Virus record (IMG/VR): IMGVR_UViG_2706794678_000013 | Length of the DNA: 15,183 nt | Source of the DNA: a virus | Taxonomy: Duplodnaviria > Heunggongvirae > Uroviricota > Caudoviricetes | Reading direction: 5' to 3' (one strand) | Shown here: positions 1 through 15,183 of the stretch, piece by piece | Numbering within the stretch: position 1 is the first letter of the stretch | Layout of the letters: every line of letters starts with the position of its first letter | Notes under the pieces: generated by a model | Seen by the model: only the letters and a program-made list of their open reading frames with translations | Told to the model about the DNA's origin: nothing | Databases searched by the model: none | Translations under genes and position numbers: made by a program

Positions 1-1236
1 CTACGATAACCGCGCATTCAACATGGCTACCTGTTCGTCGTTCATGTCATCAATCCACATACCGTAAATTTCATACACCATCTGCGCAGTTTCATGCCCC
101 ATCTGGCTGGCTATAAACGCCGGGTTCGCTCCTGCCGTCAACAGCCAGCAGGCAAAAGTATGCCGCGTATGGTACGGATTACGGCGGCGAATACCAGCAC
201 GTTTTACTGCTGCATTCCATCTCGCACCCAAACTGCTTACCGAGTAATAAGGTTTCTGTTTTCCGTTACACACTCTGGGCATGAAAACAAAATGCAGTTT
301 TTGCTTTTCGGTTCTGCCGTACTCCCGATGATAAAAAGTGATTTCGCTTTTGCGATGATGCCCGGTCAGTTTGTATTGCTCCTTCAGTGCTTCAAGAGCA
401 GGCTGCAGTAGTGTTACCGTCCGGATCCCCGCATTTGTTTTTGGGGGACCGAACATATCCAGTATCGTCAGGTTTCTTCTGACATTCACAACTCCCTTCT
501 CGAAATCCACATCCTCCCACGCCAGAGCAGCCAGTTCCCCGTGACGAAGCCCGGAGTATACGGCAAATTTCCACAAGTTCTGGCTCTGTCCTTTTTCACT
601 TTCCATTAATGCATTGAATTCTGTTTTAGATAACGGGTCAGGCTTTATTCTGTTTCTCTGTAATTTCTTTACTCCTTCAAATGGTTTGGTTGATATAAAT
701 CCCGACTGATACGCAAAACGTAACAACGAACAGAGCAGGGCGATATAGTTATCAACTGTGCGCACGGTTCTTCCTTTTTTGTTGGATCTTGGATTATCCA
801 GGTAAAGCGTTTCTCCATGCAGCAGTTCATTCCGGTAGTTTAAGATATCGCTATAACGAATATGCGATATCGGAGTACTCTCACAAATTATTATCCTGAG
901 TGTTTTTAATTGTGATTTCGTTTTCTTCATTGTGTTTGTTGTTAACTCTGTTTCTTTAATTTTTGTCCAGATATCACAAAGCTCCCCGAACGTTTTTATG
1001 ACCCTCGTTGTCACCATTTTTGCCCCAGTGCTGGACTGGGGAAAACGTCTTAAATACTCAAACTCACCGGAATTGATTTCATGAACTATCAACGCTCTTA
1101 AATTCCCGGCTTTTTTAATGTTACTGTTAGTAACCTCCCAGCCTTTCAATGTTTCCCGACATCGTTTTCCTCGAAACATGAACCAGATGCGAATGTATTT
1201 ACCTCGAATCTCGACACCTGTTGGTAATTTAGACAT
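1..1236 (-). CDS. intR: Prophage tyrosine integrase (Rac IntR-like), 411 aa; window begins exactly at its stop codon
   Basis: Full-length minus-strand ORF; N-terminus MSKLPTGVEIRGKYIRIWF matches my recollection of Rac IntR; C-terminal catalytic region with HTRHT and YEIYG motifs typical of tyrosine recombinases (R-H-R-Y family). Confidence 0.9.
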   Translation of the reverse strand: MSKLPTGVEIRGKYIRIWFMFRGKRCRETLKGWEVTNSNIKKAGNLRALIVHEINSGEFEYLRRFPQSSTGAKMVTTRVIKTFGELCDIWTKIKETELTTNTMKKTKSQLKTLRIIICESTPISHIRYSDILNYRNELLHGETLYLDNPRSNKKGRTVRTVDNYIALLCSLLRFAYQSGFISTKPFEGVKKLQRNRIKPDPLSKTEFNALMESEKGQSQNLWKFAVYSGLRHGELAALAWEDVDFEKGVVNVRRNLTILDMFGPPKTNAGIRTVTLLQPALEALKEQYKLTGHHRKSEITFYHREYGRTEKQKLHFVFMPRVCNGKQKPYYSVSSLGARWNAAVKRAGIRRRNPYHTRHTFACWLLTAGANPAFIASQMGHETAQMVYEIYGMWIDDMNDEQVAMLNARLS

Positions 1237-1237
1237 A

Positions 1238-1453
1238 TCATGAGTCTTTGATAAACTGATTTATCTTTGGATAGTTATACCAGATAATCCCTCGCTTACT
1301 GTCTGGCTTCCCTAAAGGAGATACTCGTTTGAAGTGGAAGCCTTCCACCCAACAGTTCTGGCGGTATGCTTCAATTTGTCTGGCCCCCAGACCAGTGCGA
1401 AGCATCAGGCCGTATTCAACCATCCACTCTTCATTAAAGATTACTTGTGCCAT
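1238..1453 (-). CDS. xisR: Excisionase-like protein (Rac XisR/YdaQ-like), 71 aa from the [10 protein letters not shown] start
   Basis: Minus ORF immediately upstream of the integrase start (1-nt spacing); sequence [32 protein letters not shown] matches remembered YdaQ; track ORF extends to 1477 but the internal ATG at 1453 gives the 71-aa form. Confidence 0.75.
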
Positions 1454-1552
1454 CGCATCACCTCTGGCAGGCGCCAATGTTAGACTTAAATTGACGCCCG
1501 ATGTTGATTATTAATAATCAGCTATGAAGTTTTAATTTGAATACAATGCAAT

Positions 1553-1762
1553 TCACGAGGACTGAAGTTTCTCGCAATTAAAATTTATCAGTTTTACTTT
1601 CTGCTCTCTGGAAACGCCTGCTTCTTTTTTACCTGAGAGCATTTTTTCGCATTCTGANNNNNNNNNNNNNNNNNNNNNNNNNNNNNNNNNNNNNNNNNNN
1701 NNNNNNNNNNNNNNNNNNNNNNNNNNNNNNNNNNNNNNNNNNNNNNNNNNNNNNNNNNNNNN
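1553..1762 (-). CDS. rcbA: rcbA (ydaC)-like small protein; only the 3' end (1553-1657) is visible, 5' end lies in the N-run; upper coordinate inferred
   Basis: Minus-strand reading frame ending with stop at 1553-1555 (C-terminus ...SECEKMLSGKKEAGVSREQKVKLINFNCEKLQSS); position between xisR and ralR matches Rac gene order. Identity from synteny only. Confidence 0.35.
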   Translation of the reverse strand, partial: XXXXXXXXXXXXXXXXXXXXXXXXXXXXXXXXXXXSECEKMLSGKKEAGVSREQKVKLINFNCEKLQSS

Positions 1763-1967
1763 NNNNNNNNNNNNNNNNNNNNNNNNNNNNNNNNNNNNNN
1801 NNNNNNNNNNNNNNNNNNNNNNNNNNNNNNNNNNNNNNNNNNNNNNNNNNNNNNNNNNNNNNNNNNNNNNNNNNNNNNNNNNNNNNNNNNNNNNNNNNNN
1901 NNNNNNNNNNNNNNNNNNNNNNNNNNNNNNNNNNNNNNNNNNNNNNNNNNNNNNNNNNNNNNNNNNN
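1658..1967. other. Run of 310 N (unresolved or masked bases)
   Basis: Direct observation; hides 3' part of ralR and 5' part of the rcbA-like gene. Confidence 1.
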
Positions 1968-1981
1968 TTGTCATATCTCAT
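1787..1981 (-). CDS. ralR: RalR (Lar) restriction-alleviation / type I toxin, almost entirely masked; only start region MRYD visible; lower coordinate inferred from 64-aa length
   Basis: Visible minus-strand start ATGAGATATGAC (MRYD) at 1981 preceded by in-frame ATG at 1993 (MRKIMRYD); location directly downstream of recT as in Rac. 3' end not visible. Confidence 0.4.
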
Positions 1982-2036
1982 AATTTTTCTCATAAAAATA
2001 TTTCAAGTTGGCGGTGCATTACACCGCCAGGCTGAA

Positions 2037-2846
2037 TTATTCCTCTGAATTATCGATTACACTGTATTCCCCGGTTAATACAGAGGAATCTGCAGGATCG
2101 ATTGTCAGTGGTTCCTTTTCATCCATTGATACTGCACGCTGGATCTCAATTGATACGGGCAGATATTTGAACAGGCGACGAATAGCCGTTTTCTTTGCCA
2201 TTTCTTCCCAGTGAGTTACCCACGGCCCGTTATTACCAGCTTTACTCTGGCTGCGCACCAGCTCAATCTGTTTGCGCGTCATAACTTCAAACTGAGTACC
2301 TCCGTCTTTCAGTCTTGCGACAGCATAGACGTGGGTAACAGGGGCATCTTCGTTTTCTCCTGGGCGGTGTATTAACTTTTCATCAAGGCCAAATTCGAAA
2401 TTAAACTCGTCACCTTCACGGACAACACGGGCTGACAGGCTGGCGATTTGACCTGAACGGCGAGCCAGATCAATCATGCCGCGATAGCCAATGATTAGCT
2501 GAACGTTTTTTTTACCGCTCTTTTCGTTTTTATTACCAAAAGGCAGTAAATATGCATGACCGAGGGCGCTACCGGGCTCAAGTCCGAGCTGTGAACACTG
2601 TACGATTGCACTGACAAAACTCATAGTGTCACAGTTTCCTAACGCCGGAACTTTACGAATTTCTGTGGTGGCGATACGGATCATACGTTCAGCCGTCATA
2701 TGGCGTGGAAGAGCTGCTGCCAGTTGCTCTTTCATTGATGGCTGGTTAATAAAACTAATCACGTCGTTATTTTTAATTGCTGCTGGTGCACGGTTTCCCT
2801 GAGTTTTTTGCAGATCGGCTTTTGCGATTGGTGGTTGCTTAGTCAT
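2037..2846 (-). CDS. recT: RecT single-strand annealing recombinase, 269 aa
   Basis: Minus ORF; sequence from [28 protein letters not shown] matches remembered Rac RecT; start ATG at 2846 overlaps recE stop by 8 nt; upstream in-frame ATG at 2903 rejected. Confidence 0.9.
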
Positions 2847-5439
2847 TTGCATATTCCTTAGCCCAGCGGGGCAGTGATAACGTCTTAATAGCTGGCCATT
2901 CATCGGTATTGAGGCAGTCAGCCAGGGTTCGCAGATTGCGGTGATATTCCAGCTGACCTGCCAGTTTTGCTTCTTCGCCCATCATGAAAATTTCAACCGG
3001 ATAACGTCCGCATTCAATAGTTGTGCTGGCAACCAGAAAAACGAAAGTTGGCTGCACTCCAAACTGTGCTTCATAACCGTCACTGTAGAATGCATCCTGA
3101 ACGTGATAGCGGTAGTCGTAATAAGCGGTTTTGAATCGTTGAATATCCGCCGTAGTTTTCACGTCCATGATCCAGTGAAATTCAGGGATAATTTTGTCCG
3201 GACGGCACCGACACAAAATTGCTGTTTCAGGATCTTCCCAGTAAATTGATGATTCAGCGTGTCCGGCGCTTTCAACAAGCCATTGCCCCAGCGGCAAAGC
3301 CATAACGCTCTGATACATGAGTTCAATTTTCCGGCCTTCTTCGGCAGTGATAACCGTTTTTCCTGTGCTTGCGCATTCCCTCAGAAACGCTTTCTCTTCT
3401 TCTTTTCCGGAGTTTGTCCGGCGGTTAAATTCAGGTGCTACGATAAAGCGGTTACTGAATTCTTCCGGCTCAAGTACCCGGCAGTGGAAAGCGGTTCCTA
3501 AATCGAGCGTTTTTGTCTTTGTGGTGTCCACGGGGGCATTTTTACGCCACAAATACAGTGCCGGAGTATCAGCAATGTCATCGAGCTGAGACTTACTGAC
3601 ACCGGGACCCGCGTGGTAATTCTCATTCGAAATTCCGTAATAAATACCTGGCTCTATGTCTTCTACGATTACGGGATCTGCGACTTCGCCAGTTTCATCA
3701 CTGCAATCGCGATGCGGATCGCTGCCAGCATTCTCATTGTGCGGATGTTCAGCGCCTTCCATTTCCTCCGGATCATTTTCCTTAGCTTCAACCTGACTCT
3801 CTTCATCGAATGTTTCCTGGTATGTTGCGTCGCCCATCACCGCACCACAGTCAGGGCAGTTATCCCCGCCAGTCTGGCCGCAGGCATTGCAGGCTATTTC
3901 CGGTTCCTGTTGCACTACTGGCTCAGGTTGATTCATATCCGGGCTGGTTTTTTCCGTTTCTGGCTGGTTCTGGTACACACAATCGCGAGTCTGGATCCCC
4001 TTTACCCATTTCGGATCGTTCGGGTCGCTAATTCCGTCAACAAATTCACCACGTGATGCAGCAAGCAATTTATCGGCATCGACAGGATTTTTTGATGGAA
4101 TGTTTTTCCGGGCTTCATGGAGTTCTGCCCGCAGTTCCTGATATTTCGCATCAACAGAATTTACCTGTGACTGAGCATCCAGCGGCTGCGTGTCCTGATG
4201 ATGTTCAGTTGCGTCCGGTTCCATTGTTTCAGCCTCTCCCTGTTCAACTGCCGTTGTTCCAGATGGTTGCGGTTTTTCTTCATCATCCTGTTTTCCTTCT
4301 TCTGTTACTCGCTGCGGCATCGGGGCAGAGGAGCGACCGCAGGCAATATCCACGATTTCCGGATCAGGGTTGGCATGATCGGTTTCAGTCAGTACTTTGT
4401 TCAGATATTCAGTGACGTGCGCGGGGATGACCTCGATCCCAATTGGTGCTTCTTTTACGGACGCAACCACGATGGCGCGGGAATAATCCAGCCCGCCAGG
4501 CATGGTGATGAATTTGTCGCGGAAAACAGAAAAGGGCGGTTTATTTTCAGCGATAATTTCCTCAATGCGTTTAGCGTGTGCCGGATGAAGGTTATAGATG
4601 TCCAGATCCATTGAACGGGCCAGTACGCCAGTGGCTACGTCCCGCGCCAGTGACGTCAGATCGTGTACGAAACCTTCGCCGCGATCGGTGAGGTTTCCGC
4701 CGCCAGCATTAGCACCGGAAGCCGTGCGAGTGATGTGTGAAACACGATTACCCTTCATCCACTCTTTTGTCAGCAGTCCTCGATCGGTGTAGTCAGCGTT
4801 CAGGTATGCTTCGAAAAAAGCAGTTATCAGTCCCAGGTTTGAATTACCAGGATTAGGGAAAACTTTGTCAGTGTCACGAACCAGTTTGTGGAGTTCGCGA
4901 ATTTCCAGCGGGTCGAGCAGGCTGGTTTTGTGGGAAACAGCCAGGGCAGTAACAGCCGGTAGTTCTTCAGCCCGAGCAATGTGTAATGCCTGGAGTCCGT
5001 CGCGTGAAACGTGCGTTACCGGTTTTTCGCTGCCGTGTTGAGCAAGCCAACGAATGGGCAGTTCCTGGCCAGAAATTGGGAGTAGCATATTCTCCTCAAT
5101 CTCAGTCATGTCTTCGCCGTTGACGTTGGTATTGCCTTGATAGTGAGCGTTGTCTGGTGCTGCTCCCGGTTTTAGTTCCCATGTCATGGAGTCTTTGCTG
5201 AGTTGATAGCGTTCACTCCAGGTAAAATCGATCTCACCTTCAGCGGGCAGGTCATTAACGACAGGAAAATTCGTGGCAACAGCTTTAAAATAGCTGCTCA
5301 GTTTTTTACCTGACTTAACGANNNNNNNNNNNNNNNNNNNNNNNNNNNNNNNNNNNNNNNNNNNNNNNNNNNNNNNNNNNNNNNNNNNNNNNNNNNNNNN
5401 NNNNNNNNNNNNNNNNNNNNNNNNNNNNNNNNNNNNNNN
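2839..5439 (-). CDS. recE: RecE exonuclease VIII; 5' end (about 39 codons) lies inside the N-run, start coordinate inferred from 866-aa length
   Basis: Minus ORF with no stop between 2839 and the N-run at 5322; visible sequence ...[61 protein letters not shown] matches remembered RecE; C-terminal exonuclease domain, internal Cys cluster [16 protein letters not shown]. Track ORF start at 5187 is only the first internal Met. Confidence 0.85.
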
Positions 5440-5580
5440 NNNNNNNNNNNNNNNNNNNNNNNNNNNNNNNNNNNNNNNNNNNNNNNNNNNNNNNNNNNNN
5501 NNNNNNNNNNNNNNNNNNNNNNNNNNNNNNNNNNNNNNNNNNNNNNNNNNNNNNNNNNNNNNNNNNNNNNNNNNNNNNNN
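5322..5580. other. Run of 259 N (unresolved or masked bases)
   Basis: Direct observation; hides recE start, the racC-recE intergenic region and racC stop. Confidence 1.
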
Positions 5581-5827
5581 TTAGAGTTGCCAGAAATTCG
5601 GCTTTTTTTTCTGCGGGCAGATTCTTTCCGATATGCACCAGGCACATTTTTTTGACACCTTCATCAAGTGTTTTTACGTTGCCTGATGGACCATCGATAT
5701 CAACCACAGTGAATGGGGTTTCTTTATTTTCTGTTTTAATTACGTAGCCAATGCGCTTTCCTTCCAGATTCACCTCGTGAACAATGTCATCGGTAGTTAC
5801 AACAGTGGCTTCATAATTGGTAATCAT
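5552..5827 (-). CDS. racC: RacC, small prophage protein (about 91 aa); 3' end inside N-run, lower coordinate inferred
   Basis: Minus ORF from ATG at 5827 (MITNYEATVVTTDDIVHEVNLEGKRIGYVIKTENKETPF...) with AAGGAGA Shine-Dalgarno 5-6 nt upstream; matches remembered RacC. Confidence 0.75.
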
Positions 5828-5901
5828 GTTTTTCTCCTTAATTAAGGTTGAGCGAATACCTGCCATTTCTGGCATAAATTCAGTTTCGAATAGTCAATTA
5901 A

Positions 5902-6072
5902 TTAAAGTTCATGTGCCATCTGGTCTTTTTCGGCACAAGCTTCACTGCAATATTTTCTCGGTTCGTCTTTTGATAAAATCCCGTGCATGAAGTGAAGCAT
6001 TCTTTCAATAGCTTTGCTTTCTTCAACGTCTTTTTTGCAAAGGTGGTAAGCACATTTTATTTTCTTAGTCAT
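5902..6072 (-). CDS. ydaE: YdaE-like small Cys/His-rich (putative zinc-binding) protein, 56 aa; not in the supplied ORF track (below length cut-off)
   Basis: Read by hand on minus strand: [56 protein letters not shown], stop TAA at 5902-5904; start ATG overlaps kilR stop (ATGA). Confidence 0.7.
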   Translation of the reverse strand: MTKKIKCAYHLCKKDVEESKAIERMLHFMHGILSKDEPRKYCSEACAEKDQMAHEL

Positions 6073-6293
6073 CACCATGACTCCGCCTTTACAGGTAAAC
6101 CATCACGACCGAGGAAGACTTTAATCATGCGGTCAGTAATGCATGTTTTTGTGGTCAGGTTACGAATATATAGTTTTCGCTTTTTAATATTGTTTGCCGA
6201 GGCAATATATGTCCGGCCTTCATGAAGAACATAATCGCCAGGAGTCACACACTGACGTGGTATTTCATCAGTTCCGAAGTGATGTGCAATCAT
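6072..6293 (-). CDS. kilR: KilR (YdaD) cell-division inhibitor / killing protein, 73 aa
   Basis: Minus ORF; [73 protein letters not shown] matches remembered KilR; start at 6293 with GGAGA RBS (the upstream ATG at 6305 sits inside the RBS). Confidence 0.8.
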
Positions 6294-6465
6294 AATTATC
6301 TCCATTTTTACAAATGAACTTTGTTGATGCGGTGCCTGGTGCCTCCAGGTGACTGCAACCAGTTAACAATTACAGTCGGCTTTCCCACCCAAACCAATAA
6401 GGACTAACATGACTTTTAACTGTGCCACGTGCGCTTAGCCGCATTCACCGCATCACAAAATTCAC

Positions 6466-6516
6466 TTTAAAAAGGGCGGACATCAGCCGAACTTCAAGAA
6501 AAAAACTGATGCCGCC
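6466..6516 (-). terminator. Possible leftward intrinsic terminator or RNA hairpin in the kilR-sieB intergenic region
   Basis: Inverted repeat GGCGGACATCAG (6475-6486) / CTGATGCCGCC (6506-6516) with an 18-nt loop; on the minus strand the stem is followed by CTTTTTAAA (6466-6474). Seen by eye only. Confidence 0.25.
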
Positions 6517-6734
6517 AGGACTACACACAGCAATGTCGTTATTTACAACCGGAGGCGCACTCCCACCATTTAAATTTAACAGACAAGACCGACTCTTTAT
6601 GGATATCGGAAATGCGCCTTCGTGTTGTGCCCGGTTTTATTTCACCACCTCCGGGCTTCGGTGGTCTCGGCTATACCCCTACAGCGAGAGCTTGTGTTAA
6701 CATTTCAATACCCTTACAGTTGAGAGTTATTGAT

Positions 6735-7223
6735 ATGTTGGATGTATTTACTCCATTGTTGAAACTTTTTGCTAACGAGCCACTCGAAATACTTATGTAT
6801 ACGATTATCATTTTTGGTCTCACTCTCTGGCTGATACCGAAAGAGTTTACTGTCGCATTCAATGCTTATACTGAAATACCTTGGCTCTTTCAGATTATCG
6901 TTTTTGCCTTTTCTTTCGTGGTCGCCATTTCCTTCTCAAGATTGCGAGCACATATTCAAAAGCATTATTCATTACTACCAGAGCAACGAGTATTGCTTCG
7001 TTTATCTGAGAAAGAAATCGCTGTATTTAAAGATTTCCTTAAAACAGGAAATCTTATTATCACTTCTCCTTGCCGTAACCCGGTTATGAAAAAATTAGAA
7101 CGGAAGGGCATCATTCAACATCAGAGTGATAGCGCAAACTGTTCTTATTATCTCGTCACCGAAAAATACTCCCATTTTATGAAGTTATTCTGGAACAGCA
7201 GGAGTAGACGTTTTAATCGTTAG
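6735..7223 (+). CDS. sieB: SieB superinfection-exclusion (abortive infection) membrane protein, 162 aa
   Basis: Plus ORF from ATG 6735 with GAGAG RBS 8 nt upstream; MLDVFTPLLKLFANEPLEILMYTIIIFGLTLWLIPKEF... hydrophobic N-terminus; matches remembered Rac SieB. The 41-codon upstream extension from 6612 is Pro/Gly-rich and lacks an RBS. Confidence 0.85.
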   Translation: MLDVFTPLLKLFANEPLEILMYTIIIFGLTLWLIPKEFTVAFNAYTEIPWLFQIIVFAFSFVVAISFSRLRAHIQKHYSLLPEQRVLLRLSEKEIAVFKDFLKTGNLIITSPCRNPVMKKLERKGIIQHQSDSANCSYYLVTEKYSHFMKLFWNSRSRRFNR

Positions 7224-7375
7224 CTTACTGTGTGCTTCTCCAACCATCGGCGCGCACCAGTTTCGGTTTTAAATGTTTTGCTTTTGGTATACGTCATGGC
7301 AGTGAACGTTCCATCCTGGTTGGGGAACACGCCGCACACCAGGGATTCGTTGTTGCCGAGGTCGATTTTTTGCAT
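7220..7375 (-). CDS. ydaF: YdaF-like small protein, 51 aa; not in supplied ORF track
   Basis: Read by hand on minus strand: MQKIDLGNNESLVCGVFPNQDGTFTAMTYTKSKTFKTETGARRWLEKHTVS, stop TAA at 7220-7222; convergent 4-nt overlap with sieB stop. Confidence 0.65.
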   Translation of the reverse strand: MQKIDLGNNESLVCGVFPNQDGTFTAMTYTKSKTFKTETGARRWLEKHTVS

Positions 7376-7385
7376 TTTGCGAATC

Positions 7386-7520
7386 TCACATCTTGTTGCT
7401 GTGTATAGCGACTTCTGCCTGCCAGAGATCCCAGTCGTTGCTGCGTAAAGCCTGCACAGCCTGGTTGTAAGTGATACCGCAACAATCCATCAAATACTGA
7501 ACTACTTCGTAATGCACCAT
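7386..7520 (-). CDS. ydaG: YdaG-like small protein, 44 aa
   Basis: Minus ORF; internal start at 7520 (MVHYEVVQYLMDCCGITYNQAVQALRSNDWDLWQAEVAIHSNKM) preceded by GGGGAGAG RBS; first gene of the leftward operon. Confidence 0.7.
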   Translation of the reverse strand: MVHYEVVQYLMDCCGITYNQAVQALRSNDWDLWQAEVAIHSNKM

Positions 7521-7684
7521 CTTATCTCTCCCCTTAACGCCGGGTGGCGGAACTGAAACCTGCTGCACTGCAAAATCTGAACCCTGCCGTCATGTTCATA
7601 CGCCTCGGGCTGGCTACTTAACCCCTGACCACTGCCTGGTAACTCGAAGTATTGCCCTGCGTTCTGTGGGGCGGGGTGGGTTGG

Positions 7685-7740
7685 TAGGTATATAATGTAC
7701 TTTGTGTTCATTGATGTAAAGTACTATAAGTACATTTTGT
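7685..7740 (-). promoter_or_regulatory. Putative leftward early promoter/operator region (OL/pL analogue) downstream of racR stop
   Basis: AT-rich block with ATGTAC / GTAC repeats (aatgtac 7694-7700, gtac 7721-7724, gtacat 7730-7735) and the inverted pair GTACTTT...AAAGTAC; minus-strand TTTACA (7720-7715) with TTATAT/CATTAT -10-like hexamers 15-19 nt downstream. Same ATGTAC motif recurs in the racR-ydaS intergenic region. Confidence 0.35.
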
Positions 7741-7810
7741 GTGTAAAAAAATGAGATGGGATAAAGTGAAGCACAAACCCGGAGGGGGACGCTACCGGAT
7801 TTATGCTGGT

Positions 7811-8230
7811 TTAAGAGGCTTTTTGTTTTTTCTTTCGTGCTAGCTCTTCGTAAATTGCATTGTACTTCTGTTTTTTCTCCTCAAGAGTTTTTAAAAGTTC
7901 ATCTGTCTCACTGTCAGGGAGCTCGTCCAGAAGGTCAATGATGATTTTTTGTCTTGGATTTAACTCCTGATAGAAACGTACCTGTCCACTTTCTTCTGTA
8001 TCCTCTCCCAAAAGATAGGTTGGTGTTGTTCCAATGAGTGTTGCTAATTCCCTTAATTTCTCTCGGCGAGGAATTGTTTCGCCATTAAACCATTTGCTAA
8101 CCGCTTTTGGTGTTAATTTCATTCGACGGGCAATTTCTGCCTGCCTTCCATGTTGTTCATAACCAGCGTTTTCACAGGCTAGCGCAAGCCTACTGGCGAA
8201 CTCTTTACGCGCTTTATCTTCATGAACCAT
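7811..8230 (-). CDS. racR: RacR prophage repressor, HTH XRE-family (CI-like), 139 aa from ATG 8230 (alternative GTG start at 8248 gives 145 aa)
   Basis: Minus ORF; helix-turn-helix QAEIARRMKLTPKAVSKWFNGETIPRREKLRELATLIGTTPTYLLGED; divergently oriented to ydaS as expected for a repressor/cro pair. Track start at 8248 is a GTG codon. Confidence 0.8.
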   Translation of the reverse strand: MVHEDKARKEFASRLALACENAGYEQHGRQAEIARRMKLTPKAVSKWFNGETIPRREKLRELATLIGTTPTYLLGEDTEESGQVRFYQELNPRQKIIIDLLDELPDSETDELLKTLEEKKQKYNAIYEELARKKKQKAS

Positions 8231-8309
8231 AAGTTCAATGATATTCACTCTTGAATGTACTGTCAGTTCTGTTATAGCATGTACTCAAAGTTCACATTGT
8301 GAGGGTGAT
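8231..8309. promoter_or_regulatory. Divergent racR / ydaS promoter-operator region (OR analogue)
   Basis: 79-bp intergenic region between divergent start codons; repeated ATGTAC motif (8255-8260, 8279-8284), inverted repeat TTCAA(8234-8238)/TTGAA(8251-8255); plus-strand TTGAAT (8251-8256) -16 nt- TATAGC (8273-8278) as a candidate rightward promoter. Confidence 0.4.
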
Positions 8310-8564
8310 ATGAACCAGAAAACACTTGAAGATGTAATCAAAACTGTTCGCGTTTCTGTTGTGGCCGACGTTTGTGGTGTCAGCCAAAGAGCAATCTACA
8401 AATGGATGGATAACGGAAAATTGCCTCGCACAGAATATACCGGCGAAACAAATTACGCTGAAAAAATCGCTCATGCATCAAACGGATTATTTTCTGCTGA
8501 TGTAATTTTAACTATTGGCAGAAATAAAACTACTACGAAAAAGCTGATGGGAGTTGATTCATGA
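8310..8564 (+). CDS. ydaS: YdaS, Cro-like HTH DNA-binding protein, 84 aa
   Basis: Plus ORF from ATG 8310 with GAGGGTGA RBS; HTH VADVCGVSQRAIYKWMDNGKLP; stop overlaps ydaT start (ATGA). Confidence 0.8.
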   Translation: MNQKTLEDVIKTVRVSVVADVCGVSQRAIYKWMDNGKLPRTEYTGETNYAEKIAHASNGLFSADVILTIGRNKTTTKKLMGVDS

Positions 8565-8983
8565 AAATCAAGCATGAGCACATCGAGTCAGTGTTGTTAG
8601 CCCTGGCAGCCGAAAAAGGGCAGGCATGGGTAGCCAATGCCATTACTGAAGAATATCTGCGCCAGGGGGGCGGCGAATTGCCCCTGGTACCAGGCAAGGA
8701 CTGGAATAATCAGCAGAATATCTATCACCGTTGGTTGAAAGGTGAAACGAAAACGCAAAGAGAAAAAATTCAGAAGCTGATCCCAGCAATTCTGGCAATC
8801 CTTCCGCGCGAGCTGCGTCACCGACTCTGCATCTTCGATACCCTGGAACGCCGTGCATTACTGGCGGCGCAGGAAGCGTTAAGTACGGCAATTGATGCGC
8901 ATGATGATGCAGTCCAAGCCGTTTACCGGAAAGCGCATTTCAGCGGCGGCGGGTCTTCCGACGATTCTGTCATTGTTCATTAA
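8561..8983 (+). CDS. ydaT: YdaT (CII-like regulator, reported toxic on overexpression), 140 aa
   Basis: Plus ORF MKIKHEHIESVLLALAAEKGQAWVANAITEEYLRQGGGELPL...; translationally coupled to ydaS; matches remembered Rac YdaT. Confidence 0.85.
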   Translation: MKIKHEHIESVLLALAAEKGQAWVANAITEEYLRQGGGELPLVPGKDWNNQQNIYHRWLKGETKTQREKIQKLIPAILAILPRELRHRLCIFDTLERRALLAAQEALSTAIDAHDDAVQAVYRKAHFSGGGSSDDSVIVH

Positions 8984-8995
8984 GCAAAAGTTTCC

Positions 8996-9853
8996 ATGCT
9001 GTTTGTGCTTATTCTAAGCCACCGGGCAGCATCATACGGGGCAATTATGGCCGCATTACCATACATGCAACTGTACATAGCTGATTACCTGGCTGACACC
9101 ATGCATTTGTCAGCAGAGGAGCATGGTGCGTATTTGTTGCTGATGTTCAATTACTGGCAAACAGGAAAGCCAATACCTAAAAACAGGCTGGCAAAAATTG
9201 CCCGTCTGACTAACGAGCGATGGGCTGATGTTGAACCATCCTTGCAGGAGTTTTTTTGCGATAACGGCGAGGAATGGGTGCATCTTCGGATTGAGGAAGA
9301 TCTGGCATCAGTCAGGGAAAAATTAACCAAAAAATCAGCCGCAGGAAAAGCATCTGTTCAGGCCAGAAGAAGCAGAAAGGAAGCAGATGTTCAAACAAAA
9401 CAAGAGAGAAATTTAACAGGTGTTCAAACAGATGTTGAAGTGGTGTTTGAACATGATGTCAACACAAAGGCAACTAATAAAGATACAGATAAAGATCTAA
9501 AAACAGATCCCCCCCTAAATCCCCCCCGGGGGAATCGAGGTGTCAAAAAGTTTGACCCTCTGGATATTGCTTTGCCGAACTGGATTTCTGTCTCGCTTTG
9601 GCGTGAGTGGGTTGAATTTCGCCAGGCATTGCGAAAACCGATTCGAACGGAGCAGGGCGCTAACGGGGCGATACGGGAGCTGGAAAAATTCCGCCAGCAG
9701 GGTTTTTCACCTGAGCAGGTGATTCGACACAGCATCGCCAATGAATACCAGGGCTTGTTCGCGCCGAAAGGTGTTCGACCTGAGACGTTACTCCGACAGG
9801 TTAACACCGTCTCGTTACCGGATAGTGCGATCCCGCCAGGCTTCAGGGGGTAA
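8996..9853 (+). CDS. ydaU: YdaU (DUF1376) replication-initiation-associated protein, 285 aa
   Basis: Plus ORF from ATG 8996 (alternative ATG 9047); conserved N-terminal LPYMQLYIADYLADTMHLSAEEHGAYLLLMFNYW; immediately upstream of the DnaC-like gene. Confidence 0.85.
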   Translation: MLFVLILSHRAASYGAIMAALPYMQLYIADYLADTMHLSAEEHGAYLLLMFNYWQTGKPIPKNRLAKIARLTNERWADVEPSLQEFFCDNGEEWVHLRIEEDLASVREKLTKKSAAGKASVQARRSRKEADVQTKQERNLTGVQTDVEVVFEHDVNTKATNKDTDKDLKTDPPLNPPRGNRGVKKFDPLDIALPNWISVSLWREWVEFRQALRKPIRTEQGANGAIRELEKFRQQGFSPEQVIRHSIANEYQGLFAPKGVRPETLLRQVNTVSLPDSAIPPGFRG

Positions 9854-10148
9854 CTGACCATGAAAAATATTGCGACAGGCGACGTTCTTGAACGTATCCG
9901 CAGACTGGCCCCGTCACATGTAACCGCGCCATTCAAGACGGTAGCGGAGTGGCGCGAGTGGCAACTTTCCGAAGGCCAGAAACGTTGTGAGGAGATCAAC
10001 CGTCAGAATCGTCAGTTGCGGGTGGAAAAAATTCTGAATCGCTCTGGCATCCAGCCATTGCACCGCAAATGCTCGTTTTCGAATTACCAGGTGCAGAACG
10101 AAGCGCAGCGATACGCGTTGAGTCAGGCGAAATCCATCGCTGATGAAC
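9590..10148 (+). repeat. Repeat unit A: ydaU 3' end plus ydaV 5' end; diverged duplicate of 10691-11249 (offset 1101 bp)
   Basis: Collinear nucleotide and protein similarity to the second copy; about 6 differences in the first 60 nt of ydaV counted by eye. Confidence 0.8.
9860..10148 (+). CDS. ydaV: YdaV DnaC-like helicase loader, copy 1, 5' portion only (about 96 codons) before N-run
   Basis: ATG 9860, 6 nt after ydaU stop; MKNIATGDVLERIRRLAPSHVTAPFKTVAEWREWQLSEGQKRCEEINRQNRQLRVEKILNRSGIQPLHRKCSFSNYQVQNEAQRYALSQAKSIADE then Ns. Confidence 0.6.
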
Positions 10149-10398
10149 NNNNNNNNNNNNNNNNNNNNNNNNNNNNNNNNNNNNNNNNNNNNNNNNNNNN
10201 NNNNNNNNNNNNNNNNNNNNNNNNNNNNNNNNNNNNNNNNNNNNNNNNNNNNNNNNNNNNNNNNNNNNNNNNNNNNNNNNNNNNNNNNNNNNNNNNNNNN
10301 NNNNNNNNNNNNNNNNNNNNNNNNNNNNNNNNNNNNNNNNNNNNNNNNNNNNNNNNNNNNNNNNNNNNNNNNNNNNNNNNNNNNNNNNNNNNNNNNNN
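10149..10398. other. Run of 250 N (unresolved or masked bases) hiding the junction between ydaV copy 1 and a second ydaU-like segment
   Basis: Direct observation. Confidence 1.
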
Positions 10399-10954
10399 GC
10401 GTTAATTCAGGTTGGATGGCTGGTCGAAAATGACGGAGGGCTTTCTCTACCTAACTTTGAACGTCATAACGGAAAAAGCTCTAAAAAAAACGGGCGGTTA
10501 CAAACGAGCGAGTAACAAAAATACGCGAACTGAAACGAAAAGGTAACGCTGCCAGCGTTACACAAACGGATCAAAAAGCGTTACCAGAGGAAGAGGAAGA
10601 GGAAGATCTAAATACTGATCTCCCCCTCGCCAAAAACGAGCGTCTAAAAAATTCGAGCCGGAGGCTATTGAGCTGCCCGATTGGTTGCCGGAAACACTCT
10701 GGCATGAGTGGGTCCGGTTCAGACAGGCATTGCGAAAACCGATTCGAACGGAGCAGGGCGCTAACGGGGCGATACGGGAACTGGAAAAATTCCGTCAGCA
10801 GGGTTTTACACCTGAGCAGGTGATTCGACACAGCATCGCCAATGAATACCAGGGCCTGTTCGCGCCGAAAGGTGTTCGGCCTGAGACGTTGCTCCGACAG
10901 GTTAACACCGTCTCGTTGCCGGACAGTGCGATCCCGCCAGGCTTCAGGGGGTAA
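10399..10954 (+). pseudogene. Second, diverged ydaU-like 3' segment, 5'-truncated and interrupted by two apparent 1-nt frameshifts in poly-A runs
   Basis: Three consecutive frames must be joined to follow the ydaU-like protein: ...ENDGGLSLPNFERHNGKSSKK (stop 10513-10515) / RAVTNERVTKIRELKRKGNAASVTQTDQKALPEEEEEEDLNTDLPLAKNER / KKFEPEAIELPDWLPETLWHEWVRFRQALRKPIRTEQGANGAIRELEKFRQQGFTPEQVIRHSIANEYQGLFAPKGVRPETLLRQVNTVSLPDSAIPPGFRG; shifts coincide with A8 (10483-10490) and A6 (10646-10651). Confidence 0.5.
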
Positions 10955-11256
10955 CGGACCATGAAAAATATTGCGACAGGCGGCGTTCTGGAACGCATCC
11001 GCCGACTGACCCCGCCACATGTAACCGCCCCATTCAGAACGGTAGCGGAGTGGCGCGAGTGGCAACTTGCTGAAGGCCAGAAACGTAGCGAGGAGATCAA
11101 CCGCCTGAATCGCCAGTTGCGGGTGGAAAAAATTCTGAATCGCTCAGGCATCCAGCCGTTGCACCGTAAATGCTCGTTTGCGAATTACCAGGTGCAGAAC
11201 GACGGCCAGCGATACGCGTTAAGCCAGGCGAAATCCATCGCCGATGAACTGATGAC
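10691..11256 (+). repeat. Repeat unit B: second copy of ydaU 3' end plus ydaV 5' end; its last 225 bp (11032-11256) are identical to 11511-11735
   Basis: Direct comparison of the sequence on both sides of the N-run 11257-11510. Confidence 0.85.
10961..11256 (+). CDS. ydaV: YdaV DnaC-like helicase loader, copy 2, 5' portion before N-run (may be the same gene as 11511-12186 if the N-run is a scaffolding gap)
   Basis: ATG 10961; MKNIATGGVLERIRRLTPPHVTAPFRTVAEWREWQLAEGQKRSEEINRLNRQLRVEKILNRSGIQPLHRKCSFANYQVQNDGQRYALSQAKSIADELM then Ns. Confidence 0.55.
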
Positions 11257-11510
11257 NNNNNNNNNNNNNNNNNNNNNNNNNNNNNNNNNNNNNNNNNNNN
11301 NNNNNNNNNNNNNNNNNNNNNNNNNNNNNNNNNNNNNNNNNNNNNNNNNNNNNNNNNNNNNNNNNNNNNNNNNNNNNNNNNNNNNNNNNNNNNNNNNNNN
11401 NNNNNNNNNNNNNNNNNNNNNNNNNNNNNNNNNNNNNNNNNNNNNNNNNNNNNNNNNNNNNNNNNNNNNNNNNNNNNNNNNNNNNNNNNNNNNNNNNNNN
11501 NNNNNNNNNN
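11257..11510. other. Run of 254 N flanked by identical 225-bp sequence on both sides
   Basis: Direct observation. Confidence 1.
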
Positions 11511-12186
11511 ATTCAGAACGGTAGCGGAGTGGCGCGAGTGGCAACTTGCTGAAGGCCAGAAACGTAGCGAGGAGATCAACCGCCTGAATCGCCAGTTGCG
11601 GGTGGAAAAAATTCTGAATCGCTCAGGCATCCAGCCGTTGCACCGTAAATGCTCGTTTGCGAATTACCAGGTGCAGAACGACGGCCAGCGATACGCGTTA
11701 AGCCAGGCGAAATCCATCGCCGATGAACTGATGACCGGGTGTACAAATTTTGCGTTCAGCGGAAAACCTGGTACCGGGAAGAATCACTTAGCGGCAGCTA
11801 TCGGGAATCGCCTGCTGAAAGACGGTCAGACAGTGATTGTGGTTACCGTGGCTGATGTTATGAGTGCCCTGCACGCCAGCTATGACGATGGGCAGTCAGG
11901 CGAAAAATTTTTGCGGGAACTATGCGAAGTGGATCTGCTGGTTCTTGATGAAATTGGCATTCAGCGCGAGACGAAAAACGAGCAGGTGGTGCTGCACCAG
12001 ATTGTTGATCGCCGGACAGCGTCGATGCGCAGCGTGGGGATGCTGACAAACCTGAACTATGAGGTGATGAAAACATTGCTCGGCGAGCGGGTGATGGATC
12101 GCATGGTCATGAACGGCGGGCGCTGGGTGAATTTTAACTGGGAGAGCTGGCGTCCGAATGTTAGCCATTCGAGGGTTGTTAAGTAG
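11511..12186 (+). CDS. ydaV: YdaV DnaC-like AAA+ helicase loader, 3' portion from about codon 25 to stop (Walker A and B present)
   Basis: Frame FRTVAEWREWQ... continuing through Walker A GKPGTGKNHLAAAIG and Walker B LLVLDEIG to stop TAG 12184-12186; no start codon visible because sequence begins at N-run. Confidence 0.75.
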
Positions 12187-12200
12187 TTTCAGGAGGATTT

Positions 12201-12623
12201 ATGGCGAAACCTTTTACTCCCGAACAGCGGGAAGAACTGAAGACGCGAATTGTGGAACTCGTGCATCAGGACGGTCGGGTCACGATTCGGCAGTTGTCAG
12301 ATGAAACAGGTATCAGTCGTGCGTCTGTCGGTCGCTTATGCATAGAACTGGTCGCAAGTGGTGATGTATATAATTCTGGCTACGGCTTATTCCCGTCTGA
12401 ACAGGCTCGCAAGGACTGGCAAAGCGCCCGCAAAAAACTCTCGAGAGTAAAGGTGAGGAAACCGGTTGTTGTTGATCCGGACCTTATCTGGTCATTACCT
12501 GACGGAGAAATACGCCGCTACGACAGGCGCCTGAATATAATCTGTCGCGAGTGCCGGAAGAGCGAAGCTATGCAGCGTGTACTGGCTTTCTATCAGGGTA
12601 ATTTTCAGGAGGCGATACTGTGA
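12201..12623 (+). CDS. Ren-like protein (homologue of phage lambda Ren, winged-helix N-terminus), 140 aa
   Basis: ATG 12201 with AGGAGG RBS; C-terminal ICRECRKSEAMQRVLAFY resembles lambda Ren ...KECRQSAAMKRVLAVY as I recall it; position directly after the helicase-loader gene matches lambda ren. Confidence 0.7.
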   Translation: MAKPFTPEQREELKTRIVELVHQDGRVTIRQLSDETGISRASVGRLCIELVASGDVYNSGYGLFPSEQARKDWQSARKKLSRVKVRKPVVVDPDLIWSLPDGEIRRYDRRLNIICRECRKSEAMQRVLAFYQGNFQEAIL

Positions 12624-13037
12624 ATGAAATTAGCTATCAGGCTTCAATTACCGCTGGCATTCGCATCAAAGGAGAGGAGCATGGAAATAAAACCAGAAGA
12701 TGAGTTAAGCAATATCGTTTTATTTCCGGTAAAAGAGGATGACCCTCGTAATCAGGTTAATTTTCTTTATGAGCCATCGGAAAGACCATATTGCCATCAC
12801 GCCTCTGTACGGGTTGACGAAAAAGAGCGTCAGGTCCGCTGTAAAATCTGCGGTGCGGTTGTGGAGCCGTTTGACTGGATGCTCTCTGTGGCAAAAAGAG
12901 AAACCAGACTGGCAGATGATGTAAGGCTATTGCGCCAGGAGGAACAGGAAAGGCGGAGAAATATAGAAAAGCTGATACAGATTGAGCGTAACGCGAAAGC
13001 GCGGATACGCAGGGCGACAAAATCCAGAACTGAATAA
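12624..13037 (+). CDS. Hypothetical protein with Cys/His cluster (CHH...CKIC, zinc-ribbon-like) and basic coiled-coil tail; 137 aa (alternative start 12681 gives 118 aa)
   Basis: ATG 12624 directly follows the Ren-like stop with AGGAGG 11 nt upstream; internal ATG 12681 also has an AGGAG RBS. No family recognised. Confidence 0.6.
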   Translation: MKLAIRLQLPLAFASKERSMEIKPEDELSNIVLFPVKEDDPRNQVNFLYEPSERPYCHHASVRVDEKERQVRCKICGAVVEPFDWMLSVAKRETRLADDVRLLRQEEQERRRNIEKLIQIERNAKARIRRATKSRTE

Positions 13038-13184
13038 TTAAATTTAGCACTGTTAAAAATTTAATCCTTAACCGGAGGGATTTCTGCACCCTCAAATCAT
13101 CAGGAGACCACCCGAAAGGGCGGGGAGCAGTCACACATCTGTTTCCGATAGCCCCGTTCTAATGCTACACTCTTTGATATTTTT

Positions 13185-13871
13185 ATGACCCCAATAAACA
13201 TATTTATGACAGTTGCTGATTTCAAACGGCCCAAATTGGAGCTCCCAAACGGGGCAAACAAACTACTACTGCACTCTTGCTGTGCTCCATGTTCCGGTGA
13301 GGTGATGGAGGCGCTTCAGGCCTCGGGAATCGACTACACCATCTTTTTCTACAACCCGAACATTCATCCTCAGAAAGAGTATTTAATTCGTAAGGATGAG
13401 AATATTCGCTTTGCTGAACAACACGGCGTGCCGTTTATTGATGCTGATTACGACACAGACAACTGGTTTGAACGAGCCAAAGGAATGGAATGGGAGCCCG
13501 AACGAGGGATCCGTTGCACCATGTGTTTTGACATGCGTTTTGAGCGGACAGCGCTGTACGCCGCTGAAAATGGTTTCAGTGTGATCAGCAGTTCACTGGG
13601 CATTTCACGCTGGAAAAATATGCAGCAGGTTAACGACTGTGGGCGGCGAGCCGTCGCGCATTATCCGGGCATGGTGTACTGGGATTATAACTGGCGCAAG
13701 CAGGGCGGCTCGTCCCGTATGATTGAAATCAGCAAGCGCGAAAAATTCTATCAGCAGGAATATTGTGGCTGTGTGTATTCTCTGCGCGATACCAATCTAC
13801 ACCGCAAATCTCAGGGACGCCCTCTTATCAAAATTGGTCAACTCCACTACGGTAAAGAAGAGAAGGAGTGA
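13185..13871 (+). CDS. queH: QueH-family (DUF208) epoxyqueuosine reductase homologue, 228 aa
   Basis: Motifs read directly: [11 protein letters not shown] near N-terminus, [22 protein letters not shown], and EYCGCVYS near C-terminus, collinear with QueH/DUF208 proteins as I recall them. Start may be 13185 or 13206; no clear RBS for either. Confidence 0.8.
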
Positions 13872-13892
13872 TTTTATGGGGCACCTTTCTGA

Positions 13893-13922
13893 TTGATTTC
13901 ATATTGGCGAGGTAAGTAGAAT
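13893..13922 (+). promoter_or_regulatory. Putative sigma70 promoter of the hok-like mRNA
   Basis: TTGATT (13893-13898), 18-nt spacer, TAGAAT (13917-13922); predicted +1 near 13929 where the GC-rich tac-like 5' element GCGGGTGCTTGAGGC begins. Confidence 0.4.
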
Positions 13923-13984
13923 GACTGCGGGTGCTTGAGGCTATCTGCTTCAGGCATGAACACCAAAAGGCAGATAGAGAAAAG

Positions 13985-14050
13985 CCCCAGTTAACATTAC
14001 GCGTCCGGCAAGACGCTTAACATTAATCTGAGGCCAATTTCATGCTTTGC
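13985..14050 (-). ncRNA. sok: Predicted Sok-like antisense RNA (antitoxin of the hok module); coordinates approximate
   Basis: By analogy with hok/sok of plasmid R1: minus-strand promoter-like TTGCCT (complement of 14081-14086), 17-nt spacer, TAACCT (complement of 14057-14062), giving an antisense transcript complementary to the mok leader and start. Not directly demonstrable from sequence. Confidence 0.3.
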
Positions 14051-14254
14051 ACATGTAGGTTAGCCTCTTACATGCCGAAAGGCAAGGAGAAGCAGGCTAT
14101 GAAGCAGCAAAAGGCGATGTTAATCGCCCTGATCGTCATCTGTTTAACCGTCATAGTGACGGCACTGGTAACGAGGAAAGACCTCTGTGAGGTACGAATC
14201 CGAACCGGCCAGACGGAGGTCGCTGTCTTCGTAGACTACGAATCCAGGAAGTAA
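14042..14254 (+). CDS. mok: Mok-like in-frame upstream reading frame of the hok module, 70 aa
   Basis: ATG 14042 in frame with hok; N-terminal extension MLCTCRLASYMPKGKEKQA resembles remembered MokC (MLNTCRVPLTDRKVKEKRA...). Confidence 0.5.
   Translation: MLCTCRLASYMPKGKEKQAMKQQKAMLIALIVICLTVIVTALVTRKDLCEVRIRTGQTEVAVFVDYESRK
14099..14254 (+). CDS. hok: Hok/Gef-family type I toxin (HokD/RelF-like), 51 aa single-TM peptide
   Basis: MKQQKAMLIALIVICLTVIVTALVTRKDLCEVRIRTGQTEVAVFVDYESRK; AAGGAG RBS 9 nt upstream; near-identical over the first 45 aa to remembered HokD and HokC, divergent C-terminus. Confidence 0.85.
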   Translation: MKQQKAMLIALIVICLTVIVTALVTRKDLCEVRIRTGQTEVAVFVDYESRK

Positions 14255-14331
14255 GAGTGACCGGGCGGGGAGCTGATCCCATCCCCGCCCACCTCTGATG
14301 TGTCAGGCATCCTCAACGCACCCGCACTTAA

Positions 14332-14376
14332 CCCGCCCATCGCTGTGATCTCTCAGCGTTTCGGCGGGTTTTTTGT
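14332..14376 (+). terminator. Rho-independent terminator at the 3' end of the hok mRNA
   Basis: CCCGCC (14332-14337) ... GGCGGG (14363-14368) stem followed by TTTTTTG; preceded by a second GC hairpin (14263-14290) and the fbi-like element 14311-14325. Confidence 0.55.
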
Positions 14377-14394
14377 TGTTTATTTCCGGTGAAT

Positions 14395-14422
14395 TTGATT
14401 CGCGCACCTTCGCAGATAGAAT
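14395..14422 (+). promoter_or_regulatory. Putative sigma70 promoter for the downstream nin-like genes
   Basis: TTGATT (14395-14400), 16-nt spacer, TAGAAT (14417-14422); same hexamers as the hok promoter. Confidence 0.35.
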
Positions 14423-14503
14423 CGACTCACTTAAGTAGCGCGCAGGGAGAAGAGGGATGGACCCCGAACAGGGGAGAGCTATTTATCTGGAAGGATTCTG
14501 AAG

Positions 14504-14791
14504 ATGAAAATCGAAGAATTGCGTGAAATTTTTAGTGAAAATGGCCTCTATGCTGTGCGCGTTGAGAATGGAGCGATTGTCAGCCATTGCCGCATTAGAT
14601 GTTTGCAATCTCAACAAAGGAAGAGCGGTGCTGTGTTATTTTATTTTTGTAATGGACTTCTGACGGACGGTTTTATTTTGCGTGAGGACGAATTTGTCAC
14701 ATCATTACGGGTTTTGAAAGAGATTGGTTTTAAGGCTGGTTTTCTGCTTTTGCTGAAGAATAAACTCATCTACAATCTTGAGCAGGATTGA
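14504..14791 (+). CDS. Hypothetical protein, 95 aa
   Basis: ATG 14504 with GGAAGGA RBS 8 nt upstream; no family recognised. Confidence 0.55.
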   Translation: MKIEELREIFSENGLYAVRVENGAIVSHCRIRCLQSQQRKSGAVLFYFCNGLLTDGFILREDEFVTSLRVLKEIGFKAGFLLLLKNKLIYNLEQD

Positions 14792-14829
14792 ACTCCTGCT
14801 GTGTAACACCGTGCCACCGGAGAAAGCCG

Positions 14830-15183
14830 ATGGCACATATACAACTGGTCAAACAAACCTCTTCCGGATTACTTCTCCCGGCGACGCCGGAGAGTTGCGA
14901 TTTTCTGCATCAAATCAAAATAGGTGAGTGGATACACGCAGACTTTAAGCGTGTGTGTAACTACGCATTCCACAAGCGTTTTTTCAAACTCCTGCAACTG
15001 GGTTTCGATTACTGGACTCCGGTCGGTGGGGCGATCACGCCTCGCGAACGAAAACTGGTGTCCGGTTTCGTTGATTACCTGTGTGAATCAGTAGGCCGGG
15101 AACATACGCCAGCTCTGAGCGAAGCCGCAGAGCAATTGAGGTGTACTGGCAATAGCGGACACTACCATTTGTTCTTTTTTTAA
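14830..15183 (+). CDS. Lambdoid nin-region protein (possibly DUF1367-like), 117 aa as read; stop codon is the last three bases of the window
   Basis: ATG 14830 with GGAGAAAG RBS; MAHIQLVKQTSSGLLLPATPESCDFLHQIKIGEWIHADFKRVCNYAFHKRFFKLLQLGFDYWTP... resembles prophage proteins I recall; family name uncertain. Track ORF start at 14788 is a TTG codon. Confidence 0.55.
   Translation: MAHIQLVKQTSSGLLLPATPESCDFLHQIKIGEWIHADFKRVCNYAFHKRFFKLLQLGFDYWTPVGGAITPRERKLVSGFVDYLCESVGREHTPALSEAAEQLRCTGNSGHYHLFFF

Follow-up and report, generated by a model that had tools for sequence, protein, structure and literature searches.

Five predicted operators of an HK022/933W-type immunity switch flank a short CI-family repressor gene in a Rac-type prophage

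The DNA analyzed here, referred to as the window, is a single stretch of 15,183 nucleotides from a tailed virus (Caudoviricetes). Its backbone is that of the Rac prophage, with recE, recT, kilR, sieB, and ydaF on the left and ydaT, ydaU, and ydaV on the right. Comparison by blastn with the Rac region of Escherichia coli K-12 W3110 revealed 99% identity up to position 7686 and again from position 8555, with nothing matched between, and in a megablast search of complete E. coli genomes with positions 7560-8330, K-12 W3110 matched the query only over 7560-7686. The unmatched segment is an immunity cassette whose breakpoints lie no more than 10 bp from OL1 and from the ydaT ATG. The features of the locus are as follows (scores in bits are those of the position-weight matrix described below, and all promoters are predictions).

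7687..8554: immunity cassette (OL, repressor, OR, cro), which by blastn replaces the OL-racR-OR-ydaS module of K-12 Rac
7692..7720, minus strand: PL-like promoter of the leftward ydaG-ydaF operon; −35 TTTACA (7720-7715), 17-nt spacer, −10 CATTAT (7697-7692); consensus scan, 9 of 12 matches, prediction only
7695..7711: predicted operator OL1, ATGTACTTTGTGTTCAT; as a 15-mer, TGTACTTTGTGTTCA; 14.9 bits and core match
7719..7735: predicted operator OL2, AAGTACTATAAGTACAT; as a 15-mer, AGTACTATAAGTACA; 17.8 bits and core match
7811..8230, minus strand: repressor gene, 139 amino acids; CI-family HTH_3 DNA-binding domain and a short tail, predicted to be helical
8222..8238: predicted operator OR3, ATGAACCATAAGTTCAA; as a 15-mer, TGAACCATAAGTTCA; 19.2 bits and core match
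8238..8266, minus strand: PRM-like promoter of the repressor gene; −35 CTGACA (8266-8261), 17-nt spacer, −10 TATCAT (8243-8238); consensus scan, 10 of 12 matches
8251..8280, plus strand: PR-like promoter of cro-ydaT; −35 TTGAAT (8251-8256), −10 TATAGC (8273-8278) or TAGCAT (8275-8280); placed by alignment with the pR −35 and CATAAT −10 of HK022 and 24B
8255..8271: predicted operator OR2, ATGTACTGTCAGTTCTG; as a 15-mer, TGTACTGTCAGTTCT; 16.2 bits and core match
8279..8295: predicted operator OR1, ATGTACTCAAAGTTCAC; as a 15-mer, TGTACTCAAAGTTCA; 18.6 bits and core match
8310..8564, plus strand: cro-type gene, 84 amino acids, product 62% identical to HK022 Cro
8561..8983, plus strand: ydaT, second gene of the PR operon, encoding a CII-like protein (PF06254; phrog_163, CII-like activator)

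A first-pass annotation of this DNA had named the repressor gene racR and the divergent gene ydaS. Neither name holds: the repressor has 12 of 33 residues in common with K-12 RacR and is instead a CI-family relative of the HK022 and 933W repressors, and the divergent gene product is unrelated to YdaS and is a Cro of the HK022 type. The names ydaG and ydaF for the leftward genes and ydaT for the rightward one are appropriate.

The repressor matches, at 100% identity, the protein annotated as “CI repressor” in Escherichia phage Tritos, whose 46-kb genome was deposited as complete. The first 73 residues of the repressor share 50.7% identity with the CI protein of 933W-type Stx phages, residues 4 to 102 are 47.5% identical to HK022 CI, and a tblastn search of phages retrieved repressors with 60 to 64% identity in Klebsiella phages 2b LV-2017 and Kp4862-1 and in Salmonella phage ABTNLsp11242. 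The window shares the recognition helix TPKAVSKWFNGE with the Klebsiella and Salmonella phages, HK022 has TPKAISKWFNGE, and 24B has SSKGVSKWFNAE; residues K42, S45, K46, W47, F48, and N49 are invariant among the repressors compared. Solved structures gave a marginal match only, to the N-terminal domain of P22 C2. The repressor has no match to Peptidase_S24, and in the alignment it lacks both the GDSM and the KRL motif. Homology to the CI relatives of 235 to 236 amino acids stops just before the region containing SAGPG, with ELPDSETDELLKTLEEKKQKYNAIYEELARKKKQKAS in its place. Membership of the LexA-like (S24) self-cleaving CI class was rejected because the C-terminal S24 domain is absent, and for the same reason induction presumably cannot proceed by RecA-stimulated self-cleavage. 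The PHROG family phrog_5736, which comprises regulators of about 133 amino acids, covers residues 27 to 139 including the tail, showing that the short form of the repressor is recurrent and not an accident. A single-sequence AlphaFold model of low confidence (mean pLDDT of 52) gives a weak hint that the tail is helical. The affinity, dimerization, cooperativity, and OL-OR looping known for HK022 and 933W cannot be assumed to transfer to this short repressor.

The cassette is widespread. At least 80% of the 771-bp megablast query, which includes the repressor gene, is present in 1,047 of 5,426 complete E. coli genomes, among them that of O157:H7 EDL933, and at least 80 viral contigs carry an intact and identical copy of the 139-amino-acid form. 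A scan of genome contigs from other species retrieved one locus only, an identical copy in Shigella flexneri. No paper describing this cassette or phage Tritos was found in the literature.

The noncoding stretches on either side of the repressor gene had been singled out in the first-pass annotation for a shared hexamer, ATGTAC, or its core GTAC. The copies are present where they had been placed, with ATGTAC at 7695-7700 (+), 7730-7735 (−), 8255-8260 (+), and 8279-8284 (+) and GTAC at 7721-7724; the interval given earlier as 7694-7700 holds seven bases (AATGTAC), a trivial slip. Four of the five ATGTAC copies in the window fall within these two short stretches. Across the 15,183-bp window the hexamer is not enriched (5 found versus 4.07 expected, with 76 of 200 shuffles reaching 5), and it was rejected as the binding unit on this ground. 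The real unit is longer, an imperfect palindrome of 15 to 17 bp, (A)TGWAC-N5-GTWCA(T), which occurs five times in 15 kb, always by the repressor gene. The partly palindromic arrangement described earlier is thus borne out, as a quasi-palindrome with the core GWAC-N5-GTWC. The fifth site, at 8222-8238, had been overlooked because it carries GAAC/GTTC instead of GTAC. The symmetric core is found five times in the window versus 0.58 expected, all five copies adjoining the repressor gene, and ATGTACTNNNNGTWC (repeat family D1) is found four times versus 0.01 expected; since these extended patterns were drawn from the same sites that were later counted, the shuffle statistics are partly post hoc, and conservation across lineages serves as the independent test of the cores.

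A position-weight matrix built from 21 sites of the family and run over the whole window retrieved, above a cutoff of 8 bits, the five operator sites only. The pooled half-sites of the family set have T in 31 of 42 cases, followed by G, W, A, and C in 42 of 42 each and by T or C in 40 of 42. All five sites of the window fit a symmetric rule over 15 to 17 bp, with G-(A/T)-A-C at positions 2 to 5 of each half and T or C at position 6. A three-mismatch match at 8567-8583 was dismissed as an operator, its critical positions being broken.

Three of the sites lie in a fixed register between the divergent repressor and cro genes, the third of them over the repressor start. OR1 covers the end of the PR −10 element and the expected PR start site, in register with the annotated OR1 of phage 24B (CGTACTGAAAGTACG). 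OR2 sits between the −35 and −10 elements of PR and also covers the −35 element of PRM. OR3 lies over the PRM start, taking in the start codon of the repressor gene (8230-8228) and, of the PRM −10 element, the last base; it is in register with the annotated OR3 of 933W-type phages (TGAACCATGAGTACG). The second operator set, OL, consists of two sites 24 bp apart (center to center) past the 3′ end of the repressor gene, over the predicted leftward −35 and −10 elements: OL2 overlaps the −35 element, and OL1 lies between the two with a 3-bp overlap with the −10 element. The position of OL1 is the same across all relatives, with an invariant core and a varying spacer.

The overlap of the motif with promoter-like hexamers, also claimed earlier, is upheld by the consensus scan for the two leftward promoters, while that for the rightward promoter rests on alignment to annotated 933W-type elements. 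The −10 element of the PRM-like promoter coincides with the annotated pRM −10 and start site position of phage 24B. As the repressor ATG (8230) follows 7 nt past this −10 element, the repressor mRNA is probably leaderless; leaderless repressor mRNAs have been published for lambda cI, paaR2, and racR (PMC8630535, PMC9638921). The PR-like promoter falls below the threshold of the consensus scan, and in view of its poor −10 element PR may be weak. OR2 covers the −35 element of PRM, with the presumed transcription start some 33 bp downstream of its center, a position that argues against a simple lambda-like activation of PRM.

The core was then scanned over every related locus found. In the loci that carry the same allele (the window, EDL933, S. 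flexneri, phage Tritos, and E. coli A30), sites lie at −8, +25, and +49 from the repressor ATG, together with an OL pair 24 bp apart. HK022 and ABTNLsp11242 have core sites at the same three offsets plus an OL pair of the same spacing, and in Klebsiella phage 2b the three OR sites recur at these offsets but a single core site was found downstream. The Rac prophage of K-12 (6.1 kb), which served as a negative control, contains no GWAC-N5-GTWC site. In an alignment of the OR region from six sequences, the three sites, the PR −35, the PRM −35, and the PRM −10 are all in register. A motif search in related prophages, which had been suggested as a check, supports the sites, with core and register kept in HK022 and in the Klebsiella, Salmonella, and 933W-type phages.

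Conservation within the allele was assessed on 84 loci, namely 80 viral contigs with an identical DNA-binding domain and four genome or phage loci, which yielded 16 distinct OR sequences and 35 distinct usable OL sequences. The 80 viral loci bear on fine-scale conservation only, and the divergent lineages come from the phage tblastn search. The columns of the alignment varied as follows.

Core columns: 3 of 36 variable, 0.14 differing distinct sequences per column
Spacer columns: 9 of 22 variable, 4.23 differing distinct sequences per column
Between-site columns: 30 of 69 variable, 2.03 differing distinct sequences per column

By Fisher's exact test, the core columns differ from all other columns with a P value of 2e-4 and from the spacer columns with a P value of 0.006. 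The substitutions of phage Tritos in OL1, OL2, and OR1 all fall within the N5 spacer. Judged by this column variation, the operator cores are under purifying selection within the allele.

The closest counterpart is the HK022 immunity region, in which cI, cro, OL, and OR were described by Carlson & Little 1993 (summarized in PMC8053113). Besides the operator cores, the offsets from the repressor ATG, and the 24-bp OL spacing, the two share an OR3 that is nearly identical (TTGAACTTATGGTTCAT in the window, TTGAACTTATGGTTCAA in HK022). The DNA is 70% identical over the region encoding the CI N-terminal domain, OR, and cro, and the OL region of the window (7691-7751) is 82% identical to HK022 OL DNA; the recognition helices are one conservative residue apart, and the Cro proteins are similar to the extent given above. 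In contrast, HK022 CI has 235 amino acids with an S24 self-cleavage and oligomerization domain, whereas the repressor here has 139 with only a short, putatively helical tail. HK022 has, in addition, a third OL site (OL3) and, some 300 bp past OR, a far-right operator (PMC8053113), to which a core site at +316 corresponds, and no equivalent of either scored above 8 bits in the matrix scan of the window. Downstream lies cII in HK022 and ydaT here. HK022 CI binds cooperatively to adjacent sites and forms OL-OR loops (PMC8053113).

The switch of the 933W-type Stx phages (933W, 24B, and 27deltatox), known from the work of the Koudelka laboratory, provides the binding rules. The GenBank records of 24B and 27deltatox carry annotated operators with the same core, three in OR and two in OL, as listed below.

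OR1: CGTACTGAAAGTACG
OR2: AAAACTTTCAGTTCA, left half degenerate
OR3: TGAACCATGAGTACG, over the leaderless cI start
OL1: TGAACCAATAGTTCGA
OL2: AAGAACTATTGGTAC

The 933W repressor recognizes a rotationally symmetric site of 15 bp in which binding depends critically on positions 2 to 5 (G, A/T, A, C), position 3 is bound better as T than as A, position 6 is T or C, and position 1 has little weight; K42 and K46 make specific contacts, and the K46A variant loses all specificity (PMC3317979). The five sites of the window obey every one of these rules, sharing with the 933W type the symmetric 15-bp operator with G-(A/T)-A-C at positions 2 to 5 (PMC3317979), and the contact residues K42 and K46 are conserved. 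Also common to both are three OR sites, only two OL sites, and an OR3 over the leaderless cI start (PMC3317979; PMC5977221). On the other hand, 933W sites mostly carry C at position 1, where those of the window have T, the recognition helix is SSKGVSKWFNAE in the 933W type versus TPKAVSKWFNGE here, and an S24 domain is present in 933W CI. From OR1 to OR2 the distance is 25 bp in the 933W type and 24 bp here, and from OR2 to OR3 it is 31 and 33 bp, respectively; the flanking genes are cII, O, P, and stk versus ydaT, ydaU, and ydaV.

Two switches of Rac-like setting were compared as well. K-12 Rac (racR-ydaS) resembles the window in prophage backbone, genome position, downstream ydaT, a repressor without an S24 domain, and a leaderless repressor mRNA. 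Its six RacR-type sites follow the same architecture, with three operators in the divergent region, of which one covers the ATG (PMC9638921), and another two to the left of the repressor gene. Its repressor and Cro are unrelated in sequence to those of the window, and K-12 RacR recognizes (T/A)TAGGC-n3-GCCTA(T/A) (PMC9638921), whereas the operator here is TGWAC-N5-GTWCA. The paaR2/ydaS-ydaT region of CP-933P likewise forms a lambdoid switch, in a prophage that is cryptic: operators make up an OR and an OL set, the repressor gene is leaderless, and ydaT acts as the CII analogue. These operators, however, are palindromes of 18 bp built from the half-site GTTTAGTAA (PMC8630535), and the repressor operon of CP-933P includes a paaA2-parE2 toxin-antitoxin pair that is missing here. 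The PaaR2/YdaS half-site GTTTAGTAA has no match in the window with up to one mismatch. A LexA box, CTGT-N8-ACAG, has no match within one mismatch between 7600 and 8400, and a candidate LexA box in “ACTGTCAGTTCTGTTATAG” was rejected as it gave no match.

The five sites are very probably the operators of an HK022/933W-type lambdoid immunity switch, with binding predicted from their conservation and register. The earlier proposal of lambda-like operators flanking the repressor gene thus stands, on comparative evidence, as far as operator sets over divergent early promoters are concerned, and fails in naming RacR as the binder. Operators of RacR (and YdaS), as in K-12 Rac, would suit a backbone in which recE, recT, kilR, sieB, ydaF, and ydaT to ydaV are 99% identical to those of K-12, and K-12 RacR too has three intergenic operators, with O3 over the ATG (PMC9638921). 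The identity of the sites as RacR operators is nevertheless already refuted by the sequence, and its probability is negligible: K-12 DNA is unmatched over 7687-8554, the repressor shares few residues with RacR and the Cro-like protein is unrelated to YdaS, and TAGGC-n3-GCCTA occurs six times in K-12 and is absent from the window (one match with two mismatches, in coding DNA, versus 3.7 expected), just as GWAC-N5-GTWC is absent from K-12. It is hardly more credible that a common hexamer has clustered by chance in AT-rich promoter DNA, or that the repeats amount to promoter hexamers and serve no dedicated binding protein. The hexamer ATGTAC is indeed unenriched and the sites overlap −35 and −10 elements, but the counts of the 15-mer and of the symmetric core greatly exceed chance expectation, and five diverged lineages with different promoter hexamers and spacers have these cores at identical offsets. 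The core columns stay conserved next to spacer columns that vary, and the homologous 933W sites have been shown biochemically to bind the 933W repressor (PMC3317979).

An equally slight probability attaches to the sites being primarily targets of Cro or of the CII-like YdaT and not of the repressor. Cro shares its operators with CI in lambdoid switches, a use that belongs to the main explanation and provides no alternative to it, and YdaT is a DNA-binding protein encoded just downstream. The YdaT of CP-933P, however, recognizes TTGATT-N6-AATCAA (PMC9986795), a box that occurs once, at 8554-8571, and at none of the five sites, and the recognition helix of the repressor matches the characterized 933W contacts. 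Somewhat less improbable, though still unlikely, is that the sites are relics of a decayed HK022-type region, in which a truncated repressor no longer binds usefully and other factors silence the prophage. The lack of an S24/oligomerization domain, the weak −10 element of PR, the lack in the window of any equivalent of the HK022 OL3 or far-right operator (PMC8053113), and the many defective prophages of the host would all fit such decay. Against it, the 139-amino-acid form is intact and identical in the at least 80 viral contigs, the cassette query is found in about a fifth of the complete E. coli genomes at the coverage given above (1,047 of 5,426), the same protein is the annotated CI repressor of the complete phage Tritos genome, and phrog_5736 extends over the tail; purifying selection on the cores within the allele is not expected for relics.

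In the favored reading, that of an HK022/933W-type switch, dimers of the 139-amino-acid repressor would bind the 15-bp sites T-G-W-A-C-(T/C)-N3-(A/G)-G-T-W-C-A through the helix-turn-helix, whose recognition helix, TPKAVSKWFNGE, keeps the base contacts K42 and K46 defined for the 933W repressor. As OL1 and OL2 lie over the leftward promoter and OR1 and OR2 over the rightward one, their occupancy would silence both early operons, the former ydaG and ydaF onward to kilR and recET, and the latter cro, ydaT, and the replication genes. Filling of OR3 at higher occupancy would shut off PRM, giving negative autoregulation. The Cro-like protein most likely binds the same five sites and would compete for them with the repressor. 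Binding itself, the order of occupancy, cooperativity, looping, and any activation of PRM by OR2-bound repressor are what we infer from sequence comparison.

Operators and regulators have been swapped in concert relative to K-12 Rac, making the locus a clean natural case of modular exchange in which both operator sets and both regulators moved as one immunity unit. The kind of element is textbook, the HK022/933W operator family being experimentally characterized, and it is the setting that is new. The corrected annotation, the precise swap of a whole unit, and an S24-less repressor with predicted HK022-like specificity are what is worth retaining. The correction concerns a misannotation that is easily propagated, since many E. 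coli strains, O157:H7 EDL933 included, and Shigella carry a Rac-type prophage without racR or ydaS. In strains with the HK022-type cassette, results obtained with K-12 on RacR essentiality, cross-talk, and binding sites do not transfer at the sequence level, although their logic does. An S24-less repressor also raises the question of how, or whether, such prophages are induced.

Homology of the repressor to HK022-type CI ends at the self-cleavage site, and kilR lies downstream of PL and ydaT downstream of PR. A tentative reading, which we regard as possible but on balance doubtful, is that the repressor is a naturally S24-less derivative of a CI with HK022 specificity, carried on a portable cassette that locks down Rac-type prophages in about a fifth of sequenced E. 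coli and is insensitive to the SOS response. If so, the switch would be SOS insensitive for want of RecA-mediated cleavage, and would either stay locked for good or respond to a different inducer, for example an antirepressor or Cro supplied by a phage entering the cell. Given operators and a recognition helix that differ little from those of HK022, the cassette could also confer cross-immunity to HK022-type phages. Conversely, Cro from an infecting phage of this type could lift the repression of ydaT and kilR with lethal effect on the cell, an outcome resembling abortive infection. The predicted binding sites are precise enough for direct mutagenesis.

The cassette at window 7687-8554, an immunity unit of the HK022 type that stands in place of the K-12 racR-ydaS module, is also carried by phage Tritos (L004) and E. 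coli A30 (L010), with 96% identity over window 7529-8584. In both of these, the left flank is dicB, where the backbone of the window has kilR and sieB, and in Tritos DicF also lies on the left of the cassette. The same cassette thus occurs in differing backbones, which shows that the immunity unit travels between lambdoid prophages as a module.

At the right-hand end of the cassette, a YdaT box marks the recombination junction:

Window 8554-8571: YdaT box TTGATTCATGAAAATCAA, a perfect match to the CP-933P YdaT site, TTGATT-N6-AATCAA (PMC9986795)

The box extends over the stop codon of cro and the start codon (ATG) of ydaT, and it is positioned exactly where the 99% identity to K-12 Rac restarts (8555). 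It may serve YdaT as an autoregulatory or PRE-like site.

The repressor encoded within the cassette (7811-8230, minus strand) is missing the S24 peptidase domain that is present in its relatives of 235 to 236 amino acids, and its homology to them stops shortly before their Ala-Gly cleavage region. In place of their C-terminal part, residues ~97 to 139 form a charged tail of ~40 amino acids, which is probably helical. Because phrog_5736 spans this tail, short repressors of this kind constitute a recurrent family.

The −10 element of PR, the predicted rightward promoter (8273-8280), reads TATAGC, without the conserved final T, and aligns to CATAAT of phages HK022 and 24B. In some related loci, the C at position 8278 is T or A, a change that would alter promoter strength, and PR may be intrinsically weak in the allele of the window.

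To the left of racR in K-12 W3110 (L001), and upstream of ydaG, there are two RacR-type inverted repeats at a spacing of 25 bp:

L001 3138-3150: RacR-type inverted repeat TAGGTAATGCCTA
L001 3163-3175: RacR-type inverted repeat TAGGCTATGCCTA

These repeats form an apparent OL of K-12 Rac. Text searches of the two NAR papers on RacR and YdaT returned nothing on ydaG or on sites that lie downstream of racR.

The window is interrupted at four places by N runs, which are gaps or masked stretches. One of them lies within the ydaV open reading frame, where the translation shows a stretch of X:

Window 1658-1967: run of N
Window 5322-5580: run of N
Window 10149-10398: run of N
Window 11257-11510: run of N

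To the right of ydaV, window 10697-11256 and 11511-12075 give a second match to K-12 ydaU/ydaV, with 92 to 96% identity, which points to partial duplication or to another related segment downstream.

Follow-up and report, generated by a model that had tools for sequence, protein, structure and literature searches.

A ydaU-ydaV segment written three times in a Rac-type prophage scaffold, and its probable origin in the contigs of two prophage replication modules

The Rac prophage of E. coli, located at ttcA, is characterized by the gene order intR-xisR-ralR-recT-recE-kilR-sieB-ydaS/T-ydaU-ydaV, and annotated Rac prophages possess one ydaU-ydaV pair. Another described locus is an IS-flanked lambdoid remnant adjoining modABC in complete Shigella sonnei genomes, among them FORC_011 (CP010829) and 75/02 (CP019689), both accessions being S. 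sonnei (PMC5447701). The same locus is present in E. coli FDAARGOS_944, which carries the intact counterpart of the S. sonnei remnant. The window analyzed here, a stretch of viral DNA of 15,183 nucleotides in all, resembles both systems. Its first three contigs (c1-c3) share the Rac gene order and display 99-100% identity with annotated Rac prophages, and its last two (c4 and c5) are 100% and 99.9% identical to the S. sonnei remnant. A segment spanning the 3' part of ydaU and the 5' part of ydaV is written three times in this window. The triplication is very probably an assembly artefact, in which contigs of two related prophage replication modules would have been joined by Ns, being neither separated nor merged.

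Written layout of the window

Four N-runs divide the window into five contigs: c1 (1-1657), c2 (1968-5321), c3 (5581-10148), c4 (10399-11256, + strand) and c5 (11511-15183). From left to right, the runs hold 310 N (N-run 1, 1658-1967), 259 N (N-run 2, 5322-5580), 250 N (N-run 3, 10149-10398) and 254 N (N-run 4, 11257-11510). The offset between copies of the ydaU-3'/ydaV-5' segment is 1101 from copy 1 to copy 2 and 479 from copy 2 to copy 3. An earlier note on this DNA had described three copies with their junctions hidden in N-runs. The repeat finder bears this out, with a 225-nt unit at 9931-10155 (88%), 11032-11256 and 11511-11735 (both 100%), and a 300-nt pair of 84% identity at 9520-9819 and 10621-10920; the junctions fall in N-runs 3 and 4. 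Copies 1 and 2 are collinear and diverged by about ten percent, as had been estimated: 511 of 559 positions (91.4%) are identical when 9590-10148 is compared with the sequence 1101 further on. Their homology begins at ~9520, and to the left of 9520/10621 the identity is ~30%, the chance level. Copies 2 and 3 are identical at 225 of 225 positions (11032-11256 and 11511-11735), a match that cannot be explained by chance. The 225 nt of copy 2 end at N-run 4, and those of copy 3 start at its other edge, exactly where the earlier note had placed them.

The ydaV reading breaks off 1 nt past codon 96 in copy 1 and 2 nt past codon 98 in copy 2, so that both N-runs do open at nearly the same codon. The offset of 1101 keeps the reading frame and that of 479 breaks it; the mechanical ORFs at 9860-10405 and 10961-11524 pass through the Ns and soon meet stops. 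A look-up of the former ORF found no record of it. It was correctly foreseen that Ns of true length would leave the ydaV copies truncated or out of frame. Two readings had been proposed without ranking, a scaffolding artefact and a genuine tandem rearrangement: the former is borne out in nearly all its particulars by the results below, and the latter found no support.

Rac and remnant parts of the window

Contigs c1-c3 cover the left and the middle of a Rac-type prophage. They harbor intR, xisR, recT, recE, kilR, sieB, repressor/cro-like genes, ydaT, ydaU and the 5' end of ydaV, the named genes standing in the order annotated for Rac in E. coli. Called genes with Pfam hits in the relatives L004-L012 exhibit the same Rac content and order. 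The window begins exactly at the intR stop codon; in loci encoding an IntR identical to that of the window, a TtcA-type gene (PF01171) is found directly after intR. Over all comparable bases (678+3354+4568), c1-c3 are 100% identical to the Rac contigs L015 and L020. Both possess a single ydaU (285 aa) and a single ydaV (248 aa), followed directly by DUF977, a 137-aa gene and queH, as in c5. In c3, ydaU (8996-9853, + strand) encodes a 285-residue DUF1376 protein that matches Pfam PF07120 with 92.2 bits (cut-off 30.1) over residues 22-104; no other initiator-like gene of the region is complete. The portion of ydaU that recurs in copy 2 consists of the final 119 codons, from ~9494. The following 5' end of ydaV (copy 1, 9860-10148, + strand) covers codons 1-96 of the Rac allele up to the end of c3 and is identical to ydaV of L015 and L020. 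The right arm of the window differs from that of Rac, as ydaV is followed directly by DUF977 without a DUF1627 gene, a rarer variant. Coverage of c5 reaches at least 80% in only 2 of 5,426 complete E. coli genomes.

Contig c4 comprises the 3' part of an initiator-like gene of 262 aa, here a pseudogene (10399-10954, + strand), and copy 2 of the ydaV 5' end (10961-11256, + strand), corresponding to codons 1-98 of the remnant allele. All of its 858 bases are identical to the S. sonnei loci L014, L016, L017, L019, L025 and L026. Identity with E. coli FDAARGOS_944 is 98.5%, the differences being a run of A8 versus A6, one missing unit of a 10-bp repeat and one substitution. Sequencing errors were considered as the cause of these indels and rejected, as the S. 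sonnei genomes carry exactly the same ones. The window and the S. sonnei remnant thus share both frameshifting lesions of the initiator gene, as well as the IS junction in the DUF1367 gene described below.

Contig c5 is 99.9% identical (3669/3673) to the same complete S. sonnei locus as c4 (CP010829, CP019689 and others). It starts with copy 3 (11511-11735, + strand), which would be the DNA of 11032-11256 written a second time, and continues with the remainder of ydaV (11736-12186, + strand, stop at 12184-12186). The stretch 11923-15136 (+ strand) encompasses DUF977, the 137-aa gene, queH, sok/hok, rem and the 5' part of the DUF1367 gene, and is common, base for base, to Rac contig L020 and the S. 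sonnei remnant. Directly compared, L020 and L014 agree at every one of 3,211 nt until the L020 contig runs out at window position 15133, the last 3 nt of the shared stretch (to 15136) resting on c5 alignments to Rac-type relatives that end there. At 15137-15183 the DUF1367 gene is broken by the end of an IS3-family element, just as happens in the S. sonnei remnant, and the window terminates within this element. Contig c5 matches L014-L019 to its last base, while Rac-type relatives such as L015 diverge at 15137. In L017, the genes adjoining this element carry HTH_Tnp_1 and rve Pfam domains. Contigs bearing the 137-aa gene are mostly 2-5 kb long; this was discounted as evidence of repeat collapse, as the IS copies bounding the remnant, ~4.3 kb apart, explain the distribution by themselves.

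Contig ends, gap lengths and the order of the copies

In complete S. sonnei genomes, the overlap of c4 with c5 amounts to exactly 225 bp, which are single-copy there. The two contigs lie at 8255-9112 and 8888-12560 in L014, and at 4295463-4296328 and 4296104-4299729 in FDAARGOS_944 (overlap 4296104-4296328); the same overlap is found in the drafts L026-L029. Once merged, c4 and c5 depart from the S. sonnei locus at 4 of 4,306 bp, and the merger restores an intact ydaV ORF of 248 aa. N-run 4 has been placed between contigs that truly overlap, and copies 2 and 3 would be one and the same DNA, an unmerged 225-bp contig overlap. Deletion of 10149-11728 (1,580 bp, i.e. 1101+479) produces 7,973 bp matching Rac contig L020 with a single mismatch, at 11784. 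Copies 1 and 2 match two different loci, with unrelated left flanks and 91.4% identity, which indicates that they are not derived from one another. They would represent two different prophage modules, those of Rac and of the IS-flanked lambdoid remnant, and N-run 3 would falsely link a Rac contig to one of the other prophage, c3 and c4 mapping to different loci in complete genomes. Of the 39 related loci that were fetched, 37 hold the 225-bp unit, always singly; as, in addition, the tandem junctions would all fall in N-runs, the real copies would number at most two, at separate loci, and not three in tandem.

A genuine tandem rearrangement would imply that recombined lambdoid prophages gave rise to ydaU-ydaV', then to a partial second initiator with ydaV', and finally to a ydaV lacking its first 23 codons, all junctions being unsequenced. 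If this order were true, the record would describe a hybrid of Rac and a second lambdoid remnant, with two truncated ydaV genes and one deleted at its 5' end. The order does stand written in the record; moreover, lambdoid prophages recombine, copies of the segment are dispersed in E. coli, a complete genome showing as many as 4 places, and IS elements heavily rearrange S. sonnei genomes. However, both junctions would need to lie wholly within N-runs, the 225/225 identity of copies 2 and 3 concerns DNA that is single-copy in every reference, and merging or deleting the stretch yields two known loci almost perfectly. Furthermore, the contig ends coincide with the boundary at which the paralogues converge, the gap lengths are demonstrably unreliable, and three broken ydaV genes would be left, with no functional loader. 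Such a rearrangement is considered highly improbable.

The lengths of the N-runs can be compared with real sequence in references with 100% identical flanks. There, 257 real bases take the place of N-run 1 (310 N) and 248 that of N-run 2 (259 N); the runs are too long by 53 and 11, respectively, and the N-run lengths are therefore estimates. S. sonnei drafts of the remnant locus (CXBX01, CXDQ01, CXCJ01) also contain N-runs, of varying length. These values bear on the proposal that the Ns are length-preserving masks on a finished sequence, in which case the 479-bp offset would mean that ydaV nt 72-550 are truly duplicated in tandem within the gene. The four runs are indeed alike in size (250-310), and one contig collection is documented to contain a small number of stretches masked as N. 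Yet the excesses of 53 and 11 bases between identical flanks contradict length preservation, exact patterns from c4 (53 nt) and from the allele-switch region of c5 (120 nt) are absent from the collection with masked stretches (genome_contigs), as from metagenome_contigs, and the left part of c4 belongs to another locus than c3. Masking is scarcely credible, even less so than the tandem rearrangement.

The scaffolding artefact can be described as follows. The window would be a short-read scaffold, and the sequenced material would hold two real paralogous replication modules: that of Rac, with ydaU and the Rac ydaV allele on c3, and that of a second lambdoid remnant, with the 262-aa initiator pseudogene and the remnant ydaV allele on c4. 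The two modules differ by ~9% up to ydaV codon 94 and are then identical for 62 nt, next for 80 nt and next for more than 3.2 kb. The last clustered Rac/remnant difference before the c3 end is at 10141, and beyond the last such difference c3 continues for 7 nt and c4 for 14 nt. Because the paralogues become identical past codon 94, both allele-specific contigs would stop there, and both would lead into c5. The scaffolder would have linearized this fork as c3 - Ns - c4 - Ns - c5, assigning each gap an estimated size above zero. On its left, c5 would extend 225 bp into the remnant allele and repeat the tail of c4, unmerged. This last step calls for an extension or gap-filling step, or for an overlap assembler, as a pure de Bruijn assembler would not output two contigs with 225 bp in common.

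The error at N-run 4 (+254 written versus -225 true) far exceeds those of N-runs 1 and 2 (+53 and +11). It requires the extra assumption that links into the shared repeat misled the size estimate.

A switch of allele is visible within c5, at 11784-11922 (+ strand). Position 11784 is of the remnant type, and positions 11865, 11889, 11919 and 11922 are of the Rac type. The latter four read T, T, A and A in c5 and in the Rac contexts L009, L010, L015 and L020, and C, C, G and G in all 12 remnant-context sequences checked. They constitute the difference between c5 and the S. sonnei remnant. The combination of a remnant base at 11784 with Rac bases at 11865-11922 implies that c5 is a chimera or a consensus of both paralogues. 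The switch between 11784 and 11865 is the one indirect sign of a collapsed or shared contig.

The artefact might also have arisen from a mixed or contaminated sample, c3 and c4 coming from two strains, e.g. a Rac-carrying strain and a typical S. sonnei, serialized as alternative branches. The complete S. sonnei genomes retrieved through the 137-aa protein exhibit the remnant context only. In the draft L020, the c3-type left arm passes unbroken into the shared arm, suggestive of one copy in that genome, and the exact start of the window at the intR stop codon also fits such a mixture. In look-ups with IntR, YdaU, the 137-aa protein and the 89-aa c4 ORF, Rac and remnant contexts never came from the same assembly among the places shown; FDAARGOS_944 has two places that match c4. 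On the other hand, a rac-like prophage in ttcA has been reported for S. sonnei 53G (PMC4632033). Many E. coli genomes carry 2-4 copies of the segment, and the c1-c3 haplotype is 100% identical to two drafts only. A mixture of strains is unlikely, although less so than the two rivals above, and the presence of both modules in one genome is the favored origin of the false join.

Replication modules and known systems

Both modules are of the ordinary lambdoid prophage kind, each pairing a single initiator with a DnaC-like loader. The merged YdaV (248 aa) is a DnaC/IstB-like ATPase, with 71.4 bits for Pfam IstB_IS21 (cut-off 24.1) and 510 bits for NCBIfam PRK12377 (cut-off 389). Its score against the DnaC equivalog model, 306, is below the cut-off of 357, which makes YdaV a paralogue and not DnaC itself. 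Over its C-terminal 119 residues YdaU shares 85% identity with the 262-aa protein encoded by the other prophage, while the N-terminal parts are unrelated. The 262-aa protein has no Pfam or NCBIfam match, and a literature search on a replication function of ydaU/ydaV returned no papers. Lambdoid initiators are of modular build, and the architecture of YdaU and the 262-aa protein, two unrelated N-terminal parts with one common C-terminal part of 119 aa beside the loader gene, parallels it. As in the O/P-type module of lambda, a gene at the initiator position directly precedes the loader, here a DnaC/IstB-like AAA+ gene, and the location is likewise the early-right operon, after the genes at the cro/cII positions. 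In contrast to lambda, YdaU (DUF1376) and the 262-aa protein display no detected sequence relation to O, YdaV is DnaC-like rather than P-like, and the replication role remains putative here.

The biology beneath the presumed artefact is already known, namely modules of a single initiator and a DnaC-like loader and mosaic exchange among lambdoid prophages. The triplication would not be a real feature and would be of interest solely for quality control. A literal reading of the scaffold would give three broken copies of ydaV and an additional, spurious piece of an initiator gene, within a prophage 1.6 kb too long whose right arm is a chimera of Rac and another prophage. Prophage typing, the counting of pseudogenes and the search for duplications would be led astray by such errors, and the N-runs of such records are unreadable as true lengths. 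False duplications beside scaffold gaps and linearized repeat forks form a recognized class of short-read artefacts. The window shares with the former the identical sequence at both edges of an N-run, merger of which restores gene and collinearity, and with the latter the small contig of a paralogous locus slotted before a shared repeat, with estimated gap sizes; from this class, the window exhibits no difference in kind.

The repeat as written

The stretch is written as five contigs, c1 (1-1657), c2 (1968-5321), c3 (5581-10148), c4 (10399-11256) and c5 (11511-15183), separated by N-runs of 310 (1658-1967), 259 (5322-5580), 250 (10149-10398) and 254 N (11257-11510), numbered gaps 1 to 4 from left to right. 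A repeat finder places a 225-nt unit at three positions, 9931-10155 (88%), 11032-11256 and 11511-11735 (100%), with spacings of 1101 and 479, as well as a second pair of 300 nt at 9520-9819 and 10621-10920 (84%). The observations of the earlier note are all present in the sequence. Copy 1 (end of c3) and copy 2 (c4), described there as collinear and roughly 10 percent diverged, are identical at 511 of 559 positions (91.4%) when its range, 9590-10148, is compared at an offset of 1101 nt, identity being at chance level left of ~9520. The last 225 bp of copy 2 are indeed repeated as copy 3 at the start of c5, and gaps 3 and 4 begin at nearly the same ydaV codon, with 96 full codons in copy 1 and 98 in copy 2.

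A Rac-type prophage and a second element

The window is a Rac-type prophage starting at the intR stop codon, with the gene order intR, xisR, recT, recE, kilR, sieB, repressor/cro-type genes, ydaT, ydaU (8996-9853, a DUF1376 protein) and ydaV, matching complete E. coli annotations. The intR stop codon has its final base at position 1, which leaves attL and ttcA outside; the unusual length of 15,183 suggests that the window possibly represents an entire scaffold, limited by the prophage end and an IS. Contigs c1, c2 and c3 are 100% identical, over all comparable bases, to the draft Rac contigs L015 (GCA_014010215.1) and L020 (GCA_013840545.1). Both possess a single ydaU (285 aa) and a single ydaV (248 aa), and the genes directly behind these come in the same order as in c5: DUF977, a 137-aa gene, queH, hok, rem and DUF1367. 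Removing 10149-11728 (1,580 bp, or 1101+479) leaves 7,973 bp that equal L020 with one mismatch (11784). YdaV is a DnaC/IstB-like AAA+ ATPase, above the cut-offs of Pfam IstB_IS21 and NCBIfam PRK12377 and under that of the DnaC equivalog model.

Sequence comparison assigns c4 to another element than Rac. Its first 222 nt have no Rac counterpart, and it is identical (858/858) to one locus in the complete genomes CP049169, CP019689, CP035008 and CP010829 (loci L014, L016, L017, L019 and L025), CP019689 and CP010829 being Shigella sonnei 75/02 and FORC_011 (PMC5447701). At this locus, an IS-riddled lambdoid remnant adjoins modABC and harbors DUF1391, repressor, cro, ydaT, an IS element, a fragment of a 262-aa gene in the initiator position, ydaV, DUF977 and more genes. 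The intact version of this prophage is found in E. coli FDAARGOS_944, from which c4 differs solely by an A8/A6 run, one absent 10-bp repeat unit and one substitution. The 3' part of the 262-aa gene (10399-10954), intact in FDAARGOS_944, is a pseudogene here, with A8 for A6 at 10488-10495 and one 10-bp TCCCCCTAAA unit lost after 10620. As S. sonnei carries identical lesions, sequence errors are ruled out and the lesions are genuine.

The 262-aa protein has no match in Pfam or NCBIfam. It shares with YdaU only the C-terminal 119 residues (85% identity), their N-terminal parts being unrelated, which explains why the homology between copies 1 and 2 starts inside the gene. A domain-level mosaic boundary is thus located within the initiator gene, beside the loader gene, at about 9494-9853 and 10595-10954. 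Rac prophages carry either initiator type, of 285 or 262 aa, depending on the strain (L004-L012).

Copy 3, on this comparison, is copy 2 written a second time. At the S. sonnei loci, c4 corresponds to 8255-9112 and c5 to 8888-12560, and in FDAARGOS_944 they map to 4295463-4296328 and 4296104-4299729; in both, the two contigs overlap by precisely these 225 bp, present as a single copy. Merging c4 and c5 restores an intact YdaV of 248 aa, with 4 mismatches over 4,306 bp against the S. sonnei locus, and the independent remnant drafts L026-L029 run through this point without interruption. The segment is a dispersed repeat, with as many as 4 occurrences in a complete E. coli genome. Among the 39 loci fetched, the unit is single in all 37 that hold it, and none has copy 1 followed by copy 2.

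The earlier note left two readings, a genuine tandem rearrangement and a scaffolding artefact. The former is very improbable: merging or deletion reproduces reference loci, all novel junctions would have to sit within Ns, and functional ydaV would be lost altogether. The latter is supported, and we hold with high confidence that the apparent triplication, not a real feature, stems from scaffolding. There are at most two real copies, at separate loci, and no tandem triplication.

Contig ends and gap lengths

Over the repeated ydaU-3'/ydaV-5' block, Rac (L020) and the remnant (L014) differ at 44 of 560 positions, the last clustered difference being at 10141/11242. Beyond it come 62 identical nt, a SNP at 11784, 80 nt, four SNPs at 11865-11922 and 3,211 nt without difference. 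Past the last clustered difference, c3 continues for 7 nt and c4 for 14 nt, hence the nearly identical codon at which both N-runs start. The two allele-specific contigs break off where the paralogues converge, both entering the same downstream contig. Contig c5 is itself mixed, being remnant-type over 11511-11784 (T at 11784) and Rac-type at 11865 (T), 11889 (T), 11919 (A) and 11922 (A), positions that read C, C, G, G in 12/12 remnant-context sequences checked and T, T, A, A in four c3-like Rac contexts. This switch between 11784 and 11922 may reflect a consensus drawn from two collapsed paralogues, a contig mis-extension or a real gene-conversion tract. The last 47 nt of c5 (15137-15183) are the remnant's IS junction. 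The window ends 47 nt inside an IS3-family element that cuts the DUF1367 gene at a site shared with complete S. sonnei genomes, and the draft contig L020, with its Rac left arm, stops 3 nt short of the junction at 15137.

Gap 1 measures 257 bp in L015/L020 versus 310 N, and gap 2 248 bp versus 259 N, with flanks 100% identical to c1/c2 and c2/c3, which indicates that the N-runs do not give true lengths. Length-preserving masking, contradicted by both gaps and by the absence of this sequence from the collection described as masked, is very improbable as well. The hidden stretches (the DUF1187/rcbA 5' part with ralR/lar, and the recE start with its upstream region) have 93-98% identical paralogues in other lambdoid prophage loci, so the breaks at 1658-1967 and 5322-5580 are probably repeat-caused too. 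N-runs of variable length also occur in the same remnant in the S. sonnei drafts CXBX01, CXDQ01 and CXCJ01. The error at gap 4 (+254 written versus -225 true) far exceeds those at gaps 1 and 2, and the artefact model must assume that links into the shared repeat confused the estimate.

Origin of the layout and known modules

The layout is best explained by an assembly fork, in which the entry contigs c3 and c4 lead to one shared contig, c5; the fork was set out linearly with estimated positive gaps, leaving the 225-bp c4/c5 overlap unmerged. Since contigs sharing 225 bp would not come out of a pure de Bruijn assembler, an overlap assembler or an extension or gap-filling step is implied. The two modules might come from a mixed sample, as the remnant context alone is seen in complete S. 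sonnei genomes among the matches returned. Their presence in one genome is nevertheless favored, because a rac-like prophage has been reported in ttcA of S. sonnei 53G (PMC4632033) and the remnant is present in S. sonnei genomes.

Further downstream, c5 carries a hok/sok type I toxin-antitoxin locus (13929-14254), whose sok RNA (13929-14104; RF01794, 117 bits) overlaps the start of the hok ORF (14042-14254). The 137-aa ORF (12624-13037), called as 118 aa in some references, exhibits a weak, below-threshold zinc-ribbon match (PF08271, 21 bits against a cut-off of 29). Patchy allele differences within it (12716-13015) in the S. sonnei drafts L026 and L027 suggest a further paralogous copy.

With the scaffolding artefact set aside, the underlying biology is already known: lambdoid prophages carry a module of a single initiator and a DnaC-like loader, and their mosaic exchange is known too.

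Follow-up and report, generated by a model that had tools for sequence, protein, structure and literature searches.

A large phage protein family with a predicted zinc ribbon and coiled-coil helix, encoded beside a Ren/DUF977 gene in a Rac-like prophage

Directly downstream of the helicase-loader gene of a lambdoid prophage lie two small open reading frames, ORF1 and ORF2, whose stop and start codons appear to abut, and this arrangement raises the question of whether the two genes form a functional pair and what the second of them encodes. The stretch of DNA analyzed here (the window; 15,183 nucleotides, IMG/VR record IMGVR_UViG_2706794678_000013) is a lambdoid prophage of the Rac type from E. 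coli or Shigella, as its list of open reading frames shows. It carries, in order, an integrase and an excisionase; recT and recE; kilR and sieB; a repressor/Cro pair; and ydaT, ydaU (DUF1376) and ydaV; 3' of ydaV follow ORF1, ORF2, queH, hok/sok and the start of the nin/Q region. The same stretch is present at 99.7% identity in E. coli FDAARGOS_943, where the RefSeq labels read ydaV, DUF977 family protein, hypothetical protein, QueH, HokD, DUF1367, DUF1364 and DUF1133. The ydaV gene, which encodes a DnaC/IstB-like loader, extends to 12186, and ORF1 follows from 12201. An earlier note on this DNA had described the slot after the loader gene as a place where lambdoid phages carry variable cargo; the slot is indeed mosaic, with an IstB/DnaC-like gene upstream and with queH, sok and hok downstream of ORF2, and the arrangement around the two genes is ordinary lambdoid mosaicism. 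The frames read in that note (12201-12623 with its TGA stop at 12621-12623, then a frame from ATG 12624 to 13037) are also correct as coordinates. Both genes are already catalogued, with identical proteins in RefSeq and PHROGs, and there is nothing new in the sequence itself; the features discussed below are collected in Table 1.

Table 1. Coordinates of the features of the ORF1/ORF2 locus in the window, with the evidence for each; residue numbers of ORF2 refer to the 118-aa protein.
Feature	Position	Strand	Basis
Shine-Dalgarno AGGAGG of ORF1	12191..12196	+	Read from the sequence, 4 nt before ATG 12201
ORF1, 140 aa, DUF977/YdaW-family, Ren-like	12201..12623	+	Pfam, PHROG, BLASTP, RefSeq
Spacer of the DUF977 context, with non-conserved ATG 12624	12624..12652	+	Unrelated where the upstream gene is Ead/Ea22-like or other
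Conserved leader of the ORF2 module	12653..12680	+	Invariant in seven-locus alignment across different upstream contexts
Shine-Dalgarno AAAGGAGAGGAG of ORF2, inside the leader	12669-12680	+	Seven-locus alignment
ORF2, 118 aa, phrog_1621, RefSeq WP_001343130.1 'hypothetical protein'	12681..13037	+	PHROG, RefSeq, homologues
N-terminal motif ELSNIVLFP, aa 8-16	12702..12728	+	Family consensus: acidic residues, then N-[VI]-[VI]-x-F-P (NVVxFP)
Predicted zinc ribbon, aa 38-61, C38-x-H40-x13-C54-x2-C57, then helix cap DPFD(W/Y)L	12792..12863	+	Alignment and AF2
Predicted single long helix, aa 63-117	12867..13031	+	AF2 pLDDT 97-98; pI 11.1
3' flank travelling with the ORF2 module	13038..13123	+	blastn end-points

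ORF1 encodes a full-length, ordinary and very common member of the known, poorly understood Ren/DUF977 family, and it rides with the replication module, directly 3' of the DnaC-like loader gene. The Pfam DUF977 profile matches residues 1-136 over its whole length (1.1e-33; 116.5 bits against a cut-off of 22.1), the winged-helix profile HTH_24 reaches 26 bits (cut-off 21.9), and phrog_142, annotated as 'Ren-like exclusion protein', aligns at 2.7e-44 over profile positions 1-115 of 116. The RefSeq entry for the protein is WP_001118169.1, 'DUF977 family protein', and its 848 matches are all named DUF977. Approximately the first 60 residues form a winged-helix N-terminus, residues 61-100 are a basic linker of pI 10.3, and residues 112-131 hold the Ren-type C-terminal motif. 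The C-terminal resemblance to lambda Ren, to which the earlier note had drawn attention, is confirmed by BLASTP, in which residues 112-131 of ORF1 align with residues 73-92 of Ren with 12 of 20 positions identical. The pairwise alignment is limited to this 20-residue motif, CR-x-S-x-AM-x-RVLA-x-Y, and the likeness reaches beyond it at the level of profiles: Ren itself matches phrog_142 at 1.6e-41 (profile positions 11-110), which places the two proteins in the same PHROG with full-length profile matches, and it also gives MarR-like HTH matches, a winged-helix/MarR-like N-terminus being common to both. Gene position is likewise shared, lambda ren (start 40280) lying directly 3' of the helicase-loader gene P (end 40283). 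The two differ in length, with 140 aa in ORF1 against 96 aa in Ren, the extra part of ORF1 being the basic linker; in their loaders, DnaC/IstB-like for ORF1 and lambda P for ren; and in that Ren, unlike ORF1, has no match to Pfam DUF977 at E <= 0.01. YdaW of the Rac prophage, like ORF1, belongs to Pfam DUF977 and is encoded in the gene order ydaU-ydaV-ydaW; the K-12 copy of ydaW is truncated, whereas ORF1 in the window is full-length. A search of PADLOC-DB with ORF1 returned weak, generic HTH matches only (E >= 0.0017), and a literature search on DUF977 and on the RefSeq accession gave nothing useful.

The apparent coupling of the two genes turns on the start codon of ORF2. ATG 12624 opens a 137-aa frame to 13037, and on this reading the two frames had been described as tightly coupled. 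The RefSeq call is of 118 aa, from the ATG that matches 12681, and the first residue of the 137-aa reading that the phrog_1621 profile covers is residue 20. All 25 homologues in our first alignment begin at Met 12681, a position at which one abundant variant has GTG. In nucleotide comparisons with some 110 related loci, around 35 become homologous to the window only from 12651-12653 onward, and in an alignment of seven sequences unrelated upstream DNA converges on GCTGGCATTCGCATCAAAGGAGAGGAGCATG, a 28-nt leader with a strong Shine-Dalgarno, followed by ATG 12681. These comparisons place the true start of ORF2 at ATG 12681, not at 12624. The stop/start abutment at 12624 is a by-product of choosing the longest open reading frame, because the RefSeq call, the PHROG profile, the starts of the homologues and the convergence at ~12653 all speak for the shorter protein. 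ORF1 and ORF2 stand 57 nt apart, with a recombination joint inside the spacer, and they do not form a coupled unit. On the right-hand side, the blastn end-points of about 90 loci cluster at 13081, 13085 or 13123, the mosaic joints on this side, and no consensus promoter or terminator was found in the 13038..13123 flank. ORF2 lacks a dedicated promoter and is expressed as part of the delayed-early rightward transcript. It is a free-standing mosaic module of ~12653-13123.

The distribution of this module bears on the same question. A 385-nt ORF2 module is present at >= 90% identity in 1679 of 5426 complete E. coli genomes (31%), with up to five copies per genome and always under the annotation 'hypothetical protein', and the exact 118-aa sequence occurs on at least 1000 contigs in public databases. 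Among 113 loci, the gene immediately 5' of ORF2 is DUF977 in 49 and Ead/Ea22-like in 34; YbcO/DUF1364-like genes (5), RusA (4), a PF04447-type hydrolase (4), NinG (3) and others take the same place elsewhere, amounting to at least seven kinds of neighbor, and the 3' neighbor is as varied as the 5' one. DUF977 alleles that are 53%-100% identical stand beside ORF2 copies that are 97-100% identical, and an Ead/Ea22-like gene often stands as an insertion between the two. In Stx phage ArgO145, ORF2 belongs to another early region, with an Ead/Ea22-like gene before it and PAPS-reductase, DUF2303 and Ea22-like genes around it. In prophages of Klebsiella, Serratia, Erwinia, Pantoea, Photorhabdus and Kluyvera it is the last gene of the nin region, directly before YlcG and/or Q; at such loci outside Escherichia ORF2 overlaps at its start with the stop of the preceding nin gene, in most cases one of the YbcO, RusA or NinG type, and the homologues in other genera have no DUF977 gene nearby. 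The variety of the neighbors, the divergence of DUF977 beside near-constant ORF2 and the loci of other genera therefore mark the adjacency of ORF1 and ORF2 as a mosaic accident and not a cassette.

It is on this background that a translationally coupled ORF1-ORF2 cassette for exclusion or counter-defense, the role to which the earlier note had leaned, has to be considered. Such a cassette would account for the DUF977 gene that lies within 1.5 kb upstream of most E. coli copies of ORF2. It would also agree with what is reported of the family of ORF1: lambda Ren owes its name to resistance to Rex exclusion, makes two-hybrid contacts with the Rex proteins and is described as 'likely involved in DNA replication' (bioRxiv 10.1101/2021.04.19.439022), and an over-expression screen picked out K-12 ydaW as blocking the retron-Sen2 toxin (bioRxiv 10.1101/2020.06.22.160242). 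The comparative data largely refute it, however, and we regard it as very improbable, given the artefactual abutment with a mosaic joint between the genes, the variable DUF977 partner with its frequent Ead/Ea22-like intruder, the other genera that do without DUF977 beside ORF2, and the single-sequence nature of the rearrangements that produce ORF2-DUF977 chimeras. Nothing links ORF2 to exclusion or counter-defense, a search of PADLOC-DB with the protein giving no match at E <= 1, and no Rex system is visible in the window. Fusions of the Ea22::ORF2, DUF977::ORF2 and other types were considered as Rosetta-stone evidence and rejected as single-sequence chimeras.

The loci of other genera suggest a different partnership, in which ORF2 would be a cofactor or regulator of its nin neighbors, either of the junction resolvase upstream (RusA, NinG, YbcO) or of the timing or activity of Q downstream. 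The start of ORF2 overlaps the stops of three non-homologous families that are annotated or taken as resolvases (YbcO 5, RusA 4, NinG 3), and YlcG/Q comes next downstream at the non-Escherichia loci; such overlap is nevertheless common to all nin genes, which makes it weak evidence for a specific bond. Copies of ORF2 in E. coli, 97-100% identical, lie far from resolvase and Q, behind DUF977 or Ead/Ea22-like genes, and Stx phages carry the gene in their leftward early operon. Moreover, the adjoining resolvase and Q types are mutually non-homologous, yet the helix of ORF2 is unchanged beside them, and we therefore consider a dedicated role with these neighbors improbable.

The nature of the ORF2 protein can be approached from its family. 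The statement in the earlier note that the protein could not be placed holds for curated domains, since no model of Pfam, NCBIfam or PADLOC was matched above threshold and Pfam searches with 100 individual family members reached no family, yielding only sub-threshold TFIIB zinc-ribbon matches and coiled-coil noise. It does not hold for phage orthologous groups, as ORF2 is a member of phrog_1621 (5.1e-56, with profile positions 1-120 of 134 aligned to residues 20-136 of the longer, 137-aa frame), to which PHROGs 8538 and 4865 are related. When 1.84 billion representative proteins were searched with the profile, the family comprised 1487 clusters (50% identity) at E <= 1e-3. Among 11 homologues with 48-72% identity to ORF2, each invariant position of the C-terminal helix draws on two to five synonymous codons, with five at each of L98 (118-aa numbering), R108 and R110. 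Because the invariant residues use such varied synonymous codons, the conservation of the helix lies at the protein level, and the family is under strong purifying selection. Two other sources of conservation were examined in this segment and set aside: an overlapping DNA or RNA element, in view of the freely varying synonymous sites, the empty Rfam result there and the lack of consensus promoters and terminators; and an antisense open reading frame (12757-13134, minus strand), which is not kept open. ORF2 is thus a genuine gene and no fortuitous frame.

Alignment and structure prediction divide ORF2 into three parts. Residues 1-36 are acidic (pI 4.25) and carry the NVVxFP motif, with hydrophobic residues at positions 12, 13 and 15 in at least 95% of 137 sequences; low pLDDT values suggest that this N-terminus is flexible. 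The Cys/His cluster and the basic coiled-coil tail that the earlier note had pointed out are both real, and the ligands are invariant or nearly so across the 137 family members: C38, C54 and C57 are invariant, and residue 40 is His in 130 of the 137 and Cys in the other 7. In the 137-aa numbering these ligands are C57, H59, C73 and C76, the first His of the 'CHH' string not being conserved. AF2 predicts strands at residues 43-46 and 51-54 with pLDDT ~92, and with four conserved ligands, two knuckles and a beta-hairpin the alignment and model assign ORF2 to the zinc ribbon fold class, the metal site being a predicted one. The third part is the helix, whose heptad in the window protein reads L77, V81, L84, E88, R91, I95 and L98; the family majority has Leu at 77, 84, 91 and 98, the Arg at position 91 being a departure of the window protein from the consensus. 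Hydrophobic positions recur every 3-4 residues from 77 to 116 in the 137 sequences, and the heptad leads into a near-invariant basic segment, E102-R-N-A-K-A-R-[IL]-[RK]-R-A112 (ERNAKARIRRA in the window), in which N104, K106 and R108 are ~90-99% conserved and R110 and R111 are conserved as well. From the 137-sequence alignment AF2 returned a model with a mean pLDDT of 86, consisting of the beta-hairpin ribbon and one uninterrupted helix, and a shallower alignment gave the same topology. In some genera the homologues have in addition a conserved C-terminal tail, KEPLPLWQNE (PLPLWQN motif). We are very confident of this identity and architecture.

Comparison with known folds places ORF2 near several families and within none of them. 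Pfam Zn_Ribbon_TF (PF08271) scores 21.1-21.5 bits against ORF2, under its cut-off of 29, and gives sub-threshold matches to 16 of 100 family members; the top Foldseek match is a TFIIB ribbon at E = 0.28, and sequence and profile searches of the PDB yielded nothing but S27e at E = 0.67, the rest being coiled-coil noise. TFIIB-type and primase (CHC2) ribbons share with ORF2 the four ligands, their order Cys/His...CxxC and the beta-hairpin, and the CHC2 ligand order resembles that of DnaG-type primases; ORF2 differs from both in its CxH spacing, in place of CxxC or CxxH, and has no attached primase or TFIIB core. With bZIP proteins it has in common a leucine heptad contiguous with a conserved Asn/Arg/Lys-rich helical segment. 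Identity with bZIP was rejected, as the basic segment lies C-terminal to the zipper and reads ERNAKARIRRA and not N-xx-AA-xx-[CS]-R. Membership of the DksA/TraR family was likewise dismissed, there being no Pfam match, CHCC ligands in place of C4 and a single helix in the AF2 model with no two-helix hairpin.

The earlier note had named clear homology with a housekeeping nin gene, together with the lack of a phenotype in infection assays, as what would speak against its reading; this is borne out in part, by position and not by sequence. ORF2 occupies a regular nin-region position outside Escherichia; hhalign comparisons with lambda NinD, NinF and NinH and with P22 NinX, NinY and NinZ gave probabilities of 0.06-10.5%, on which homology was rejected, and tblastn of ORF2 against lambda and P22 gave no match. 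A positional parallel is lambda NinH, a Fis-like homodimer that binds and bends DNA (PMC7166090). Like ORF2 in other genera, NinH is a small protein encoded between a junction resolvase gene (ninG in lambda) and Q; the analogy is positional only, with an hhalign probability of 0.2%, and NinH uses a helix-turn-helix where ORF2 has a zinc ribbon and zipper.

Our preferred overall explanation of ORF1 and ORF2, to which we assign a probability of roughly 0.4, makes ORF2 a small accessory protein of the early phase that binds DNA or RNA and acts during replication, recombination or the late switch; its gene would be a positional counterpart of lambda ninH, standing by chance beside an ordinary Ren/DUF977 gene. 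ORF2 would most likely form a parallel coiled-coil homodimer, because a lone 55-residue amphipathic helix with a heptad must pair. The dimer would present two zinc ribbons at one end and, at the other, the conserved Arg/Lys/Asn-rich surface of ERNAKARIRRA, and this conserved basic end would be the functional surface of the protein. Its ligand should be universal, because the surface is kept from phages of enterobacteria to high-GC and low-GC relatives, whatever immunity, replication, resolvase or Q module the phage carries; the ligand may be nucleic acid, recognized by structure or backbone and not by sequence. We put forward this nucleic-acid-binding mechanism tentatively, and some observations count against it. 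The hydrophobic heptad does not end where the basic segment begins but carries on with I109, A112 and L116, and the helices may stay zipped and not splay onto DNA. The NVVxFP motif and, in some genera, PLPLWQN are typical protein-docking peptides, and a near-invariant surface fits a conserved protein partner equally well.

A protein partner is the substance of the alternative that ORF2 is a host-takeover or counter-defense factor, docking through its helix and/or NVVxFP on a universally conserved host protein, such as a replication, recombination or transcription factor or a defense sensor, which it would inhibit or redirect. Short conserved linear motifs in flexible regions would suit such a protein, as would the extreme conservation of its surface regardless of the phage's own modules; the carriage of the gene on a mobile mosaic module, in up to 5 copies per genome, and the accessory genes queH and hok/sok nearby in the window point in the same direction. 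In most genera, however, ORF2 holds a fixed core nin position and not a place in a variable cargo island, and no PADLOC or other defense-related match was obtained. The N-terminal motif was also compared by eye with the beta-clamp (QL[SD]LF) and SSB-tip (DDDIPF-COOH) consensus sequences and is a poor fit as a mimic of either. We think host-protein docking rather unlikely, ranking it below nucleic-acid binding and above a role bound to the nin neighbors.

The preferred nucleic-acid-binding reading has a broader extension, in which the ~1500 clusters of the ORF2 family, spread from enterobacteria to lineages of high and low GC, would be a large, unrecognized temperate-phage class of zinc-ribbon 'inverted bZIP' dimers, binding structure-specific nucleic acid or a universal host machine. 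We rate this as a long shot; if it were true, the family would be a piece so far missing from the picture of early phage development or of host takeover, and one that many phages share, and binding of ORF2 to a universal host factor or DNA structure would fill a gap in the lambdoid early-gene map. More immediately, the gene model of ORF2 is corrected to 118 aa with a start at 12681, and the supposed two-gene cassette proves to be a chance juxtaposition. A very large family with a clear architecture and without a Pfam model, whose module is carried by about one third of complete E. coli genomes and also by Stx phages, is a sensible and cheap target for a first functional study.

More distant relatives were sought by tblastn of isolated phages, which returned the same enterobacterial loci only. 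In five distant loci of IMG/VR, PAPS-reductase-like and DNA-methylase-like genes were the only neighbors recognized; these loci are mostly high in GC, and naive calls of open reading frames in them are unreliable. Copies of ORF2 in phages with annotation are all 'hypothetical', and the name 'LygF' is an uninformative label from a Salmonella locus.

Comparison of the loci carrying relatives of ORF2 (the 118-aa zinc-ribbon protein) reveals recurrent mosaic joints within ORF1, the Ren-like DUF977 gene immediately upstream, at window positions 12341, 12495 and 12600. At several loci, nucleotide similarity to the window covers ORF2 but, within DUF977, is limited to the C-terminal portion with the Ren motif; the N-terminal winged-helix portion there belongs to another allele.

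Homologues of ORF2 outside Escherichia (L012, L015, L016, L017, L026 and L005) have a conserved extension at the C-terminus, (K)EPLPLWQNE(R)VE, that is absent from the E. coli protein; it resembles a short docking motif, which would be the second in these proteins. The whole or part of ORF2 is also joined to neighboring prophage genes in rare chimeric proteins, each represented by a single sequence: Ead/Ea22::ORF2 (P0007 and P0121), ORF2::DUF1133 (P0022), DUF1627::ORF2 (P0031) and ORF2::DUF977 (P0041). In phage ArgO145 an Ead/Ea22-like coding sequence overlaps the start of ORF2 by 23 nt in another frame; therefore, a frameshift would yield a fusion of the Ead/Ea22::ORF2 kind. The gene order in ArgO145 and in phage Tyrion is PAPS reductase, Ea22-like, ORF2, and this arrangement is echoed around distant ORF2 relatives on IMG/VR contigs L116, L118 and L119, where PAPS-reductase-like (NinC-like) and DNA-methyltransferase-like genes adjoin these relatives.

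Upstream of ORF1 the window is interrupted by four runs of 250-310 N and contains repeated segments, so that the 3' end of ydaU and the 5' end of ydaV are present two to three times. The first two repeat copies are 84-88% identical, and the third is 100% identical to window 11032-11256, from which it is separated by one of the N runs. The near-identical complete genome, E. coli FDAARGOS_943, has a single ydaU-ydaV. The repeats look like a product of draft-assembly scaffolding or masking rather than a real tandem duplication, and two Rac-like alleles were possibly merged in the draft assembly.

Features of the window outside ORF1 and ORF2
Feature	Window position	Strand	Evidence or remark
N run	1658-1967		
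N run	5322-5580		
Repeat, first copy	9520-10155		
N run	10149-10398		
Repeat, second copy	10621-11256		
N run	11257-11510		
Repeat, third copy	11511-11735		
queH, epoxyqueuosine reductase, complete gene	13185/13206-13871		Pfam 1.9e-65
hok/sok type I toxin-antitoxin locus	13929-14254		
sok	13929-14104	+ (as reported)	Rfam 'sok', 117 bits
hok ORF	14042-14254		Pfam HOK_GEF 9.8e-23
95-aa ORF	14504-14791		between hok and DUF1367 gene

Downstream, queH lies as cargo between ORF2 and hok/sok; of 110 related loci, only 15 have queH downstream of ORF2. Its RefSeq start is the ATG that corresponds to 13206 rather than to 13185. The 95-aa ORF gave no match in a Pfam search and is annotated as 'hypothetical' in RefSeq too. 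Within the toxin-antitoxin locus, the Rfam match to sok overlaps the hok ORF in its 5' portion and is reported on the same strand as hok.

What the first reader, a model, noticed from the sequence alone, without database searches (positions are those of the whole stretch)
13185..13871. Prophage-borne QueH (cobalamin-independent epoxyqueuosine reductase) as an accessory gene
The 228-aa ORF carries what I recognise as the DUF208/QueH signature in the right order ([30 protein letters not shown]). Established knowledge: QueH reduces epoxyqueuosine to queuosine at tRNA position 34 without cobalamin; enterobacteria normally use the B12-dependent QueG, and E. coli cannot make B12 de novo. Inference: in a lambdoid prophage, next to hok and outside the core replication and late operons, this looks like a lysogenic-conversion gene that could make the final step of Q-tRNA maturation B12-independent, or serve a phage 7-deazaguanine function. 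A lone queH in this slot of a Rac-like prophage is not something I know to be described.
Basis: partly seen in the sequence, partly recalled or inferred. Interest (0 to 1): 0.7.

Follow-up and report, generated by a model that had tools for sequence, protein, structure and literature searches.

The report
Prophage-borne B12-independent queuosine tRNA reductase
A lambdoid prophage of E. coli carries an intact, strongly conserved copy of QueH, the vitamin-B12-independent enzyme for the last step of queuosine tRNA modification. The gene is already named in databases and sits in about a fifth of E. coli genomes, but I found no paper describing it as phage or plasmid cargo.

Summary
The ORF at 13185-13871 matches Pfam QueH (PF02677) at E=1.9e-65 over the whole profile, matches the solved T. 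maritima QueH by sequence and predicted fold, and keeps all seven family cysteines. The true start is most likely ATG 13206 (221 aa), not 13185.

The gene is a roughly 740-bp cassette. It carries a conserved extended -10-like box (TGCTACACT, 13163-13171). In Rac- and Qin-type lambdoid prophages it occupies a fixed slot between the DUF977/Ren-like gene and hok/sok.

It occurs in 995 of 5426 complete E. coli genomes (O157:H7, O104:H4, ST131, E. coli B), in one isolated phage (HannyBb), in 189 IMG/VR contigs, and on IncF plasmids of Klebsiella and Salmonella. All 5426 genomes also carry queG.

Prophage alleles form one clade next to chromosomal QueH of Kluyvera, Scandinavium and Enterobacter. They show dN/dS of 0.03-0.08, and all 88 copies examined are intact.

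Best reading: a functional accessory gene that makes the epoxyqueuosine-to-queuosine step independent of B12. The enzyme identity is shown here. The promoter, expression in lysogens and any benefit are inferred. A role in phage DNA modification is not supported.

RefSeq already names the protein QueH, so the novelty is modest and lies in the context and prevalence.

The parts
13206..13871 (+). queH coding sequence (221 aa plus stop). Epoxyqueuosine reductase QueH, identical to RefSeq WP_012421537.1.
   Evidence: PF02677 at E=1.9e-65. PDB 7LC5 at E=5e-22. Predicted fold matches QueH with TM 0.82. PGAP annotation. Start supported.
13185..13205 (+). Probably 5' untranslated leader rather than coding.
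   Evidence: Upstream in-frame stop in allele L012. The ATG is ATT in L012 and in the plasmid copies. Residues 1-7 are not conserved.
13163..13171 (+). TGCTACACT, an extended -10-like promoter box (TG-n-TACACT) about 35 nt upstream of the start. A conserved TTCCGATAG stretch lies about 17 nt further upstream (13143-13151).
   Evidence: Invariant in all prophage alleles, including where flanks diverge. Shared with chromosomal copies in Scandinavium, Kluyvera and Enterobacter and with IncF plasmid copies. The generic sigma-70 scan did not call it because the -35 is weak. Function is inferred.
13135..13877 (+). Approximate extent of the mobile queH cassette (promoter-like region plus ORF) shared between different phage backbones and plasmids.
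   Evidence: Alignments of flanks: homology between alleles starts about 30-70 nt upstream of the start, depending on the allele, and ends within about 6 nt after the stop codon.
12201..12623 (+). Upstream phage neighbour: DUF977 / Ren-like protein (YdaW-like).
   Evidence: PF06163 at E=1e-33. phrog_142. Found upstream of queH in 75 of 80 IMG/VR loci.
12624..13037 (+). Upstream phage ORF with a zinc-ribbon-like CxxC pair (phrog_1621, unknown function). Present in only some queH prophages.
   Evidence: Found in 12 of 80 IMG/VR loci.
13929..14254 (+). Downstream neighbour: hok/sok type I toxin-antitoxin locus. The mok/hok ORF is 14042-14254, with a hok promoter-like site at 13893-13922.
   Evidence: Rfam RF01794 at 117 bits. 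PF01848 at E=1e-22. Promoter-like site. Found downstream in 66 of 80 IMG/VR loci.
14788..15183 (+). NinB/Orf-like gene. This marks the nin region between the replication genes and the late-gene antiterminator.
   Evidence: phrog_319 at E=6e-26. The same gene is annotated DUF1367 in L001.

Best explanation
The gene encodes a functional QueH, a cobalamin-independent iron-sulfur epoxyqueuosine reductase. It converts epoxyqueuosine (oQ) at position 34 of tRNA-Asp, -Asn, -His and -Tyr to queuosine.

It is a self-contained accessory cassette ('moron') of about 740 bp. It was captured once from an Enterobacteriaceae chromosome together with its own extended -10 promoter. It now sits in the nin-region slot between the DUF977/Ren-like gene and hok/sok of Rac- and Qin-type lambdoid prophages.

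Because E. coli always has the B12-dependent QueG but cannot make B12, the prophage copy would let the lysogen finish Q-tRNA maturation when corrinoids are scarce.

Shown here: family membership, intact catalytic cysteines, fold, fixed slot, prevalence, monophyly, strong purifying selection, and co-occurrence with queG. Inferred: promoter activity, expression in the lysogen, in vivo activity on oQ-tRNA, and the selective benefit.
For: - Family and residues: PF02677 full length at E=1.9e-65. T. maritima QueH 7LC5 at E=5e-22 over residues 27-203. AlphaFold model (pLDDT 76.5, pTM 0.79) has all five QueH entries as best PDB hits, TM 0.81-0.84 normalised by target length. C32, C33, C36, C111, C114, C194 and C196 are invariant in 8 distinct prophage proteins and 20 diverse homologues.
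- CCAPC motif: it is also found in S. aureus and gut-metagenome QueH. C32 and C36 align with C9 and D13 of T. maritima, the residues mutated in PDB entries 9D86 and 9DCO.
- Selection: dN/dS is 0.025-0.076 with dS up to 0.45 among prophage alleles. All 88 copies examined are intact ORFs of 221 or 222 aa. There are 45 synonymous-only polymorphic codons against 9 with an amino-acid change. The neighbouring DUF977 gene is much less constrained, at dN/dS 0.09-0.32.
- Origin: prophage alleles are one clade, sister to Kluyvera and Scandinavium and inside an Enterobacter group, with no long branch. Those relatives lie in non-phage contexts.
- Cassette and promoter: sharp homology boundaries, and a TGCTACACT box shared by phage, chromosomal and plasmid copies.
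- Prevalence: 995 of 5426 complete E. coli genomes, with queG in 5426 of 5426. Also phage HannyBb, 189 IMG/VR contigs and IncF plasmids.
- Background: the oQ-to-Q step in E. coli depends on cobalamin and QueG (PMC4646009). QueH is the non-orthologous replacement (PMC5372724).
Against: - No activity, expression or phenotype data exist for this copy.
- There is no recognisable Shine-Dalgarno sequence before either ATG, so translation may be weak.
- The generic promoter scan did not call the proposed promoter, and no intrinsic terminator was found around the gene.
- The gene lies in the same orientation as the early-right operon, so it could be expressed mainly after induction.
- queG deletion is not known to cost E. 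coli anything in the laboratory. Deletion did not change growth in PMC11841063, and transposon insertions were even beneficial under Ni and Co stress in PMC9508795. The presumed benefit of completing oQ to Q is therefore unproven.
- NCBIfam has no HMM hit for the protein.
Confidence: 0.7

Rival explanations
1. The enzyme is the same, but it serves the phage. QueH is read through from the early-right (pR-type) operon after induction. It tops up Q-tRNA during lytic growth so that phage NAU/NAC codons are decoded efficiently. It is silent in the lysogen.
For: The gene has the same orientation as the early-right operon and lies between the replication genes and the Q-type antiterminator. No terminator was found upstream. 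An isolated, viable phage carries it.
Against: The promoter-like box is inherited from chromosomal and plasmid copies that have no phage operon around them. The same lone cassette is kept on IncF plasmids, where a lytic role is impossible. Many carrier prophages are defective, including Qin of E. coli B and Rac-type elements next to trkG, yet the gene stays intact. Maturing a tRNA pool within a lytic cycle of tens of minutes seems of little value (inference).
Confidence: 0.15
2. QueH has been recruited for another substrate or conflict role. It might alter the anticodon of Q-tRNAs to evade or provoke a tRNA-targeting nuclease or toxin, or reduce a different epoxide. It would then act as defence or counter-defence rather than housekeeping.
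For: It sits in a hot spot for conflict cargo. hok/sok, a Ren-like exclusion gene and SieB are in this window, and an NgoMIV-type restriction-modification pair replaces hok in the O157 prophage.
Against: There is no PADLOC hit. Divergence from chromosomal orthologues is not accelerated: dN is 0.09-0.15 to Erwinia, Providencia and Photorhabdus, against 0.14-0.19 among those three themselves. All ligand residues are kept, and there is no partner gene that always travels with it.
Confidence: 0.07
3. It is a neutral passenger. The gene hitch-hikes in a recombination-prone slot and does nothing useful.
For: Laboratory queG mutants have no obvious growth defect. 82% of E. coli genomes do without it.
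Against: dN/dS is about 0.05 at dS up to 0.45. All 88 of 88 copies are intact. Of 995 genomic copies, 985 cover at least 80% of the gene. It is better conserved than its phage neighbour, and it has been taken up independently by plasmids.
Confidence: 0.05
4. It is part of a phage 7-deazaguanine DNA-modification pathway, as in dPreQ0 or dG+ phages.
For: Only the general link between Q-pathway genes and phage DNA modification (PMC6884629).
Against: No DpdA/TGT-like transglycosylase and no FolE, QueD, QueE or QueC appear in the window ORFs I read or scanned, the inspected part of the FDAARGOS_944 prophage, or the inspected part of HannyBb. QueH acts after base insertion and QueA, on the cyclopentene epoxide. 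No known DNA modification contains that group (established knowledge). The cassette also lives on plasmids and chromosomes alone.
Confidence: 0.03

Closest known systems
Chromosomal QueH (DUF208/COG1636; T. maritima QueH, PDB 7LC5/7LC7/9DEU; shown by Zallot et al. 2017 to replace QueG)
   Same: Same Pfam family over its full length and the same predicted fold. It has the same CCxPC, RCxxC and CGC cysteine set. It is 89-92% identical in tblastn alignments to chromosomal QueH of Scandinavium, Kluyvera and Enterobacter (91-94% over 208 ungapped columns).
   Different: It is carried by a temperate phage or prophage (and elsewhere by IncF plasmids), in a host that already has QueG. Position 36 is Cys where T. 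maritima has Asp13, but Cys is the common state in the family.
[quoted passage not shown]
   Same: It catalyses the same predicted reaction (oQ34 to Q34, EC 1.17.99.6). Both genes are present in every queH-positive E. coli genome.
   Different: It is unrelated in sequence and fold, and QueH needs no B12. queG is core (5426 of 5426 genomes), whereas queH is accessory (995 of 5426).
Phage 7-deazaguanine gene clusters (DpdA with FolE/QueD/QueE/QueC, plus or minus ArcS/QueF-L/Gat-QueC; Hutinet et al. 2019)
   Same: These are Q-pathway-related genes carried by phages.
   Different: Those clusters modify phage DNA and stop at preQ0-type bases. The authors found no QueA, QueG or QueH in the viruses they analysed. 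Here a lone late-step tRNA enzyme is present with none of those genes.
B12-independent back-up isozymes (MetE vs MetH, class I/III vs class II ribonucleotide reductase)
   Same: The logic is the same: a cobamide-dependent enzyme and a cobamide-independent enzyme for one reaction in one genome (PMC6461909).
   Different: In this case the B12-independent partner is supplied by mobile elements and is strain-variable.
Lambdoid phage morons in the nin region (for example hok/sok and restriction-modification pairs in the same slot)
   Same: It is a discrete insert with sharp boundaries between conserved phage modules. It is present or absent among otherwise related prophages, and it appears to have its own promoter.
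   Different: The cargo is a tRNA-modification enzyme rather than a toxin, exclusion or virulence factor. No terminator was found.

Membership tests
QueH (PF02677 / DUF208 / COG1636) | Full-length match to the family profile above the curated threshold | tested here: met
   PF02677 at E=1.9e-65, 220.6 bits against a gathering score of 23.5, profile positions 1-174 of 175.
QueH (PF02677 / DUF208 / COG1636) | Homology and fold identity with an experimentally solved QueH | tested here: met
   phmmer against PDB 7LC5 at E=5e-22 over residues 27-203. The AlphaFold model's top five Foldseek hits are all T. maritima QueH entries, TM 0.81-0.84 normalised by target length.
QueH (PF02677 / DUF208 / COG1636) | Conserved metal-binding cysteines: CCxP(C/D) near the N-terminus, RCxxC in the middle, and CGC near the C-terminus | tested here: met
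   C32, C33, C36, C111, C114, C194 and C196 are present and invariant in prophage alleles and in 20 homologues. They align with T. maritima C9, C10 and D13 and its RCERC and YCGCVFS motifs. The assignment of these residues to the [4Fe-4S] cluster and the adjacent Fe site rests on my memory of Li et al. 2021, which I could not retrieve.
QueH (PF02677 / DUF208 / COG1636) | Catalyses oQ-tRNA to Q-tRNA without cobalamin | not testable with these tools
   This needs complementation of a queG deletion and LC-MS of tRNA nucleosides.
QueH (PF02677 / DUF208 / COG1636) | The host supplies the substrate (a complete Q pathway up to QueA) | not tested
   The E. coli Q pathway is established knowledge (PMC5372724). 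Only queG presence was checked here (5426 of 5426).
Phage moron / lysogenic-conversion cassette | A discrete insert between conserved phage modules, variably present among related phages | tested here: met
   The slot DUF977 -> queH -> hok or other cargo is fixed in Rac- and Qin-type prophages. Homology boundaries are sharp. The gene is found in 18% of E. coli genomes.
Phage moron / lysogenic-conversion cassette | Own promoter, active in the lysogen | tested here: inconclusive
   A conserved TGCTACACT extended -10-like box travels with the gene in phage, plasmid and chromosomal copies. The generic scan did not call it, and there are no expression data.
Phage moron / lysogenic-conversion cassette | Own transcription terminator | tested here: not met
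   No intrinsic-terminator-like site was found in 12600-14600.
Phage 7-deazaguanine DNA-modification system | A DpdA/TGT-family transglycosylase encoded by the same phage | tested here: not met
   None among the window ORFs I read or scanned, nor in the annotated parts of the FDAARGOS_944 prophage and HannyBb that I inspected. Not every ORF was scanned against a profile library.
Phage 7-deazaguanine DNA-modification system | preQ0 synthesis genes (FolE, QueD, QueE, QueC) in the phage | tested here: not met
   None annotated or seen.

The most novel reading that the evidence does not exclude
Mobile elements (lambdoid phages in E. coli, IncF plasmids in Klebsiella and Salmonella) spread a B12-independent oQ reductase because completing oQ to Q has a real, so far unrecognised, fitness value in corrinoid-limited niches such as the gut. 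E. coli strains would then differ heritably in their tRNA wobble chemistry depending on prophage content. This could affect translation of NAU-rich genes, or sensitivity to toxins that target Q-tRNA anticodons.
Probability: 0.15. Interest if true: 0.65.

Novelty: new member of a known kind. Interest (0 to 1): 0.38.

Why it matters
Nobody has shown a phenotypic difference between oQ and Q in tRNA, and queG mutants look normal in the laboratory. A mobile, strongly constrained, B12-independent oQ reductase in about 18% of E. coli genomes is indirect evidence that the last step of Q synthesis matters in nature. Carriers include O157:H7, O104:H4, ST131 and the laboratory B/BL21 lineage.

It also offers ready-made natural isogenic contrasts to test this, such as K-12 (no queH) against E. 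coli B (queH in Qin).

It corrects the impression that viruses carry no Q-specific late-step genes. It also flags an annotation gap: PHROGs and the HannyBb record list the protein as unknown, partly because of N-terminally truncated gene calls.

Practically, tRNA preparations from BL21 and K-12 grown without B12 may differ in oQ and Q content.

Tried and rejected
- Riboswitch or other RNA element upstream of queH: Rfam found nothing at the gathering score or at E<=1 except the downstream sok/hok RNA. Folding the 171-nt leader gave z=-1.2, which is unremarkable.
- Generic promoter and terminator scan: it found no queH promoter and no terminator. The promoter proposal therefore rests on comparative conservation only.
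- Defence-system membership: there is no PADLOC hit.
- NCBIfam: no HMM hit for QueH. PGAP's name for the protein must come from another rule.
- Phage-borne tRNA substrates: there are no tRNA genes in the window. The prophage tRNAs downstream in L001 are Ile, Arg, Thr and Gly, which are not Q-tRNAs.
- Hits in the phage collection other than HannyBb: the 'Acinetobacter phage MD-2021a' (328 kb) record is a bacterial chromosome piece (soxR, cynX, tadA neighbours). The Staphylococcus (282 kb) and Listeria 'phage' records are flagged UNVERIFIED_ORG where inspected, carry no annotation, and are probably bacterial too. The remaining hits are unverified faecal contigs. None of these was used as evidence.
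- Literature: searches for QueH or DUF208 with phage, prophage or lambdoid found no description of a phage-borne QueH. The three key primary papers could not be read. These are Zallot 2017 (PMC5495094), Li 2021 (PMC8884141) and Miles 2011 (PMC3088584). I cannot exclude that Zallot et al. mention E. coli prophage copies.
- Donor identification by the upstream motif: the strict box occurs only in the nearest Enterobacteriaceae relatives (5 of 79 species loci). Looser TACACT and TATATT variants occur in other Enterobacterales.
Full report

Yes. The + strand has an ATG-to-TGA ORF at 13185-13871 of 228 codons.

Pfam PF02677 (QueH) matches at E=1.9e-65 with 220.6 bits against a cut-off of 23.5, covering profile positions 1-174 of 175. 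A sequence search of the PDB finds T. maritima QueH (7LC5, 7LC7, 9DEU) at E=5e-22 over residues 27-203. An AlphaFold model (pLDDT 76.5, pTM 0.79) has the five QueH entries as its best Foldseek hits, at TM 0.81-0.84 normalised by target length. More distant adenine-nucleotide alpha-hydrolase-fold enzymes such as TtuA, LarE and QueC follow.

**2. Correction of the gene model**

The true start is almost certainly the second ATG, at 13206 (M8), giving 221 aa.
- In the divergent Rac-type allele (L012) an in-frame stop precedes M8.
- In that allele and in the plasmid copies the upstream ATG reads ATT.
- Residues 1-7 differ freely between alleles ([21 protein letters not shown]), while everything from M8 onward is conserved.
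- PGAP calls the gene from M8, and chromosomal homologues begin there.

Neither ATG has a recognisable Shine-Dalgarno sequence.

**3. Catalytic residues**

Seven cysteines are invariant in 8 distinct prophage proteins and in 20 homologues of 78-90% identity. In 228-aa numbering they are C32, C33, C36, C111, C114, C194 and C196. C152 varies.

In the HMMER alignment, C32, C33 and C36 correspond to T. maritima C9, C10 and D13. The RCTMC and YCGCVYS motifs correspond to RCERC and YCGCVFS. PDB holds C9S and D13N mutant structures (9D86, 9DCO), so those positions are of mechanistic interest. Cys at the D13 position is not an oddity: S. aureus and gut-metagenome QueH also read HSCCAPCS.

The statement that these residues bind a [4Fe-4S] cluster and an adjacent iron comes from my memory of Li et al. 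2021. I could not retrieve that paper.

**4. Context in the window**

The window is a Rac-like lambdoid prophage. On the minus strand it has integrase, excisionase, RecT and RecE; SieB lies on the plus strand. A divergent repressor and early-right operon follow, with YdaT, YdaU (DUF1376) and a DnaC-like YdaV.

After these come DUF977/Ren-like (12201-12623), a zinc-ribbon ORF (12624-13037), queH, a hok/sok locus, and NinB-like (14788-15183). The hok/sok locus is supported by Rfam RF01794 at 13929-14104 (117 bits) and by a mok/hok ORF at 14042-14254.

queH therefore lies in the nin-type region between the replication genes and the late-gene antiterminator. The right third of the window is 99.8% identical to a prophage beside ybhA and modC in E. 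coli FDAARGOS_944.

**5. How widespread is it, and where does it sit?**

- Megablast finds the gene in 995 of 5426 complete E. coli genomes (18%). 985 copies cover at least 80% of the gene, almost all are chromosomal, and PGAP annotates them as 'epoxyqueuosine reductase QueH'.
- Carriers include O157:H7, O104:H4, O25b:H4-ST131, APEC O1, strain 042 and an E. coli B derivative.
- In every locus inspected it lies after DUF977 and before hokD or other cargo. This holds both in Rac-type (racR-ydaSTUV ... trkG) and Qin-type (dicB-ydfABC) prophages. In an O157 prophage the cargo after queH is a cytosine methyltransferase plus an NgoMIV-family endonuclease.
- The isolated temperate phage HannyBb carries it, annotated as hypothetical.
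- IMG/VR holds 189 viral contigs with a close relative. Of the best 80, 75 have DUF977 and 66 have hok beside it.
- The exact protein is on at least 1000 contigs and is named 'MULTISPECIES: epoxyqueuosine reductase QueH [Enterobacteriaceae]'; a second allele in the same cluster is also named from Shigella sonnei.
- The same cassette, including its upstream region, also sits alone among IS elements and other cargo on IncF conjugative plasmids. There are 16 Klebsiella records at 85.6% nucleotide identity, and one Salmonella record at 92.6%.

**6. Origin**

QueH is highly conserved across Proteobacteria, with 75-92% identity even to Sphingomonas.

Only one of 80 species-representative genomes with a close relative (E. 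albertii) shows the phage neighbours. The nearest non-phage copies are in Scandinavium (92%), Kluyvera (91%) and Enterobacter (89-90%). The Scandinavium and Enterobacter neighbours I scanned are ordinary metabolic genes. Erwinia and Providencia have it in housekeeping neighbourhoods, for example between purL and glrK, and Photorhabdus has it in a non-phage chromosomal context.

In an NJ tree the prophage alleles form one clade, sister to Kluyvera and Scandinavium and inside an Enterobacter group, with no long branch. This suggests a single capture from an Enterobacteriaceae chromosome, followed by spread among lambdoid backbones by recombination. The NJ tree is a rough tool, so single capture is an inference.

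**7. Is it under selection?**

- Pairwise Nei-Gojobori dN/dS among prophage alleles is 0.025-0.076, with dS up to 0.45.
- All 88 prophage and viral copies examined are intact, at 221 or 222 aa. 45 codons carry only synonymous polymorphism, against 9 with amino-acid changes.
- The adjacent phage gene DUF977, in the same prophage pairs, is far more diverged (72-89% nucleotide identity for all but one near-identical pair) and less constrained (dN/dS 0.09-0.32).
- dN to chromosomal orthologues is 0.09-0.15. This is no larger than dN among those orthologues themselves (0.14-0.19), so there is no sign of neofunctionalisation.

**8. Regulation**

Rfam finds no riboswitch, and the leader has no significant fold. 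The generic scan finds no promoter or terminator for queH.

Comparative alignment does reveal an invariant TGCTACACT at 13163-13171, with the form TG-n-TACACT of an extended -10 element. It lies about 35 nt upstream of ATG 13206 and is preceded by a conserved TTCCGATAG.
- It is conserved in all prophage alleles, even where the surrounding sequence is unrelated.
- It is also conserved in the chromosomal copies of Scandinavium, Kluyvera and Enterobacter (TGCTACAAT or TGCTACACT) and in the IncF plasmid copies.
- Homology between alleles begins about 30-70 nt upstream of the start, depending on the allele, and stops within about 6 nt after the stop codon.

I read this as a self-contained cassette that kept its native promoter. 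Promoter activity is inferred, not shown.

**9. Relation to QueG and B12**

queG is present at 80% coverage or more in all 5426 complete E. coli genomes, so QueH is always an addition. The oQ-to-Q step in E. coli was shown to depend on cobalamin, and yjeS/queG was identified from mutants that accumulate oQ (PMC4646009, citing Frey 1988 and Miles 2011). QueH is the established non-orthologous replacement (PMC5372724).

The pairing of cobamide-dependent and cobamide-independent isozymes in one genome is a known pattern (PMC6461909). That E. coli cannot make B12 de novo is established knowledge.

The most economical mechanism is therefore that the cassette lets a lysogen, or a plasmid host, complete Q-tRNA when corrinoids are lacking.

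The weak point is the benefit. queG loss has no known cost in the laboratory. The strong constraint on a mobile copy argues that some cost exists in nature.

**10. Rivals**

- A purely lytic-phase role is possible, because the gene is co-oriented with the early-right operon. It fits poorly with the plasmid and chromosomal copies that share the same upstream box, and with retention in defective prophages.
- A conflict-related or altered-substrate role is not excluded but has no positive support. There is no PADLOC hit, no accelerated evolution, and no constant partner gene.
- A neutral passenger is contradicted by the selection data.
- A role in 7-deazaguanine DNA modification is contradicted by the absence of DpdA/TGT and preQ0-synthesis genes in the ORFs and annotations I examined. 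The chemistry of the reaction also argues against it.

**11. Novelty**

The protein and its name are already in RefSeq. What I could not find in 8 million full texts is any discussion of QueH as phage or plasmid cargo.

Hutinet et al. 2019 state that no QueA, QueG or QueH homologues were found in the viruses they analysed. PHROGs lists the family (phrog_3217) as 'unknown function', with a profile that starts at residue 34. That reflects truncated gene calls that lose the CCAPC motif. I could not read Zallot et al. 2017, which may mention E. coli copies.

I rate this a new member of a known kind: a known enzyme appearing as a recurrent mobile accessory gene. It is of moderate interest, mainly because it gives a handle on whether oQ versus Q matters.

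Noticed in passing
window 9520-11735 (N-runs at 1658-1967, 5322-5580, 10149-10398, 11257-11510): A direct repeat of about 1.1 kb covers the ydaU 3' end and ydaV 5' end (84-88% identity). In addition, a 225-nt segment (11032-11256) is repeated exactly at 11511-11735, straight across a 254-N run. This gives three partial or complete ydaV 5' ends. It could be a real tandem duplication or an assembly or masking artefact.
   Followed up: partly
L183 5992-6660 (K. pneumoniae IncFIB/IncFII plasmid p90CM2-172k); L184 6001-6669 (Salmonella IncFII plasmid): The same lone queH cassette, including the upstream TTCCCGATAG...TGCTACACT region, sits on conjugative IncF plasmids among IS elements, TonB fragments and fec genes. 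There are 16 Klebsiella records, one Salmonella record and one Enterobacter record.
   Followed up: partly
phage collection records CAKLQH020000001.1, OR844989.1, OR848462.1 and others: 'Acinetobacter phage MD-2021a' (328 kb) is a bacterial chromosome piece (soxR, cynX, tadA neighbours), and its QueH is labelled 'putative prophage protein'. The Staphylococcus (282 kb) and Listeria 'phage' records are flagged UNVERIFIED_ORG where inspected, carry no annotation, and are probably bacterial too. None of these is evidence for phage carriage.
   Followed up: yes
window 13206-13871 against PHROGs; L002 8001-8687 (phage HannyBb): PHROG family phrog_3217 is labelled 'unknown function'. Its profile covers only residues 34-221, so member gene calls start at an internal Met and lose the CCAPC motif. 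The HannyBb record calls the gene 'hypothetical protein'.
   Followed up: yes
L003 7872-9882 (E. coli O157:H7 Z892 prophage): In this prophage the slot immediately after queH holds a DNA cytosine methyltransferase plus an NgoMIV-family restriction endonuclease instead of hokD. The DUF977-to-Q-antiterminator interval is therefore a cargo hot spot.
   Followed up: no
L004 7022-7687 (E. coli B derivative, Qin-type prophage): The laboratory E. coli B lineage carries an intact queH in its Qin prophage. The megablast listings from K-12 queries did not show a K-12 copy, and I did not check K-12 directly. B/BL21 and K-12 may therefore differ in the B12 dependence of Q formation.
   Followed up: partly
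window 13074-13125: Two GC-rich hairpins (GGAGGG...CCCTC, and CCACCC-GAAA-GGGCGG with a GNRA loop) lie in the intergenic region upstream of the cassette. They occur only in this allele, are not followed by a T-run, and the terminator scan did not call them.
   Followed up: no

What the first reader, a model, noticed from the sequence alone, without database searches (positions are those of the whole stretch)
13893..14376. Complete hok/mok/sok-type type I toxin module with 5'-3' complementary mRNA ends
Beyond the Hok peptide itself, the sequence shows the whole regulatory architecture known from R1 hok/sok: an in-frame Mok-like extension, a GC-rich 5' element GCGGGTGCTTGAGGC (13927-13941) whose complement reappears near the 3' end as CCTCAACGCACCCGC (14311-14325), consistent with tac/fbi fold-back pairing, a terminator, and a plausible antisense promoter over the mok start. 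The toxin C-terminus (VFVDYESRK) differs from the HokD/HokC tails I remember. The intact structure suggests the locus is functional rather than decayed.
Basis: partly seen in the sequence, partly recalled or inferred. Interest (0 to 1): 0.55.

Follow-up and report, generated by a model that had tools for sequence, protein, structure and literature searches.

The report
Prophage hok/mok/sok toxin-antitoxin module
This is an intact copy of the well-known hok/sok RNA-controlled membrane-toxin cassette, carried by a lambda-like prophage and almost identical to the tested hokW-sokW system of E. coli O157 phages, so it is real but ordinary.

Summary

- The 51-aa Hok ORF is at 14099-14254 (Pfam HOK_GEF, 81 bits).
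- The in-frame 70-aa Mok ORF starts at 14042.
- A hok promoter (TTGATT-18-TAGAAT) lies at 13893-13922.
- The 5' element pairs with 14311-14323. Pairing probability is about 1.0 in the full-length fold, as 6+6 bp with one bulged C.
- A terminator hairpin sits at 14330-14373.
- An antisense sok gene lies at about 13980-14050 on the minus strand. Its -10 and -35 hexamers are identical to those of the tested sokW.

Rfam's hok-leader model matches end to end (117 bits). In 30 homologues from five named genera plus unclassified genomes, the 5'-3' pairing is always predicted. It shows compensatory changes, and one of these is coupled to a second change in the alternative 5' hairpin.

The locus is 91% identical to hokW-sokW of phage 933W/Sp5 (one Hok residue differs). 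It is 100% identical to loci annotated hokD in two E. coli genomes. The "unusual" tail VFVDYES(R/E)(E/K) is a common allele.

Allele-specific features are a 23-nt insertion in the terminator loop and a divergent Sok recognition tail. Verdict: already known, low interest.

The parts
13893..13922 (+). hok/mok mRNA promoter, TTGATT (-35), 18-nt spacer, TAGAAT (-10)
   Evidence: Promoter scan, 9 of 12 matches. The -10 is conserved in homologues (TAGAAT, TATAAT, TACAAT). Homology to other loci begins just upstream of the -10, so the -35 comes from the local flank.
13929..14373 (+). Full-length hok mRNA, about 445 nt (inferred +1 at G13929, 3' end in the U-run)
   Evidence: The Rfam model starts at 13929. 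Fold: MFE -189.6 kcal/mol, z -8.4. The ends are inferred, not mapped.
13929..13940 (+). tac (translational activator element), GGGUGCUUGAGG
   Evidence: Pairs with fbi at p 0.97-1.0. Pairs alternatively with 13947-13957 (metastable hairpin) and with ucb. Position 13932 covaries with both partners.
13947..13957 (+). 3' arm of the metastable 5' hairpin (pairs with 13931-13941 in the nascent or 3'-truncated RNA)
   Evidence: It is the MFE of the truncated RNA. 96% of cells are paired in 30 homologues against 29-55% for slid controls, with U-A to C-G in 12 sequences.
13982..13990 (+). ucb / anti-SD (AAGCCCCAG). It sequesters the mok SD in the closed form and pairs with tac in the open form.
   Evidence: Closed-form pairs 13984-13990 with 14028-14034. 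The tac/ucb stem is in the Rfam consensus and is 99.5% paired but invariant in 30 homologues.
13980..14050 (-). sok antisense RNA gene, about 71 nt: 15-nt single-stranded 5' tail, long hairpin, UUUU
   Evidence: Mapped from the sokW annotation of phage 933W through the alignment. Fold -28.6 kcal/mol, z -4.7. No expression data for this allele.
14057..14081 (-). sok promoter: -35 TTGCCT (14081..14076), 17-nt spacer, -10 TAACCT (14062..14057)
   Evidence: Read. Both hexamers are identical to 933W. The sokW 'pro-less' primer YO-421 alters three bases of this -10, and the mutant loses antitoxin activity (PMC8621323).
14030..14033 (+). mok Shine-Dalgarno GAGG, 8 nt before the mok ATG
   Evidence: Direct reading. 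Invariant in 30 homologues. Paired to ucb in the full-length fold.
14030..14067 (+). Sok target hairpin of the open form (mok SD/dcb stem GAGGC:GCCUC; loop CUUUGCA 14045-14051)
   Evidence: Rfam consensus structure. The outer 5 pairs are invariant. The inner stem is variable and poorly aligned, 71% paired.
14042..14254 (+). mok ORF, 70 codons, in frame with hok and sharing its stop codon
   Evidence: ORF list and translation. MokW of 933W differs at 2 of the 19 leader residues.
14099..14254 (+). hok ORF, 51 codons plus stop; SD GGAG at 14086-14089
   Evidence: Pfam PF01848 HOK_GEF, 81.1 bits, E 4e-23. One residue (E50R) differs from HokW.
14263..14290 (+). GC-rich hairpin just after the stop codon; likely 3' end-protecting hairpin of the processed mRNA
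   Evidence: 9-bp perfect stem. The role is inferred from the R1 study, where mutations in the last stem-loop of the truncated mRNA abolish toxicity (PMC9841398).
14311..14323 (+). fbi (fold-back inhibitory element), CCUCAA-C-GCACCC
   Evidence: Pairs with tac. Predicted in all 30 homologues. Compensatory A to G at 14320 in 11 sequences.
14330..14373 (+). Intrinsic terminator: 8-bp outer stem, inner 5-bp stem, U6. It carries an allele-specific insertion of about 23 nt in the loop (about 14338-14361).
   Evidence: Fold. Comparison with other alleles. The insertion allele occurs in 2 of 5426 complete E. coli genomes.

Best explanation
The region is a complete hok/mok/sok type I toxin-antitoxin module of the hokC/D/W subgroup. 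It is effectively an allele of hokW-sokW and sits in the early/nin region of a Rac- or lambda-like prophage, between queH and DUF1367.

**Proposed mechanism.** This is taken from the R1 paradigm. The sequence-readable steps were checked here; the biochemical steps are inferred.
1. A constitutive promoter (13893-13922) makes an mRNA of about 445 nt.
2. While the mRNA is being made, the 5' tac element is held in a local metastable hairpin (13931-13957).
3. In the finished transcript, tac pairs with fbi (14311-14323). The ucb anti-SD (13984-13990) covers the mok SD, and the hok SD and start codon are buried. The RNA can then neither be translated nor bind Sok.
4. Slow 3' exonucleolytic trimming removes the terminator and fbi.
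5. tac then switches to ucb, which frees the mok SD in a target hairpin.
6. The unstable Sok RNA (13980-14050, minus strand) is made from TTGCCT-17-TAACCT. It pairs through its 5' tail, blocks mok translation and therefore hok translation, and triggers RNase III cleavage.
7. When Sok disappears, Mok/Hok is translated and the 51-aa Hok peptide damages the inner membrane.

**Likely biological role, by analogy with hokW-sokW.** Helping lysis and phage release after prophage induction, and/or stabilising the prophage.
For: **Shown here**
- Hok matches Pfam HOK_GEF.
- The Rfam hok-leader model matches end to end at 117 bits, starting at the predicted +1 and ending at the hok AUG.
- tac/fbi pairs have p about 1.0.
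- Forcing the open tac/ucb form costs 12.4 kcal/mol in the full-length RNA but only 1.9 kcal/mol after 3' truncation.
- All 30 homologues fold with 11-12 of their first 12 nt paired to the 3' element.
- The whole mapped structure is 84.5% paired, against 38-43% for slid controls. It has 34 pairs changed on both sides, against 12-17 for the controls.
- tac position 4 changes U to C together with both of its alternative partners.
- Sok folds as a tail plus hairpin plus U-run.
- The sok -10 and -35 are identical to sokW.
- The prophage context is clear.

**From the literature**
- hokW-sokW is 91% identical in DNA, with one Hok residue different.
- HokW is toxic. sokW RNA was detected by northern blot. 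Mutating the sokW -10 unleashes toxicity.
- Antitoxin action partly needs RNase III and Hfq.
- Deleting the locus halves Sp5 phage release (PMC8621323).
- The definitions of tac, fbi, ucb and dcb and the conformational switch come from PMC9841398.
Against: - There are no expression, processing or toxicity data for this allele.
- The sok promoter is weak by consensus (4/6 and 3/6).
- Thermodynamic folding of the truncated RNA slightly prefers the closed form with the metastable hairpin (-144.3 vs -142.4 kcal/mol). The switch to the open form is therefore compatible with the prediction but not predicted outright.
- The tac/ucb stem and the SD/dcb stem are invariant, so covariation neither supports nor contradicts them.
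- Chromosomal hokA, hokB and hokC loci were reported not to mediate post-segregational killing (cited in the bioRxiv survey).
- The insertion in the terminator loop could alter 3' processing.
Confidence: 0.9

Rival explanations
1. The module is structurally intact but physiologically silent. It would be carried along in the prophage and make little or no Hok under any natural condition, as was reported for several chromosomal hok loci.
For: [quoted passage not shown]
- The sok and hok promoters are only moderate consensus matches.
- The rare 23-nt insertion in the terminator loop might impede the 3' trimming needed for activation.
Against: - Every regulatory element is intact and matches a functional homologue.
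- There are no frameshifts, IS insertions or 5' truncations. Decayed copies do show these: L016 (fbi region replaced by unrelated sequence), L008 (5' leader replaced by unrelated sequence) and L007 (decayed 5' end).
- hokW-sokW in Sp5 is active on prophage induction (PMC8621323).
Confidence: 0.2
2. The module works as described, but its selected role is phage exclusion (abortive infection) or plain addiction to the prophage, rather than helping the prophage's own lysis.
For: - hok/sok on a high-copy plasmid protected against T4, and type I systems can stabilise prophages (literature summarised).
- hok genes are about four-fold enriched in prophages.
- The same prophage arm carries SieB, a superinfection exclusion protein.
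Against: - The survey found no enrichment of hok next to defence systems.
- The only direct test of the near-identical hokW-sokW showed earlier lysis and a two-fold higher phage yield.
- None of these roles excludes the others.
Confidence: 0.3
3. The 5'-3' complementarity is a chance inverted repeat, or simply part of terminator-proximal structure, with no regulatory meaning.
For: - A perfect 9-mer inverted repeat in about 570 nt is expected roughly 0.6 times by chance (my estimate).
- The repeat finder lists 14 inverted pairs in the region.
Against: - The duplex strength was reached in only 3 of 2000 shuffles.
- The pairing is predicted in all 30 homologues.
- It is maintained by compensatory U-A to C-G, by G-C to A-U, and by G-U intermediates.
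- The same tac position also covaries with its alternative partner.
Confidence: 0.02
4. The Rfam 'sok' hit on the + strand means the antitoxin RNA is encoded on the + strand at 13929-14104.
For: The family is named 'sok antitoxin' and the hit is on the + strand.
Against: - The model begins at the hok mRNA 5' end and ends at the hok AUG.
- In phage 933W the same model hits the strand opposite to the annotated sokW.
- The model therefore describes the hok leader, which is the Sok target, not Sok itself.
Confidence: 0.02

Closest known systems
hokW-mokW-sokW of Stx phages 933W / Sakai prophage 5 (Sp5)
   Same: - About 91% DNA identity over the module.
- Identical tac, fbi, Sok hairpin and sok -10/-35.
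- Hok differs by one residue (E50R) and the Mok leader by two.
- In-frame Mok, and a prophage location.
   Different: - The Sok 5' tail / target loop differs at 7 of 16 positions.
- The hairpin after the stop codon is longer.
- 933W diverges right after fbi and lacks this terminator.
- Different flanking genes: queH and DUF1367 here, against the far end of the 933W genome.
Chromosomal hokD (relF) / hokC (gef) of E. coli K-12
   Same: - Same Hok subfamily, 88-90% peptide identity.
- RefSeq annotates this exact locus as hokD.
- In-frame Mok in the hokC/hokD-type proteins retrieved.
- The editable Tyr codon TAC-G is conserved.
   Different: - A hokD-type locus in an E. coli genome (L008) has unrelated sequence in place of the 5' leader with tac, sok and mok.
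- A hokC-type locus (L016) has lost fbi to unrelated sequence.
- The window copy has all elements.
- Its tail is VFVDYESRK instead of VFTAYEPEE or VFTAYESE.
hok/mok/sok (parB) of plasmid R1 and related IncF plasmid loci
   Same: - Same architecture and folding pathway (metastable hairpin, tac/fbi, tac/ucb, SD/dcb, antisense Sok).
- The same Rfam leader model hits an R1-like IncF locus at 105 bits.
- The hok translation-initiation region is 87-91% identical over 43-47 nt.
   Different: - The Hok peptide is only distantly similar; HokW/Hok identity is 44%.
- In the R1-like locus examined, the Mok-like ORF (DUF5431) is out of frame with hok and ends inside it. Here Mok is an N-terminally extended Hok.
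- It is plasmid-borne with a proven post-segregational killing role.

Membership tests
[quoted passage not shown] | Small Hok/Gef peptide (about 50 aa) with an N-terminal hydrophobic helix and a conserved Cys | tested here: met
   PF01848 at 81.1 bits against a cut-off of 22. Sequence MKQQKAMLIALIVICLTVIVTALVTRKDLCEV... with Cys15 and Cys30.
[quoted passage not shown] | Overlapping upstream mok reading frame with its own SD, through which hok translation is coupled | tested here: met
   70-codon ORF from ATG 14042, with GAGG 8 nt upstream. The translational coupling itself was not tested.
[quoted passage not shown] | Long-range tac/fbi pairing of the mRNA 5' and 3' ends | tested here: met
   Pair probabilities 0.97-1.0. 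Reached in 3 of 2000 shuffles. Present in 30 of 30 homologues with compensatory changes.
[quoted passage not shown] | Metastable 5' hairpin that sequesters tac during transcription | tested here: met
   11-bp hairpin 13931-13941/13947-13957. 96% paired in 30 homologues, with U-A to C-G in 12.
[quoted passage not shown] | Open-form leader structure (tac/ucb stem, mok SD/dcb target hairpin) | tested here: met
   Full-length match to Rfam RF01794 at 117 bits against a gathering score of 59. The pairs are 99.5% and 100% standard but invariant, so there is no covariation evidence. The open form lies 1.9 kcal/mol above the MFE after truncation.
[quoted passage not shown] | Cis-encoded antisense Sok RNA with its own promoter, overlapping the mok translation start | tested here: inconclusive
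   The gene and promoter are present by sequence and identical in -10/-35 to the validated sokW. Transcription of this allele cannot be tested with these tools.
[quoted passage not shown] | 3' exonucleolytic processing that activates the mRNA; RNase III cleavage of the Sok-mRNA duplex | not testable with these tools
   Only the substrates are visible: the fbi plus terminator tail of about 50-60 nt, and the protective hairpin at 14263-14290.
[quoted passage not shown] | Membrane toxicity of the peptide | not testable with these tools
   Inferred from HokW, which differs by one residue and is toxic and located in the inner membrane.

The most novel reading that the evidence does not exclude
The allele-specific features may be functional tuning rather than neutral drift. 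There are three candidates.

1. **Sok recognition tail.** It differs at 7-8 of 16 positions from the other hok/sok copies found in genomes that carry this allele, while the rest of Sok is nearly invariant. This could insulate co-resident modules from cross-repression.
2. **Terminator-loop insertion.** The rare 23-nt insertion could slow 3' trimming and delay activation.
3. **Tyr47 context.** The 7-mer CUACGAA around Tyr47 equals the tRNA-Arg2 anticodon loop. It could make this Hok subgroup an efficient TadA A-to-I editing target, with Tyr47 recoded to Cys. Full toxicity would then depend on RNA editing.
Probability: 0.2. Interest if true: 0.35.

Novelty: already known. Interest (0 to 1): 0.1.

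Why it matters
It matters little beyond correct annotation.

- The locus adds one more intact prophage-borne hok/sok copy to a family already catalogued in tens of thousands of genomes and enriched in prophages.
- It supports annotating mok and sok here. RefSeq lists only the hokD CDS.
- It flags that the Rfam 'sok' model reports the hok-leader strand, not the Sok strand.
- The coupled covariation seen across Escherichia, Kluyvera, Citrobacter, Pantoea and Photorhabdus re-derives, from independent genomes, the conserved folding pathway described for the family.

Tried and rejected
- **Terminator scan.** It found nothing in 13700-14600. Folding shows this is a limit of the tool (loop of at most 8 nt), not absence of a terminator.
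- **Promoter scan.** It did not list the sok promoter. I located it by reading the minus strand and by homology with sokW.
- **Long-range helix 14042-14054 / 14298-14310.** I first labelled it ucb/dcb. After reading the R1 definitions I reassigned ucb to 13982-13990 and dcb to 14063-14067. The long helix is only 59-61% paired in homologues, where the alignment is poor, so I do not claim it.
- **Inverted repeat between the hok SD region and the terminator-loop insertion.** This is 14074-14090 against 14349-14365, 76% complementary. I rejected it as an extra anti-SD. The match is within chance expectation and partly lies in the terminator stem shared by all alleles.
- **Register shift in the MAFFT alignment.** The second half of fbi in Photorhabdus lacks the bulged C and was shifted by one column. 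This gave false 'unpaired' counts. Per-sequence duplex folding resolved it.
- **Second copy of the tac element.** A search of the window found only a 2-mismatch chance hit at 3467-3479.
- **tRNAs.** There are none in the window.
- **Window versus the FDAARGOS_944 prophage.** They are mosaic. Only 11511-15136 is 99.8% identical, so that record is not necessarily the source of the window.

Full report
**1. The observation**

They are not perfect complements. The pairing is GCGGGTGC/GCACCCGC plus TTGAGG/CCTCAA, with one bulged C at 14317.

The promoter scan finds TTGATT-18-TAGAAT at 13893-13922. That puts the likely +1 at G13929, so the RNA helix is 6+6 bp.

The ORF list gives a 70-codon ORF at 14042-14254. 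Its last 51 codons start at ATG 14099 and are Hok. Hok matches Pfam HOK_GEF at 81 bits.

Rfam has one hit in the whole window: RF01794, all 157 model positions, 117 bits, at 13929-14104 on the + strand.

**2. Folding**

The 446-nt RNA from 13929 to 14374 folds to -189.6 kcal/mol (z = -8.4). The MFE and centroid structures are identical.
- All 12 tac/fbi pairs have probability 0.97-1.0.
- GCCCCAG (13984-13990) covers the mok SD GAGG (14030-14033).
- The hok SD and AUG are paired with 14227-14245.
- A 9-bp hairpin follows the stop codon.
- A two-tier terminator hairpin (14330-14370) precedes the U6 run.

A tac/3'-end duplex this strong arose in 3 of 2000 dinucleotide shuffles. With the 5' end held fixed it arose in 17 of 2000.

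Removing the 3' end makes the 5' end refold into an 11-bp local hairpin, 13931-13941 with 13947-13957. This corresponds to the metastable hairpin described for R1 (PMC9841398).

The open conformation (tac paired to ucb, as in the Rfam consensus) costs 12.4 kcal/mol in the full-length RNA. After truncation it costs only 1.9 kcal/mol. fbi therefore acts as a lock. Thermodynamics alone does not predict the switch to the open form.

**3. The antisense gene**

Phage 933W annotates sokW on the strand opposite to hokW. Through the pairwise alignment this maps to window 13980-14050, minus strand.

That 71-nt RNA folds into a 15-nt free 5' tail, a long hairpin and UUUU (-28.6 kcal/mol, z = -4.7).

Upstream on the minus strand lie TTGCCT, a 17-nt spacer, and TAACCT (14081 down to 14057). 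Both hexamers are identical to those of 933W. The match to consensus is weak, which is why the scan missed it.

In the hokW-sokW study, the 'pro-less' primer changes three bases of exactly this -10. The mutant becomes toxic, and sokW supplied in trans partly rescues it. sokW RNA was also seen on northern blots (PMC8621323).

The Rfam family is named 'sok' but models the hok leader. In 933W it hits the strand opposite to the annotated sokW.

**4. Relatives**

- The 484-nt region is 100% identical in two complete E. coli genomes, where the CDS is annotated hokD. It is 90-95% identical in the best match of 4410 further E. coli records.
- It is about 91% identical to hokW-mokW-sokW of 933W, VT2-Sakai and many other Stx phages.
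- In FDAARGOS_944 it lies in a lambdoid prophage next to ybhA/modC, between queH and a hypothetical gene followed by DUF1367.
- The window itself carries an integrase, RecT, RecE, SieB, cI/Cro-like regulators, YdaT, DUF1376, DUF977 and QueH upstream.
- Hok differs from HokW by one residue, E50R.
- The tails VFVDYESRE and VFVDYESEK are frequent in E. coli. The exact VFVDYESRK peptide was found in a Shigella flexneri protein.

**5. Covariation**

A scan of species-representative genomes returned 47 loci. Of these loci, 29 have both mRNA ends, 28 were aligned, and with the 933W locus and the window copy that makes 30 sequences in the alignment. They come from Escherichia species, Kluyvera, Citrobacter, Pantoea, Photorhabdus and two unclassified genomes.

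- Every one folds with 11-12 of its first 12 nt paired to the 3' element.
- Mapped onto the alignment, the window's structure is 84.5% paired, against 38-43% when partners are slid by 1-3 columns. It has 34 pairs changed on both sides, against 12-17 for the slid controls.
- tac position 4 (13932) is U-A in 17 sequences and C-G in 11 when paired with fbi.
- The same position is U-A in 17 and C-G in 12 when paired with its metastable-hairpin partner.
- That position is bulged in the tac/ucb stem, which is invariant.
- The second half of the tac/fbi helix shows GAGG/CCUC, GAGA/UCUC, GAAG/CUUC and G-U intermediates.
- Decayed copies are recognisable by contrast. L008 (E. coli, hokD-type) has unrelated sequence in place of the 5' leader. 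L016 (E. coli, hokC-type) has unrelated sequence in place of fbi. L007 has a degenerate 5' end.

The window copy has none of these lesions.

**6. Mechanism and role**

The best explanation is the R1 scheme applied to a prophage copy.
- The inert full-length mRNA is locked by tac/fbi.
- Slow 3' trimming removes the lock.
- The RNA refolds to an open form that can bind either ribosomes at mok or Sok.
- Sok-directed RNase III decay holds as long as Sok is made.
- Hok is produced once Sok is lost.

The parts visible in sequence were tested here. Processing, RNase III cleavage, translational coupling and toxicity are inferred from R1 and from hokW-sokW.

For hokW-sokW, prophage induction by mitomycin C removes sokW RNA, and HokW appears about an hour before the endolysin. 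Deleting the locus delays growth arrest and halves phage yield. I take this as the most likely role here. Prophage addiction and phage exclusion remain compatible alternatives.

**7. Differences from known systems**

- Against R1-type plasmid loci, Mok here is in frame with Hok. In an R1-like IncF locus the Mok-like ORF (DUF5431) is out of frame and ends inside hok.
- Against hokW, differences cluster in the Sok 5' tail and target loop: 7 of 16 nt, against 0 of 55 in the Sok hairpin and 1 of 31 in the promoter region.
- The hairpin after the stop codon is longer than in hokW.
- The terminator loop carries an insertion of about 23 nt, found in only 2 of 5426 complete E. coli genomes.

**8. Verdict**

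The finding is real, correctly interpreted and complete, and it is a textbook system. The exact locus is already annotated in RefSeq, though only as hokD without mok or sok. A near-identical homologue has been characterised experimentally. Novelty: already known. Interest: low.

Noticed in passing
window 14338-14361 (within terminator 14330-14373): The terminator hairpin carries an insertion of about 23 nt in its loop, which forms its own small stem (CGCTG/CAGCG). Other alleles have a plain ACCCGC-TTCG-GCGGG hairpin. The segment 14296-14400 is complete in only 2 of 5426 complete E. coli genomes, and also in S. flexneri loci L003/L004 (with point differences). It could change 3' processing kinetics.
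   Followed up: partly
window 14035-14050: Differences from 933W hokW, and from the other hok copies found in genomes that carry this allele (L006, L009, L011), pile up in the Sok 5' tail and target loop (7-8 of 16 nt). The Sok hairpin (0-2 of 55) and the sok promoter region (1-2 of 31) are almost unchanged. This pattern would be expected if co-resident modules are insulated from cross-talk.
   Followed up: partly
window 14236-14242 (Tyr47 codon 14237-14239): TACGAA is invariant in all 30 aligned homologues. TAC-G is the known TadA A-to-I editing motif that recodes this Tyr to Cys in hokC, hokD and hokE (PMC5630033). Here the 7-mer is CUACGAA, identical to the tRNA-Arg2 anticodon loop (from my own knowledge), whereas the hokD/hokC-type homologues aligned here (e.g. 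L005, L006, L009, L017-L023) have UUACGAA. The flanks form at most a 2-bp stem, and in the full-length fold A14238 is a bulge, so editing efficiency cannot be predicted.
   Followed up: partly
window 14395-14422: A second promoter-like site uses the same two hexamers as the hok promoter (TTGATT-16-TAGAAT). It lies just after the terminator and upstream of a 95-aa ORF with no Pfam match (14504-14791). The adjacent sequence (ACTTAAGTAGCGCGCAGGGA) is also conserved downstream of a hokD-type locus in an E. coli genome (L008).
   Followed up: no
window 13929-14104; L002 2524-2698: Rfam RF01794 is named 'sok antitoxin' but matches the hok mRNA sense strand from +1 to the hok AUG. In 933W the hit lies opposite to the annotated sokW. 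Automated annotation from this model would place 'sok' on the wrong strand and make it too long.
   Followed up: yes
window 13185-13871: A full-length QueH (epoxyqueuosine reductase, Pfam 220 bits) is encoded in the prophage immediately upstream of hok. It is a phage-borne tRNA-modification gene.
   Followed up: no
window 1-13000: The window is the left arm of a Rac/lambdoid prophage: integrase, RecT, RecE, SieB, cI/Cro-like regulators, YdaT, DUF1376 and DUF977. It is mosaic relative to the FDAARGOS_944 prophage, at 99.8% identity only over 11511-15136 and 85-98% in patches elsewhere.
   Followed up: partly
L002 84-172: An Rfam sRNA-Xcc1 match (69 bits) lies about 2.4 kb upstream of hokW in phage 933W. 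It is not in the window.
   Followed up: no
L015, L020, L049: Near-identical E. coli-type hok fragments sit on very short contigs labelled Acinetobacter idrijaensis, Xanthomonas pisi and a chicken-gut MAG. These are probably assembly contamination rather than true hosts.
   Followed up: no
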